Shown: positions 1 through 64,000, counted from the stretch's first letter. The stretch: DNA of 64,000 nucleotides from an uncultured virus (IMG/VR IMGVR_UViG_3300020045_008339) (IMGVR_UViG_3300020045_008339); one strand, 5' to 3'. The notes: generated from the letters alone by a model not told the origin. A program made the numbers and translations.

Positions 1-558
1 CAAACCTCTACACCGTACAAATCCCTTATAACTGCTGTTGGTCAGGATACAGTAAATGCGTTGGAGCAGTGCAAGTATGCACACCACAGGCTTGGTATAT
101 TTATAGACACGTTCAACCGTGACTTTGAACGTCAGGAAACCAAGCAAATGACACAGCAAGCCTTTATGAACAAGGAGATTGATTATGCACAGTACATGCT
201 TATCAATGCTATTGACAATCCTAAAAAAGCTGGTATGATGCTAGCTTATGAAAAACGTAGGCAGGAAAAGATTAAGCTGAAAGAAGCACAAGCCATACAG
301 CAGGGGCAGATGGAACAAATTGCAGCTAAGAAGCAGTCCGAGATGGAAACTATCAACTTGAAAGGTCAGCTTGCCAATGAAGGTGAGAACATCAAGGGTG
401 AATGGTTGTGGAAAGCAGCGGATACTACAGGCAAGTACAGTGTGCAGCGTAAGCAAATGGAAATTGATAATACCACTTCTAAAATTGAGGATAAATCAGA
501 TGCCGATATTAGGAAAGAAGAAACCAAGTCACATTTGAAAAATCAGGAGGCTTTGTAA
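1..558 (+). CDS. C-terminal ~180 aa of the portal protein, inverted relative to its N-terminal part
   Basis: Frame is open from base 1 (QTSTPYKSLITAVGQDTVNALEQCKY...) with a Q/E/K-rich coiled tail. It joins in frame to 647..2473(-) at KTSIPY/QTSTPY if 19..658 is flipped. Confidence 0.7.
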   Translation, partial: QTSTPYKSLITAVGQDTVNALEQCKYAHHRLGIFIDTFNRDFERQETKQMTQQAFMNKEIDYAQYMLINAIDNPKKAGMMLAYEKRRQEKIKLKEAQAIQQGQMEQIAAKKQSEMETINLKGQLANEGENIKGEWLWKAADTTGKYSVQRKQMEIDNTTSKIEDKSDADIRKEETKSHLKNQEAL

Positions 559-675
559 GCTGCCAACATAGGGAATATAACATGTCTTTCATACCATCTA
601 GTTGGGGTAACACCTTCGTTATCTGCTAAAGCATTTATTGCTTCTATTAGGTGTTCTGGTACGGTATAGAAGTTT
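2..675. repeat. 17-bp imperfect inverted repeat pair (2-18 and 659-675) bounding an inverted segment
   Basis: AAACCTCTACACCGTAC versus the reverse complement of 659-675, AAACTTCTATACCGTAC: 15/17 identical. Confidence 0.85.
543..659 (-). pseudogene. 3' fragment of a small ribbon-helix-helix-like gene
   Basis: Reads PEHLIEAINALADNEGVTPTRWYERHVIFPMLAAYKAS*, with no start of its own. Flipping the segment joins it to NLYTV at the window start. Its stop overlaps the portal 3' end convergently. Confidence 0.5.
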
Positions 676-2473
676 TGTACTTGATTATATCCTGTATCAT
701 CAAAAGGGTTTGAGCCCCCATGTGCTGCAACATGTTCATCAACATTGTTGAGATATATTCAGTTGCATTCCTTGATTGTTGCAGAGCAGCCATTTGCAAC
801 TTAAAACCATCATTTGGTGAAGGGGAATAAGCCTCCCTTATAGAATTTATTCCAAAGTCGGCTGCAAGGTGTTCGTTACAGTAAACAATCACATCCAAGA
901 AATCTTTAGCGGAAGTATCCAGACCGTTTTTCTTATCAAAGTAAGGATTTCCACCACCACCTATTTTTTCACCGCCAATTGTAGGTATAACATATATATC
1001 GTTAATACCCTCTTCAAATTTTTCAAGCAATGCATTTATCTTGCTGGAACTTGTGCCTTCCTTTACCATGTTAATGGCAATCTGCACAAGACTTTCGTAG
1101 TTGTAGGTACGTCCTGCAGGTTTTGCCTTACGAACCATCCACTCAAACTTTGTCCATGCTTGCTGTATCATTTCAACATACGGTTTAAGTATCGTAACCG
1201 CAGTTGGTCCCACTTCCTTGTAGGCACAAATACTGTAGCAAGAATATTCATCTTCCCCACCTTCAACTGTTTGGTGGAATAGTTTACCATATTTAAACAA
1301 ACGCTGTGTGTTTGTTGATGTTGGGATGAAGTAAGCCTTGTACGTTACTTCATTATAGTAGGATTCTTTTTGGTAATGTTCAGACTCAATTTCCTTTTCA
1401 GGATTTTTCATCTTCAGCATTTTACTGTTGCCATGAACAGACTTGCCAGACTTGTAGGAGGTAGCATCGTTTGTTTTGAACTCAATATATCCGAGTGTCA
1501 ATTTGAACTGTAGGAAATCATGCCAAGTACATGTTCTCCTGCCAGCAAAATCCGTTGCCCCTTCTTTCCTCCATAAAAAATTCCCTCCAAAGTCAGTAAG
1601 GCCAGTGTACTGCCTTGAATGGTACTGGTTAATGGAAGTCATTAATGTTTGCCAGTCACTATTGGGGTCGAACTCATTTCCTAAATGCTGGATAAGCCTA
1701 CTTACACTAACACTTTTTTCATAACCTATAGCCGGGGCATCCTGAAAATCTTTTTCCTCACCAACAATTATTTTTACAAGTTCAGGTGCTATGTACTTCA
1801 TTTCAATCTTGCCGCTAACCTGGTTTACAAAGCATTGGCCAGATATAGCCTTCTTTGCTAAGATGTCATTGCAATACTGTGGTATTTTTTGTTTCAGTTT
1901 ATTTGCAGCCACGAAATGGGCCAATGGTATCTCGCCTTTAATTTCTTGCAGTAGCCTCCAATGGGTTGCAAAGAAATAATTCAAATCTTCATCCTCTTCA
2001 CTATCCAAGCCTATTTCGTCAAAACTGTCAACGTTCCCATTGAACAGTGTCTTTGGTATCTTGTAAGGGGCATCGCCAACCTTCGCATTCAATGTACTAA
2101 CGGTAGCTTCAATAGCTTTCCTATTGGCCAACAAATCCCTGTCCTTTTTTCTTGATTTTTCAACAACTGATGGGTCTATAGAATTAAGACCTATGAATAT
2201 TCCCGACTTGTCACGTTCTGCAATAAGTATATTCCTGTACTTCTCAACAACCGATATGCGGCCAAATGATAATTTAGTTTTCTTCCAGTCCTTGAACATA
2301 CCCTTAACCTTATCCATTGGTTGGGTACTAAGAAGATACTCCATGTTTTCTTTTGCATCTTTCTCATCAACCAACGGTTGCCACTTCTGGCGAAATTCCA
2401 TAATCATCCTGTTTGCCCACTCGACATTCTTCTTTTCTGGATTAAGTTCAAAGTATTCCTTTATAGTAAACAT
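647..2473 (-). CDS. Portal protein, crAss-like, N-terminal ~605 aa, truncated at the inversion breakpoint
   Basis: Size, phage context and portal-like segments (EVTYKAYFIP..., GINSIREAYSP...GFKLQMAALQQSRNATEYI). Ends three codons after the repeat. Confidence 0.7.
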   Translation of the reverse strand: MFTIKEYFELNPEKKNVEWANRMIMEFRQKWQPLVDEKDAKENMEYLLSTQPMDKVKGMFKDWKKTKLSFGRISVVEKYRNILIAERDKSGIFIGLNSIDPSVVEKSRKKDRDLLANRKAIEATVSTLNAKVGDAPYKIPKTLFNGNVDSFDEIGLDSEEDEDLNYFFATHWRLLQEIKGEIPLAHFVAANKLKQKIPQYCNDILAKKAISGQCFVNQVSGKIEMKYIAPELVKIIVGEEKDFQDAPAIGYEKSVSVSRLIQHLGNEFDPNSDWQTLMTSINQYHSRQYTGLTDFGGNFLWRKEGATDFAGRRTCTWHDFLQFKLTLGYIEFKTNDATSYKSGKSVHGNSKMLKMKNPEKEIESEHYQKESYYNEVTYKAYFIPTSTNTQRLFKYGKLFHQTVEGGEDEYSCYSICAYKEVGPTAVTILKPYVEMIQQAWTKFEWMVRKAKPAGRTYNYESLVQIAINMVKEGTSSSKINALLEKFEEGINDIYVIPTIGGEKIGGGGNPYFDKKNGLDTSAKDFLDVIVYCNEHLAADFGINSIREAYSPSPNDGFKLQMAALQQSRNATEYISTMLMNMLQHMGAQTLLMIQDIIKYKTSIPYQNT

Positions 2474-2542
2474 TATGGAAGTGGTTTAAAAATGGAGGGC
2501 CGCATACCATTACACATAGCCCTCCGGGAGGTATGAGCAAAA

Positions 2543-3118
2543 CTACTTGATTAAATCGTCAAATTCTTGGACAATATCTGCGTATGCTTCACAAAGTTCA
2601 TCAAACTTTGCATCATACTTTTTCATATCCTCTGCGTTGTCTATGAAGCAAACCTCCAACAAACAAACAATGCCTTCTTCACGCATCAAACCAAGCCTTC
2701 CACGGTGACTATCCGCTTCGGTCATAACACCATCACCGTCGCCACCATCCCTTAACGGGATACCAAGTATTGTACTGGTCGCCAATGCAAGCCTCTTACC
2801 AAAGGCAACGCTGTTGGCAGAAGGGGTTGCCTTAACCAAGGCTGTAGTACCAGAAGCCTTGCCATTGTATGCATCAAAGTGGAACTCCAATACCGTAGAA
2901 GCATTGCCGGGCTTAATCCTGTTAAGATACTGCACAAGGCTTTCGTTATTGGCATCTTTGATAATATCAGTAAAGCCACGGGATATAAGTTTGTTGATTA
3001 CCCCATCCCTTAACCTTACTGTTTCACTGGCTTCCAACCTACCATTGACACCTTCCGCTCCACTGTCATAAGTAGGTCCTTTTTCTTTGCAATGTCCTGC
3101 TGAAATGTACTTGCTCAT
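2543..3118 (-). CDS. Endolysin, N-acetylmuramoyl-L-alanine amidase (Amidase_3)
   Basis: ISAGH...E, LEFHFDA and LLEVCFIDN zinc-binding/catalytic motifs. Confidence 0.9.
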   Translation of the reverse strand: MSKYISAGHCKEKGPTYDSGAEGVNGRLEASETVRLRDGVINKLISRGFTDIIKDANNESLVQYLNRIKPGNASTVLEFHFDAYNGKASGTTALVKATPSANSVAFGKRLALATSTILGIPLRDGGDGDGVMTEADSHRGRLGLMREEGIVCLLEVCFIDNAEDMKKYDAKFDELCEAYADIVQEFDDLIK

Positions 3119-3139
3119 AAAATTATTATTGGTTAAAAT

Positions 3140-3433
3140 TTAATCTGTAGTAGTTTCCTTTTTCTTTTCCGTACTACCGTCTGCATCAACAGTAGTAATC
3201 TCCTTATCCTTTGTAAACCTTCTTATACCAAGCAAACCAGCACCCAGAGCAGCAAAGGCAATAGAAGCGTTTATCCCTTCCGAATATTTCACAACAACAG
3301 AATACAATAAACACAAACAAGAACACAATACCATCACCACGCCGCAGAAAATACCGCCGCTTGATTTGCCATTGTTGTCATTAAACATTTCCTTGAACGA
3401 AAACTTTGTGAAATCCAGTTTAGTTGGTTGCAT
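3140..3433 (-). CDS. Holin-like two-TM protein
   Basis: Two hydrophobic helices and a charged C-terminal tail; adjacent to the endolysin. Confidence 0.55.
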   Translation of the reverse strand: MQPTKLDFTKFSFKEMFNDNNGKSSGGIFCGVVMVLCSCLCLLYSVVVKYSEGINASIAFAALGAGLLGIRRFTKDKEITTVDADGSTEKKKETTTD

Positions 3434-3438
3434 GAGTT

Positions 3439-3873
3439 TTATCTTTTAAGGAGTAAAGCGGCAACTGTTAGTGCTATACCGAAACCACCAGTAACCCAGG
3501 TTTTTGTTTTTTGATTTTTAAGGTCACGCTCCAAACTATTAGCTAAATCAGCTTTAAGCTGTATGATAACATGGTTTGCAGAATCAGTTTTGTCATAACT
3601 CTTTACAACCTGTTTATAAAGACCTTCATTTTTTTCAAAAGCAGACACGTCTTTTTTTAGCAGCTTATTCAATGTTTCCAAGCTGTCCACTCTTTTCCTC
3701 AATTCAAAGTTTTCAGCTAACGCAATCTTCCCTTTTTCAATATCCTTGATACCTTGAATAATCTGGTTGTTTGGCAACTTGGTACTATCGGAAGGTTTCG
3801 GAACCGTAGTTCCTTGAGTAAAACCTGATAATGCTGTCAGTAGTAAAAGAATTGTAACGGTTAAGATTTTCAT
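3439..3873 (-). CDS. Spanin-like protein (signal peptide, coiled coil, C-terminal TM)
   Basis: N-terminal signal, heptad region, hydrophobic C-terminus; lies in the lysis cassette. Confidence 0.4.
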   Translation of the reverse strand: MKILTVTILLLLTALSGFTQGTTVPKPSDSTKLPNNQIIQGIKDIEKGKIALAENFELRKRVDSLETLNKLLKKDVSAFEKNEGLYKQVVKSYDKTDSANHVIIQLKADLANSLERDLKNQKTKTWVTGGFGIALTVAALLLKR

Positions 3874-4174
3874 ATTTAGAACGTATTTGTTTTAATATTA
3901 AAGATTGATTGTCTAAAAAATCATCCAGACGTTTTTCAATCGGCTTGTTGTTGCTAATAATAGCATTGTTACTGGCTATAGCTTGCTGCAACGCATCCCT
4001 TTCCCTCACAAGTGCTTTTTTTTCTGCTTCCAATGCTTCTATTTGTGCCTTGATAGCTTTTGGTGTTTCATACTTATTAGGCCACAACACAACCATTACA
4101 ATAATTGCGGCAATTAGCCCAAGCAAAATGTAGTGAACGTTTTTTTTGTAAAAGTCAATAAGTTTCTTTCGCAT
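3785..4174 (-). CDS. i-spanin-like protein
   Basis: N-terminal TM followed by a coiled coil; overlaps the next gene. Confidence 0.45.
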   Translation of the reverse strand: MRKKLIDFYKKNVHYILLGLIAAIIVMVVLWPNKYETPKAIKAQIEALEAEKKALVRERDALQQAIASNNAIISNNKPIEKRLDDFLDNQSLILKQIRSKYENLNRYNSFTTDSIIRFYSRNYGSETFR

Positions 4175-4460
4175 TGTACTTGTTTTTTTTAGGAAGGTAA
4201 ATCATTACATGCCACATAATCCATCCAACGACAACCATTATACTGAACACATGCATAAGTTCAAATATGTACCTATGCGGCGTATCAAATGCCAGCAAGA
4301 ATGATGTAAGAACCCTTGTGCTTAATGCTGTTTTCACAATCGAACCGCAAAGGCTTCCATATATTTCATGAAAGTTGCGTACACTTGCCCTAAACAGGTA
4401 TATAACAAGAAACATCGTAATGAAACCTTCAATAAGGTGAAAGAAATTAACCAAAGTCAT
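4155..4460 (-). CDS. Multi-TM membrane protein (holin/antiholin-like)
   Basis: About three hydrophobic segments; lysis operon. Confidence 0.4.
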   Translation of the reverse strand: MTLVNFFHLIEGFITMFLVIYLFRASVRNFHEIYGSLCGSIVKTALSTRVLTSFLLAFDTPHRYIFELMHVFSIMVVVGWIMWHVMIYLPKKNKYNAKETY

Positions 4461-4816
4461 AAGTCCTCCTCTTTATTTTTAGCATCTTCAATTATTTTGC
4501 CACTTCTAGCGTTGAAGTAATCCTTGAATTTCTGCATCAACACCATACCCAAAAAAGCACCACAAAAAGCAGCTAACCAGTTTACATATTCTGGCGTACT
4601 ATCCTTGAACAATTTTAAGGCAAATGGTGTCATGTATCCTATACTTGCATTTGTCAATACAAAAAAAAATCCTTTCATTACGCTTTCCTGCTCTTTTTTT
4701 TCGTTCCGCAATGCAATCAATGCACCGAAGATGGCAAAAGCAATCCACTCCCTGTTAAAGGCTCGGATTGGAACTATTTCAAGAAAAACAAAAAGCAAAC
4801 AAATCAATTTACTCAT
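4457..4816 (-). CDS. Holin-like membrane protein
   Basis: Three to four TM segments and a charged C-terminus. Confidence 0.45.
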   Translation of the reverse strand: MSKLICLLFVFLEIVPIRAFNREWIAFAIFGALIALRNEKKEQESVMKGFFFVLTNASIGYMTPFALKLFKDSTPEYVNWLAAFCGAFLGMVLMQKFKDYFNARSGKIIEDAKNKEEDL

Positions 4817-4844
4817 AGGGCATGGGTCTTAAAAAGGTTAATTA

Positions 4845-5156
4845 CTATTCTTCCTCTACCACCGTTGTATTGCAGCAAGGTTGGCATTTATCAGCAAGAC
4901 TTTGCCTTGTTTCGCCAATATACATAAGTCCCTTGTCTGGGTCTGTAACCTTTATTACAGCCATCTTTGTAACTGGATGCTCTGGCCTTACCACATCACC
5001 TGCCTTCACATCTGAAACCGTTCCCTGTGTGTAATCCTCCGTAGCCAGGTACACCGTACCAAGAACTGCAGAACCACAATTTACCAACCCTGTACAGCCA
5101 CTTGGGAAGAACCTTCCGTTGGCATCTTTATAAACTAATACGCTTGCTTGGTTCAT
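4845..5156 (-). CDS. Hypothetical Cys-containing protein
   Basis: First gene after a minus-strand TAATTTTG box at 5171-5178. Confidence 0.5.
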   Translation of the reverse strand: MNQASVLVYKDANGRFFPSGCTGLVNCGSAVLGTVYLATEDYTQGTVSDVKAGDVVRPEHPVTKMAVIKVTDPDKGLMYIGETRQSLADKCQPCCNTTVVEEE

Positions 5157-5245
5157 AAAATGATTTTTACCAAAATTATATTTTTAAATAACCCTTACTT
5201 TCGTTCTGCAAAAAAGGATTTTAATTTTAAAACTATTTTTTACTT

Positions 5246-6031
5246 ATGAGGCCAAACAGACAGTTTTTTTTAGTAGAGATTGACTTGAAAAAACAAAAAA
5301 AGAAAATGGAAAGCATAGAAGGGACTAGCCTAGTTGCTCCAACTGGTTACGAGTACATGAAGTATTACCTTCAAGCTGCACCTATTATAGCTATTGGTGA
5401 GGATGCTGCCAAATGGTTCCCAGAAGCTAAGGTTGGTGATATTCTTATCTTCCACCACACGGTTGAGGATGATGATTGGAGGCTGGTACATTTTGATGTT
5501 GAGAAGGAAATAGAGTGGAGGGTTGTGGAAGGAGAAGAGAACTCTGTTTTTGGCATACAGAAACTAATAGAAGGAATACCCATAATTCCAAGCAAGCCGT
5601 ACTTGTGGTGTAAAACTATTCCCCTAGTAACAGATGATGGATGGAAAAAAATTGCTGGTGTTTATTTGCCAGAAGAATCCTTGAGGTCAGAAGATGCAAT
5701 GAGATTGAGAATTGAGGATATAGAGCATCAGATTGAGTTTGTGTCTGGTGGGCAAAATGCAGGTCAGATTATTACTGAACTGAAAAAAGAGCAAGCTGTT
5801 TTAACACACTTGTTAAACAGGAAATACTTGCACGAACTTGAACTGGTGAACATACACCAAGAAACATCAAAGAGAATGGATGGTGTTGAAAAAGGCGACC
5901 ATGTGTTTGTTGAAGGATGGATAAACTTTAAAGGATACCCTTTATCTGTTGATGGGCAAGAATATTTACTGTGCCGAAAACAGTTTGTTGCAATGGCACT
6001 CAAGAAGAAGTTTTTAAATAAAGTTGCATAA
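5246..6031 (+). CDS. Co-chaperonin GroES-like protein, probably two tandem domains
   Basis: MRPNRQFFLVE...IIAIG...KVGDILIF and IPSKPYLW...GVYLP...EKGDHVFV...DGQEYLL each resemble Cpn10. Confidence 0.6.
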   Translation: MRPNRQFFLVEIDLKKQKKKMESIEGTSLVAPTGYEYMKYYLQAAPIIAIGEDAAKWFPEAKVGDILIFHHTVEDDDWRLVHFDVEKEIEWRVVEGEENSVFGIQKLIEGIPIIPSKPYLWCKTIPLVTDDGWKKIAGVYLPEESLRSEDAMRLRIEDIEHQIEFVSGGQNAGQIITELKKEQAVLTHLLNRKYLHELELVNIHQETSKRMDGVEKGDHVFVEGWINFKGYPLSVDGQEYLLCRKQFVAMALKKKFLNKVA

Positions 6032-6034
6032 TAG

Positions 6035-6063
6035 AAAAAGGGTAATTAAAATTACCCTTTTTT
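6035..6063. terminator. Bidirectional intrinsic terminator
   Basis: AAAAAGGGTAAT-TAAA-ATTACCCTTTTTT between convergent units. Confidence 0.75.
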
Positions 6064-6100
6064 GTTGTTTGAACGGACACTCACCTTTTATAGTAGGTTG

Positions 6101-6172
6101 TTGCGAGGAATGGATTCGAACCATCGACCTTCGGGTTATGAGCCCAACGAGCTACCTCTGCTCTACCTCACG
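6101..6172 (-). tRNA. tRNA-fMet (CAT)
   Basis: Cloverleaf with C1:A72 mismatch, GGG/CCC anticodon stem and CTCATAA loop. No encoded CCA. TATATTTG box at 6176-6183(-). Confidence 0.9.
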
Positions 6173-6184
6173 GAGCAAATATAA

Positions 6185-9100
6185 TTAAGGTTGCGATACA
6201 TCGGAACTTTTTTCGCTGGCAAGCATGAAAATTATTGCAGCAGTATATTCAAAGTATTTACCATCGTCCTCTTTGATAGTGGTTAAACCAACTTTCAACC
6301 ACCTGCCGTATAGAAGGTCACCATCTGTAATTTTATTTACTGATGTTTCCTTTGGAATATTTGGGTTATAGAAAGTGTTTATATCACAAAGAAATGCACC
6401 TGCCCAAAAAGTTTCCCTCTTTTCCCACCACTTCGTCAATATCCTGCTTTTCTGTTTAGCCTCTGTAACCACATCGTAGGCTATAAACTGAACCTGTGGG
6501 CAATACACCTCTGCACACTGGAATTTCTTAACCTTGGTGTTCTCCCTGTTCGCCACAGCCCATATACGGGGCTTGCACTGGATGCCAAAGAAATTGTTGT
6601 ACGGTCTGCTAGTGTTGTAGTGCTTGTAAGCCTTTCCCTGCATTATGCCAATCAATTGCTGGTCTGCCCTGTCACCTTCTATTATTGCGTAGTATTCTGG
6701 GATGAACGAATAGTGAGCCCTCATTATACCTGTATAAATATCCACCGCTACAGTTTCATTCCTGTTTGCATCTTCATACGGATGGTCATTTACAAAATCG
6801 GTTAATTTGTAAGCATCCTTTATATTGTGCGTTGTTAATAGGTACTCTTTCCTATTAGGGTCAATTATAGAAACAAAGTACCTGCTAGGGTCGTTTATAA
6901 CAGTCCTTATCTTTAATGACAACCAAGCCGTAAACCCGTTTTCACTAACATCTTTTGCCTCTGAAAAGTTGTGCATCAATAAGGCTGATTTTGTCCTGTC
7001 AAGGAAATAAACTAGGCCATCATATTTCTGTATGGTGTTTATATCCTTCAACTGGCAACCGTAGTTGCTTCCTATCTTCCTTTCTGGCCTACCAAACTTG
7101 TTATCAGCAGAAGGTGCAACAATCCTTCCACCTTGTCCTACCCTAACCTGGTCGTCTTGATAGCCAACAACAAAATTATCCTGCTCACATAAACACATTA
7201 AGTAATTAAGTTCAGGAAGAACTACCACTATACCGCCAAATTCATTTTCGTCAAACTCTTTCATATCCTCTTCAACAAAGTAGTGAAGCCCATTTATCAA
7301 TCCGTCATTTGCCAATGCTTTGCTAATAGCTATTTGCGTAGGTAAGCACTGTTGGTTCTCAAAAGGATTGGTAACATTCACACGTCCCCTTGTGTGGCAA
7401 TGGTCGCCCCATTTATCGGAAGGGCTATGGTGTTCAAAAAGAAATGGATACGTTTTAAGTTCATTCACGTTTTCATCGGTGGTTATTTCTGTGCCATACT
7501 GGTCCTTGCTTTTTTTCTTTGCAATAGGAACTGGTATCTGCCTGTTCATTAAGTAGCTATCAAAGAAATTGAACGTGCCAGAATATACGTCAGGCCTACC
7601 GTTTTTATTGATTGCAATGCTTGGGCAAAGTTCATAATAGAACTGCTTTGTTTCGGACTGTCTTGGACGTATCAGCTTAATCAATGCACCATCCAATAAA
7701 CCTTTTAAATCATCGCTGTATTCAACGGATATGTATTTGCCAAACTTGTCGTACTGCACAAGTGTAGTGGTTCGGCTACTGAACAGTTTGCCATCCCCAT
7801 TGGCAAGGAACTCTATCTGGTCGCCAATAACAGGTGCTTCATCCTGCAATATGAACTGCCATGATGTTGTCGTTGAGAAAGCATTCTGTTTATTGAACTC
7901 TCCAAGGCTCTCATAGTAAAGCCTTATCTGTGTTGGTGCTTCCTTATTTTCTTGGCCAGTATTATCAACAAACTGGACACGCTCCGCAACCCATGTAAGG
8001 AAATCTTCCTGATTCAGGTTGTCAGTTATTCCAAACGAGATACGCTTAACCCATTTAGGAAAAACTATATCATTAGCAAGAGCCCAGGTTATCAGGGAAT
8101 AGTCAAAAACCTGCGTTTCCTGCAAGGTTGGTATGTTCACTACATCCTTATCGGTTCTCTGAATGAAACCATGCCTACCTAACCAATCATGCCCCCATAT
8201 TCCCATACTGTACCTACCACCCATTTGTGGGCCACGTTTGTTAAGACCCTTTATTCTAACAGTAAGTTCAGCTATGGTAACAATCCTTTCAGCACCAGTA
8301 TAAACAGGCAATACAGCATTGGGCTGCAAGAAAGAATAAGTACATACCGTAGTATTGCAATCAATCAATTGGCAAATACCACGCTGCCCATAGATAACCT
8401 TTTCGGTTCTGCCTGTACCATCGTATTTGTCATGTGCTATAATGGTGAAATTACCGTTATTGTCTGCTGTAGCTGTCGCTCCATTGGTAAGGATAACCAA
8501 TGCTCCTGCAATGCCAACATTAGCATTTCCACAAAGTGAAATCCTTCCCTTGACCAATATACGGTCGTTGTTATTGTAGTTGTCTGTACCAGTATAAGCG
8601 TACAGCTTATCTTCTACAAAATGGCTTGCACCACCACTACTATCACTTGTTAAACTACCCAATGCAAGCTGGGCATAAGCACCAGCCTTCCTGCCGAACA
8701 ACCTTGCCCTTAATCCTTCTTTGAGTGTTGAAATAAAGTAGAACCCGTTATGGTCTGTTGTGATACTCTCTGCTCCATTACCTGTATTCCTCTCTGCAAA
8801 TGCTTTTTCTATTGGACGCTTCTCTACTTGATCCTCGTACATATATCCAGTTACCACAGAAGTCCAACCGCCTCTTAATGTACCAGCATTATAGCATAGG
8901 TCATATATCATAAAAGGATTGTCTTTTATTTCAACATCACCTGCCGAACAGTCAATAACAACCTCCTTACTGTCGCTGAAAATTGAACCTACGTTTGTAA
9001 GTACGGTTCTACCTGCTGTGTTGGTACTTGTCTTCTGGTAATCACTCGTAAGTAATGCACGGTGACTTCCTATCCTGAAAACATATGTACCGGGAATAAC

Positions 9101-10753
9101 ATAGAACTCCCAAACCTGAACAGGTATAATATCTAAATAAATGGTTCCAAATCCACCACTCACACCAATAGTCCCATCGACCCCAACATCAAGCAGTTCG
9201 CCTGTTGTTTTGTTGTACGACTTCTGTTTTGACAAGCAAAAGTTTTTTGTTCCTGCAAGGTAACCCGGAAAACCTTCTTGGTTTCCATCAACTGTTTTTG
9301 CAAAGTATTGCTGATAATTAACAACCTTGTCAGCCTGTCCAAATACTACATTGTCACCATCCCTCCTTATACGCTGTATAGCTTCTTGCCAAGGGTTGTA
9401 GATAACGCCGAATATTGTTATTTTTCTAAGAACTGATTTGCAGGAAATATCTTCTGCCGTTGGAGGAATGACACCGTAACTAACTTTGTTTAGTAGGTTG
9501 CAATCAAAAGGTGAAAAACCCCTATTATGCCTAGCAGTACCTATGTTTTTATATATGGAAAAAATGCTACTGGCAGTAGTTGGTATAAGATTTTGTGTCC
9601 TGTTCGTTTCGCTTACTGGTACAGGTGTCCATTGCTTATCACCACAGAAGGTGTACCTATAAGTATTGCTGGAAGCATCGTATTTTAATAGCCCTAAATT
9701 ATCAGATATTTCAGTTGCCTCTTGGTCAGTCTTACCTGCCAGTATTTGCTTATCGTACTCTTTCTTCCAAGGATTAGCCCTTACCCTTTCCCACCAGTTG
9801 ACATTGTCGCATTGTTCGTACAAATCAATTGTATCATAAAGGAACCAGTCAGTATCAATGCTTAGTCCAATAGCCTTGCCATTGCAATTCCTGAACTCAA
9901 TTTGTTTCTTGTCTATCAAAGGGGAACTGCCATCAAAATAGAGCCACAAGCAACGTGATAGGCCAGATGAATTTTCGATGCAACTATTACCTGTAACAGT
10001 GATGTATTCATTTGATATATCGCCATGCTCACTATCTTGTGACCACATGTTTGTATCCTTAACCCTGAACTGCCATCCCTTAAAGTTCAACCTATTGGGT
10101 TTCAATTTTTCTGCTGCATCTGAAAGGTCACGGTTTATGGCCTCAAAACTTACACACTTTATAGGTTTAGGTACACCTAAACTTATCCAGTTTTCATCAG
10201 GAGTACCAAAGTACGAATATGGTAAAGTGAATGTTTGTGTAGCTATGCAATCCTCAACACAAATGAACCTTATAGGATTGTAATTATCAGTTATAAGAAG
10301 ATAAGTAACCTTCTCCTGTTGGCCTGTTATTTTATTGAACCTGCAAGTTACCTGTGCAGTAATTCTACCGGGCGATATAAAATTTTCTGGCTTACGCTGG
10401 AAGTTCCAAAATGGTGACATGGAAACCATTTCACAAGTCCCGTTAGTTCCATTCAGCCTATAAATAAAATGGTCTTTCTTACTATTCCATACACAGATGT
10501 AAGTATGATTTGTTTCCCTTACTGGAAAGCTGCCACAGCAAAGGTTTACGCCTCTTGGCAATGCCAGCCCGTTACAGTAGGGTTCATTGCCTTCAAGTGG
10601 TGTGAAGACGCCAACATTAGCACCAGAACCTGTTCCGCTATTGTTTACGTCATAGGTAATGTTCTTGAGTAGGGGTGAGGTCTGTTCGTCAACGTATAAA
10701 GGGTCAACGTCAGAGTTAATACCCTTATATGGGATTAATTTTTGACCTATCAT
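6185..10753 (-). CDS. Large tail stabilisation/muzzle-like structural protein
   Basis: 1522 aa with KGINSDVDP at the N-terminus and a C-terminal NYGCQ...YFLD...IDPNRKEYL...YSFIPE...YNNFFG pattern typical of crAss-like stabilisation proteins. Confidence 0.7.
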   Translation of the reverse strand: MIGQKLIPYKGINSDVDPLYVDEQTSPLLKNITYDVNNSGTGSGANVGVFTPLEGNEPYCNGLALPRGVNLCCGSFPVRETNHTYICVWNSKKDHFIYRLNGTNGTCEMVSMSPFWNFQRKPENFISPGRITAQVTCRFNKITGQQEKVTYLLITDNYNPIRFICVEDCIATQTFTLPYSYFGTPDENWISLGVPKPIKCVSFEAINRDLSDAAEKLKPNRLNFKGWQFRVKDTNMWSQDSEHGDISNEYITVTGNSCIENSSGLSRCLWLYFDGSSPLIDKKQIEFRNCNGKAIGLSIDTDWFLYDTIDLYEQCDNVNWWERVRANPWKKEYDKQILAGKTDQEATEISDNLGLLKYDASSNTYRYTFCGDKQWTPVPVSETNRTQNLIPTTASSIFSIYKNIGTARHNRGFSPFDCNLLNKVSYGVIPPTAEDISCKSVLRKITIFGVIYNPWQEAIQRIRRDGDNVVFGQADKVVNYQQYFAKTVDGNQEGFPGYLAGTKNFCLSKQKSYNKTTGELLDVGVDGTIGVSGGFGTIYLDIIPVQVWEFYVIPGTYVFRIGSHRALLTSDYQKTSTNTAGRTVLTNVGSIFSDSKEVVIDCSAGDVEIKDNPFMIYDLCYNAGTLRGGWTSVVTGYMYEDQVEKRPIEKAFAERNTGNGAESITTDHNGFYFISTLKEGLRARLFGRKAGAYAQLALGSLTSDSSGGASHFVEDKLYAYTGTDNYNNNDRILVKGRISLCGNANVGIAGALVILTNGATATADNNGNFTIIAHDKYDGTGRTEKVIYGQRGICQLIDCNTTVCTYSFLQPNAVLPVYTGAERIVTIAELTVRIKGLNKRGPQMGGRYSMGIWGHDWLGRHGFIQRTDKDVVNIPTLQETQVFDYSLITWALANDIVFPKWVKRISFGITDNLNQEDFLTWVAERVQFVDNTGQENKEAPTQIRLYYESLGEFNKQNAFSTTTSWQFILQDEAPVIGDQIEFLANGDGKLFSSRTTTLVQYDKFGKYISVEYSDDLKGLLDGALIKLIRPRQSETKQFYYELCPSIAINKNGRPDVYSGTFNFFDSYLMNRQIPVPIAKKKSKDQYGTEITTDENVNELKTYPFLFEHHSPSDKWGDHCHTRGRVNVTNPFENQQCLPTQIAISKALANDGLINGLHYFVEEDMKEFDENEFGGIVVVLPELNYLMCLCEQDNFVVGYQDDQVRVGQGGRIVAPSADNKFGRPERKIGSNYGCQLKDINTIQKYDGLVYFLDRTKSALLMHNFSEAKDVSENGFTAWLSLKIRTVINDPSRYFVSIIDPNRKEYLLTTHNIKDAYKLTDFVNDHPYEDANRNETVAVDIYTGIMRAHYSFIPEYYAIIEGDRADQQLIGIMQGKAYKHYNTSRPYNNFFGIQCKPRIWAVANRENTKVKKFQCAEVYCPQVQFIAYDVVTEAKQKSRILTKWWEKRETFWAGAFLCDINTFYNPNIPKETSVNKITDGDLLYGRWLKVGLTTIKEDDGKYFEYTAAIIFMLASEKSSDVSQP

Positions 10754-11325
10754 AATGGTGGGCTTGTTGTTGGAGGGCAGATGAACCCATCAAAACCACC
10801 TTGAGGCACATTGATGTTATCAACCTTCCCACTTATTTTTTCAATTTTTGTTTCTGTATAAGTCCCTTCAAAATTAATAACAGAAACAAGTTCTATACTT
10901 GAACCTGCATCTATTTCTATCTTGCCCACCTTGCTGTTAGTTGTTACCAACAGATACCTCAATTTAGTGTTACCCGTTATTTTTATTAAAGAAATATCTG
11001 ATTCGTTATGTATGATAAGTTCATCATGATTTGTATCATTTATTGTAATCAATGAAAGGGTTGAATGGCTTACAATAAAAGGGTTTGTGATTGGGTCGGT
11101 CTTATCAAAATAAGCACCATTGGTTACCCTATCAGCATCATCTTCCACACAATTAAAAATGCTGGTGATGTAATCACTTATTTGATAAAATAAATTTTGG
11201 AAGTTACGGGCAAGCTGGAACAAAGAGGCGTAATCTGTTGTTGCCTGTACATAGGAAACCTGGTCGCAGCTAGTAGCTTTGATGATAGCCAATATTTCGG
11301 CTTTGTCTGTTGCAAAATCACCCAT
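10750..11325 (-). CDS. Hypothetical beta-rich protein (start reassigned to MGDFAT)
   Basis: A TACATTTG box at 11330-11337(-) lies just upstream of ATG 11325; the longer 5' extension crosses a terminator. Confidence 0.55.
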   Translation of the reverse strand: MGDFATDKAEILAIIKATSCDQVSYVQATTDYASLFQLARNFQNLFYQISDYITSIFNCVEDDADRVTNGAYFDKTDPITNPFIVSHSTLSLITINDTNHDELIIHNESDISLIKITGNTKLRYLLVTTNSKVGKIEIDAGSSIELVSVINFEGTYTETKIEKISGKVDNINVPQGGFDGFICPPTTSPPL

Positions 11326-11437
11326 GGAACAAATGTAAAGAAAAAAAGAAAGCCCCATGTAAAAACACAGGGCGGCGAAAGCTAACTGATACGTCACGAC
11401 CCATTCAGGCCAAACGATTGAGGCTTCAAATATATGG

Positions 11438-11644
11438 CTAATTATTCTTGTCCAATAGATTTTTGATTTTACAGGAAAGGCTATCGGGCAAGTGTGGCAA
11501 CATTTCTTTGAGTAATTCCTTATTAACGCTAACTTTCAAAGCACGTTGCTGCCGCATGTACTCTGCTTGACATGAATTGCAGTACGTTTGCTTCTGTTTT
11601 TCTTTTGGAAGCCAGCAACGGGAGCAGTTTTCACTTTTAGCCAT
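11438..11644 (-). CDS. Small Zn-finger protein
   Basis: CSRC...CNSC. Confidence 0.55.
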   Translation of the reverse strand: MAKSENCSRCWLPKEKQKQTYCNSCQAEYMRQQRALKVSVNKELLKEMLPHLPDSLSCKIKNLLDKNN

Positions 11645-12485
11645 GCTGCCATGTAATTGCCTTTACAGCCTCCATTTGTGCAATTTCTGCATAAGTGATA
11701 GATGTTGAAAAATAGCGTTTCATATCACCACTTTGAGCATTGCTCCTTGCATAATCAATTTCATCAATGACTGTAGCAAATTTACGTTTGATACTTTCAA
11801 CCGCTTTATGTCCACCAGGATTAAAACCAATGCCAGCAGCTTTTTCTCCAAAGGTTAAAACCCTTGTCAAGTCACCACCTTCCCAGCTAATAGGAAGAGC
11901 AAGAACACCAACTCTTAAAGAGGCGTAGTAAGCGATTTCTTCCGCCACACCTTCTTTTGTGTCACCAATAGCGTAACAGGTAGCCCCAAGATTTCTGGCA
12001 GCATCAGCCATCAACTTTCTGTTAGTACCCATACCTTCGGTAAAGAAGTTGATTTGATTTGGGAAAAGAGCATCAAATTTGTCCACAACAGATGTGTCAA
12101 ATCCTTTCTTTTCAACCAATTGCCTTGGCATGTGACCACTGATTAAACAAACATCTTCTTTAGGGCCAAATGTTGCCGCCAACTTGTCAACAACATTCAA
12201 AATTTGGTTCACATCTTGCCCTTTAAGGGTGAACGCTAGGATTACATATCTCATACCTATATTAATCGGTTGACCTGCACCGAAATGATTATATCTGTAA
12301 TATTTTTTATTTAGGTTGTGAGAAGCCAAACTAGCTTCTTCAAACTTTGTTAAACCAAAAACAACTTTATTTTTATTTTGAGTATCAACAACCCACCACC
12401 TAGAACCATTGGCATTGTGTTCTCTTTTGTATCTCCTTTCTTCAAAGGGAGGCATTTCAACATGTTCTACTATAATTTCAACCAT
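11637..12485 (-). CDS. Multidomain protein with a Rossmannoid (SLOG-like) middle domain and a C-terminal Acb2/Tad1-like hairpin domain
   Basis: C-terminal LTFGEKAAGIGFNP...SITYAEIAQMEAVKAITW; middle NRKLMADAA...YAIGDTKEGVAEEI. Confidence 0.55.
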   Translation of the reverse strand: MVEIIVEHVEMPPFEERRYKREHNANGSRWWVVDTQNKNKVVFGLTKFEEASLASHNLNKKYYRYNHFGAGQPINIGMRYVILAFTLKGQDVNQILNVVDKLAATFGPKEDVCLISGHMPRQLVEKKGFDTSVVDKFDALFPNQINFFTEGMGTNRKLMADAARNLGATCYAIGDTKEGVAEEIAYYASLRVGVLALPISWEGGDLTRVLTFGEKAAGIGFNPGGHKAVESIKRKFATVIDEIDYARSNAQSGDMKRYFSTSITYAEIAQMEAVKAITWQHG

Positions 12486-12513
12486 AATATTAACGTTAAT
12501 GTTTTTCGTGAAA

Positions 12514-12843
12514 CTATCTAACCCTTAATCTTCTCCTTGCTATTTTAGCCTCATGTATCGGAAATTCATCAATGAATTTTCTAGCGTATCTGGAAGAATA
12601 AGCATCATTTATTTTGAACATTAGTTTTTCACCTTCAATTTCTATTTCGATAGCATCGTCTGTTTTAATAAATATTTCCCAGCGAAGCCAATTGATGATG
12701 TATTTAGGAGAAATTCTGTCCTTTCCCTTGGCAATAGCCTTTAGAACCTGCTCTTTAAACAGTTGGTACACCTTTGGATTGTTTTTATCAAAATCCTCAA
12801 AGGCTTCTTGAATGGTTTTACCCGTTGCTGATTTGAAGTCCAT
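12514..12843 (-). CDS. Phage hypothetical protein (start reassigned to MDFKSATG)
   Basis: FEDFDKNNPKVY...LRWE...KINDAYSSRYAR, a pattern I recognise from phage proteins. Confidence 0.6.
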   Translation of the reverse strand: MDFKSATGKTIQEAFEDFDKNNPKVYQLFKEQVLKAIAKGKDRISPKYIINWLRWEIFIKTDDAIEIEIEGEKLMFKINDAYSSRYARKFIDEFPIHEAKIARRRLRVR

Positions 12844-13804
12844 GTTTGAAAAATGTTGGAAATTGACGTGAATCCAACAAGTCCTGTGGAACTGGCTGCA
12901 CCTTGTCAATTTGTTTGAAAAAATATGGTGTATTCGACATAAAACATTCTTCTTTTGTTTTATAAGCCCAATCCAAACTAAATGGCCTTCTCTTTGCACC
13001 AGATTCGCCTCCCTGTATCACCCAATCAATAATATTTTCTGTTTCTTCAATACGACCATTTTCACACTTTGGACAATAAGAATCAGAATAATCTCCAGTA
13101 TCCGCTATAGGTCCACCTCCTTCTAAAAATTCGCTAGAACCTATCCACCCACAACTTAAACACTCACACATGTAGTAATGGCTTGCTATAAAACTTTCTC
13201 CATTTGTCTTGGTAGCTTTTCTACCTTCTGGCAACCACCTTCTCAATTCAATTTCTGAAATCTGTGGTTCAAGGCTTAAAAAGTGCTTCCCATTAACCTT
13301 TAACAATTGTTGTACAAGGTTCTCATTGTCTTGTTTAGACAAGGATGTGCCATACATGACATTAGAAGGTGGGTTTTCTATCCAGCTTTCTGGAATCATC
13401 CTAGGTATATTAGATGGCCTTTTAGTAAGCAATAGCAGTATTAAATTTGGATATTCCTTATTGTCTATTTTACCAAAAAATTTCTGTCTTAGTTCACCTG
13501 TCAATATGGGCTGATACTTTCCACTTCCATCAACAACGGGCATAGACCTTTCAAAAATATCCATCATTGAACCAACAAATACTGTTTTCAGTTCATTTAC
13601 TTCCGCAGCTTTCTTTTGAAATAAATCCATGTTGATAAAAAATGACTTTATCTCCATCCTTGGCTTATCTGAACCCCATAAGTCCTTTCCCCAGCGATGG
13701 GACTGTACACCTGCATAGCAATGGTCACAACCAGCATGTACTTCTGTACAGCCATGCCAAATATTCCCTGTGTGGTCGCACCATTCTATTTTTGTATTCT
13801 CCAT
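12818..13804 (-). CDS. DUF5131 / gp37-gp68 family protein with a Zn-ribbon insertion
   Basis: TKIEWCDHT, GCTEVHAGCDHCYA, LLTKRP, SLEP, IDWVIQGGESG, FFKQ; inserted CLSC...CPKC. Confidence 0.9.
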   Translation of the reverse strand: MENTKIEWCDHTGNIWHGCTEVHAGCDHCYAGVQSHRWGKDLWGSDKPRMEIKSFFINMDLFQKKAAEVNELKTVFVGSMMDIFERSMPVVDGSGKYQPILTGELRQKFFGKIDNKEYPNLILLLLTKRPSNIPRMIPESWIENPPSNVMYGTSLSKQDNENLVQQLLKVNGKHFLSLEPQISEIELRRWLPEGRKATKTNGESFIASHYYMCECLSCGWIGSSEFLEGGGPIADTGDYSDSYCPKCENGRIEETENIIDWVIQGGESGAKRRPFSLDWAYKTKEECFMSNTPYFFKQIDKVQPVPQDLLDSRQFPTFFKHGLQISNG

Positions 13805-13824
13805 AATGCTATTATTAGCGTAGA

Positions 13825-14637
13825 TTAAACATCGAAACTTGCTTTTTCCCCTACAGTTGTCAGGTAGTTGCCAACTACAAGGATTCCCTTGTCATAAATG
13901 GCTACACCATCCTTGTTACCTATAATGTATCGGTGCTGCTTGAGCCAGTGAACCCTACGGAAGAAGCTAGAATACTTCCATGCTCCATCCGTGCACTCGT
14001 TGAAAATGTATTTTGGGTCTAAAAAAACATTCCTGTTTTTTCGGTTAATCAGGTACAGCAGTATCATTAAATCCATTTCCCCACCAAGTCCCAGCGTAGC
14101 CCACATAGCCCTGTTTTTTGCAGCTTGAAATGCTATATTACCAAGCAAGCTGAACCCTTTGTTTATCTCGGACATATCTTCCTCTGCTCTCCATTTGCCA
14201 AGGTTACGTTTGGCCATTTCCCATAGCTGGTAGATTTTCTGGAAGAACCTGTTATAGAAATAAAACTCACTCTGGCTGTTCTGGTGAAGCATAAAGCTAT
14301 CAAGTAGCATGGCAGAAGATGAAAGAACGAACAGCTTACTCTTGAGCATTTCATCAATTATCTCACTCCTTTTGCCATCCATATCCTTCACCAACTTCAA
14401 CTTATCTTTAGCCCCAATTTCTATAGTTATGGGACACCCTGTTTTTGCAAGTAACATCAACCTCTCTTCTAAAGGACTTTCGTTACAAAAACGTCGTAGA
14501 TTCTTGTTCTGTACTACTTTTTGTTGTTCCGAAAGGGTTAAAAACTTCTTGTCTTCTACCGTTAATTGCATAAACCACCAGTGACAAAAAGAGTTGAATT
14601 GAATATCATTAAACCTATACTTTCTTAGTCTGGCCAT
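13825..14637 (-). CDS. Hypothetical protein, possible C-terminal winged helix
   Basis: Long ORF in the operon with a MarR-like tail. Confidence 0.5.
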   Translation of the reverse strand: MARLRKYRFNDIQFNSFCHWWFMQLTVEDKKFLTLSEQQKVVQNKNLRRFCNESPLEERLMLLAKTGCPITIEIGAKDKLKLVKDMDGKRSEIIDEMLKSKLFVLSSSAMLLDSFMLHQNSQSEFYFYNRFFQKIYQLWEMAKRNLGKWRAEEDMSEINKGFSLLGNIAFQAAKNRAMWATLGLGGEMDLMILLYLINRKNRNVFLDPKYIFNECTDGAWKYSSFFRRVHWLKQHRYIIGNKDGVAIYDKGILVVGNYLTTVGEKASFDV

Positions 14638-14896
14638 ATTCTATTTCCTCAAACTTTTTCTGAATGATTTTAGTTGCTACGCTTATACCAAATGGGCTTG
14701 GGTATATTTCACAATTTCGTTCCCAAACACCTTTTCTTAATAAAAGCCATTGACTTATTGGAAGGATAACCTCTATATCTGTAGAGAAATAAACACTAGG
14801 TAATTCATCCACAAGTTCAGCAAATGCTTTAGGAAACCTTTTCGCTAGGTCTATACAAAGGCTGCTTGCTGGTTGTATTTGCTTTTTTAAATCCAT
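14615..14896 (-). CDS. Hypothetical protein (start reassigned to MDLKKQ)
   Basis: Overlapping-operon arrangement. Confidence 0.45.
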   Translation of the reverse strand: MDLKKQIQPASSLCIDLAKRFPKAFAELVDELPSVYFSTDIEVILPISQWLLLRKGVWERNCEIYPSPFGISVATKIIQKKFEEIEYGQTKKV

Positions 14897-15245
14897 TTTC
14901 TTCTGCCCATTTAGAGTGCGTTTCAATATAAAGATTACAAGGATTACATGCAGCCATCCATTTTGATTCATCCAGTAACAACTCAATGGTTGCCTTCCCT
15001 TCTGGGTGATGAACCCCTTGTGTTTCCCCTATACAGTCTGGCGAATGAATTGAACATTCAGGATTTGCCAACCTAAAGGCTGTTGCTCGTGGGTTGTATT
15101 CCTCACGGTTAACCTTGGTACGCTTTGTTGAGTACCGTGGCATGTGCTTCCTTTTTTTGTCCGTCCTAAAACGTTGATGGATGCCACAATAGCCGCCGCC
15201 AAATTGGTTATATGTGCATCCATCAAAATTGCACTCCTTTGCCAT
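14829..15245 (-). CDS. HNH/NinG-like Cys-His nuclease
   Basis: C...C, VHHPEG, ACNPCN motifs. Confidence 0.55.
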   Translation of the reverse strand: MAKECNFDGCTYNQFGGGYCGIHQRFRTDKKRKHMPRYSTKRTKVNREEYNPRATAFRLANPECSIHSPDCIGETQGVHHPEGKATIELLLDESKWMAACNPCNLYIETHSKWAEENGFKKANTTSKQPLYRPSEKVS

Positions 15246-15697
15246 TAGAAGGGAAGGTCGTCAACTGGTTCTGTAATTTCACTAACATTCTGCTGCTGTG
15301 GCGGTTGCTCGTTGTTAGGAGTATAATTTCTTGCGGTAGCTTCGTTCACAGCCGAATACTGTCCACCAGAAGTTCCAGCTTCTTTACCACCAAGCAATTG
15401 AATATTGGCAACTCTCATAATCATTGTTGAACCTGTCTTGCCATCTTGAGTGGTGTACGTTCTAATATCTGCTGAACCTTCTACATAAACCTGCCCACCT
15501 TTCTTAATGTACGGTGCAACTGCTGTACGGTCTGTCCAGTAAGCACAGTCAACCCAAATAGTTTTGTCTTTCTGGTTTCCTTGTGCATCCTTGAACTTTT
15601 CAGAATGGGCCACACTGAAATTGATAACTGTCTTCCCATTAACATTGTTGACTACGGCATCTTTTCCAATATGCCCAATTACTTGCATCTTTATCAT
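15245..15697 (-). CDS. ssb: Single-stranded DNA-binding protein
   Basis: IGHIGKDA, NFSVA, YIKKGGQVYVEG and C-terminal DDLPF. Confidence 0.95.
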   Translation of the reverse strand: MIKMQVIGHIGKDAVVNNVNGKTVINFSVAHSEKFKDAQGNQKDKTIWVDCAYWTDRTAVAPYIKKGGQVYVEGSADIRTYTTQDGKTGSTMIMRVANIQLLGGKEAGTSGGQYSAVNEATARNYTPNNEQPPQQQNVSEITEPVDDLPF

Positions 15698-15699
15698 TG

Positions 15700-16986
15700 T
15701 TACAATTGTTTTATTCTTTCAAGAACATCTGCTGATGTGTGTTTATCAAATTCTGGGGCCTTTTCCAATGTATCGGCAAAATCGCAATCGTCCCACTTCT
15801 CAATTGGAAGATGGTAAGTTATCTGTTGACCAGGTTGTTCACCAATACCAAGCAGGAACCAGCCCTCCCATTGTTCACCATCATGATGAACTTTGCTCCT
15901 CCAAACACCTGATTGATATTTGCATAATGCTATGTATAGTTCAACCCTGTGGCCGTACAGTTCGCCAAACGTATGGTATCCATCAGAAATATGGTTTGAG
16001 TTTACACCCCTTATAAGTTCGTTAATAGCTTCGATACTTACTGAAACACCCTTGTTTTTTGAAGCGGAGAAGAAAACAACAAGCAACTCAATTTGCTTCA
16101 TTGCCCAATTGAAGCTGTAGTTGAAATCGCTTTGGGCTTGGTCGTTGAGGCCAGAAGAAAGACCCTCCATTTTAAGCAAAGCCTTTTTCAGGTCGGCTAC
16201 CCACTGCTCCTGTTCTGTAAGTTCCTTTTCAAGTTCAACAGGTGGGGCAGCATCTTCTTTTTTGTCACCACCTAAACCAAGTTCCTGTGGAATAAAGCTA
16301 TTGCCTTTAGTGGCGTTTTTGGAAGTTGGTAAAATGCCAGACATTTCATCAGAAGCCTTTGTTTTGGAAGCAAGATGCCTAACAGCTTTGGTAACACCCA
16401 TATCGCCAGATTCAATGCTGTTTTTAGTTTCTTGGTCAGCCTTTGCTATCCTTATCTGATTGTCAACCCACTGCCTAGACTTGCCCATTTTTGTACCAAT
16501 TTCTTCATTGGTCAAAGAGAACTGCGTCTTTAGCCTAAGTACACCGTTTGCCATTTCAACGGGGTTGTACTTCACCTTTTTTTCAGTAGCTAAGTTGGAA
16601 ACAAGTTTGTCAACCTCTGTTGTTTTAACGGGGTACGGCATTACTTCCACATACTCAAACTCAATACCCCTTTCAATCAAAATTCCTATAGCCCTGAACC
16701 TTCGCTCACCATCACGGATAAGGAAAGCAGAGCCATCTTTTAAAAGGTCGCCACGAATAGGGTCGTTCTGGCCATTGGCAAAAATATCATCAGCCAGTTC
16801 ATTAAGTTCAACTTCATCAAACGTAGTCCTTGGATTCCATCCATCAATGGTTTTCATTATGGAGTAAGGAATTTTATACGTTGACCTTGCCGTAAGCGAA
16901 TGGGCTCTCCAATCATTTCTAGCTGCTAATTCGCCAATGGTGTAAGGCAATGGCAGTTCTGGTTGTACAAGATTTTCTTTTGACAT
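15700..16986 (-). CDS. ParB/Srx-like protein with HTH and an extra C-terminal domain
   Basis: NPRTTF...LADDI...DGERRFRA; HTH EEIGTKMGKSRQWV; tail SDGYHTFGELY...QITYHLP. Confidence 0.8.
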   Translation of the reverse strand: MSKENLVQPELPLPYTIGELAARNDWRAHSLTARSTYKIPYSIMKTIDGWNPRTTFDEVELNELADDIFANGQNDPIRGDLLKDGSAFLIRDGERRFRAIGILIERGIEFEYVEVMPYPVKTTEVDKLVSNLATEKKVKYNPVEMANGVLRLKTQFSLTNEEIGTKMGKSRQWVDNQIRIAKADQETKNSIESGDMGVTKAVRHLASKTKASDEMSGILPTSKNATKGNSFIPQELGLGGDKKEDAAPPVELEKELTEQEQWVADLKKALLKMEGLSSGLNDQAQSDFNYSFNWAMKQIELLVVFFSASKNKGVSVSIEAINELIRGVNSNHISDGYHTFGELYGHRVELYIALCKYQSGVWRSKVHHDGEQWEGWFLLGIGEQPGQQITYHLPIEKWDDCDFADTLEKAPEFDKHTSADVLERIKQL

Positions 16987-17244
16987 TTATTTCAGGTTTA
17001 ATTTTTTACCGCAAAATGGACAGTATGTAGGAACGATTTGTGTTTCATAAGCAACCTTTTTCTTTGTTCCTTTTTCCTTGCAGATTATTTTGAATGGGAA
17101 CACTATAAATTCTTGGCTGTTTATTTTTTTTACCATTTCAAACCCACTATAGACAACAGATATTTTACTGATTGTTTCTATATCAAGTTTTTTGTAAGCA
17201 GCAGCTATCACTTGCTCTTTCTTTTTTTCCAAACAGTCGCACAT
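16987..17244 (-). CDS. Small Zn-ribbon protein
   Basis: MCDC...YCPFCG. Confidence 0.65.
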   Translation of the reverse strand: MCDCLEKKKEQVIAAAYKKLDIETISKISVVYSGFEMVKKINSQEFIVFPFKIICKEKGTKKKVAYETQIVPTYCPFCGKKLNLK

Positions 17245-17247
17245 GGC

Positions 17248-17655
17248 TTACAATTTTAAATATTTGGATGCTAATTTTTGTGCATTTATTATAGTTGCTT
17301 CTGCAAACAGCATAGCCTTTGCAACTACGTCCCCATCTGTCATATTCCTTCCCTGTGCAAAATTTACAGCATTGGTCATTGCATTTTGGGATATAATAAG
17401 TATGTCCCTTTTATCTAGGAACGTTTGAACCATTGGTGTTGTCAAGGATTCATTATACCTTATCCAGTCTAGCTTTCCTTCCTTGCCGGGATGTGTTACT
17501 GTGTAGTCGCACGTTTTCCCAACCTTAAATTCGCTACCTCCATTAACAGATTTTTCCATTGCAAAATAATTGCCTTCAAAATCTATTCTGTTCAAATTGT
17601 ACTGTGCCCGTTGGTCAGCATTCAGTGTTATGTTTTTTACATTACCTGTTGGCAT
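17248..17655 (-). CDS. Hypothetical protein
   Basis: Operon position and protein-like composition. Confidence 0.55.
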   Translation of the reverse strand: MPTGNVKNITLNADQRAQYNLNRIDFEGNYFAMEKSVNGGSEFKVGKTCDYTVTHPGKEGKLDWIRYNESLTTPMVQTFLDKRDILIISQNAMTNAVNFAQGRNMTDGDVVAKAMLFAEATIINAQKLASKYLKL

Positions 17656-17857
17656 ATCATATCAGTTTTAGCTTTAAAAAAGTGGGGGGCTTTTTAGCAG
17701 AAGCTATACAATTACCCCCCAAGTTGGAAACTCTGTAACGCCGCCATACAATAAGCCTTCGTTTTACCTTGTGTGTGGCCTATTTACGCTTAGGGATTTT
17801 CCCTTCCCTTGTATGTGCTGCTTATCGCAGGGGAACACATACACGTTGGTTTTGTTG

Positions 17858-17965
17858 TGGCCTTAACAGGGGTTGAACCTGTATCCTATGTTTGCTTCAT
17901 GACTGAGCGTGTCACAGTCCTTTGCTTTTACACAAACATCCGCACTACCATTGTGCTACCAAGCC
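17858..17965 (-). ncRNA. tRNA-like RNA with an enlarged anticodon arm
   Basis: Acceptor GGCTTGG/TAAGGCC-A, D-arm GCAC-AATGGTA-GTGC, T-arm ACAGG-TTCAACC-CCTGT, and ATGTTTG/CAAACAT closing a ~38-nt loop. Confidence 0.65.
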
Positions 17966-18313
17966 AAATGTATTAACCATGCTGGTAGTGGTTTACCTCA
18001 CTACATGTGAAATGCTTTTTTTACTAATCCAAAATGCTTTATCAAGGCACTTTGTTTTTGTAACTGTTACGTCCTAATTCTACGATTTCACTAAAAACAG
18101 TCTTTGCTAACGTCTGCATGTAATAACAAAATCCGTGTTATGATGCTATTCCGTCACAGCAAGGTCAATACAAATTTGAGTATTTACAGTGTGCCCACCG
18201 TGAAGGCTCTCCAATCCTAAACGACCCTAACTACTAACCAACCAGATTATGGTATTTGTACTATTCGTTTCTTGTTTCAGCAACGCCCTTGCCCGGCACC
18301 TGAAATGGGTTCG

Positions 18314-18387
18314 TGGACAATACAGGAATCGAACCTGTGACCTCGACATTATGAGTGTCTTGCTCTAACCAACTAAGCTAATTGTCC
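18314..18387 (-). tRNA. tRNA with CAT anticodon (Ile2 or elongator Met)
   Basis: GGACAAT/ATTGTCC acceptor, CTCATAA loop, TTCGATT T-loop. Confidence 0.9.
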
Positions 18388-18460
18388 GTTTGCAGGAATC
18401 GAACCTGCATGGCTTTAAAACGCTCTTACTAACATGCTCTACACCATTTGCAACTGGCAG
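18388..18460 (-). pseudogene. Degenerate tRNA remnant
   Basis: Intact T-arm GCAGG-TTCGATT-CCTGC at 18392-18408, but no complete acceptor stem. Confidence 0.45.
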
Positions 18461-18491
18461 CTTGTTTGTTTCATTACTATGCCATTCCGCT

Positions 18492-19853
18492 TTATTCAGC
18501 AAATTTATCCTGCACTGTAACCTTTAAATTCTTTTCAGCCCTGTTCATCAATGAACCAAGAATGTAACCACCAGTTTCAGCATAGTAGTTTAGCATTTCT
18601 ATTGCCTTAGAACCCAAGCTACTGATATTCTCAATCACAACAACACGGATATTCAATGCTTGTAACAGTTTCAGGTAAAGACCCCACAACTCACTTTCGG
18701 AAAGTTCAAGCGGAGTGAAGCCGTTATAGAACAAACCTTCCCTTGTATCCTCTTCATCTGGGATGCACACTTCAAAGCCTTCAATATTTGGTGTAATCGC
18801 TGCAATGAATTTTTTCTTTGCTGTTTTAACTTCGTCAAGAATATTCTGCAGCCTTGTATATTCAGTGGAGAAATGGTTGTACTGCTTTTCGTTTTCAATC
18901 ATGCCATTGAAGTGGATAATGTTTGCTTCCATTTCCTTTTCATAATTCTGCACCTTAACAATGTCTTCATTCTGTTGAACAATAGCCTTGTTTTCTTCTA
19001 TGTATTTTTCACCGTTAGCAATACGAGTGTTCACAACATCAATCTCACTTGTTTTTAAATCTCTTTTTGCTATAGCTTCTTTTAACTTCAATTCCAACTG
19101 CTGTATTTCATCCTCAATACCCTTCAACTCATTTTGCTTGGATGGAAGTTGCTCTTTTTTCAACATTTCAACTTCGTTTTGAGCACGTTGATAGGTATTG
19201 AAATTCTTTTGAATTTTGGTAACATCATTTATAACACGAGCATTAAATGCTGCAATCTTATTTTCCCATGATTCCCGTTCAATGTTATAGGGACTTTCCT
19301 TAAATAATTTTTCATATTTAAGGTACTCTTTTTTCGCATCCCTTCTTCCATCGTATGCAGACTTGTACCTTACTTCCAGTTCCTTTTCCAGTTCAATTTC
19401 TTCTGCTGATGGACTGTAGAAGCTACGGAGCCATTCAATTTGTTTTTTACCATCAAAATCTTTCAGGAACATTGGGGAAACACCAACTGGCCCCAGAACA
19501 TCAAGTAAAACATTTTTGGGACTACTAAGTTTAGCCCACTTATCATTCTCAACCATCAACTCAACTTCAAACCTTGTCTTGGTAATGGTGACAGCATATT
19601 TTTTGCCGTTCTTTTCAAACTCAAGTGATGTTTTTCTGTTGTTATCAACTTTGTTGATAGCGTTATCTGGCATCGGCAATCCGCATAGGGATTCAAATGC
19701 TTTGATAACACTTGTCTTGCCCTGTTCTTGGTCAGCTTCCAATGTAGCGACATGATTGTCGCCCCACACAATAACAACAGGTTTGCTCTTGTCAATTTTA
19801 GCAAAGGATTCCACTTGGAATTTTAATAATTTAAGTACGTTTTCAGTAGCCAT
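18492..19853 (-). CDS. SbcC/Rad50-like coiled-coil ABC ATPase
   Basis: Walker A-like ADQEQGKTS, long coiled coil, LSESE signature, VVVIEN Walker B-like motif. Confidence 0.7.
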   Translation of the reverse strand: MATENVLKLLKFQVESFAKIDKSKPVVIVWGDNHVATLEADQEQGKTSVIKAFESLCGLPMPDNAINKVDNNRKTSLEFEKNGKKYAVTITKTRFEVELMVENDKWAKLSSPKNVLLDVLGPVGVSPMFLKDFDGKKQIEWLRSFYSPSAEEIELEKELEVRYKSAYDGRRDAKKEYLKYEKLFKESPYNIERESWENKIAAFNARVINDVTKIQKNFNTYQRAQNEVEMLKKEQLPSKQNELKGIEDEIQQLELKLKEAIAKRDLKTSEIDVVNTRIANGEKYIEENKAIVQQNEDIVKVQNYEKEMEANIIHFNGMIENEKQYNHFSTEYTRLQNILDEVKTAKKKFIAAITPNIEGFEVCIPDEEDTREGLFYNGFTPLELSESELWGLYLKLLQALNIRVVVIENISSLGSKAIEMLNYYAETGGYILGSLMNRAEKNLKVTVQDKFAE

Positions 19854-19892
19854 AAAATAATTTGAATGTTATGAAATATCAGTATGCTATTA

Positions 19893-20213
19893 TTAGCCTT
19901 CTTGCTCAACAGTTTCCTCTTTGTCTATTGCTTCTTCAATAGTTCCGTTCTTTTCAATAATAATATCCTTGCAAAAAGAAAGGAGGTTTGCCAAAACAAC
20001 CTGATTCTTGACAATATCGTTAAAGCAATTGTATATTGTAGTAGTAGTAAATGGCTTTCCTCCCCAATGGAATAGGTTATCATTGGTAGCTTGTTGCATT
20101 TTATCTGCCAATAGTTTTGGATATTCACCACCACAAAGAGCCTTTAGTTTTTTCTGGTACTTTTTAAGTGTTTTGACAGAAATATTAGCGGCTTCGATTT
20201 TTTCTTTGTCCAT
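19893..20213 (-). CDS. Putative DNA-binding regulator at the divergent junction (start reassigned to MDKEK)
   Basis: Small helical protein divergent from the replication operon. Confidence 0.45.
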   Translation of the reverse strand: MDKEKIEAANISVKTLKKYQKKLKALCGGEYPKLLADKMQQATNDNLFHWGGKPFTTTTIYNCFNDIVKNQVVLANLLSFCKDIIIEKNGTIEEAIDKEETVEQEG

Positions 20214-20330
20214 TTTTAAATTGTTTCGGCAAACATAGAGAGTTTGTTTTTTACAAAAAAATTTTTTTATAAAAATCTTTTCTACCATTTTTGCTAACTA
20301 TGGACTTACTAAAAAAATTCTAAAACCTAT

Positions 20331-21284
20331 ATGGAAAAAAAAGAAAGGACTAAATCAAGATTTTTCAATCACGACCAGAATGCAAGGGGTGATGAAAAGA
20401 TTGTACAGGCAGAGTTGCACTTCTCACGAACGTATGGGCTATTATCAATTACAGAACCATACACTATTTTCTTCAAAACGCTGGAACTTTTATTTGAACG
20501 GGACGGATATATGAAAATGACAGATTTGGATGTTGTCGTACAGACAATTTACGGGAACAGTATTTTCACCGACACTACAAATCTTAGTCTTGCCAAGCAA
20601 AAAGTTGAATACATTATTGCCAATACTGAATTGTTTGTTGTGGATAAATTTCAAGGCACTTTTTACAGCGAACGCTTACTTTTATTTCAACGGTCGTTAA
20701 ACGGTCTTTCAATTAAAAACAAGATTAACGGCTTAAAGTCAGCGATAGGTCGTTCCGAGGTGACCTCAAGGTCAACCAGAGATATTGCAAAAAAAGAAAG
20801 ATTAAGTGGTAGTATTGAAAAAATGAAAAAAGACCTAGAATCTGCTGAAAATGAGTTAATTATGTTTGAGAAATATAATCCTACCCATAATTTCGTAGAT
20901 ATACCTCAACGACCGTTGAGCGAACGTCAACCTATAGTATATAATAGTATAGGATATAATAAAAAAGAAACGTTGCCAACGACCGTTGAAAATAAAGATA
21001 TTTTTGAACTTGGAACTGCAAATTTTTTGCATGTTGTGCTGAAAGAATATTTTGGAACGAAGTACGCAATGAGGTTTCAGGATGAATTTTCATGCGAAAA
21101 GGTTGTGGGCTGGCTGGATGGGGTCGCCAAAAGCATTGGGGACGTTTTACCAGACGACGAACAGGCCGAAAGGTTTCATAAATACCTACTGTACACCTTC
21201 CAGATACGCCCCAGCAAGCCAAATCTGTGCAATCCAGCCCATTTCGCCTCCTCTGGCTGGGAATCCATCCTAGAAACCGATTAA
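20331..21284 (+). CDS. Replication initiator-like protein (DUF4373 / Lin1244-Lin1753-like N-terminus)
   Basis: FFNHDQNARGDEKI...FKTLELL...FYSERL; lies upstream of the primase-helicase; contains internal repeats. Confidence 0.7.
   Translation: MEKKERTKSRFFNHDQNARGDEKIVQAELHFSRTYGLLSITEPYTIFFKTLELLFERDGYMKMTDLDVVVQTIYGNSIFTDTTNLSLAKQKVEYIIANTELFVVDKFQGTFYSERLLLFQRSLNGLSIKNKINGLKSAIGRSEVTSRSTRDIAKKERLSGSIEKMKKDLESAENELIMFEKYNPTHNFVDIPQRPLSERQPIVYNSIGYNKKETLPTTVENKDIFELGTANFLHVVLKEYFGTKYAMRFQDEFSCEKVVGWLDGVAKSIGDVLPDDEQAERFHKYLLYTFQIRPSKPNLCNPAHFASSGWESILETD
20688..20989. repeat. Iteron-like repeats, candidate replication origin
   Basis: CAACGACCGTTGA at 20907 and 20977, an inverted partial copy at 20688, and an AT-rich spacer at 20933-20970. 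Confidence 0.6.
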
Positions 21285-21318
21285 AAACAAACCACGAGCC
21301 TTAAAACGCAAAATAGCT

Positions 21319-23475
21319 ATGTCATCATACTACCACGATAAACTGACGGATTTAGGTATCAAGCTGCGACAAAGCAGTGGACAGGAGAAAACATTCTGCC
21401 CAAAATGCAGGGATAGCAGGAAAAACAAGCGTGACCGTTCCCTTTCTGTGAACATTACTAACGGTGAGTACCGTTGCCACAATCCTGGCTGTGACTGGAA
21501 GGGAAATGTTAGGGAATTTGACAAGAAGAAGGATTTTAAAAAACTTGAAAAAGGTTTTATCCCATTGCACAGCAAACCGAAGGAACGGGTTGTAAACTAC
21601 TTCAAGGGACGTGGCATTTCTGCAAAGACAGTTGACAAGTTCATGGTTTACGAAAAGTCTGAATACATGCCGCAGGAACAGAAGGAAATGAACTGTATCT
21701 GTTTCCCATATTTCAGAGAAACGGAACTGGTAAATGTAAAGTTCAGGGACGGTAATAAAAACTTCAAATTGGTATCACAGGCAGAATTGATACTTTATAA
21801 TTTAAACTCAATTATTCACAACAAAAAAGCAATCGTTACAGAAGGTGAAATTGATGTAATGAGTGTGTACGAATCTGGCTTTGGTAATACTGATTTGGAA
21901 CAGGAATTAAAGAACCTGTTTGCCGAAAAGAAGCAGGAAAAATTTATTGAATTTGAACAGGAAAATGAAGAATCAAAAAAGAGGAAACGTGTTGAGCCTA
22001 ACGACTTAAAAAACAATCCAGTTACGGAACATGATGTTGAACTAACTGATAGGATGAAGTACCTTATGAAGCTGTGTGGATGGGGAATGGTAAGCGTTCC
22101 AAACGGAGCAAACATAAGCAGTGCAGTCAAGTTGGAATATATTGAAAATTGTGCAGATTATCTTTTGGGACTTGACGAAATTGTTATAGCAACGGATGGT
22201 GATGCAGCAGGAAGGGCTTTGAAGGATGAACTAATACGGAGGTTTGGAGTTGAACGTTGCAGGGTTGTTAAGTACCCAGAAAACCTTACCTTTTTGGCAA
22301 AACAAAAGAACGACCAAGGTTTGGAACTTGAGGTAACAAAAATATGTAAAGACCTTAACGAAGTCCTTATCCATTATGGCCCAAAAAAGGTACAGGAACT
22401 CATAGACAATGCAGAGGCTATAAGGGTTGACGGCATCCATTATGTTGATGATTTGTACATGGATATGCTGGACAAGTTCCGTAACGGCGTGAAGCTGGGA
22501 GATACTACAAGATTTGCAGCACTTGACAATAATTTTTTATGGAAAAAAGGCGATGTAAATGGATGGACTGGATACATGAATGAAGGAAAGACAACATTTG
22601 TTATTCAGTTAATGCTTACCAAATCAATCTATGATGATTGGAGATGGGGAGTATTTTGTCCAGAGAACTATCCAGCTTCCGACTTCTACGATGATTTGGT
22701 AGAAATGTATGTGGGCAAATGGATTGACAGCAATAGTGGTAACGGAATGAGTGAAGCAGAATATCTGGAAGCCCTTTCTTTTATAAATGAACATTTCTTT
22801 TTTGTTTATCCAGAGGCAGACCACCAACTGGAAACGATACATGAAAAGTTCCGTTACCTCGTATTAAAGAAAGGGATTGATGGTTGTTTGATTGACCCTT
22901 GGAACCAATTGGACCATACACAAAAAGGTTATCAACGTGAAGACCAGTATTTATCAGAAAAGCTAACATTATCAAAACGTTTTGCCTTGCTCAATGGCAT
23001 AAGCTACAATATTATTGCCCATCCAAAAAACCCACAGAGAACATCAGGACAACCTTATCCAGTGCCAGAAGCATACGACATGAACGGTGGTGCAATGTGG
23101 GGTAATAAACTTGACAATATTATCACCTACTACAGGCCAGACCATTATCAGGACAAGACTTCACCAAGGATAGAAATTCATGTGCAAAAGATAAAAAGGA
23201 AGCGTACTGGTGGTAGCCCAGGTGTAATAGAATTAAAGATGGTTTGGTCAAGGAAGAGGTTTGCAGATTTGTACGACAATATGCCATGTGACCCAAAGTT
23301 AGCAGAAAGGATTTTAAAGAATGAAGCTGCTGGAATTATAGAGCAGCCAGTTCAGCAAACAATGTTCAAGGAACTTCCTGCACCAACATTTAGACCGATG
23401 GAAATAGTAAAACCAAACCAGACCACTAATGAATTTTTAGGAGGTTTAGACGACTTAGAACCATTACCATTTTAA
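21319..23475 (+). CDS. Primase-helicase (Zn finger + TOPRIM + SF4 helicase, T7 gp4/Twinkle-like)
   Basis: CPKC...CHNPGC, TEGEID, ATDGDAAG, KDLNE, GYMNEGKT, LIDPW, IIAHP, C-terminal LPF. Confidence 0.9.
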   Translation: MSSYYHDKLTDLGIKLRQSSGQEKTFCPKCRDSRKNKRDRSLSVNITNGEYRCHNPGCDWKGNVREFDKKKDFKKLEKGFIPLHSKPKERVVNYFKGRGISAKTVDKFMVYEKSEYMPQEQKEMNCICFPYFRETELVNVKFRDGNKNFKLVSQAELILYNLNSIIHNKKAIVTEGEIDVMSVYESGFGNTDLEQELKNLFAEKKQEKFIEFEQENEESKKRKRVEPNDLKNNPVTEHDVELTDRMKYLMKLCGWGMVSVPNGANISSAVKLEYIENCADYLLGLDEIVIATDGDAAGRALKDELIRRFGVERCRVVKYPENLTFLAKQKNDQGLELEVTKICKDLNEVLIHYGPKKVQELIDNAEAIRVDGIHYVDDLYMDMLDKFRNGVKLGDTTRFAALDNNFLWKKGDVNGWTGYMNEGKTTFVIQLMLTKSIYDDWRWGVFCPENYPASDFYDDLVEMYVGKWIDSNSGNGMSEAEYLEALSFINEHFFFVYPEADHQLETIHEKFRYLVLKKGIDGCLIDPWNQLDHTQKGYQREDQYLSEKLTLSKRFALLNGISYNIIAHPKNPQRTSGQPYPVPEAYDMNGGAMWGNKLDNIITYYRPDHYQDKTSPRIEIHVQKIKRKRTGGSPGVIELKMVWSRKRFADLYDNMPCDPKLAERILKNEAAGIIEQPVQQTMFKELPAPTFRPMEIVKPNQTTNEFLGGLDDLEPLPF

Positions 23476-23486
23476 ATAATAAACAT

Positions 23487-24012
23487 ATGAGTACAATAAC
23501 AACGCAATCAGTAATTGATGCTTATAAAAAAATGCAGGAAAACCCACCAGCATTATTGTTTCAAGGTTATGAAATAAAAGTATTAAAAAGCAATATTTTT
23601 CCATACCAATCAACTTATAACGCTTGTGATGTTGAAACAAAAGAAGAAATAAAAGTAACTGGTGAAATGGTGGATGGAGTTGTATTAGGCAATACAATGT
23701 ATCTATCTAGTAAAGCCTACGATACACTAAAGCAAAATGACAAATAGCGAAAAAACTGATTTAATGATTGAGTGGCTAAAAGTCAATGCAGATAGCATTC
23801 CTGATAATATTCCTTACATGTACATGAATGTAAAAAAGGAATTTTTGCCAACAAAACAAATAATACCAATCGGAAAAACTTACGCTATAAAACTATCAAA
23901 CGAACTTGAATGTTTCAAGGGATGGAAGTTATTTGGATTTGCTTTTAAATCATCTTACATAAAGGCATATTATTTAAAGAAGTGGTTTGAAATTAATGTA
24001 ATTAAAAGCTAA
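23487..24012 (+). CDS. Two small hypothetical proteins (23487-23747, 23737-24012)
   Basis: Coupled ORFs within the operon. Confidence 0.5.
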
Positions 24013-24022
24013 TAATAGCATT

Positions 24023-24529
24023 ATGCTAAGACTTGTTGATGATAAGCACTGGATAATAAAAAAAGCGAAAGGTCTTTGCCGTGTTTCATCATGCAGCAAT
24101 AAAAGCTACAAGCACAGGACACTTTGTTGCAAGCATGTTCGCCAGCAGACAAAAGAAAACAATCCAATAGGTTATTGGTTTGATGTACTTAGGCAAAACG
24201 CAAAACGTAGGAGGATACCATTCACTTTAACACAGGAACATTTCAGGAAATTTTGTGCTGAAACAAAATACTTGGAATTAAAGGGTCGTGGTTCAGGTAA
24301 AGCAAGCATTGATAGACAAAAAACACACCTTGGATACGCTGACGGTAACATTCAAATACTTGAATTTGCCACTAACAGTAGGAAGAAATTCATTGATGAT
24401 AAAATAGCATCCCGTTACGATGATGGGATACCATTAACACAAGCGGAGAAGGATGAATTTAAGAATGCTATCAATGATTATGAAATGAACAAGGGTGCTG
24501 TAATTTGGGACGGAGAAAATATCTTCTAA
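24023..24529 (+). CDS. His-Me finger / HNH-like protein
   Basis: ASIDR...GYADGNIQIL...N..K motif and an N-terminal Cys cluster. Confidence 0.6.
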   Translation: MLRLVDDKHWIIKKAKGLCRVSSCSNKSYKHRTLCCKHVRQQTKENNPIGYWFDVLRQNAKRRRIPFTLTQEHFRKFCAETKYLELKGRGSGKASIDRQKTHLGYADGNIQILEFATNSRKKFIDDKIASRYDDGIPLTQAEKDEFKNAINDYEMNKGAVIWDGENIF

Positions 24530-24665
24530 CTATAAAAAACAAAAATGGAAAACCTAAAAGTTAGAAAGCAATGGCGAAACAATATTCGCTGGGATAGGAA
24601 GCCATTAATTAGGAAAATTATGGTTCATGTTCAGCTTTTCAATATCAATAAAACATACGATGATT

Positions 24666-25073
24666 ATGAAGATGAATAAAAAAAATAGGGAATTGGTGTT
24701 TAAAAAATTTGGTGGTAGGTGTGCATATTGTGGCTGCGAACTACAGAAAGGATGGCATGTTGACCATATAGATCCAATTGTAAGGGACTTTAAATATAAC
24801 AACATAAAAGGCAAATTTGAACAAACGGGAACATGTAGAAAGCCAGAGAACGACAACCTTGAAAACCATAATCCTTCTTGTGGAAGTTGCAATCGCCAAA
24901 AGCATTCTCAATCATTAGAAGGATTTAGACAATCAATAGCTCAATTTGTAAAATCGCTTAATCAGTATCATAACCAATACAAGTTTGCCAAACGGTATGG
25001 CCTAGTTCAAGAAACCAATAAACCAGTTGTATTTTATTTTGAATCCCATCCTCTCTCCCAAATACACCAATAG
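24666..25073 (+). CDS. HNH endonuclease
   Basis: CAYCG, HVDHIDP, NHNPSCGSCNRQK. Confidence 0.9.
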   Translation: MKMNKKNRELVFKKFGGRCAYCGCELQKGWHVDHIDPIVRDFKYNNIKGKFEQTGTCRKPENDNLENHNPSCGSCNRQKHSQSLEGFRQSIAQFVKSLNQYHNQYKFAKRYGLVQETNKPVVFYFESHPLSQIHQ

Positions 25074-25135
25074 AGTAAACACCAGAGAGGGAATAAGAAA
25101 CCCAAAGTTATTGGGTGAGGTTGAGTAATTGGTTT

Positions 25136-25216
25136 GGGGTTGGGTTGGTGGGGATGGGGTCGGGGAGGGATGGGCAGGGGTCGGGCTGGGCCCGACGGGC
25201 CGGGACGGGGGACGGG
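25136..25216 (+). repeat. G-run tract with G-quadruplex potential
   Basis: 14 runs of three or more G within 81 nt. Confidence 0.85.
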
Positions 25217-25225
25217 TGCGGTCCC

Positions 25226-25522
25226 AATGAAATAAAAGGATATGAAGTAGAACTTAGAGAGTTGAAAGAATTGCCAATTGAATTGATTGAAGAACTGAAC
25301 GAAGTAGAAACAGAAGAGGAAATGGTGGAAATATGGAACAATGATGACTTACACCACACTCATGCTAACAGGATTGAAACTAAATACAGCTTTCTTTCTG
25401 ATGAATTTGATGAAACTTTAGGCAAGGATGGCGAATTCGTAATAAAAGAAAACAAAGTAGCTGGTATCACTTACGGAACTCATTTTGGCGAAATCAAAAC
25501 AATAGCAATATCTGCATTATAA
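25226..25522 (+). pseudogene. 5'-truncated acidic protein gene
   Basis: Protein-like sequence (NEIKGYEVELRE...) begins abruptly after the G tract with no credible start. Confidence 0.5.
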
Positions 25523-25767
25523 TTTCCTACCTGTTCCTGAGAAGTCAGTCAGGTCAACAGCCCGATTGCATAAATGCTTTCGGGCATTGTTGGCAAAAGG
25601 CATCATGGTAAATCTACAAAAATTCAGCACATTGATTGAACTGCTAAATTATTTTTGAAGGCTTAAAATAAACAACTCTCTTAGTCTTGAATGTGATATA
25701 CACTACCTAATTATGCTACAAGCAAGAAGAGGTAAGATAGCATTGTTTAAATATATAAATAAATAAC

Positions 25768-25890
25768 ATGAATTACAATAAACGCAGTAGATTATCCAAG
25801 GCTCTAATGATGCTGGAAGAAGCAAAACTGATTATTGATGAAATCAAGGACGAGGAACAAAACGGATTTGATAAGCTCACAGAAGTTTGA
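25768..25890 (+). pseudogene. Probably truncated small coiled-coil phage protein
   Basis: MNYNKRSRLSKALMMLEEAKLIIDEIKDEEQNGFDKLTEV*; I recall this family as longer. An orphan frame 25886-25987 follows. Confidence 0.4.
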
Positions 25891-26069
25891 ACCAGTATCC
25901 GTAATGCTTGACAGGGACAATAATAAAAGCGTTGGTATCCTTGTGAGGGTTGATTACCCAACCTACAACGATTGCCTGTTCAAATAGTACAATTCCCCCC
26001 AAGGTACACCAACCCCGTAGCTACATCAAATCAAACCTTGAAAATTAACCGCCAACAAAAACCAACAGT

Positions 26070-27422
26070 ATGACAACATTAGCACAAATCGAGTTCCTGC
26101 AAGCATTAACAGCCATTAGTTATTCAGAGCCAATGGCGATACATAAAAACCTAGTAAAGCTGTACAAGCTATTCGCAGAAGAAGAAGGACTGCCAGTTTT
26201 GGACAACCCAAATGAACTAATCAAATTGCTGGAAGAAGGGAAAGTTTTGCCTACAGTTATAAAGCATGTTTTTAGTACCCAAGATGTGATGGACAGGGTA
26301 GCAGCTATGGGTATCTACTGCTTAACTCTTACTGATTGCTGTGAAGTTCTTGCAATGGTTGATAAAGGGGTTGATTCAAACATGGGCATGAGTTGGGAAA
26401 GTTTATCCGTTGGTATTGAAATGAGGATGCAAGCAACCGACAGGTTCATTCCCGATGGAACAGAGGAGTTCGATGAAAAACAATACCCATACAGGTATAT
26501 AACTATTGGTAAAACTGATTATAAAATCAGTACGGACGAACTTGGTAAGGCTTTGTTTGAAAACAATGGTGGAGAATACGTTAACGAAGAAGCAGAGGAT
26601 ATAGATAACTGCATTGGCTACTATATCCCATTGGAAGAAATTTACAAGAGCGATAAAAGCATTGCTGATTATATACTTGAAAACATTGATTCATCGGCAG
26701 GAACAAAAACAACCGTGCAAGATGATGATGAAGAAGACGAGGAACTTGATTTGTCACAAAACTATTTACCAGCAAAAATTGGTGATAAAATCACCTTTGA
26801 AGATGGTGAATTGCTTGCCTTCCTAATCAAGATGGAAAGGTACTGCACAAGTGACCTTAAAAGGTTGCCATCAAACCAATTCTTCCAAAGCTGTGGGCAT
26901 AACCTTATTATCAGTTGCGAAGGTATCAGTGCAGAGGAAAGCAATGCAAGGGCATTAAAGAATCCGCTAACCGTTAGGGACTGTTCCAGCAGCTACTACA
27001 AAGAAAAGGTTACATACACCACCAAGAAAGGGGAAACCAAAACAAAGATGGCGGCAAAATCTGTAGAGTGGTGCATTGCCAATTACAGGGAAGATAAAAG
27101 GATGGTGCTTACATGGTATCCAATATTCAATTTTACCATTGAGGAAGTTTGGGCAACCTATGGAATGGACGAGGATAAATTATTTATAGCAAGAAATTTC
27201 TACATAAGAAAAAAGCATGTTACAAAAGCATGGGCATTCCATCCTGCCTATGTAATGGGGAATAACAGGGTTAGCTGCATGTTTTGCATACTAGGTAGCA
27301 TTAACGACCTACAAAACGCAGCAAAACAGAACCCAGAACTATTGCACCAAATGATTGCAATGGAACAAGAAGGAAAAGCAACATTCAAACACAATTGGTC
27401 ACTTAAAAATCTAATCAAATAA
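26070..27422 (+). CDS. Chimeric ORF: acidic N-terminal part plus the C-terminal half of a PAPS-reductase-like (PP-loop) protein
   Basis: RYCTSDLK, GISAEES, HPAY..GNNRVSCMFCI are present; the SGGKDS PP-loop is absent. Confidence 0.65.
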   Translation: MTTLAQIEFLQALTAISYSEPMAIHKNLVKLYKLFAEEEGLPVLDNPNELIKLLEEGKVLPTVIKHVFSTQDVMDRVAAMGIYCLTLTDCCEVLAMVDKGVDSNMGMSWESLSVGIEMRMQATDRFIPDGTEEFDEKQYPYRYITIGKTDYKISTDELGKALFENNGGEYVNEEAEDIDNCIGYYIPLEEIYKSDKSIADYILENIDSSAGTKTTVQDDDEEDEELDLSQNYLPAKIGDKITFEDGELLAFLIKMERYCTSDLKRLPSNQFFQSCGHNLIISCEGISAEESNARALKNPLTVRDCSSSYYKEKVTYTTKKGETKTKMAAKSVEWCIANYREDKRMVLTWYPIFNFTIEEVWATYGMDEDKLFIARNFYIRKKHVTKAWAFHPAYVMGNNRVSCMFCILGSINDLQNAAKQNPELLHQMIAMEQEGKATFKHNWSLKNLIK

Positions 27423-27433
27423 AACCTACTAGC

Positions 27434-28592
27434 ATGAATTTAAGAAGCAAAAAAACTTGGGACACTATCCTAATCGTACTGGCTGTATTGTTATCTATTT
27501 TCCTTGTCTGTGTAACTGGCACAGGATGTGGCATAATACCGCAGAAAGACAAAAGCGGATGTGATGGCAATAAGAAAATGCTGTACCACCAAGGTTACAG
27601 CACCAAGAAAATGAAAGTTTAAAACCCCATTAAAAATAAAACTAAAAGACCAGGTTATGAATAATTTAATCAAAATGCTATCCGATGATGAAATATCTAA
27701 AATGGCAAACCTTATTGGATTTAAAAACAAAATACCAATAGAAAGTTATGATGTTTTTAGAAATGGGATAATACTAGGCCTGCAACACATAAGAGATAAA
27801 TTAACAAAAGATGAAGAGTGGTTTACTACTGTTCTTAATTACGCATTAGAAAATAGAAAGGTGCAACAAGCAGAACCAAAAAATCCCTACGATTCACAAC
27901 AAGTTTTAAATAACTGGATTGATGAATTTCCTAAATGGAAAAAAGACCAAACAATCAGCGAAGATGAACTGGCTGCCTTCCCAGAAAACATGAGCCTATA
28001 TATTATCATTGGTGAAATAGCCAACACCGATTTCCAAAATGGGCATATTTCAGAAGCAGTTATGGAAAATGTACACATGAGGCTATTCGATAAGGAAGGA
28101 GAGAAAAAAGCCTACCTCCAAGCATTACAGGACGTTACGGAAGAAGTTTATTACACAATTATATCAAAGGATGAATTTTATAAAATCTTCTATCCTGATG
28201 CCTTCAAGGCTTTGCCTAAAATTGGTATGGGCATTGACCCTGTTGAAAAAGGGGGAGTTTCTTTCTACCAAAAAATGGATAACATTATTTCAGTTACCCG
28301 TCCTTCAATAACAAAAGAAGATTTTGAAAAGGATGTGAAAAAAGCAACATCTTTTTTCACTGGTTCACAACTTATACCTGAAACATTTACCATCAAAGAC
28401 CTGAACGGAACTAACATAACCGTTACAGATATTCATGCTGCACTAAAACAAGCTACCAACTGTGTGGAACTGCACGAAGAAGCAAAACTGGCTCATGATG
28501 CAGGACACGATGTTATATACCACGCAGATGCACACAAGGAATGGAACCACATTTTAACCGAACTCAAAAAAATCAACAATGCCGCACAGTAA
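27434..28592 (+). CDS. Small TM/lipoprotein-like ORF (27434-27622) and a 311-aa hypothetical protein (27657-28592)
   Basis: Consecutive ORFs with A-rich starts. Confidence 0.5.
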
Positions 28593-28770
28593 AATACTAT
28601 TCGACCATTTGACCGCCACCGAATTTGCCAAAAAGAAAAACATATCAACCGTCACTGTTTACGAGGCTATAAAAAATGAAAGGATAGACGCTGTTTACGT
28701 TGGCAAATCAGAACGTGTTTTCATTGACCCGAAATTTCTCTCAGTGGTTTTCCGAAAAAAGTTTTTATGA
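28579..28770 (+). CDS. Excisionase-like HTH protein
   Basis: LTATEFAKKKNISTVTVYEAIKNERIDA. Confidence 0.7.
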   Translation: MPHSKILFDHLTATEFAKKKNISTVTVYEAIKNERIDAVYVGKSERVFIDPKFLSVVFRKKFL

Positions 28771-28840
28771 AAAAAATTTGTGTTGTAAGTTTATACTCTA
28801 TAACTTGCATCCAATTCCTCTAATAACTGATACCTCATAA

Positions 28841-30458
28841 ATGAATAATTCGCATAATATAAGCGGCTTGGGTTGTGAGCAAAAAAACAGAAAGGGGAGG
28901 GTATCTATCCTCCCCACTGTTTCATTTTTGTCCAGTCAAAACAAAAAAATAGAACTTCTTAAAAACCTACTGGACATTCAAAACCAAATAGCATGTTTAT
29001 GCCTATCCATAATAATCATAAAGAACAGGTGCAAGGAGGTTTATGGTTACAGTCCCAACGGGAACATCCTTTGCGATGCTGATTCAATAAAAGAGGTTAA
29101 TGAAAAAAGAAATGCCATTGCTCAACTGGAAACCATTTACCAAAAAAAACTTACTGCATACAATGAGCTACCATAATCTATACATGCACTATCTGGACTT
29201 GTACCAGAAACGCTACCTGCCAAGCCAAAATGATATAACATGGATGCACATATCGTTCTGGCGTAGGTATGCAATACTGTTCTCCAATATACTTATTTAT
29301 CAAAACCTAATGACTATGGAACAGCGTAAGCAGGATATGGCTTTTGTTGCCACGGAACACAATGGCATGGAAATAAATATCAGGCAGGTGCAGGAGGCTA
29401 TAAAACTTAAACCAGAATACATACTTTAAAGTTCACAGTATGAGCAATATTGATACCCAGATAAAAGCATTGGCTAAAGTTATAGCAAGTCGTAAAGCCA
29501 AGAACATCTTTGCCATCCAAAACAAGATTAAGAAACTACAGTTAGTAAAATCAAAACAGGCTTACAATGAGTTCCTCGGACGATAAAAAATATTGGTGGG
29601 AAGATGCTAATGCAACCTTCCATAAAAAAAAGAATAGCCATAGCAGTCACGGTCAAGCATTCGCCAAATGGTGCGAAAGTAAAGGCTATATCTATGATGG
29701 TGACAGGGACCTGCATTACTTTGAATACATAGAAGAAATGATGCGTTCAGCAGAATTTCAAATGAAGGGTGACAAGGAAAAACCGAAATACGAGTTCAAA
29801 GGATTTTACAGCCATCCACCAAATGGGGAATGGACTGGCTATAAGCGGTCAAGCATGAACCTTGCAGTTACCGATATAATAGAAAAGCTGAACTGGAAAC
29901 CCAGCTATGATGTTGACCATTTGAAATATTACTGGAACAAAGAAGAAAAGGTACTGCTTGTAGTTGCCCCCTGTTTTCACAGGGAGAAGTACAGTGAAGA
30001 ATGGATACTGGCAAACTTTCCACATGTTTGGAACAGCAATCAACCAATGGCTATTAGGTGCAGACTATTACTGCCATTCTTAATAATCAACGCTCATTTT
30101 CCTTACCCAACACAAGAATTAAATTATGTGGACTAAAAACGACAAAAGAAACCCAATCACTCAAGATATGGGTGAAGTGTTAGCCTTCCATCCGAACTGG
30201 ATAGATGAAGACTTTAACCCCGATGTCATCCGTGCAGGATACTTCAACGGGGATGATAAATTCTATTCTGCCAAGTGGTTCAACTACCATGATAATTGGG
30301 AAAGCTGCGACAAGGAAATGCCTACGCTTTACATGCTGTACCCAACAGTTGACCCTAACCAACGTGAACGAAGGAATGCTATCAGGAGTTTCATTGTTGT
30401 GATGATACTGGTTGCAGCATTCGCCATATACCGACACTACAAATTGTTTCATCCATAA
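28841..30458 (+). CDS. Cluster of hypothetical proteins (28841-29176, ~29163-29429, 29567-30136, 30126-30458)
   Basis: Tightly coupled ORFs on one strand. Confidence 0.45.
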
Positions 30459-30468
30459 AATAAACATC

Positions 30469-31260
30469 ATGATACTATCATTCAACAAGCAATTCAAAAC
30501 ACCAATTATCAAAACATTGGTAGATATGGTTAGAACGCACGAACTGATATGCGTTTGGATTAAAAACCATTTAAAAGAATCATGGAAAATACACACCATC
30601 CGTGACGATAAGCCAAACAGGTGGAAGGCTGGCAATATAATCCATTTTGTTACTGGCAACCGTACCCCACAGTATGACAATTTTGCCACAGACAAATGTT
30701 CTGGTATAGAAAAAATTGTTTTCAAACTGGTGGACAATATCCTGACCGTAAGGATTGGTTATTGCGAACTCGACAGGAAGCAAATAAATGTACTAGCAAG
30801 GCTTGATGGCTTCAATGACATTGAGGCTTTTGAACGCTGGTTTGTGCCATTGTGCTTTGAGAGTGAAAACCAGACCTACGAAGCCAAGATAATACACTGG
30901 ACAGAGTTTAGGTACACCAAGTGGATAACTGATACTATGAAGCCACCGATACCGCAATTTGCGAATTGCGAATTTAATAACATCAAAGCATTCAACACTT
31001 GGTTGAACACCCACACCTACAAGGTTATACGCCTCTATGATAACGGGCAAGACCTTTTATCCCTACACATCCATCAGTCTGGTGAAATACTGGAAGCTAG
31101 TGGGCAGCAGCGACCATGGACGGGCATGTTCGTTGACCTCAATAGGCTGGAAAATGGTAAGCCTATTTGGATGTACCAGATTTATGGGCCAAAGAAAGGT
31201 TGGACTGAAATGGACTTTATAGCCGAAACAATAGAAACCCCATTAAAAACCAAGAAATAA
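30469..31260 (+). CDS. ASCH/PUA-like domain fused to a second domain
   Basis: MILSFNKQF...KIHTIR...WKAG...LARLDGF...IIHW. Confidence 0.6.
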   Translation: MILSFNKQFKTPIIKTLVDMVRTHELICVWIKNHLKESWKIHTIRDDKPNRWKAGNIIHFVTGNRTPQYDNFATDKCSGIEKIVFKLVDNILTVRIGYCELDRKQINVLARLDGFNDIEAFERWFVPLCFESENQTYEAKIIHWTEFRYTKWITDTMKPPIPQFANCEFNNIKAFNTWLNTHTYKVIRLYDNGQDLLSLHIHQSGEILEASGQQRPWTGMFVDLNRLENGKPIWMYQIYGPKKGWTEMDFIAETIETPLKTKK

Positions 31261-31261
31261 A

Positions 31262-32820
31262 ATGGTAAACAAACTACAGTTAGCAGAGGCACAATTCATT
31301 GGCTTCGTTCATGGCAAACATGGTTACGGAGTTCTTGACCTTGTTATATCAATGGGACTTACAAGAACAGAATGGAGCAGCTTGCGTAACCAGCTAACCA
31401 TGAACGCAAGTGATGTAACAGAGATTGACAACTATTTTTCAAAGAAAAAATAATTAACAGTGAACCCACACACAACAAAAAAAGATTACACCCTGTATGT
31501 TTTTCGCATAAAGTTAGTACACAAACCAACCAGAAGAAACAGCGAAAATATCAAGATTGTCATTGAGCAGGAAGAAGAATACCGTAGCATTACTTTCTAT
31601 ATGGGTCTTGGCATTATGGCACAAATGAACGGATGCAGAATGGTTGGCATGAAACTTAATAAAGCTGTTCCCTTATTCAGCAAGGAAGCATGGAATGTAA
31701 TTGGTCTTGCAAAAACTGGATACCACCAACGCACTCTTTGCCTTATGGTAAAATCAGCCAGAAAAGGTAAACTTAGGATTGACAAATTAGGCATGTCCAT
31801 TTATCCAGAAATGCCAATGCCATTCAAGCCACGCAAAGGTGATGAAATACAAAAACTGTATGAACAAGCATTGAAACTGGACAACCAAAAGAAAATTACC
31901 CTCTCAAGAAACCTGAAAGACTACTGGCAATGGCTACAAATACAGTTAATGCCAAAAGGTTTTAGAAGGCTTAAAAAGGGGGCAATTGTTGCAAAAGGTG
32001 ATTATTATTGGCAACTTGACAATGGCGGCACTCCACACTGGACTACCTGTGACGTTTCTTTCTCCCCCGTAAAAATTGGCTCTAAAAATTATCTGGATTC
32101 ATATTGTGTAATAAGAAAAATAAAATAACCATCATGGCTAAGATTGGCACAGTTGCTTTTATTGCTGGTAGCGTTAAGATTGATTTCAATATTTTCTACT
32201 CAAAAACAGAAGGGTTCTACGCTACTGTACCGAAAGAGATACTTGAGTTCTCTAAAAACACAACCAAGATTACTGCTACTTCATATCAGGATGCAGAGGC
32301 TAAAATGGTTGCATTCATCAATACACAGCTTGGAGCAGAACTAAAACAGGAAAAGGTAATCATATACTACCTTGCTTATGCCTACCCTTCAAACAAGCAT
32401 AGGACACACATGGTTTCAGTTGCATCCAGAGGCACAAGTATTGATTTCTTCTCTGTTGGTGAAACAAGAAAAATAATGCACCAATTACAGCTTCAACACA
32501 AGGTTAAATACATAGTTGAGTTCATGGGCAAAAAATATGTAACAGTAAACGAGATTGCTTCCCCATCTGCATTAAGAGGTGCTTCAAGATGGAAGTGGAG
32601 CGAAAGGGGTGGATACTCAACAGACGAGTACATGCATTGGGACTATATCCCATATACTGAACAAGCAGAGGATTTCTTTAAAACAGTAGAAGCATCCCTA
32701 ACTGGACTTGTTGAAAAAGTGGCAGATTTCTTTGGGGACAAACCAGAAAACCTACTTGAAAACATTGAAAAATCCGATAACAAATTATTGATATACGAAC
32801 AACCTAAAGAAACTAACTAA
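31262..32820 (+). CDS. Three hypothetical proteins (31262-31453, 31460-32128, ~32134-32820)
   Basis: Coupled ORFs. Confidence 0.5.
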
Positions 32821-34274
32821 TGGCTAAGAAAGATTCAGGCATAACAGGTACAGACCAATTTTGTGGGGCTGGCGGCTCTTCTTCTGGTGCAGAAAAGGCA
32901 GGTGTAAAAATTACACAGGCTATGAACCATTGGAAGCTGGCTACAGAAACACACAACGCTAACTTCCCAGATGCAGACCACGATTGCACAGATATACAGG
33001 CATGTGACCCAAGGAGGTACAGACCAACAAACATCCTTATTACTTCCCCTGAATGCACCAACCACACACTACTTAAAGGACAGAAGGCAGTAAAGAGCCA
33101 GATGGACTTGTTTGCCAGTGGTAAAATGGATGCCAAAGCTGAACGCAGTAGGGCTACCATGTGGGACGTTCCAAGATTTGCAGAGGTTCACAATTACGAA
33201 CTGATATTTGTTGAGAACGTGGTGGAAGCAAAGAAGTGGGTAATGTTTGAGGCATGGCTCATGGCTATGCACCTACTCGGTTACAAACATGAGTGCGTTT
33301 ATTTCAATTCACAGTTTGCCTATCCTACGCCACAGAGCCGTGACAGATTGTACATTGTTTTCTGGAAGAAAGGAAACAAAAAACCAAACCTGAACTTCAC
33401 ACCGAAGGCTTTTTGCCACTATTGCGGCAAGGACGTGGACAGTGTGCAGACTTGGAAGGATGGCAGCAAACCCTATGGAAAATACAAGAAACAGTATGTT
33501 TACTGCTGCCCAGTTTGCACGAAAATTGTTCGTCCATACTACTACGCTGCCTTTAACTGTATTGACTGGAGTATTCCCGGCAGGAGGATTGGTGACATGA
33601 ACATTGCCGAAAATTCAATGAAACGCATCCAGTACGGGTATGATAGGTACGGTAACAAACCTTTCATAACCATAAACAAATACAGTAGCGGAATGGATTG
33701 CAGGGTAAAGAACATGGAAGATTCACTTCCTACATTAGTAGGCTCTCCACCAAACCCGTTTATCATTAACCCGTTCATGTTCACTACAGAGCATACTAAA
33801 GCTGGTAACGCATCCTATGTTTGGGATTCTGTATCAACATTAAGGACACAGACCACAACGCAAAGTGTTGGGGCTGTAATGCCGCCAAACAATCCATTCA
33901 TTGGAACTATTGATACCAGCTTGACACCAGACCAAATGGCTATTAACAAGGCTGGTATCATTTCAGGTGAACGGTTGAATAGCTTCTTTTCATATTACTA
34001 TGGTGGCAGCAACCAAGCAAGCCACATAACGGATGCAGTTTGTACACTACCATGCAAGGGGACCGCAGCACTTGTCAACCAGAGCGAAGGAGCAAAATTG
34101 GAAGATTGCACCTACCGTATGCTAAAGGCTCATGAAGTAAAGCTGGGGATGGCTTTTGACCCTGATTACATCATTCTCGGTAACATAGAGGAACAGATTA
34201 AACAATGTGGCAACGCTGTAACCCCACCAGTAATGGAAATGCTAGTTGAAAGGGGATTGGAAACTTTAAAATAA
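32820..34274 (+). CDS. dcm: DNA cytosine-5 methyltransferase
   Basis: FCGAGG, SPEC, ENV, QSRDR, GNAVTP; CHYC...CPVC insertion. Confidence 0.92.
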   Translation: MAKKDSGITGTDQFCGAGGSSSGAEKAGVKITQAMNHWKLATETHNANFPDADHDCTDIQACDPRRYRPTNILITSPECTNHTLLKGQKAVKSQMDLFASGKMDAKAERSRATMWDVPRFAEVHNYELIFVENVVEAKKWVMFEAWLMAMHLLGYKHECVYFNSQFAYPTPQSRDRLYIVFWKKGNKKPNLNFTPKAFCHYCGKDVDSVQTWKDGSKPYGKYKKQYVYCCPVCTKIVRPYYYAAFNCIDWSIPGRRIGDMNIAENSMKRIQYGYDRYGNKPFITINKYSSGMDCRVKNMEDSLPTLVGSPPNPFIINPFMFTTEHTKAGNASYVWDSVSTLRTQTTTQSVGAVMPPNNPFIGTIDTSLTPDQMAINKAGIISGERLNSFFSYYYGGSNQASHITDAVCTLPCKGTAALVNQSEGAKLEDCTYRMLKAHEVKLGMAFDPDYIILGNIEEQIKQCGNAVTPPVMEMLVERGLETLK

Positions 34275-34283
34275 TTATCAACC

Positions 34284-37200
34284 ATGGGATACAAAAGACA
34301 AAAGAAAATGCCAGACAGAGAGTGGATAGATATATCCATCCACCTTAAAGTTGATGGCAAACTTGCCCGTAAGCAAAAGAAAAGATATTACGCCAGAGGT
34401 CGGGAAACATCTGCCCATACACTGGATGATTTTGCAAGGCTTATCGTAATGTACGAACACATATTTGATGGTGGCACTACCTATGCTTGGGATGGACTAA
34501 TGCAAAGAATGGAAAAAATCCTTCCAAAACGTGACAAGGAAACGGCTGATAGTGTTTTTGAAAAATACTGGCTTAACATCAACAAGACCATTGATGAAGA
34601 TTTCCACAAACTTAATGCTGGGGACGGTAGCAAGGGCAAGTACAGCCTATTCCCAGAACAAGGGGATTACCTGAAATACGAGTTGTCCGGTGCTATAGCC
34701 AGTTTCAGCAAAAGGGCTTTGCCTGTTAAATACGGGCTACTACACTACATTTTCAAATACTGTGAAAACTGTTCGATTGACGAACTGCAAGCCGACCTGA
34801 ACAACATTCCTGATAGAATCAAGGAAATTGTTGATGAACTTATTAGCGAACACAATAAAAGACAAAAAAGCATCAATGAGCAAGCCAAGAAAGTTTAATC
34901 CGTGCAGCACCCACAACATACAACAAGAGGTTAGGTTCTTTATTGATATGGACATGGAATGTGTTACCGTTTTCAATGACAAAAAGCTAGGGTGCTGCCT
35001 TGATGAAAGCCTTCGGTACACTACCACCCAGAAAGCAAAACGGAGATTCAATACTTGGATGAAAAATAAATCAATCAAAAGGAGATTAAAGCCATGAAAC
35101 TAAAAGTAACAGTAGGAGAAGCCAATTGGGTAAGAATTGGACAAGTTGAGGTTGACGATGCAGAAAGTGTAAAAATCGAAGGGTGGGAAGATATTAAGCT
35201 ATTAGTCCACGAAACCGTTAGGGACTTAGGGGACATTGTAGATGATTTCCTTATTGGCAGAAAAGCCCCAGAGAAAACATACTGCATCACAGAATACACT
35301 ACCGGACTTACACTTATCCGCAAATCTGATTCCCCAGAAGAGGCTATCAGCGAAGCTACATACCTACTTAACAAGCATGGCAAGGCACGAGTAAAGGAAA
35401 TACTCCATAACTGCTTGACCAGGTTGAAGGCTTGGGATGTTACTTGGAAACAAAATCCTCAACAATAAAGCCTACACAATGATTATAAAAATTAAACAGC
35501 TAAAGGAGTGGTTATTCCAGAAAAAATGCTGGTGGCTATTATTAGCATTTCTTTTAAAGAACATGGTGAAGCAGTTTTGCCTAAGTATTTGGTTTGCTGC
35601 AATTGATGGAATCCCAAGCATACCCTCCATGTACCATTGGAAAGAATCTGTTGATGCTTGGTACTGGATTAAAATACACTTTACTTACAAATCAAAACGT
35701 ATAAAATGAGCAGCAACAATAAAGAAAAGGTTGTAGTAACAAAAAAGGATTTGATTATCCTTCCACCTGCACCAGACAAATGCCAAGTTTGTGCAGTGGC
35801 TCACGACCCAAGACAGCCACACAATCAGCAGTCTTTCTATTATCAAATGGCATTTGCTCAAACATCACCTGATGGAAAGGGACCAACATGGGAAGATGCT
35901 ATGGCTCATTGTACCGATGATGTGAAAAAGGGTTGGATAGCTGGACTGAAAAAGCATGGAGTTGAAGTGAAGTTTATTCCTGCTAGTGCAACCTGTGAAC
36001 ACGATTATGTTCCAGTTGGTGAATACGACCAGAACGGAAATTTCATCTGTGCCAAATGTTCACATAAAATATAAATTCAGCTACAGCAATGACCACAGAA
36101 GAACAACACGAATGCTATGCCTCCATACTGGTTATGCTGCCCATGTTACTTGAAGGGCTGGACACATTGGAGGATACAAGTGCTTATCATGGTGACATTA
36201 AGAACAATGCAAAAAAGCTAATGAAGAGCCTTAAAAAATATGATGATGATTTCTACGACATGCTTAAAATAGAACCTGTTAATGTGCCTATTGCTATGGA
36301 AGGTAAACGCAGGGTTATTAAAGCTATAATGAAATTAAAGTCTAGCGAACTCATTGAAATTGGTGGACACAAACCTTATTGTTATACACTTAGTCAATAT
36401 TAAATTATTATGGAAAAAGTATTTATACCTGTTTTGGCTAGTAAAGAGCCACCGCCAGATGGACTTTGGAGGAATTGCCTAATGAACGGTGAACCTATGC
36501 TACTTCATTACAATAGTAACCTCAACGTTTTTTATTCCAGTTCAGACAAAAGCATTTTCTACAAAGCAGAAGATGTTGAATGGTTAAAGCTGGCTGAAAA
36601 TAAAACTATTCAATACAAAGTAATTTATCATTCAGAGTTATTAGAAGGTTCATTTGAAAGTGTTTTAAACCCTCTTGGTAGTGAAGGATGTAAAATTATT
36701 AGTATTGATGCTTACACCCGTATATCATCAACAACTGATAGAGAGCCATATCAGGCTTACAGAATTTTTATGCAAAGGGAAAAATATTTATAATGACCAA
36801 GCAAAGAAAAAAATAAACCATGATAACGTTTGGTAGTAACATAATCTTAGTAGGGGAGGATGAAAAAGATATGTACAGAACATTGCCTATTGACCAAATA
36901 AATAATGCATCAAACATCCTCCATCTTGACCTTGAAGGCGATGTTGTTTCTGTATTTAAAGCCAAAAGGGGAATGTCGGCAATTGGGCATATTGCTCCTC
37001 CTAGAACCTTTATGGACGATATTAGGGACTACAATTCAAAGATTAACGAATTTTTGAGAGGTACTGATTTCTCTGCTCATTATGAAAGTCACGAAATGGA
37101 CCATAACAGTCGAACAAGTAAAGGTTTTTCTGGGCTTAGTATTGTGAAAAACAATGAACAGGTTGCAAGAATAAGAGTAGATGGACCAAACGAAAAAGCA

Positions 37201-37287
37201 AGGAGTGAAAAAATGACCTGTGCAATTTTCCTTGCTGGCATAAAATTTTTTGCAGAAAAAGGTGGACAGGAAAACATGGACGTTTAA
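34284..37287 (+). CDS. Run of small hypothetical proteins (34284-34898, ~34876-35097, 35094-35468, ~35479-35709, 35706-36074, 36089-36403, 36410-36793, 36820-37287)
   Basis: Same-strand, translationally coupled ORFs typical of a phage accessory region. Confidence 0.5.
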
Positions 37288-37316
37288 CATTTTTTATAAA
37301 CACAAAAATCAAAACA

Positions 37317-37736
37317 ATGAAAAGTAGAATGAACCTAATGGTAGTGTGCCTACTAACAATGATGCTCACAGGATGTGGGGCATGTCGCTCGTATGAACGT
37401 GACCAGTCTTATCAGGATGCACAGAACGACGGTAAGTCAGAACTTATCAAAGCAGAAAGCAGCAAGAAAATTCTGGTTGAAACAGCAAAGGCAAATTTGG
37501 AAGCTGCAAGGCTCAATGCACAGGCAGACCAAGTAAGGGCAGAAGGTATTGCAGCATCAAACAAAATTATTGGCCAATCATTGCAGAACAACAAGGCTTA
37601 CCTTGAATGGCTGTGGATTGACAATATAGAGAAAAATCCAAACGCTGTGTTCTACATACCTACAGAAAACAAGGTTCCAATTTTTATGAACAACGTGAAG
37701 CAACCCGTGATACCAGAAGAAAAGAAAAAAGAGTAA
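37317..37736 (+). CDS. Membrane-anchored stomatin/prohibitin-tail-like lipoprotein
   Basis: LTGC lipobox, Ala-rich coiled coil, IGQSL..N.AYL.W...YIPTE. Confidence 0.65.
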   Translation: MKSRMNLMVVCLLTMMLTGCGACRSYERDQSYQDAQNDGKSELIKAESSKKILVETAKANLEAARLNAQADQVRAEGIAASNKIIGQSLQNNKAYLEWLWIDNIEKNPNAVFYIPTENKVPIFMNNVKQPVIPEEKKKE

Positions 37737-37758
37737 TGCCCCCTTTGTGATTTGCAAC

Positions 37759-37787
37759 AAAAAGCCTCCTTTTTGGAGGCTTTTTTT
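37759..37787. terminator. Bidirectional terminator between convergent operons
   Basis: AAAAAGCCTCC-TTTTT-GGAGGCTTTTTTT. Confidence 0.85.
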
Positions 37788-38238
37788 ATTTCTTCTTTTC
37801 CCTGAAATTACGCAGGTCTTTTATAATGTTCCGCATCAAATAGGTATGCAGGTACGCTTCCGCTTCATACTCCCTATCCCGGTTGAGAACATCAGGAAGA
37901 AAGAACTGGCAAACATGCACAATCTCATGTGCAAGTTTAATAAACGATTCGTCGCTGAAATCAAATTTGTCCCTTATATGCACATGGAACAAAGTAACCT
38001 CTTCACCTGTCTGGTCGTGCTTGATAACGTGCCTCACTGCCCAGCCCCATGCTTTGCCATTGAACAAGGAAGTGTTTATTTCAGCCGCCATCCCAGCTAT
38101 CCACTGCTTCGCTTTTTTCCTTTTCAGGTGCATATTCAATTCGTCCTGCGTAAAGCCACAACTGAACATTAAATGTGCAGGGAAAATACCCATGTCGTAC
38201 CAGCACAGAATTTTGTCGCTCAAGTCTTTCTTATTCAT
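37786..38238 (-). CDS. Zincin-like metallopeptidase
   Basis: AHEIVH...EAEAY. Confidence 0.65.
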   Translation of the reverse strand: MNKKDLSDKILCWYDMGIFPAHLMFSCGFTQDELNMHLKRKKAKQWIAGMAAEINTSLFNGKAWGWAVRHVIKHDQTGEEVTLFHVHIRDKFDFSDESFIKLAHEIVHVCQFFLPDVLNRDREYEAEAYLHTYLMRNIIKDLRNFREKKK

Positions 38239-38247
38239 AGTTGTTTT

Positions 38248-40455
38248 TTAAAAGTCCAGTAATTTATCCAGCAAACCTTCCATCATGTCATTATCGTACA
38301 TACCACGCTCCTTACGCCTGTTTTCCTTAATGATGGCCAATGCTTCCACAGCTACACGCCAGTAACCAAATGCTACTACCAAGTCATATATTTTTGTCTT
38401 GAGTGGGTCAAAGTCCATAAGCTGCTGCAAGAGCCTGATTGACTTTATCTCCAACAGGTTATCAATTTCCCCTTCCAGTTGAGTTTTCCTAATATACCTA
38501 CTGATGGCACGGCAATACTCGTTAATCATGTCCTCCGTGGTGTTTATCAGTATTTTTTCGTCACCTTCCCTGTATGGCCTGATACCGCCATTCTTCCTGT
38601 CCATCACCAAAAGGAAGTTCTGCAGCCCATCTTTCTTCAACCTGGTCACCACCCATCCCTTGTTTGCTTCCACAAGAACGTACATGCCAAAGAACAGAAT
38701 AGCCTTTACAAGTTCCTCATAAAATTCGTCAGGATCATCTGGACGGTCGAAGTATTCCGCAATAACCATATTGCTGCAATGGTAGCCGTGCCTTGTGTCC
38801 CGAAGCACATCGTTGACGCATCCTATCACAATGGCGTTTTTAGAGCCTTCCTGCACATCTTTCGCCTCTTTGTAGTCCGTAGGGTCAACCGCACCGCAAA
38901 AGATGGTGTTTTCGTCTGGTAGGTACTGATTCTTGAAGTTTTGGGCTATCCTGAATGGAACGTTTACCTCTTCTGCTGTAACCTTGTGGTAAAACCTCCA
39001 ACGGCCACTCATTCCTATAGAAAGCTGTTCAGGAGTGACGGCAGTAAGCATCAATGGGGAAACCATCCTACCATTGGACCAGTCAAGGAAATAATCGTAG
39101 TGGTAAACTGCACCCTGCTTTTCATTGTCGCTCAAGTCGCTCTCATGTTGGCCAATCCTGATATTGTCAAAGGTTGAACCGCTACCACCACTTTCCCAGC
39201 ACTCTTTCTCTGTTTCTGGATACTGGCGTTTGAGTTTCTGAACCTCACGGCGATTGCCCTCTTTCTGTTTACGCCTTGCTTCATTATCGGATTTGGCCTT
39301 GTAGCGGTCTGCCTTACCGAAAATATCAAATGAACCTTCCGATGCTACCAGTACGGAGATAAAATGCCTGTAAAGTCCTGATGCTGTTTGCCCTAGTTCA
39401 TTGAGCGTAAGCATACTTGACTGATTCCAGATGTTCCTAGCTTCAAAGAAGCCCTTGCTATCATCTTCGGGAGGATATGAAGTAATCCATTGCTTACCGA
39501 TAATCTGGTGCTGCAACTTGGTTGCTTCCTGTGACTTGTCAAATACTGCCTGTGGATAAGGGTTCTTGTACTTTGGAAATTCATCTAACCAGTCCTCTTC
39601 CATCTTTGGACCATCAAAGCCATCTTCTACTGTAGGTACAGCTTCCACATAGGTTTGTAACCCTGTATTGTCATTTTTGCTTAAAGCCTGTTTCCTTGAA
39701 CCTGTAAGGCTGCTTTTCTTTGGTTTGCCAAACACAACCTTGCTAAGGCTCATGCTCTTAATCAATGGCTGCATGATGGACGGCATACGCTCCAACGCAA
39801 ACTGGAAGAGCATCATGTTCGTATCCTTCACATCGTCATGGCTTTTTGACATCATGCCATAACGCTTCTGCTTCTTCATGGTGGACTGGTTCAGGAAACA
39901 CAGTGCCTTGAATTGGGTAACACCCGTTTTCTTTGCCTTCGCTATGAAACCACCCCCACAGTTGGGGTCTTTCCTGCATAAATCAATAAAGTAGGCCAAG
40001 TCACGCTGGAACTCACGGTACATACCATAGTTTCCTCCGTAGTCTGGGTGCTGTTCCCCTGTATCAGCCCTGATGAAGTGATTGGTGAAGCCGTGCATCT
40101 GGCCCCATTGCAGCACAAAATAATGGTCGCCCGTTAAATAGGTCGGTTCACCAAAGTTCATGAACCACACGCCGTCCCTACGCCTCTCCATTTCCCTTTT
40201 CAGCAACCGTTGCAGTTCCTTCGTATCATCATGGCTCAAAGAGATAAGTACACCATCCGTATCATAGATAGTGGCATCTGCACCCTCTTTCGTTACACCC
40301 TTGATGAAATCAAAAAATATTTGGGGGTAATCCTTCTGCCTACGCCAAAACTGCTTTTCCTTCTTCTCCTTGGAAAAGAAAATCTCTTTCTTGTCGGGAA
40401 CGGTAGGAAGAGTGTAAACATGTTCGGCTGAAAGTCTTACTTGCAGTTGTTCCAT
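38248..40455 (-). CDS. terL: Terminase large subunit
   Basis: PTYLTGDHYF, KAKKTGVT Walker A-like motif, WLDE Walker B, GAVDP and LVEAN RNase H-like motifs. Confidence 0.88.
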   Translation of the reverse strand: MEQLQVRLSAEHVYTLPTVPDKKEIFFSKEKKEKQFWRRQKDYPQIFFDFIKGVTKEGADATIYDTDGVLISLSHDDTKELQRLLKREMERRRDGVWFMNFGEPTYLTGDHYFVLQWGQMHGFTNHFIRADTGEQHPDYGGNYGMYREFQRDLAYFIDLCRKDPNCGGGFIAKAKKTGVTQFKALCFLNQSTMKKQKRYGMMSKSHDDVKDTNMMLFQFALERMPSIMQPLIKSMSLSKVVFGKPKKSSLTGSRKQALSKNDNTGLQTYVEAVPTVEDGFDGPKMEEDWLDEFPKYKNPYPQAVFDKSQEATKLQHQIIGKQWITSYPPEDDSKGFFEARNIWNQSSMLTLNELGQTASGLYRHFISVLVASEGSFDIFGKADRYKAKSDNEARRKQKEGNRREVQKLKRQYPETEKECWESGGSGSTFDNIRIGQHESDLSDNEKQGAVYHYDYFLDWSNGRMVSPLMLTAVTPEQLSIGMSGRWRFYHKVTAEEVNVPFRIAQNFKNQYLPDENTIFCGAVDPTDYKEAKDVQEGSKNAIVIGCVNDVLRDTRHGYHCSNMVIAEYFDRPDDPDEFYEELVKAILFFGMYVLVEANKGWVVTRLKKDGLQNFLLVMDRKNGGIRPYREGDEKILINTTEDMINEYCRAISRYIRKTQLEGEIDNLLEIKSIRLLQQLMDFDPLKTKIYDLVVAFGYWRVAVEALAIIKENRRKERGMYDNDMMEGLLDKLLDF

Positions 40456-41369
40456 TAAAGTGTTTCCTGTTTGAAGGTGATTGTTTTTGCCAATGACAAT
40501 ACAAAAGCATTGACGGCAGGATAACCACCCGATTCATAAGCCCTCCTAATCCTACGGGGCAAATTCATCTGTATCTGTACTGGATAGTTATATGTGTAGT
40601 AAAGATGGTCGGCCAGAACTTCACCCGGCTTTAGCACATAGCCCATTTCTTTAAGTTCAAGACCTGTGTACTTGTGCTTCTCAATTGTGTTGTCCAAGAA
40701 CCTGGGCAGGGTGCTGGCCACAAACTGGAACTTTCTCCTTTCTTTTTTCTTATTGCTCATACCTCGTTTTTAACTTGCAAATTCTTCAATGCTCAATCCT
40801 GATGCTGTCTTTCTTTCCTCCACAACTTTTCTGGCCTTTGCCTTCACGCCCATAAAGCCATTACCAAATTTCTGCCTCACAGCTTGCTCATATTCCCCTA
40901 TATCATCCCAGAGTTTTTTTGCATACACGGAGTTTTTGTACTGCTGGTCATAGTCCACATTATCATCGAATGTGGAAGATAGCATTCTTTCGTACAACTG
41001 CCTCAAAACTATCAAGTGCTTGAACTCCCTAGAGCCTTGGTAGTTGAGGTACGCTTCCACCGTTCGCCATATAGGTTCATCTTTCAGGTTGACGATATTG
41101 TCCAAGTACATATCGTCCTTATCATCATTGGTCTTTACTTCGCACAGTTCAGCCACCTTCCGCTTGTTCTCGTCCCAATCATTGCCCAACTCCAACAAAT
41201 CACTTTCAAAACTGAAACAACATATTATCCACTTGATTACTGGCCACCAGTTATCGTACTTCTCCATTACATCCTCAAACATTTCTACCCTATCAATACG
41301 AGTTAGTATCAATAGGCACTGGTTGGCATCCTTACAATCCTTTAGTTCCTGAAAAATGTTCTCTATCAT
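40455..41369 (-). CDS. Two hypothetical proteins upstream of terL (40455-40760, 40770-41369); one may be the small terminase
   Basis: Position only. Confidence 0.45.
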
Positions 41370-41509
41370 TTTTTGCTTTTAAAAAGTTCAATGGTTTCCC
41401 TGATGTTCAGTTTTATATAAAACTCTCCACCGAAGAAGAAGAACATAAATACAAAAACAATCAATCCTATACCAACAATGCTTTTGTACAAATTCCATAC
41501 TTTATTCAT
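41366..41509 (-). CDS. 47-aa single-TM protein
   Basis: MNKVWNLYKSIVGIGLIVFVFMFFFFGG...; ATGA overlap with the next gene. Confidence 0.5.
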   Translation of the reverse strand: MNKVWNLYKSIVGIGLIVFVFMFFFFGGEFYIKLNIRETIELFKSKK

Positions 41510-41569
41510 AACCTATATTTTAAATTAAAAAAGCCGCTTGTTAGGCGGCAATGAAAATTTGTTTGTGGG

Positions 41570-41611
41570 TTAGCAGCCACAGCCGCCATCGCCACCACCT
41601 TGCTTGTTCAT
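41570..41611 (-). CDS. 13-aa micropeptide MNKQGGGDGGCGC
   Basis: A-rich leader; flanked by hairpins at 41640-41666 and 41527-41549. Confidence 0.45.
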   Translation of the reverse strand: MNKQGGGDGGCGC

Positions 41612-41690
41612 AAAAATGGTTTTAATTGTGACAAATAAAAAAGCACTACATCAAAAGTAGTGCTTTAGTGCTTACTAACCCATTAGTATT

Positions 41691-42633
41691 TTACGAGTTG
41701 CAGTTTGGAGGCTTGAGCCAACTTAAATTCACGGCCACAACTATTTTTTCCTTTTCATCTTTGATTATTACACGACCATAACAACTTCGTTCAGGTTCTA
41801 AGAGTGGGGCTTCTGGTAGCACGGCATCATGGAAGGGAACGAAACTTGAAACTTCAATAGAAGAAGGCACTACATCCGTGACCGCAACAATACTTTCCAA
41901 TTGGTATTCACTGCAACTCGACGCCACAGTTTCCACAGCTTGGTACTTTGTCAAGGACTGTTCATAGCTACTCTCCTTTTCGGTTCTCGGCACATGCTCC
42001 TTCGCAATTACAGAGAACAAAAGGGCTGACACCGCCAGCAATAATGTTAATCTTTTCATGTTGTAAATTTTTTTAGGAACTAAAGGTATGGATAAAAATA
42101 AAAAGCCCCAAATATTTCTATTCAGGGCTTAGGTACTAATGTTAATTGGTTACACCCGTTGGGTATTTTTGCTTGTATTCTGCATATTGCACCCCCAGAT
42201 TAAACAAGTCAATAGCACTATCCATAATCAATGTAAAATGGCCATTTGCTTTATAAGCAATTTTCTCCTTGTCAAGAAATGCATAAAACCCATGCGAGTT
42301 GTTATGCACATTATAACCTTGAAAATCCATCATGTTTTTTGCCTCCTCTACCATTCTTGGCAACCTGCTTGGTGCTATAGGTAAAATGGTTATAAACTTT
42401 TTATCCTCACCACTAACACTACCCAAGTTCTCACCGGATGAAATGTGGTGGTCAAACTTAACCTCCAACCATTTACTTGTGTGGCCCAATTGTTCGAAGA
42501 AGGCTTTAAGGGTATAATCCCTTTGGTCTTCATCTTCGCCATTCACTATGCTTATCAACTTGACTGCTATTACTGGTTGCAGTCCTACACCATTCTCAAT
42601 AGGTCTGAGATGTACCTTGATACTTGATTTCAT
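41691..42633 (-). CDS. Signal-peptide protein (41691-42059) and a hypothetical protein (42142-42633)
   Basis: Each ORF is followed by a terminator-like hairpin. Confidence 0.5.
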
Positions 42634-42687
42634 TCTGTTTTGTTTTTAATGTTTAAAATATGCCGCCGAATTGGTCTGGCATTGTAA

Positions 42688-42740
42688 ATGTATAGAAAAA
42701 TGGCATTTTCTATACATGTTTTTATAACGTGTATAGAAAA
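42688..42740. promoter_or_regulatory. Triple TGTATAGAAAA operator-like sites
   Basis: Copies at 42689(+), 42706(-) and 42730(+). Confidence 0.5.
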
Positions 42741-42817
42741 AACAAAAAAGCCCCACATTTCTGTAGGACTTTTCTGACTTATTGGCTAAAGAAAGACTGG
42801 CATTGCGAATATAGGGA

Positions 42818-43219
42818 TTATTGTTTATTCCCCGTCCAGTTACCACTAAAAGGTGGAGAGGTTGTATAATTTGTCCATGTACCTGTAGAACTGCTACCGC
42901 TTAACACTCCATTGAAAGCTGCACCAGATGTTACAGAGCCTAATGTCATGTGTAGTTCACCGTTAAGGCTTACCGTTCCACTAGCTGCATAGGTTTTGCC
43001 TACGACTGGTGAAGTGATATTGCCAGCAACAATGCCGTCCACATTAATGGTCACTTCCCATGTTCCGTGGTCGTTTGCTCCTGTATATACACCCTTCCAT
43101 AATCCAGCAAAAGGATTGACGGCGGCGATACTTTCTTGCTTTGTGCAACTTGAAACCAACACTACTAATGCCATTGCAATTAACAATAGTGCGGCCAACT
43201 TGTAAATCTTATTTTTCAT
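42818..43219 (-). CDS. Beta-rich lipoprotein, phage-side copy
   Basis: VSSC lipobox followed by TKQES; G/W-rich beta strands; paralog of 45389-45769. Confidence 0.75.
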   Translation of the reverse strand: MKNKIYKLAALLLIAMALVVLVSSCTKQESIAAVNPFAGLWKGVYTGANDHGTWEVTINVDGIVAGNITSPVVGKTYAASGTVSLNGELHMTLGSVTSGAAFNGVLSGSSSTGTWTNYTTSPPFSGNWTGNKQ

Positions 43220-43348
43220 AAAAAGTTTTTTATTTAAAATCGAAGGTACAAAAAAAGAGTTAGACTGTAGAAACAGCCCAACTCCATCCAATATCCTAAG
43301 TTTTCTTACGAAACCCTAGTAAAACAATATAGAAGGCAAATATAAGGA

Positions 43349-43537
43349 CTATTGCACGTTTGTGGCTGGTTCTGATGTGTCAGTTTTTCCACCCGACGTT
43401 TTATTTTCATCTTCCTTATATAGTTCCTCCAACCTTTTCAGGTACTTATCCAAGGCTTCCCTATTTTCCCATAAAGCCTGTGCTTGTCTTTTTTTGTCCT
43501 CTGGTGACATGTGATGATGGTTACAACAATTTCGCAT
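43349..43537 (-). CDS. Small hypothetical protein just outside the left IR
   Basis: Would follow the DUF4031 gene in the empty site. Confidence 0.45.
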   Translation of the reverse strand: MRNCCNHHHMSPEDKKRQAQALWENREALDKYLKRLEELYKEDENKTSGGKTDTSEPATNVQ

Positions 43538-43689
43538 AAAATAGTCTTTACTATTATAACCCGTTGGCGGAATTAAATGAAAAATTGAAGGTCTGATTTA
43601 TCAGGCCTTTTTTGTAAATATACAATCTTCTATATTTTTTTGATTGATTTATATATGTTCGTATATTTGGCCTGCACAATTCCAAATGT

Positions 43690-44112
43690 ATGAATGATAA
43701 TCAACCATTTCTGGAACAGTTATATAAAGAATACCAACAGCTTGAAACAAGAAAAGCCAAGGTTGCCAACCTAATTGTTGAATATGGGGGTAGTATTCCA
43801 ACTCCTATTGTTACTGCTCCACCAACAACAACGGTTCCAGCCACTACAACCATTCCTCCAAATCAGTTCCATTTCAGCATATACTATCCATTGGCTGGTA
43901 CATGGAAGGACAAAATAAGATACATTCTGTTGCGTTTTGACGGACCAGCAACAGTGCAGGAAATAGTTGATAAGCTAATTCAATACGAATCCGATACAGA
44001 CAGGGAAAAACTGCACACAACAGTTACGCAGTACTGTTCCAATATGGGTAAAGAAGGCGAATTAATTGTTGAATCAGGTTACAGAAACAAATATTTTGTA
44101 AAAAATGGATAA
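43690..44112 (+). CDS. Cargo: coiled coil + P/T linker + winged-helix-like protein
   Basis: TATATTTG box at 43662-43669; ATVQEIVDKL...CSNMGKEGELIV; hairpin at 44114-44150. Confidence 0.65.
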   Translation: MNDNQPFLEQLYKEYQQLETRKAKVANLIVEYGGSIPTPIVTAPPTTTVPATTTIPPNQFHFSIYYPLAGTWKDKIRYILLRFDGPATVQEIVDKLIQYESDTDREKLHTTVTQYCSNMGKEGELIVESGYRNKYFVKNG

Positions 44113-44165
44113 TAAAAAAGCCCCGAAAGTTTGGCGACCGTGGGGCTTTTAAACAATTAAAATAC

Positions 44166-44234
44166 GGGGCGTCCTCTGGTGAGGTTGAGACGAATTAAGA
44201 CCCTCTCTTATCGGTTCGATTCCGATACGCTCCA
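44166..44234 (+). ncRNA. Cargo: tRNA-like RNA with G3:U70
   Basis: GGGGCGT/ACGCTCC-A acceptor; ATCGG-TTCGATT-CCGAT T-arm. Confidence 0.6.
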
Positions 44235-44290
44235 TCTTTTGCTCTTACCCAAAGGTAAGAAGATTTTGTTATCCAACAAGGTTTTCAACC

Positions 44291-45196
44291 GTGCATTGTA
44301 TCAAGACAAATTTTATAAAGATACTGCATGTCCTAAAAGATGCTTTAGGCGATGGGATACCTGTCGATGGCAATCTCAAAAGACCCGGTCCCAAACCAAG
44401 GTTCACAGATTTAGAAGTCATAGCGTTAAGCCTTACTGCTGAATGCCTTGGCATTGATAGTGAACTTTACCTGTTCCATAAAATCGAATCAGATTACAAG
44501 AATTTCTTCCGCAACATGATAAGCCGAAGGCAGTACAATGACAGGAGGAAATCCCTACTCAACTGGCAAGAAGAACTAAGGAAGAAGCTGGCATACAAAC
44601 TCAATGCTATCAACAATGTTTTTGCCATTGATTCCATGCCACTTGAAATATGCAAGCTGGCAAGGGAGCAGCGTAACAAGATGGGCAAGGAACATGAATG
44701 GAGTTCACCTGATAAAGGTTACTGTGCATCACAGGGAAAATACTTCTATGGTTACAAGATACACAGTGTATGCTCTCCTGTAGGTGTTATTGAATCATTT
44801 GATTTAAGCAAGGCTTCAATTCACGATGTAAAATATCTTAAAGATGTTGCCACAACTTTCAGCAACTGCATAATTACTGGTGATAGAGGTTACATAAACA
44901 GGTCTTTGCATGAGCAGTTACTGGAAAACAAGAATATCAGGATTGAAGTCCCATATAGGCACAACCAGAAAGAGAAGAAGAAAATTGACTATGCATACAA
45001 ACGTATCCGCAAGCGAATAGAAACAGTGTTCTCACAGCTTTGCGACCAGTTCATGATACAGCGTAACTATGCAAAATCCTTCAATGGTTTCCGCACGAGG
45101 ATACTTGCCAAAATCAGTGGCATGACCATATTGCAGTACATAAACAAATTCATACTTGACAGGCCAGTTGGACAAGTCAAGTATGCTTTGAAATAG
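44291..45196 (+). CDS. IS982-family DDE transposase
   Basis: FTDLEVIAL, SRRQYNDRR, AIDSMP, GYCASQ..FYGYKIH, GDRGY, RKRIETVFSQL. Confidence 0.93.
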   Translation: MHCIKTNFIKILHVLKDALGDGIPVDGNLKRPGPKPRFTDLEVIALSLTAECLGIDSELYLFHKIESDYKNFFRNMISRRQYNDRRKSLLNWQEELRKKLAYKLNAINNVFAIDSMPLEICKLAREQRNKMGKEHEWSSPDKGYCASQGKYFYGYKIHSVCSPVGVIESFDLSKASIHDVKYLKDVATTFSNCIITGDRGYINRSLHEQLLENKNIRIEVPYRHNQKEKKKIDYAYKRIRKRIETVFSQLCDQFMIQRNYAKSFNGFRTRILAKISGMTILQYINKFILDRPVGQVKYALK

Positions 45197-45197
45197 C

Positions 45198-45386
45198 TTA
45201 TTCATCCCTGCCAAAGAAGCCGAACATCATGAGCATAATAAAAACAATTACCAACATCTGCATGTATTCTATCAACCAATTTGGAACTTTTGTTTCCTTC
45301 CTCTTTTTACTGGCATGTATGGCAAACTTCGTTGCAGCAAAAAAGAAGGGCGATGCCACTAGCAATTGAAGTATTAGGTACTTCAT
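45198..45386 (-). CDS. Cargo: 62-aa two-TM protein
   Basis: Coupled to the upstream lipoprotein gene. Confidence 0.55.
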   Translation of the reverse strand: MKYLILQLLVASPFFFAATKFAIHASKKRKETKVPNWLIEYMQMLVIVFIMLMMFGFFGRDE

Positions 45387-45388
45387 AA

Positions 45389-45769
45389 CTATTGCTTTGT
45401 TCCTGACCAGGTTCCAGTATAATTGGGTGTCACAATATTGTTGACCCAACTTCCAGTTGCATTCGTACCAGACAAGATGCCCGTAAATACAGCACCCGAT
45501 GTAGCTGTACCTGCTGTTAAAGTAAACTGGCCATTTGAAGCAACCTGACCAGTTGCAACATAGCTTAAACCACTAGGTGTTGACTTGATGTTTCCAGTTG
45601 CAGAACCATCTGCATTGATAACAGCATCCCATTTACCATTGTCATTGGCTCCAGTGTAGGTTCCTTTCCACGAGCCAGCGAAAGGGCTAATGTCTTCTTT
45701 CTTTGAACAGGCAACGATGCTTACGAATGCCAACAGCAGTAACAGTTTTGACGAAATTTTTAGGAACAT
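45389..45769 (-). CDS. Cargo: beta-rich lipoprotein
   Basis: IVAC lipobox followed by SKKED; 51/98 identical to 42818-43219 by hand alignment. Confidence 0.8.
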   Translation of the reverse strand: MFLKISSKLLLLLAFVSIVACSKKEDISPFAGSWKGTYTGANDNGKWDAVINADGSATGNIKSTPSGLSYVATGQVASNGQFTLTAGTATSGAVFTGILSGTNATGSWVNNIVTPNYTGTWSGTKQ

Positions 45770-45815
45770 AAAAATTGGTTGGTTGCCGCAGTCCCTAAAG
45801 CAGTGTAAATAAAAA

Positions 45816-45981
45816 TAGCGTGGGACTTAATCAGCTATTGCTTTTTCGGGTACTTGGCAGAACCCAGCGACACAATAGACACAAATAAGCCCACGCCGTA
45901 GCATGAGCGAATCAACTGTCTCCCTGTGTCGCCTTTTAAACTGCCAAGTTTTGAAAAAGCACAGAAATAGCTAAAACGCTA
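45816..45981 (-). ncRNA. Cargo: long structured leader RNA
   Basis: Seven nested helices capped by c(UACG)g on the minus strand. Confidence 0.7.
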
Positions 45982-46047
45982 GTATTTTGAACCGCTAAAA
46001 TAACGAATAATGCCTGCACGAAAGCAGGCATTTGGTATATTTGAAAT

Positions 46048-46176
46048 GGAAAAGGGATGCAGATGTTTTGGTAAGATACTAGGACAACCTCTAAGAAGAC
46101 CTAGTATGCTAAATGTTTCTAAAAGGTTAGAACCAATTATGAAACAACCAGACAACTGCACCCTTTCGTTTTTTTT
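46048..46176 (+). ncRNA. Cargo: candidate small RNA next to the right IR
   Basis: TATATTTG box at 46036-46043, branched fold, T8 tail. Confidence 0.5.
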
Positions 46177-46228
46177 ACTTCTGAATTAATTCCGCCAACA
46201 GGTTATTATAATGCTTTCAGGTTACAAC

Positions 46229-46534
46229 CTACTGGTTAATGTACCTTTTAAACCAGCCTTCATCCTTCCCACGATCAATTGTTTGTCTTGCCAAAACCCT
46301 CATACCTATTTCAATGGCTCCAAATGATACAGCCTTACTTCTTGCTGAAAGGCACACATCAAAATGCTCCAACCTAGTATTTTTTTCCTGTATCCACTTA
46401 TGGGCAACACCTATTTTAGTAGCCATTTCTAAAAGTTCAACCCTAGTGTCTGCTATCATGTGGGACATTTTCATTCCCCTGAAATTGCCCATTGGAGTAG
46501 TGTACATATCATCCACATATACTGCCATAATCAA
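46229..46534 (-). CDS. DUF4031 family protein
   Basis: MAVYVDD...SHMIADT..EL...IGV...WIQ...HFDV. Confidence 0.85.
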   Translation of the reverse strand: MIMAVYVDDMYTTPMGNFRGMKMSHMIADTRVELLEMATKIGVAHKWIQEKNTRLEHFDVCLSARSKAVSFGAIEIGMRVLARQTIDRGKDEGWFKRYINQ

Positions 46535-49500
46535 TACTGCTTTATAAATTCATCAATCTTCTCCCTGTCTTTTTTATCGAAAATTTTATGCCCCTTTTCG
46601 TTCCTTATATTCTGCCAGTCAGCTTTTTTGAACTGTTCAGGAGTGGTAATTCCTGCATCCTTCAATCGCTGCAATGTTTTGGGACCAATGCCCGGTATTG
46701 ACGTTAATGGCTTTTGCCTTTTGAACCATCCCAAATCTTCGACCATACCACCACCGAAAACACCATTGACAAACGTATCTGGTTTTTTATAGTCCGAACT
46801 AACATCACCACCAACACCCCATTTGAATAATTGGTAGTAACCTTTATAAGCCCTCCACAATGGCATTTCAATATTGCCGCCAACTATACTGCCCAATTGT
46901 CCTTGTGCTTCATCCGTTTCACCCCTTAATGATTGCTTAATGGATTCCGTTAGTTTGCCAGAAGCAGAGAACCCGTCACCAAGATTGAAGAAATTCTGCA
47001 TGTACTTCAATGTACCAGTAGGCACATTTTTACTTGTGGCCATGTTGTACTGCAATATCATTAGTTCAGGAGCATTTTTCTTGAACAGCCTACTTAATTC
47101 ATAGTCGCCTTTTATTTTTAGGTACAACCAATCCAATGTGTCCAAATCCTTATCGTCGTCACCCTTTATACCAGCAGCTATTGCGTATGCTATTGTTAGC
47201 AATGTCAAGCAGGTTGTAAGTCCAACAATACCCCTAGCCATTTGTTGCTGGGCATTGCGGATTTCCGTCATTGATTTTTTAAGGGTTTCCTTGTCCTCAA
47301 AATCAATCTTGTCTTTCCAGCTGCCCATATAGCCTGTAACTATGCCTAAACCCGTAGCCTGTAATCTTAATTGTATCCAATTGAACTGTGAACCAATGAA
47401 CAGTAACCCTATGTTGTTTATAAGAACATCCATTGCTTTGTGTGTGGCCAACTTACCAGTCTTGCCTTCTGCAATCAGTTTCTTTTCCCTCATTTTACGT
47501 TTTTCCCTCAATCCTGAAATCGCTTCGGGAGTGGCTCCAAGAATACTTCCAATAACGCCGTCAGTCTGTGCTTCGTGGCCCATTCCAATTGCGGCAACGT
47601 GGTAGGCACTTTTCATGGCAGCTTCTATAGCTGTATGGTCAATTGCCTGATTTGAATTGAGATTTGCTTTAACCAGGTCGTTGGCCAAACGCACAACAGC
47701 GTTTTTATCATTGGGCAAATTGTACTTGTCCAGTATCTCCTTAGCCCTCTTTTGTGCATCTGCTTTCTTCTGGCCATAAAGAGCCTCGTTCATAAACTCG
47801 TTTGCTTCATCCTTTGTCATACCAGCCTTTTCTCTCAAAGCCTGATGCAGGTTCATTTGGAATATCTTGTTTGTGATAACAGCCTTAAAAGCACTATCAG
47901 AACCAGAAAGGAAATTACGGGCAGGGAACGTAGCTATATGGAGGAAACGTTTAAGGTAATTGTCCTTCTTTGCAATATCATGCTCCACGTTTACAATGTT
48001 TGCAAACTTCAATCCTTCATCACCATAACCCACACCACCCTTCGCCACATCCTGAAACACAGCTTTGAATAAATCCTTGTCCCTAAAGAACGCATCCCAG
48101 CCTTGCTGCTTCACCTGCAACAGAGTAGTTGATAGCAGTTCCCAGAAACCAGAACGGTTGTTTTCAATAACGTTAATGGGGTTCATAATAAGTCCAGTTG
48201 CCCGAAGCTGCATGAACTTATTTACCTTATCAATGGCATTAAGCATTGCAGTTTTGTTCTGCACGTTGGCAGTAACAATGTCGTTTATTTTTTCCTTCAA
48301 GGTGGAGAAGGCAAAGCCAGCATAGAAATCCTTACCATCGGTTGAAACAGGGTTGCCTTGAGCATCAAAGGTCAGCTCATTTGTAAGGTCGGTAACAGCC
48401 TGTGATATTTCAGCAAGGTTACGCATATCATTTGCTGTGATATTGTCAACCCCCAGCATCTTGTGCAACAAGGCATCATGGTTGTTTTGAAATATGCCAA
48501 GTACATTAAGTTCGGAGAGCCTCTTTAAATCGGACTTTATTTCATGTGGCTTACGCACTGCATTCAGTTTTGTATCCAGCATTTTTTCACTCTTTACCAA
48601 AGTTTCAGCCACCAAGTCGTTAAACTCACGTTCCAACGAATTTTTTATTTGCTGCACCACATCAACAGAGTAGCCCTTGTCAAGCAATACCCTGTCTATA
48701 TTATCACGCAATGCACTCACATTGTTTGTGTAACCAGCCAGCTTCACCCAATCAATAATACTTTTGCCATTGGATAATTGCTTACCAAAACCAGCCTCCT
48801 TCATTATATCAACAAGTACCGTCTTTGCTTCACCTTTGCTGAACATCAACGAATATGATGCAGCCATGTACTCCTTGAAATATTCCTCAAGCTGTGCCTT
48901 CATGAAAGCTGCCTGTGGCTTATTGTCCAGACCATCGTAAACTTTGTCTATTTCAGTTTTTGAATAGTTGAACAAGTCCTGCAGATTATTGAGCCTACCA
49001 TTCATATCCATTACCCCCATAGTTTCATAAGAGAGAACACGGTTGAGAACTTCCTGAAAATTTTCCTGCGTAGCCTCTTCTTTTGGAAGTTCACCAAGGA
49101 AACGCTTTGCACCACGCAACAATATTTTCTGCATGGCCACCATGTCGCTTTCAAATTCGCCCTTCTCGGTATAAGCAGAATAGAATGGCTGTGCCATTTG
49201 ATGCACTACCCATTCTTCTGATGGCATTTCTCCAATAGTTTGCTCCTGTTGTGCATTTTCCAACATGATCGCCCGTAGAAGGTCTGTATAGTTCTTGCCG
49301 ACAACTTTGTCTATTTCATCCTGACTGTTAAATGCAGCTTCATTTGTAGGTAGAACATCTGCATATATGGCCCCAATTGTACGGAGGTCAACTTCTATAC
49401 CAGCAGAACGTATCTGCTCATAAACGGAACGGAGCGATGCTTTACCAGTTACCGAAGCCTGACTGTAGCCTATGTACTGCACAAGTACACGCAGGTCATT

Positions 49501-49542
49501 CTGCAATTGGGTGTCTTTTAGTAAACAGGCTATACTTAGCAT
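46531..49542 (-). CDS. Large helical protein with TM segments and a C-terminal helix-hairpin-helix; probable ejected virion protein
   Basis: 1003 aa, coupled to the giant gene; IPGIGPKTLQRLKDAGITT. Confidence 0.6.
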   Translation of the reverse strand: MLSIACLLKDTQLQNDLRVLVQYIGYSQASVTGKASLRSVYEQIRSAGIEVDLRTIGAIYADVLPTNEAAFNSQDEIDKVVGKNYTDLLRAIMLENAQQEQTIGEMPSEEWVVHQMAQPFYSAYTEKGEFESDMVAMQKILLRGAKRFLGELPKEEATQENFQEVLNRVLSYETMGVMDMNGRLNNLQDLFNYSKTEIDKVYDGLDNKPQAAFMKAQLEEYFKEYMAASYSLMFSKGEAKTVLVDIMKEAGFGKQLSNGKSIIDWVKLAGYTNNVSALRDNIDRVLLDKGYSVDVVQQIKNSLEREFNDLVAETLVKSEKMLDTKLNAVRKPHEIKSDLKRLSELNVLGIFQNNHDALLHKMLGVDNITANDMRNLAEISQAVTDLTNELTFDAQGNPVSTDGKDFYAGFAFSTLKEKINDIVTANVQNKTAMLNAIDKVNKFMQLRATGLIMNPINVIENNRSGFWELLSTTLLQVKQQGWDAFFRDKDLFKAVFQDVAKGGVGYGDEGLKFANIVNVEHDIAKKDNYLKRFLHIATFPARNFLSGSDSAFKAVITNKIFQMNLHQALREKAGMTKDEANEFMNEALYGQKKADAQKRAKEILDKYNLPNDKNAVVRLANDLVKANLNSNQAIDHTAIEAAMKSAYHVAAIGMGHEAQTDGVIGSILGATPEAISGLREKRKMREKKLIAEGKTGKLATHKAMDVLINNIGLLFIGSQFNWIQLRLQATGLGIVTGYMGSWKDKIDFEDKETLKKSMTEIRNAQQQMARGIVGLTTCLTLLTIAYAIAAGIKGDDDKDLDTLDWLYLKIKGDYELSRLFKKNAPELMILQYNMATSKNVPTGTLKYMQNFFNLGDGFSASGKLTESIKQSLRGETDEAQGQLGSIVGGNIEMPLWRAYKGYYQLFKWGVGGDVSSDYKKPDTFVNGVFGGGMVEDLGWFKRQKPLTSIPGIGPKTLQRLKDAGITTPEQFKKADWQNIRNEKGHKIFDKKDREKIDEFIKQY

Positions 49543-52500
49543 TTCAATTTGTTTATTAAGTCCTGAATGGATGTGCTTGATGAAATCTTTGTTTGCAAGG
49601 CATTGGCCTTGTTCGCATATTCCTGCAATTTAGCTGCCCTTTTCTTTTCAGCATCATTAACAGGGTTGTCAATTTTTTTGGCTGCATCCTTTACATCTTC
49701 CGTGGTAGTGCCAACACCTTTTTCCGCAGCATCATCAGTAACCATTGAATTGCTCTCGGTATTAACCATTATTTTTTTCTTCCTTACCTGCTTTTCAGTC
49801 ATTAAGCCATCCGTGAAGAAAGAAGAGAAATCGCCATCCCTTAACACCTTCAACAGTTTGCCAGCATTAAGGGCAACACCTGCATCGTGCATAAGTTCCT
49901 GCCACATCCTTGTAGCTAATCCAATGGCTTTTTTTACGTCATTGTTATTGGAGGTGGACTTAACTGCATTCAGTTCATGCATTACCCTTGCTACGGCAAC
50001 TATTTTCTTAATGGTATCAACATTTATTTTTCTCAAATGGTCTAGCAATGCAGGAGCCCAGGTTCCAGCTTCATTGCCCCATTTCTCCTTTGCCCACTCA
50101 ACTATGGAGTTGCCATCGTTCACAAGTCCTGCCATATGGGTTACTGCATATTCCTGATTGCCGTATTCCAAATTGTCGAATACGTTCTCCAATGTAATCT
50201 TTGACCTGTAGTTCTCAACTTCTGTTTCTGATGTTGTTATTTTAAGGTTCTTGATAAAATCATCATCCACGTTTGAAGGGTTTGGGGTTTCAATTTCCTC
50301 TTCTTCTCCAACCGGAGCAATGTTTTCACTGTCTGGTGGAACTGCCTCTTTGATAGCTTGTTTTTTCTTGAAGACATAATTATCTATTGTTTCCATCAAT
50401 GGAGCAAAGCCCACTGATTTTTTTATGAGGCTAATTTTAGCATCGTTACTGTAATTGGCCAGCACGTCCATAATAATGGGCTGTGCCTTTTCCCATCCAA
50501 GACGGGCAAGCCTCTTGTTGAAATTTGCTTTGCTGCCAAACCTCTGTGTTACTGCTTTGAGGAAATCGTCCACACCCAAATCGGTAATGAAGGCATAGTT
50601 GGCAAAAGCATTGATTATACTATCCTCTTTGCTGCTACTATCACTTAAACCCATGTTTTCATTAACCACAGTTGCAGCAGCATTGTAAGTGTTTTCTGGT
50701 TCAAGGAAACCTTGCTCTGAATAGGATGCTGTATTGTATTGGCTACTAACCTGAACATAATCCAACATTTCTATATCAGCAGCCCTCAACCTACCCTTCA
50801 ACGCTTGCATGTCCTTTTCAGCTTCCTTTACATTACCAAACACTATAACTCCATTTGCACCGTAAGTAGTTACAAGCGTTGTGATGGTTTTATAAGCCTT
50901 ACTAACGTTTCCTTTAATTGTATTGATTGGTAATGAAACCTTGCCTAATATATGATTTCTTCGGCTTATGAGTAAAACTTCTGGTTTGCCCCCAGCACCG
51001 TACTTCCTTGAAGTAAGGTAAGCAGCCACATCCTGCGTTGAAAATATTTTTGCTGGATTATATCCCCTCAAAAATGCAATCCTGTCAAACGAGTGCACAG
51101 CAACTTCATTTGTTTCACCACTTGTAGCCCTCTTTAATGTTGGGTCGTAAATATCTTCATCAAAAGTTGCATAGTTACCACTGGTCAGGTTCATGATAAT
51201 AGCTTCCAGTTCTGCAATATCTTCAAGGGCTTCCTTCAACCTGCCAAACATGCGGTGGTCTTGGTCAGATGGTTTGAGGTTTCCTGATGGATGGTTATGC
51301 ACGAATACAACCTTTACAGCTTCTTCCGCTATAGCTGTATTCACAATAACCTTTGGCTCTACCATTACACCTGTTTGAATACCTGTACCAAGATGCTGTG
51401 TAAAGTAACTGCCATCCTTACGGATGAATACAGCATAAGCATTTTCCACGCCCTGCGTTTCAAGGTTCCTGAACAACCAAGCCACATCTGCATGGCTCTC
51501 TATTTTTTCAGTACCAGAGAACATTAAATGCTTCTGTTCACTAAACTTCCTTTCGATAGTTACGAAGTCACCATTGGTAGCTTGCAATTTTGTAGGTGTC
51601 TGCAAGTCCATAACATTGAACATTAAACCCTGAACATACTGCAAACCTTCTTCTTCTAGTGAAGTGTCAACTTCTGTATTTTCATTATCCTTGTACTTCG
51701 CAATCTTGGCATCCTGTTCCAATTTAAGCTGTGCCTTTATAGTGTTATCTATAGTGGCCAGTTCAGCTATTTTACTGTTCAGTTCCTCCATGCCGTCAAC
51801 ATCGTTGCCATCTTTATCCTGTACAACAAAAGGAATTTTGGATTGTGCTTCATAAACAGGTACATCTTTTTTCTTTTCAGCAATAATGCTTTTACTGTAA
51901 TCAACATTTTCCTGTAAATCCTCAAAAGATTTACGAAGCCTTATGCCTAAAGAAATATCGTTGGAAGATGCTGTGAACTTGTCAATTTCCACACCGTCCA
52001 ACATTAACTGCAAGTCATTGTAAAAAGATTTGTTCCTGTCGTCATACTGTACTGTAGCGATAATGTCAACACCATTCATCTTGGCAACATTAAATGATTT
52101 TCCCACAGATGTTTTAGCAGTCCTATCTTTCAAAACTTCCAGTATTTCCCTAGCTATAAAAGTCTGCCTCTGTATTTTCTTGCCATTCACCACAGCACTC
52201 TGCATGATTTGCTTTTTGCCTACACGAAGGGTTGAAACCTTGTCTTCCTCTTTCTCCTTTTTCTTTTCTTCATCGGTTTTTGGCTCTGGCTTGTACTCTT
52301 CATTCAGTTCAGAAAGACGGGCAATTGCAGCTTCCTTACGTTCAATCAATTCCTGCCTGTACTCAATAATCCTCCTATCATTGTTCACTGCACTTTCAGC
52401 AGAATACTTCTTACGCTGCCATGCAGTAAAACTTTCGTTCAATTTTTGAACCTCTTTAGTAAGTACAGCTTTTTTCTTGAAGATGGGGTCGCCTGAAAGT

Positions 52501-55500
52501 TCTGCGGCCATTGCTCCCATATCAACATCATCTTCCGCAATATCCTTCATCCTACGCTGTATAGCACCACCCAATTTTAACTGTGCAATGAACTTAGCTT
52601 TAGTATTCACCAATTCGTACATTGATGCATCCAGTGTACGCTCCGTAGCATAGTAATAAGCCTGTACCTTATTGTCACGGTGCATCTTCGCCATTATGTT
52701 CATCTGGCGTTCAAACCTGCCGTTCCTCTGTTCCAAGTCAGCAGGTTTCCAAGTAATATCAAGATGGTGGCCAGCGATTACCCTCTTCTGTACATTCACG
52801 CCAACACCCATTTTACGGGTACTGCCAATAAGTACACGAACATCACCATTGTTTACCCTCTCATAAAGTTTTTCCCTCTTGCTCCTACTGTCATGGTCAT
52901 GGATAAACTCTATTTCTTCTGGGGCAATACCCAATTCTATAAGCGATTTTTTCAAGGCATTGTAAACATCAAAACGTACAGCAGTATTAGCCTCACGCAC
53001 AAGGTTGTCAAAGTCGGCCTCCGTAATGTCAAGGTACTTACCTGTACCATCATCTTCTTTGGCAAGCAGCTTCGTTTTTATTTGGGAAAGTGCAGGCTTT
53101 TTACCCCCTTCGCCAAAACTCTCACCAAACACTTCTATCATTTCTGTATCACTAAGCATCCCTTCATCTTCCAAGAAATTGTAAAGGTTAGTAACCTGGT
53201 CTTTTGTCTTTGGAGTGCCAAGGTCACAGAAAACAAGTTGAGTGCCCTTGTATGGCGTTGAATCAACGTACTCTTCCAATATGTTACGGGCAGCAGCTTC
53301 TATCTTGCTTCCCTCGCCTGCATCCGCATCTATCAAACGTGGGTCAACGGAAAGTTTCTTTGCAAAAGTTGTGGCCAGTACAGCGTAGGAAGGATTAACA
53401 CCCTTTTGTTCATCATAGCCATTTTCAAGTCCTAGAGTTTCCTTGTAAGCGTTACCCTTTGTTGCAATGTATTCCTGCAACATGCCTATGTATTCCAATT
53501 GGGAATTGGTAGGCTCAATCTTAACCAGTGTATGAATGGCTTTTGGCCTATCAAGTACAATGTTGTTTGCATTGCGTACATCCGCAATTTCCTGATACAT
53601 GGTTATAAGTTCAGGTAAGTTCACAAACTGCCTGAACCTGCTTACCTCTTTGAACCTGCCCATGTAATATTCAAGGTCGGTAAAGTCCTCTGCAAAAAGA
53701 GCAGCCCACTGATCAAAAGTCCTTATGCCTAATTCAAGCATCTTGTTTGGACGGAGGTACTTGAACAAAAGGTACAGTTCGGCCATTGTGTTTGATATAG
53801 GCGTACCCGAAGCGAACAGGATACCTTTGTCGCCACCGTTAAGATTTTGCAGGTAACGGCAAGATATAAGCATGTTGAACGCCCTCTTACTGCCTATCAT
53901 GTTACCTAAGCCACGCACATTCCTTTTCTTGGTAATAAATTCAAGGTTCTTGAACTCTTGGCTTTCATCAACCATCATGAAATCAATACCCAACTGGCTA
54001 AAGTCCAGAATATCTTCATCCTTCTTTACATTCTTCAAATTGGCAATACGCTGCCTGTAATTGGATAGCCTATTTTCCAAACCTTTCAATTCCTTCTTAT
54101 CAGTAATGCCCCTCATTTCATCTTCAATCTCACTGCATAGTTCATCAATCAACTTAACCTGTATTTCAACAGGCATTGGGATTGCGTTAAGGTTCTCATG
54201 CGTAAGTATAATTGCGTCCCAATCGTTTGTGGCAATTTGGGAAAGAAGTCTTTTCCTGTTTTCAGGTTTGAAATCATTCTGCGAAGGGAACAGGATTTTT
54301 GCCAATGGGTAAGCCTTCCTGAACTCTGCTGCAAACTGTGGTATCTGTGATTTAAGACCTGTTATCAATGGTTTCTTGAACACACCAAGCCTCCTGCCTT
54401 CCATTGCGGTGGCAATCATCATCAATGTTTTACCAGAACCAACAATGTGGTCGGCAATACCGCCCTTCGTAGTAACAAAACGCCACACGCCATCCTTCTG
54501 GTGCGGCCTCAATTCAAAACCAAGCATACCCGGCAACTGTAGATGGGAACCATCGTACTGCCTAAGTATAGTTGTGTTGTAAACCTTATTGTAAACTTCC
54601 TGTATATTATTACGGATGGTTTCATCTTCGTACTTCCATTGGTCCCATAGGTTGCGTAGCTTCTTATAGTTGTCTTTAGCTACTGCTGTATCGGTTTCAT
54701 CAATATAAGTCTTACCTTCCCTGTCTGTGTACTTGACAATTGGCTCTATACCATTAAGGGCATGTTCAACAATCCACGAAGCCTTCTTTCTTGAAGTGGA
54801 AAAAGCATCGCTCTTTGCTGATTCACTCATACTAACAGTATAACTATCATTGCTCCTTGAGTAACGTATCATCAAAGAATTGTCACTCATAACATGCTGC
54901 AAGAACTGTTTCAGGAACGCAGTTGGCAACCAACGGGCATTCATTGGGCTGTAAATATCTATAGCCTCAATATCTGCTGGCTGCACTTTCTGCAATTCCG
55001 AAACATTATGCTCCATCCTTGCATCTTTCGCCTCCTGTAGCTTCTGTTTGACATTGCCAGACAGATATTCCTCTCTACTTACAAAAGTATTATTAGGCTG
55101 CTCGAATATAGCACCACCCTCCCTAGTTTCATCAATCAACACTTGCTCTGCAGATTTACCAAGCAGTTCCCCAATCCTGTGCAAATTGAGATTGCCAAAC
55201 TCTTCAAGTGACACCAATATTGCATCATGCACATTATCAACCTTGTCAAGTTTTTTAACTGGTTTGATAGTACGCTGTGTGAAAACATCAGAAGGAACAT
55301 AGCGGCCGCTTTCATCTTTCTTTTCCAATGCAAGGATGGTCCACTGGTCAGCATCCTGCTTAACAAGTGTGTAATTATCCTTTGCATTCAAACGGCCAAA
55401 CTGCTTAACAAAATCGTCGTAAACACCTTTGAGAGCCTTTCTTGTATTGGTTACGGCAAAATCGTTGTAGCCATTAAGTTCCTGATAGAACAGTTTATTT

Positions 55501-58500
55501 ACAAAAGCCCTTATCTTGGTAAACAGTGGGGCCTTTTCCCTTTGCTCCTTTCCGAGCCTCAATTTTTCAACTGCACGAATATTGAACATGTCAGCAGACA
55601 ATCCAACACTTTCAAGTTTTTCTGAATCAACAACCCCGTCCCTGATACGGTCAGGATTTATACCTGCCGCCCATGCTTTTGCATCCAGTTCCTCGTCCTT
55701 GTAAATATCACCAGTAACCCTACCTACATCACCAGAAGGGAGTACAACGATATTGCCTATCTTATCGTACTCTTCATTATTTACATAGTCGCTGGTTTCT
55801 TTTTTTACACGTTCGTTTTTTTGCTTCTGTTCCTCTGTGAAAAGTTCTTTCGTGAATATCTTGCCAATAGCTGTGTTGATGGCAGATTCAAGGTCAACAC
55901 CTTTTCCTGAAAGGTTGAAGCTGTCATTTGAATAGAGGCCACCCAACTCAACCTTTCCAAGCATCATATCTGGATTGATATGGAAATATGAATTGTACGA
56001 TACTGGCGTACCATTAATGGTAGTTGATTTTGATTTTACAAAAGACTGGTCAAGTATTTTTGTTTCGCCAATATCATATTTGCGGATGAAGATAATATCT
56101 GCAACAACCTCCGTTCCTGCCGCAGCTTTGAATGTTGTGTCTGGCAAACGTATAGCACCAATCATTTCACCTTGCTCCGCAATCAGTTCCCTTGTTTCCT
56201 GACTTTTGGAACTGTCCATCGTTCCCTTTGAAGTAACGAAGGCAACAACACCACCCGGCCTAACAAGGTCAAGCCCTTTTGCAAAGAAATAATTGTGTAT
56301 GCTTTTTGATGCAGACTGGTAGCGTTTGTCCTTACTTGCAAACATTGGGTCGAAAACTGATGTGCTGCCAAAAGGCACATTGGAAACAACAATATCGTAA
56401 TGGTTTTCTGGCAACCTTGCATCCTGCAAACCTTTGATATGAACATCGGCTAATGGATAAAGCTGCTTGAGCAACCTACCTGTAAGTTCATCAATTTCAA
56501 CGGCAGTTATTTCAGAGTTGGAAGACATTGCCTGTGGCATGGCAGCAATGAAGTTTCCCTTACCTGCGGAAGGCTCAAGGAAAGAACCACCCTTGAAGCC
56601 AGCAAGTGCAAGACCGTGCCATATAGATTTGGTAACAACGTGAGGCGTAAAGTGGGCATTGAGAACGCCAGCCTTTATCCCCTTCAACAAACCCTTTGCT
56701 CCTGTAGGGTCGAACAATTTAATTGCATCATGAACAGCTTGCACCTTGTCACGGTAGCGTTCATCAATTTCTTTCCATCCTTTTTCTGCTGGGTCTAACA
56801 GTATTTCTTTAAGTCCACCAAAACCAACATATTTGGCAAGCACAGATTGTTCATCAGGATTTGCCAATCTACCTGTTGATTCCAAATCAAACAAAAGTTT
56901 CAATGCTTCAATATTATTATTGAACATTATATTTTTGTTCCAAGTGGATTGCTCCTTAAAGTCTGTAGGGATGGTGTAATTCATAAGCCGAACTGCTGCG
57001 TTGTTTCCGGCCAAGCTATTTCCCTCGCCTCCGATTGGTTCAGTCCTGATGCTATCAGCATTTCCATTTTCTGGCTGTACTCCTTCTCCGCTTTCTGTAC
57101 TGTTGCTATCAGTTTTCCCTCCCCTTTCAGTTGGTCGTACAGTGGTTTTTTGTAATCCTTTATCAGGTTTAGCAGCATCGTTCCGTCTGTTCCCAGACTT
57201 TCCGCTTCCTCCTGACTGTTCTGTATCACCTTGTAATGTGCCATCGTCGTTTGGTTTAAATATTTCATCGTACCTTTTCTCAAACAGTACCATTAAATTT
57301 TGTTTCTCCGCCTTGCTTCTTGCTTCACTAGGTAATTCTATACCAAGAATCCTTTCCAATGGTTGTGAATAATACCTGTTATTCCATGCACCCGTAACAC
57401 TGGAATCATTAACAAGCCCTTCAAAATTACGGGTAACAAAATTGTTTACCATCGTGTACAGGTACTTTGGCAAATAATCAAAATCCCTTGTGCTCAAAAA
57501 TTCCTGCTTAACAAAATCAGCAATCGTATCAACATCAGGCGACTTCAAAATATCCAGTGCATCAATTTTGTTGCCTTCCTGATAGTTGGCAAGGACACCG
57601 CTTACTACGCTATCCAGTTTTTCCTGCCACGCCCACTCTATACCTGGCCTTTCATAAATGGTATTATAAACATCCGCAACCATTTCGGCCACCAGTTCAT
57701 CACCATTGGGCAATCCTTCCTGTGCAGCCCTACGCTGCATGTAATCAAAGAACAATAGATGCTGGGCTTCCTGTGCATCCTGTGCAGCCATATCAATCTG
57801 GTCTATCCTTTTTTGGATAGCTTGAGCAGCAAGTTCCAATTCCTTCTTTTCATCCTTGTTACGGGTAGCCTTCTGCTGGGAAACAAGTTCCTTCAATTCC
57901 TTTTGCAACGGCTCCACTTTACCCTGATGCTCTGCAATAAATTCATCGTTCACTTCATTTATCGCAGAAACATTCCTGTCCAGCATTTCCACAAGAGGAG
58001 GAGCAACAAATTTGTACTCACCTTCTTCAAACATTTCTGTTTGGGCTGATGGTTTGCCCTGAATACGTTCCAGTTGCTTGTAAAGGCTATTCAGTTCATT
58101 TTTGATTTTTTGCACAGCCCCTTTCTCACGCTTGGTTGCAACCTCTCTTTGGGTAAGGTCAATCTCTGCACTAAATAACTTTTCATTTGCATTTCCTTCG
58201 GCAGTGGCTCCAAACAAATCAGGAGTGGAATTTGAAATAGTTTTTTCAAGGGACTTGATTTTAGTTTTCAGTTTCTTCTCTGCCGTAGCAAGCTGCTTCT
58301 GTTTTTCATCAATCATGGCCATTACAGCCTTTTCCTCATTGGTCAGTCCAGATAACCTACTGACTTCCTGTTCTGCTGTATCTCCTTCGAGTTCTCCACC
58401 AGTTCCTTCAAGGCTTCCTTGTCCCCCTGTTTCCTCTGGTTGTTTTTCTCCTTTATCTGTAGAGATATTCTCTCCAACCCATCCAGCAAGGAAGAGTTGT

Positions 58501-61500
58501 TTTTCTGTGTCGTTAAGTTCGTTGTCATTTTCTATTAGGTTTTTTATCTCTGCCTGTTGTGATTCCGTTAAGCCAAACTGTAATTTTTCTCCTTCGCTAG
58601 ATTCCAATATAACGGGCTTATTGTTATTTTCCGAATTATCGAAAACAACAACTGAAACATCTGGGAACTGCTTAAGAAAATCAATCCTGCCATCCTGTGC
58701 ATTGGTGGCCCTTATAAAGTATTCAAGACGTACTACTCTTCTATCCTTGCCCTTATGATACCTCTTAATGATGTTGGCGAAGGCTTGTGTCGGTACATTG
58801 TAAACAAGATTTACATGAACCGCTTTGCCGTTACCAGTTGCTTTCTCAACAAAGGTAACCAATTTTTCGTTATCAGTAAACACACCGTCCCAAACGAAAG
58901 ACCTATCAGCCTTTGCACCTGTCATTACAGATGATTTGCCCACACCGGGACCACCAATAACAAACGATACTGCATCATAGTCTGGTGAAGTAATCAACTT
59001 GTCATATACGGAGTTTAAAATAACTGCCATATCATAGTTGTACTTTTCTGGAAAGGCTGCATCATAGTCTGGTATGAAAGTCCTGATTTTATCAGGGTCG
59101 GCCACGCCTTCAAAAGAAGCAAGGTAATTATCTACAACTTCGTTATGTTGTCCTTCGGTAAGGAGGAACTTTTGTCCTTTAGTTTTTTCGTTGCCATCGC
59201 CAACAGGTTTGCCATCAGTGTTTTCCTTACTTCCTTCGGGAACTTTACCATCATCTGGTAAAACGGTATCGTCCTCCTGTTCGCCTTGAATGTCGTTGTC
59301 GGTTGTTTCATCAATTAATGCTTTAATGTTATCAATAACTTCATCTGGGAATGCTGCTGCAAACTGTTCATCAAATTCTTCCCTATTTGCTTTGTAATCT
59401 TCCTGAAAATTTTCTGGGAAAAATTCATTATCAAAACCTTCATCAAACCTTTCTGTCATGAACGCTTCAAAGTTCACAGGCCATTGCTCTGGTATTTCAT
59501 CAAAGGCACGTTGAGGCTCAAATTCTCCCCACACAAGCAGTTCATCTTCTGGCATTTCATCAACAACTTCCGCAGCTTCTTCCTGAATATCCATGTACGC
59601 CTCAATAGGAACACCTATACGGTTATTTGTCTTTCCTGCACGTTGCACGAAATCAATATAGCCGCTATTGTACTGCCCTTCCAATGCATCAAGCACATCA
59701 AAAGAATGGGCATTGGGTTTTCTTTTGGCAATAGCCTTCAACCCTGAACGTACATAAGTTGCAGGGATACCCAAATCAACCTTGGGCTCAAATTTATCTG
59801 AATCGTTAAGTGAACGCTCCAATTGTGGAAGGAAGGAATTGTAAAAAGACTGGAACTCTTCCGACCTGTTTTCAAGACCAGCACGTTTGCTAGTATCACT
59901 TTCCATCTTTACTGATGGACGTTTCATTTTTACGCCAGCTTCATCAACAATATCAAAGTTCCTTTTACCACCTTTGCCAGACCTTGTTCTTATGGTGTCT
60001 GTATATTTAATGGTTGCACCTATTTGGTTTGCCAAGTCATTGGCTTGCTTCTCAATCTGTGAAAGTTTTTTTGTTGCATTAGCAGGTGTCCTCCTGTGTT
60101 CATCACGCAGGTTCATCAACGTGCTAATAGTAGCATCGTTTTCGTTTGACAAAATATCGTCCAGTAAATCCTCTGCTTTTGAAACAGAAGAAGGAGTGCC
60201 GTTACCAGCACCACCTTCTGTTTTTTCTAGTGGCCCCTTTTGCTGCCCCCCGTCCTTCCCCCTACCATTCTGGTTGCTGGGTTCTTGGTTGGGTAACTGC
60301 TGCTGGGACCTCCGGGCTTCTTGGTCACTGTCGCTTTCGGACTGCTGCTGCCTTTGCCCATTTTGGGTTTGATTCCTGCCATGACTGTTGGTTTTTGATG
60401 AAGAAATATGTTCTAAAAGTTTTCTTGATGTATCTAATTGATCTTGAATATCGCTCTTTTTACCACCGTCTTTATACTCTACACCTCCCTTGAACTTAGT
60501 TAATGCTTTTTCAAGTAAATTAATATTTTCTTTAAGTTGTTCAATCTTTGCTTTCTTTTCAACATCGGTCGAAGAATTAAAATCTAATAATGATTGTTTT
60601 ACACTTTCATCACCCGGATTAGCACTGGTATCTTCTGGGTTCAGTTCAATAGGATTGCTTATATCTTCTGGCTCACCCCTGATAATACTATTAACGCCAG
60701 CTATAAGTGATGTATCGTCAATAGGAAGTTCCTCCGGACGCTCTGTTATAATCTCCAATTCTTCTGGGGTGAAACTGTCAAGGAAACTATCCACAAGTTC
60801 CGTTCCCCTTACTTCTTCACTGGCCAATATTGTAGCAATATCATTTCGCCTTCCATCAATCTTGTCTGCTGCACTTTGGGCAACTACCTTAACATCATCG
60901 TCTGCCACACCTACATTTCTATTTGCAGAAGGATTGATAATAGCATTCTGTATGGCCAATGCCTCTTCCGTATCCTGATTGATAATATCAATTTGTGACT
61001 GCAATGGTTCATCTGCAATAAGTTTGTTATTATGCCTTATACGGTACTCCTGTGCAGCAAGTGTTGCAGCCTCCTTTTGTGTCAAAGGAACTTCCACTCC
61101 ATCACGAATTTTTGTTGTTGGCATTTTGCTTACAATCTTCTCCATCGTGTTTACCGCACGGATATTCCTGTCAGCTTCTTCCTGTGTTATTTCGCCAGTA
61201 GCCAAACTCTTATTAAAATACGCCCTATAAGTATCAGGGTTCATGCCAGCTTCAAAAAGGCTTTCCTTCAATATATTGCTCCTGTCACGTCCCCTTCTCA
61301 TGCCAGCACCGAAACCAAGGCCCATTGTTCCAATGGCTGTTTGCACAAATGTTTCAAGCATACTGTTACCAAGTTCGCCCGGCGTTGTATCCTTTCCAAG
61401 CATAACCTTATCGGCAATGGCAGTAATTGGGATGGGTACAAGTTCCTCCGCAGATTCTTCGGCAATAACAGAGAGAGCAGTCTTGCTACCTGCTTTTAGG

Positions 61501-63701
61501 CCATCAAGTATAGCACCCTGCAAACCCTTAGCCTTAACTGCTGCTTCAAAAGTTTTGAAAGTGACATTTTCGCCAGCTTCCAGTATTCCCTTCCCGAATA
61601 TTTTGCCAGTAAGGTTGGCTGGTGATAAAATGTTTTCAGATAAACCTTGTGGCAATGAAGTAATAAAAGCATAACCATGCCTCACTTTTTCATCGCTGGT
61701 ATATTTTGATGCATTCTGGTACCCCTGTTCGTAAGCCGCCAATGTTCCTGCTGCTGTAGTAGTAGAGAACTGCAACGCCTTTTCAAGTTTCTGGTACTTG
61801 CTCAAAGCAGCCTGTGTTTCTTCTACAATCTGTGCAGCCCTAGTCATACCGTCAACACCTTTCAATGCTCCTGCACCCTTAACTATAGCCTTACCTGCTG
61901 CAAGTTCTGCACCAAGTGTAACAGGAGCATTGAAAGCACCAAGTCCCATAAAATTACCAGTGGACGTACCAATGGTATTCAGTACACTTTCATAGTTGAA
62001 ATTAAAATGGTTCTTGCCATCAGCACCTTTCTGCAAAAGTTTTTGGTTCTCTGGGATGAAGCCGTAGTTTTCCAAACGGTTCTGTATAAGTTCATTTGTC
62101 TTGTCAGCATAAGCCTTTGACGCAAATATCCTATTAGCACCCTGCCCAATACCAGACCACACATCATCAATACCAGAAGCTACGTTGGATATAAAACCCT
62201 TAACCCTGATAGGGTCAGCACCAGTGTTCCAACCGATACCCATTTGCTCCTTGTAGTTCTTCTGTATATCCTTCGCTTCATCAATAGTAATAGGGTCGCC
62301 CTTTGCGTTCATTGTCTTAACAATCGCTTCCAAATCTTCATCACTGGCACTTGTACCAAAAATACTATGTAGCATTCTCCTTCCATAACCAACTGCTGGC
62401 ACACCTGGTACTGCAATATTCGATTCAACAGCATATTCAATCTGCCTACGGTTGGCAAGCTGGTTAATCATGTTTATACGCTGCTGTCTTTTTACCAATT
62501 CAGGAAAGTTCTTTTTGAAAGTTCCATCAATACCCTTCATAGTGCCTTCATATTCTTTCAGGGAATCAAAATATGAGGAAATATTTTTGTCGGCAAGCAG
62601 GGTATTCAATTTTTGAAGTTCTGCTACCGTTACCTGTGGCTTGCCGCCTGTTTTAAATGCCGCCGCATCTGCTTCACGCTTCATCATCAATGTTTGTGCC
62701 TCCGCTAATTTCTTAGGGTCGGCCATCCTGATTTTTTCCGCCAGATCATCCTGCATAAAACCCATTACAGCATCCCTGCCATCCATCCAGTTCCTTGCCT
62801 GTAAGGTTTGCTTTGTTTCAAGTTCGTTGTTTGTTTTAGCAACATTCAAAGCAGTGATCTTAGCTGTATCGTCAGATACTTTATTGTCGCCCAACAACTG
62901 CCTCTTGAGTACGCCAACCTTCATAATGGCATCCTTGTCCATAGTGATAGGTACACCTTTGAAAACCTGTTTTGTAATAGCCTTGTTACTAACTTGGGAT
63001 ATTGATTTTTTTAGGTCATCAAGGTATTTTTGCTTCTCTTTTTGTACGGCATCTATAGCTGGGTCTATTTGCACACGCATAGCAGCACCTTCATAACCAC
63101 CAGAGGGGATGTGTAACTTCTTTTTTTCTTCAAGCTCTACTATTTCTTCCGTAAGAGCTTTTATCCTTTCGTTAGCATAATTTTTTATTACACCAAAATC
63201 ATCGCCGCCAGTAATTTGCCTACGGCGATATTCCTTCTCATCCTGTTTATTGGGCATGTGGCCACCAGCAATACCTGTATTTTGAATTTGCTGGATAGCG
63301 GAGATAGAAAATTTGTCTGTTGGTTTTTGTTGGCTAGAAATGCCATCTATGGAGAAACGATTCCAGTTATCGTAATCCTGTTCAAGGAACGATTTGGCTT
63401 TCTGTGTTTCATCTTCTTTTTTAGCAGCAAAAGTATCATCAACTTTTTTAGCTACAGCAGTTCCGCCACCTGCTTTTTCAATCAGCTTCGATTCCGCTTC
63501 CTTTTCTGCCAATAAGTCTAAAGAGGAAATCTTTGAAGAGCCACCAGTAGAAGGCTGGTCGCCAGTTTTTTTTTTTTGAGTTTCTCCAAGCAATTCTAAT
63601 GTGGAAGGTTTGCCCTCCGCTTGCTCAATCAGGTTCTTATCACTGATACTTTCATTGATAAGGTCGAGAGAACTTGGTTTCGGTCTTGTTGCTTTTGACA
63701 T
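49536..63701 (-). CDS. Giant DarB-like polyvalent protein (zeta-like P-loop kinase, N6-adenine MTase, SNF2-like helicase, RadC/JAB)
   Basis: GGPGVGKS near 58940; LEPSAGKG near 56570 and NVPF near 56380; VGSGKT near 54435, DESQ near 53965, SGTPISN, QRNGR; HNHPSG...SDQD near 51290. Confidence 0.9.
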   Translation of the reverse strand: MSKATRPKPSSLDLINESISDKNLIEQAEGKPSTLELLGETQKKKTGDQPSTGGSSKISSLDLLAEKEAESKLIEKAGGGTAVAKKVDDTFAAKKEDETQKAKSFLEQDYDNWNRFSIDGISSQQKPTDKFSISAIQQIQNTGIAGGHMPNKQDEKEYRRRQITGGDDFGVIKNYANERIKALTEEIVELEEKKKLHIPSGGYEGAAMRVQIDPAIDAVQKEKQKYLDDLKKSISQVSNKAITKQVFKGVPITMDKDAIMKVGVLKRQLLGDNKVSDDTAKITALNVAKTNNELETKQTLQARNWMDGRDAVMGFMQDDLAEKIRMADPKKLAEAQTLMMKREADAAAFKTGGKPQVTVAELQKLNTLLADKNISSYFDSLKEYEGTMKGIDGTFKKNFPELVKRQQRINMINQLANRRQIEYAVESNIAVPGVPAVGYGRRMLHSIFGTSASDEDLEAIVKTMNAKGDPITIDEAKDIQKNYKEQMGIGWNTGADPIRVKGFISNVASGIDDVWSGIGQGANRIFASKAYADKTNELIQNRLENYGFIPENQKLLQKGADGKNHFNFNYESVLNTIGTSTGNFMGLGAFNAPVTLGAELAAGKAIVKGAGALKGVDGMTRAAQIVEETQAALSKYQKLEKALQFSTTTAAGTLAAYEQGYQNASKYTSDEKVRHGYAFITSLPQGLSENILSPANLTGKIFGKGILEAGENVTFKTFEAAVKAKGLQGAILDGLKAGSKTALSVIAEESAEELVPIPITAIADKVMLGKDTTPGELGNSMLETFVQTAIGTMGLGFGAGMRRGRDRSNILKESLFEAGMNPDTYRAYFNKSLATGEITQEEADRNIRAVNTMEKIVSKMPTTKIRDGVEVPLTQKEAATLAAQEYRIRHNNKLIADEPLQSQIDIINQDTEEALAIQNAIINPSANRNVGVADDDVKVVAQSAADKIDGRRNDIATILASEEVRGTELVDSFLDSFTPEELEIITERPEELPIDDTSLIAGVNSIIRGEPEDISNPIELNPEDTSANPGDESVKQSLLDFNSSTDVEKKAKIEQLKENINLLEKALTKFKGGVEYKDGGKKSDIQDQLDTSRKLLEHISSSKTNSHGRNQTQNGQRQQQSESDSDQEARRSQQQLPNQEPSNQNGRGKDGGQQKGPLEKTEGGAGNGTPSSVSKAEDLLDDILSNENDATISTLMNLRDEHRRTPANATKKLSQIEKQANDLANQIGATIKYTDTIRTRSGKGGKRNFDIVDEAGVKMKRPSVKMESDTSKRAGLENRSEEFQSFYNSFLPQLERSLNDSDKFEPKVDLGIPATYVRSGLKAIAKRKPNAHSFDVLDALEGQYNSGYIDFVQRAGKTNNRIGVPIEAYMDIQEEAAEVVDEMPEDELLVWGEFEPQRAFDEIPEQWPVNFEAFMTERFDEGFDNEFFPENFQEDYKANREEFDEQFAAAFPDEVIDNIKALIDETTDNDIQGEQEDDTVLPDDGKVPEGSKENTDGKPVGDGNEKTKGQKFLLTEGQHNEVVDNYLASFEGVADPDKIRTFIPDYDAAFPEKYNYDMAVILNSVYDKLITSPDYDAVSFVIGGPGVGKSSVMTGAKADRSFVWDGVFTDNEKLVTFVEKATGNGKAVHVNLVYNVPTQAFANIIKRYHKGKDRRVVRLEYFIRATNAQDGRIDFLKQFPDVSVVVFDNSENNNKPVILESSEGEKLQFGLTESQQAEIKNLIENDNELNDTEKQLFLAGWVGENISTDKGEKQPEETGGQGSLEGTGGELEGDTAEQEVSRLSGLTNEEKAVMAMIDEKQKQLATAEKKLKTKIKSLEKTISNSTPDLFGATAEGNANEKLFSAEIDLTQREVATKREKGAVQKIKNELNSLYKQLERIQGKPSAQTEMFEEGEYKFVAPPLVEMLDRNVSAINEVNDEFIAEHQGKVEPLQKELKELVSQQKATRNKDEKKELELAAQAIQKRIDQIDMAAQDAQEAQHLLFFDYMQRRAAQEGLPNGDELVAEMVADVYNTIYERPGIEWAWQEKLDSVVSGVLANYQEGNKIDALDILKSPDVDTIADFVKQEFLSTRDFDYLPKYLYTMVNNFVTRNFEGLVNDSSVTGAWNNRYYSQPLERILGIELPSEARSKAEKQNLMVLFEKRYDEIFKPNDDGTLQGDTEQSGGSGKSGNRRNDAAKPDKGLQKTTVRPTERGGKTDSNSTESGEGVQPENGNADSIRTEPIGGEGNSLAGNNAAVRLMNYTIPTDFKEQSTWNKNIMFNNNIEALKLLFDLESTGRLANPDEQSVLAKYVGFGGLKEILLDPAEKGWKEIDERYRDKVQAVHDAIKLFDPTGAKGLLKGIKAGVLNAHFTPHVVTKSIWHGLALAGFKGGSFLEPSAGKGNFIAAMPQAMSSNSEITAVEIDELTGRLLKQLYPLADVHIKGLQDARLPENHYDIVVSNVPFGSTSVFDPMFASKDKRYQSASKSIHNYFFAKGLDLVRPGGVVAFVTSKGTMDSSKSQETRELIAEQGEMIGAIRLPDTTFKAAAGTEVVADIIFIRKYDIGETKILDQSFVKSKSTTINGTPVSYNSYFHINPDMMLGKVELGGLYSNDSFNLSGKGVDLESAINTAIGKIFTKELFTEEQKQKNERVKKETSDYVNNEEYDKIGNIVVLPSGDVGRVTGDIYKDEELDAKAWAAGINPDRIRDGVVDSEKLESVGLSADMFNIRAVEKLRLGKEQREKAPLFTKIRAFVNKLFYQELNGYNDFAVTNTRKALKGVYDDFVKQFGRLNAKDNYTLVKQDADQWTILALEKKDESGRYVPSDVFTQRTIKPVKKLDKVDNVHDAILVSLEEFGNLNLHRIGELLGKSAEQVLIDETREGGAIFEQPNNTFVSREEYLSGNVKQKLQEAKDARMEHNVSELQKVQPADIEAIDIYSPMNARWLPTAFLKQFLQHVMSDNSLMIRYSRSNDSYTVSMSESAKSDAFSTSRKKASWIVEHALNGIEPIVKYTDREGKTYIDETDTAVAKDNYKKLRNLWDQWKYEDETIRNNIQEVYNKVYNTTILRQYDGSHLQLPGMLGFELRPHQKDGVWRFVTTKGGIADHIVGSGKTLMMIATAMEGRRLGVFKKPLITGLKSQIPQFAAEFRKAYPLAKILFPSQNDFKPENRKRLLSQIATNDWDAIILTHENLNAIPMPVEIQVKLIDELCSEIEDEMRGITDKKELKGLENRLSNYRQRIANLKNVKKDEDILDFSQLGIDFMMVDESQEFKNLEFITKKRNVRGLGNMIGSKRAFNMLISCRYLQNLNGGDKGILFASGTPISNTMAELYLLFKYLRPNKMLELGIRTFDQWAALFAEDFTDLEYYMGRFKEVSRFRQFVNLPELITMYQEIADVRNANNIVLDRPKAIHTLVKIEPTNSQLEYIGMLQEYIATKGNAYKETLGLENGYDEQKGVNPSYAVLATTFAKKLSVDPRLIDADAGEGSKIEAAARNILEEYVDSTPYKGTQLVFCDLGTPKTKDQVTNLYNFLEDEGMLSDTEMIEVFGESFGEGGKKPALSQIKTKLLAKEDDGTGKYLDITEADFDNLVREANTAVRFDVYNALKKSLIELGIAPEEIEFIHDHDSRSKREKLYERVNNGDVRVLIGSTRKMGVGVNVQKRVIAGHHLDITWKPADLEQRNGRFERQMNIMAKMHRDNKVQAYYYATERTLDASMYELVNTKAKFIAQLKLGGAIQRRMKDIAEDDVDMGAMAAELSGDPIFKKKAVLTKEVQKLNESFTAWQRKKYSAESAVNNDRRIIEYRQELIERKEAAIARLSELNEEYKPEPKTDEEKKKEKEEDKVSTLRVGKKQIMQSAVVNGKKIQRQTFIAREILEVLKDRTAKTSVGKSFNVAKMNGVDIIATVQYDDRNKSFYNDLQLMLDGVEIDKFTASSNDISLGIRLRKSFEDLQENVDYSKSIIAEKKKDVPVYEAQSKIPFVVQDKDGNDVDGMEELNSKIAELATIDNTIKAQLKLEQDAKIAKYKDNENTEVDTSLEEEGLQYVQGLMFNVMDLQTPTKLQATNGDFVTIERKFSEQKHLMFSGTEKIESHADVAWLFRNLETQGVENAYAVFIRKDGSYFTQHLGTGIQTGVMVEPKVIVNTAIAEEAVKVVFVHNHPSGNLKPSDQDHRMFGRLKEALEDIAELEAIIMNLTSGNYATFDEDIYDPTLKRATSGETNEVAVHSFDRIAFLRGYNPAKIFSTQDVAAYLTSRKYGAGGKPEVLLISRRNHILGKVSLPINTIKGNVSKAYKTITTLVTTYGANGVIVFGNVKEAEKDMQALKGRLRAADIEMLDYVQVSSQYNTASYSEQGFLEPENTYNAAATVVNENMGLSDSSSKEDSIINAFANYAFITDLGVDDFLKAVTQRFGSKANFNKRLARLGWEKAQPIIMDVLANYSNDAKISLIKKSVGFAPLMETIDNYVFKKKQAIKEAVPPDSENIAPVGEEEEIETPNPSNVDDDFIKNLKITTSETEVENYRSKITLENVFDNLEYGNQEYAVTHMAGLVNDGNSIVEWAKEKWGNEAGTWAPALLDHLRKINVDTIKKIVAVARVMHELNAVKSTSNNNDVKKAIGLATRMWQELMHDAGVALNAGKLLKVLRDGDFSSFFTDGLMTEKQVRKKKIMVNTESNSMVTDDAAEKGVGTTTEDVKDAAKKIDNPVNDAEKKRAAKLQEYANKANALQTKISSSTSIQDLINKLKC

Positions 63702-63703
63702 AT

Positions 63704-64000
63704 TTATTCGTTGTCGTCTGTTATAGCTGATTGGTCGTCCTTGTTTGTTACTTTATTGTTCAGTGCCTTTGCTGACTGAAAAGTTGAAATCCTAGTACCT
63801 GTACCGTTTGCACCTTTCAATTCACCATCCTGATAACCACCTTGGTCAACAAGTTTCTGAATATAATCCGTCACCTTAATACCTGCTCTCAAAGCATCTT
63901 TAGCAAGTTCTGCTTTTGTATATCCATGCCACTTGCCTTGCTTATCCTTCATCCACCAATTATCAAGCGGCTTGAAATAATACCCCGGCTTCGTTGATTC
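63704..64000 (-). CDS. 3' end of an upstream hypothetical gene
   Basis: Frame is open to the window edge. Confidence 0.55.
   Translation of the reverse strand, partial: ESTKPGYYFKPLDNWWMKDKQGKWHGYTKAELAKDALRAGIKVTDYIQKLVDQGGYQDGELKGANGTGTRISTFQSAKALNNKVTNKDDQSAITDDNE

Follow-up and report, generated by a model that had tools for sequence, protein, structure and literature searches.

The stretch of 64,000 nucleotides analysed here (the window), from the uncultured virus IMGVR_UViG_3300020045_008339, contains a 2,645-bp IS982-family element (positions 43559-46203) that we consider, with a probability of around 0.6, to be an autonomous transporter IS whose transposase gene is placed behind a portable RNA control module. 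It represents a branch of IS982 that has apparently not been described before, and two of the RNAs that it encodes, a tRNA mimic and a fold-back leader, are structured RNAs that seem to be uncatalogued, having no entry in Rfam 15 and escaping ARAGORN; no account of a cargo-bearing IS982 branch or of these RNAs was found in the literature searched, whose coverage was partial and included few subscription journals.

An IS982-family element with passenger genes inserted in phage DNA

The ends of the element hold as they were defined in the initial annotation of the window: an 18-bp inverted repeat (IR) beginning with ACC (43559..43576, plus strand), the same that bounds plain 1-kb IS982 elements, matches its right counterpart (46186..46203, minus strand) at 17 of 18 positions, and both are bordered by an exact 7-bp target duplication, TATTATA (43552..43558 and 46204..46210). 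The annotation had also located an intact transposase gene about 730 bp from the left IR and 1 kb from the right one; this gene (44291..45196, plus strand) starts 732 bp from the left end of the element and stops 1,010 bp from its right end. It begins with GTG, and its 301-aa product scores 239.6 bits against the NCBIfam model for IS982 (NF033520, cut-off 130), contains a DDE catalytic triad (D114, D198 and E244) that is invariant in 38 homologs, and is ca. 50% identical to the transposase of IS1187.

With four ORFs in 2,645 bp, the element does not conform to the ca. 1-kb, transposase-only organization, and its passengers lie, together with their own transposase, between a single pair of IRs, as in a transporter IS. 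A 14-nt core of the IR occurs only twice in the window when up to two mismatches are allowed, so that there is no inner IR and the element is not a composite transposon, a possibility also ruled out because it consists of one transposase and two IRs only, with no flanking IS copies.

The window is phage DNA, as indicated by matches to a terminase large subunit and a primase/helicase, and the element lies in the intergenic space that separates a DUF4031 gene from a 62-aa ORF; the G+C content of the element (0.397) is that of the window (0.398). The exact target duplication agrees with the original proposal that the whole unit moved as one, and we are highly confident that an autonomous transporter IS inserted here as such, into an AT-rich intergenic phage site. 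The corresponding empty site, with the DUF4031 gene joined to the ORF at 43537, was sought through DUF4031 relatives and was not found among 79 loci, the closest of which are at most 62% identical.

A branch of cargo-bearing IS982 elements

The search for other copies proposed in the annotation did not locate the window element at a second insertion site, but yielded, through patterns and protein comparisons, ten further distinct cargo elements from Chitinophagaceae, Pedobacter and one phage. Two are cut by contig ends and eight are complete (2.2-8.2 kb): one in a viral contig (8,190 bp) and those from Flavipsychrobacter (3,933 bp), Terrimonas ferruginea (2,411 bp), Pedobacter N23S346 (2,436 bp), Chitinophagaceae UBA1930 (2,261 bp), a Pedobacter MAG (3,273 bp), G110 (3,722 bp) and G183 (2,235 bp). 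Cultured carriers are T. ferruginea DSM 30193, Pedobacter psychrodurus RP-3-21 and Pedobacter sp. N23S346; the element of the first includes a tRNA mimic in an aberrant 73-nt form, and those of the two Pedobacter strains have none. Including that of the window, the nine complete elements span 2,235-8,190 bp and show 16-18 matches in the 18 positions of their IRs; eight of them are flanked by exact duplications of 7-9 bp, each at a different site, and none was seen for L063 (8.2 kb). Seven of the nine are found in bacterial contigs among ordinary genes (identified by eye), so the location inside a phage, correct for the window, is incidental for these elements.

The sampling is biased, in that a pattern for the N-terminus of the branch provided nine of the 11 elements. 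As DNA, this pattern gave 43 loci, of which 33 without a transposase were dropped as chance matches and three of the other ten were duplicates of loci from genomes or viral contigs. A family search matched 13 of 401 genomes, and the 13 regions comprised two cargo elements, seven plain elements and four more distant ones with other ends; with a second family set, one of 301 genomes matched, and a class-wide pattern scan added no element.

In a midpoint-rooted tree of 78 rows (quick IQ-TREE run, no bootstrap), the 11 cargo transposases, joined by 41 proteins whose context is unknown, make up one side of a branch with an SH-aLRT value of 99, and none of 500 label shuffles matched the clustering of the cargo transposases. 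Among database transposases, the closest share an N-terminal signature and tend to occur in long contigs, and the next closest occur in contigs of 1-2 kb. Plain sister elements are ca. 1,010 bp long and have their IRs close to the gene (86-88 bp and 20 bp away), but such nearby IRs are missing for all 11 branch transposases with context, and the searches turned up no plain member of this branch. Pattern searches found one left and one right IR in each of the five genomes tested, compared with 15 matches for a genome that contains a plain element. We regard the branch as old, single-copy and present in Chitinophagaceae and Sphingobacteriaceae. The single copy per genome, the long terminal branches of the tree and the fact that no repeat insertion was seen might also be expected of immobile relics kept for their cargo; this we deem very improbable, because the transposase frames are open, the IRs are near-perfect, and the exact duplications seen in all but one of the complete elements lie at different sites.

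A conserved module precedes the transposase gene

The usual order in the branch is left IR, coiled-coil/winged-helix gene, hairpin, antisense promoter, transposase and, behind a fold-back leader, a variable cargo; L131 is without most of the module, and six of the 11 elements are without the tRNA mimic. In the window, a hairpin with a T run just inside the left IR (43588..43613, plus strand), a probable terminator by sequence and fold, probably shields the element from outside transcription. It is followed by a predicted promoter of Bacteroidota type (43639..43669, plus strand; TTTG, 19 nt, TATATTTG), read from the sequence; this call, and that of the antisense promoter described below, use what we take to be the Bacteroidota promoter consensus. 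The promoter would serve the gene for a 140-aa protein (43690..44112, plus strand) with a coiled coil and a winged helix. The winged-helix passenger of the initial annotation is thus recovered in a fold model showing a helix and a winged helix (pLDDT 69), for which the top Foldseek matches were winged-helix-turn-helix (wHTH) proteins, none at E<=0.001. Distant homologs are the first gene in eight of the 11 elements and, weakly, in a ninth; they are very divergent (13-25% identity to that of the window), and a profile of the proteins from five other elements retrieves the window protein with an E value of 1.8e-4 in a set of 40 proteins.

Ten of the 11 elements (two of them read by eye) contain a GC-rich hairpin 3' of the wHTH gene; that of the window (44116..44150), supported by folding and comparison, has a AAGTTTGGCGACC loop and a T run that is longer on the minus strand. 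The reading of this loop as a copy of the IR was rejected because the hairpin loops vary and the IRs do not. On the 3' side of the mimic, a short hairpin (44244..44259, plus strand) seen in 10 of the 10 elements tested encloses the reverse -7 box of an antisense promoter pattern (-7 and -33 boxes; 44250..44280, minus strand), which is aimed back across the mimic and from which an antisense RNA is predicted to extend from about 44243 to 44112. A reverse Bacteroidota promoter pattern placed 36-74 nt upstream of the transposase start occurs in 9/11 cargo elements, compared with 0/5 plain elements and 11/639 background windows.

A tRNA mimic with alanine identity

The 69-nt tRNA mimic (44166..44234, plus strand), identified by covariance model and comparison, has a 7-bp acceptor stem (G1-C72, G2-C71, G3:U70), A73 and no encoded CCA, a small D-like hairpin, an arm of 9-10 bp with a 7-nt loop, and a 5-bp T arm. 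It is not a canonical cloverleaf for ARAGORN or Rfam RF00005, and neither ARAGORN nor Rfam at its gathering cut-off gave a match (best Rfam score for the window copy, 18.6 bits). The window copy has a folding z of only -0.3, and a model built from three other copies scores it at 42.9 bits and L184 at 48.5. Five of the 11 cargo elements carry a mimic, in all five with the 3' end 53-60 nt before the transposase start, and pattern or model searches gave seven further copies, all copies being of 68-73 nt. L194 precedes an IS1595 transposase, with the same hairpin and promoter and a wHTH remnant; L388 follows a wHTH-like gene and adjoins a divergent IS1595 transposase; L230 lies in a prophage-like region and L408 in a chromosomal island, and three copies are in viral contigs. 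T-arm pattern scans of viral contigs returned 38, 28 and 5 loci, the majority being genuine tRNAs or tmRNAs, and gave four distinct mimics and one match that is not tRNA-like, and RNA-model scans of 151 genomes each, which retrieved mostly tRNA-Ala/Val, added one mimic each.

In an alignment of six mimics fitted to the model, 90.8% of the cells are paired, against 41-49% in slid controls, with two-sided changes in 15 of 24 pairs, and none of 500 shuffles equalled it. All 12 mimics have G1-C72, G2-C71, G3:U70 and A73, with positions 4-7 varying; the search pattern had fixed U70 and A73 for four of the 12, and G3 for none. The pair G3:U70 is the main determinant for AlaRS (PMC7609411), and the presence of a G:U pair in the acceptor indicates that the plus strand is the functional one. 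Between the D-loop and the T-loop, compared by eye, GG goes with C56 in seven copies and GA with U56 in two, L429 and L433 misfit, and L128 is ambiguous. At the level of sequence, these comparisons establish the tRNA-like fold and the alanine identity of the mimic, which is probably cut out and alanylated. With 9-10 nt between it and the T stem, the 7-nt loop occupies the place of the anticodon loop of class I tRNAs, and it has U second and A last in 11/11 loops; it reads CUUGA(C/G)A in eight of the 11, three of them selected on it, and AUUAAGA in the window.

No transposase follows the mimic in L230, L388, L408, L429, L432 and L433, and hence transposase control cannot be its sole role; because mimic and antisense promoter also occur together in such places, as in L388 and L408, the mimic may be its own payload, as a toxin or decoy. 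It would then either act as an alanine-charged adaptor, using the 7-nt loop as anticodon (mostly UGA, for Ser codons), or sequester AlaRS/EF-Tu, with a toxicity that the antisense RNA has to counteract, and the whole would be an all-RNA addiction or anti-phage module riding on IS982, IS1595 and phages. The invariant G3:U70, the tRNA-like position and conserved ends of the loop, and the stand-alone mimics in phage contigs agree with this idea, for which there is a precedent in allo-tRNAs that have G3:U70, are charged and, in some cases, are lethal (PMC5389517; PMC7609411). Both promoter boxes are found 11-17 nt 3' of 7/12 mimics, counting L194, which had been selected on its -7 box, versus 3/117 real tRNAs; nevertheless, the full promoter is missing from the other five mimics, and an antisense promoter is kept in elements without a mimic. 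Besides, position 37 is C in five of 11 loops, unlike in real anticodon loops, the window loop deviates and three loops were selected by the search pattern, and the D arm joins the acceptor stem without a connector, which makes use by the ribosome uncertain. All considered, a payload role of this kind seems unlikely to us.

Right-hand cargo and the fold-back leader

The small membrane protein and the lipoprotein of the initial annotation are both present. The former is a 62-aa hydrophobic ORF (45198..45386, minus strand) whose stop is 1 bp from that of the transposase, and which has no family match at cut-off; it is coupled to the gene for the lipoprotein (45389..45769, minus strand), of 126 aa with Cys21, which belongs to a small beta-rich Bacteroidota family and is 49% identical to the product of a phage gene outside the element (42818-43219). 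Right-hand cargo is mostly unrelated from element to element, including lipoproteins, membrane proteins, an SDH-type protease and an aspartyl protease with SEC-C (Pfam matches in 5/42 proteins), with two weak PADLOC matches among 27 proteins.

Upstream of the lipoprotein start, the fold-back leader forms a long rod (45807..45978, minus strand), according to folding and comparison. It occurs in ten of the 11 elements, with z values from -4.5 to -7.2 in 11 copies (-6.7 in the window), whereas 15 loci with plain or more distantly related IS982 are without it. The tip, GCGUGGG, has an alternative partner, CCCACGC, which precedes a U-rich tract, and the variable positions of the tip pair with this downstream partner in 33/33 cells, versus 23.6 in shuffled data (3/20,000 shuffles; relatedness uncontrolled). 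This covariation points to a two-state switch before a protein that is mostly exported. RNAalifold on a MAFFT alignment recovered the tip hairpin alone, so the support for the leader consists of the per-sequence folding and the tip count.

A third RNA of the annotation, a putative sRNA, is a structured rod ending in a T run (46048..46176, plus strand; z -4.7). Comparison supports the mimic and the leader, but this rod is element-specific, with no homolog among 288 loci, and it may be an expanded terminator; a 6S-like reading was rejected, with no Rfam match and no homolog.

Of 41 Chitinophagaceae genomes, 13 gave matches to the leader, which in 12 cases lie outside the known IS982 elements and have IS1595 transposases, an integrase and restriction genes as neighbours. 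This, the mimics in other settings and the changing right-hand cargo would suit a passive capture, in which an IS982 with long-range ends took up ready-made parts of Bacteroidota mobile DNA (wHTH gene, mimic, leader with lipoprotein) and the RNAs serve the passengers, with no bearing on transposition. It would also suit the rejection of a pairing between mimic and leader, in which cognate pairs (-21.0 kcal/mol) have no advantage over non-cognate ones (-19.9 kcal/mol). We find passive capture doubtful, since the order and spacing upstream of the transposase, including the position of the mimic in its five carriers, are kept among transposases 58-72% identical to that of the window, the same order precedes the IS1595 transposase in L194, and the branch yielded no plain member. 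The annotation had feared an incidental capture if no other cargo-bearing copies existed and the RNAs never accompanied IS982 transposases; this is not the case, because other cargo-bearing IS982 elements exist and two of the RNAs co-occur with their transposases. Its proposal of an RNA-rich module for IS982 stands to that extent, although mimic and leader are also found in IS1595 elements, prophages and an integrative element, and the mimic in only five of 11 cargo elements.

A model for RNA control of transposition

From this anatomy we infer that transposition of the element may be regulated by RNA. In the model that we favour, the transposase gene was moved ca. 0.7 kb inward, behind a promoter, the winged-helix gene, a leaky hairpin, the mimic and the antisense promoter. 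Transcripts from the left promoter would read through the hairpin and feed the transposase, and RNase P and RNase Z would probably excise the mimic, which would receive CCA and be charged by AlaRS; excision would leave a transposase message with a 5' hairpin. More tentatively, the antisense promoter might produce an RNA of ~130 nt that anneals to the precursor and holds down the levels of both mimic and transposase, and the wHTH protein might regulate the promoters of the element. If little transposase is made, the single copies would be accounted for. The fold-back leader, for its part, would likely gate the envelope-protein cargo by switching between its two pairings. A wider generalization strikes us as improbable, namely that Bacteroidota transposons and phages would carry minimal alanine-identity mimics with an antisense RNA, charged by AlaRS and misreading Ser/Pro/Leu codons or acting as decoys for tRNA-targeting defences, and that the entire IS982 branch and some IS1595 elements would have their transposase under an all-RNA module.

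Through the cargo branch, envelope genes and possibly genes for defence have a vehicle among environmental Bacteroidota. Charging and misreading can be tested directly with the mimic, a compact RNA that combines the AlaRS identity pair with a tRNA elbow.

Comparison with known systems

In the C4 RNA of P1 and the CI RNA of P4, a central sequence is complementary to targets located up- and downstream. The cargo leader may resemble them in layout, with an upstream copy, a central complement and a downstream copy beside a start codon; the downstream partner covaries and the upstream copy was seen by eye. The curated C4 and CI families had no Rfam match in the window region or in eight other loci, and the mimic has a T loop, unlike C4 and CI, which are without it in the part of the source available (PMC5499578). 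The commonest loop of the GC-rich hairpin matches the start of the Lacto-int alignment (PMC2864571, supplement file 5): this motif begins with the same AAGUUUGGCGAC sequence and is also found upstream of a recombinase gene, the comparison being limited to the loop. Lacto-int differs in belonging to Lactobacillales phages and tyrosine integrases (PMC2864571).

Allo-tRNAs are encoded by irregular tRNA-like genes of mobile DNA, in the neighbourhood of transposon and toxin-antitoxin genes, and some of them have G3:U70 and an anticodon that does not match; those with G3:U70 are charged and used in Escherichia coli, where two of six variants killed the cells. Their acceptor branch is 8/4 or 9/3, and their hosts are Clostridia, Proteobacteria and Acidobacteria (PMC5389517; PMC7609411). 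The mimics, in contrast, are 7/5 in all copies, so that they are not allo-tRNAs, and they have 68-73 nt, no variable arm and hosts mainly in Bacteroidota. The tRNA-like domain of tmRNA has alanine acceptor identity, a T arm and no canonical anticodon arm, all of which are shared by the mimic. However, the mimic has no tag frame, and therefore is not a tmRNA; it also has a D-like hairpin and no tmRNA call by ARAGORN, and it is missing, by eye, the tmRNA D-loop and linker motifs of phage mini-tmRNA-like matches.

As a transposon, the window element is like IS982 members such as IS1187 and ISRa1 in its transposase family, DDE triad and IRs starting with AC, sharing the 18-bp IR of plain 1.0-kb elements, and its 7-bp duplication, like those of 7-9 bp in the cargo elements, is within the 2-10 bp of the family. 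IS1595-family cargo elements are an example of transporter IS, and the leader, mimic or wHTH parts also accompany IS1595 transposases in these hosts, although those transposases belong to a different family. Registered IS982 members have 845-1,282 bp and one gene, and the word "passenger" does not occur in the 2020 review on the family (PMC7335449). A transporter IS is defined by passenger genes inside one IR pair, a definition that, in the portion of the source at hand, does not extend to an RNA module conserved upstream of the transposase (PMC9330008). Unlike plain IS982, the elements of the cargo branch have 2.2-8.2 kb, are single-copy and keep the transposase at a distance from both IRs, and this branch, in which cargo is always present, extends transporter-IS behaviour to a family that had been described as one of bare 1-kb elements.

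Mobile elements related by leader or terminal repeats

The fold-back leader RNA of the cargo-bearing IS982 elements also precedes passenger genes in two loci with an IS1595-type transposase, L304 (5877-8553, reversed) and L307 (6917-9761, reversed), which are probably IS1595 transporter elements. Downstream of the leader, L304 contains a lipoprotein gene and a second gene that we take to be KilA-N-like, and L307 a membrane gene and a second one, presumably encoding a Panacea-like antitoxin. The leader appears twice, in tandem, in an 8.2-kb IS982 cargo element from another phage (L063, 10001-18190), which carries around 12 passengers, none with a Pfam match, and is flanked by inverted, not direct, repeats. 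Two units of 424 bp (L070, 10001-10424) and 113 bp (L091, 301-413) share the inverted repeats of the IS982 elements and are MITE-like derivatives of plain IS982.

Other features of the window

The phage gene directly outside the left end of the element (42818-43219, minus strand) is a paralog of the cargo lipoprotein gene (49% identity), with its own terminator and no leader. The window also contains an ORF of 4,721 aa (49536-63701, minus strand) with methyltransferase-like and helicase-like motifs, which we assume to be DarB-like. Close to two tRNA-Met genes, Rfam retrieved a tRNA match of 108 nt (17858-17965, minus strand; 40.4 bits) that ARAGORN did not call.

tRNA-like RNAs in other loci

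The 73-nt tRNA-like RNA of the Terrimonas ferruginea element (L128, 9872-9944) scores 20 bits on our RNA model R3; it retains the alanine acceptor and the T arm, and differs in the middle. Separately, around a pattern match in L191, L195, L200, L215 and L216, we observed phage RNAs of ca. 80 nt, for which ARAGORN made no call; they resemble the tRNA-like domain of tmRNA, with a tmRNA-type D loop and an alanine acceptor, and without the tag region.
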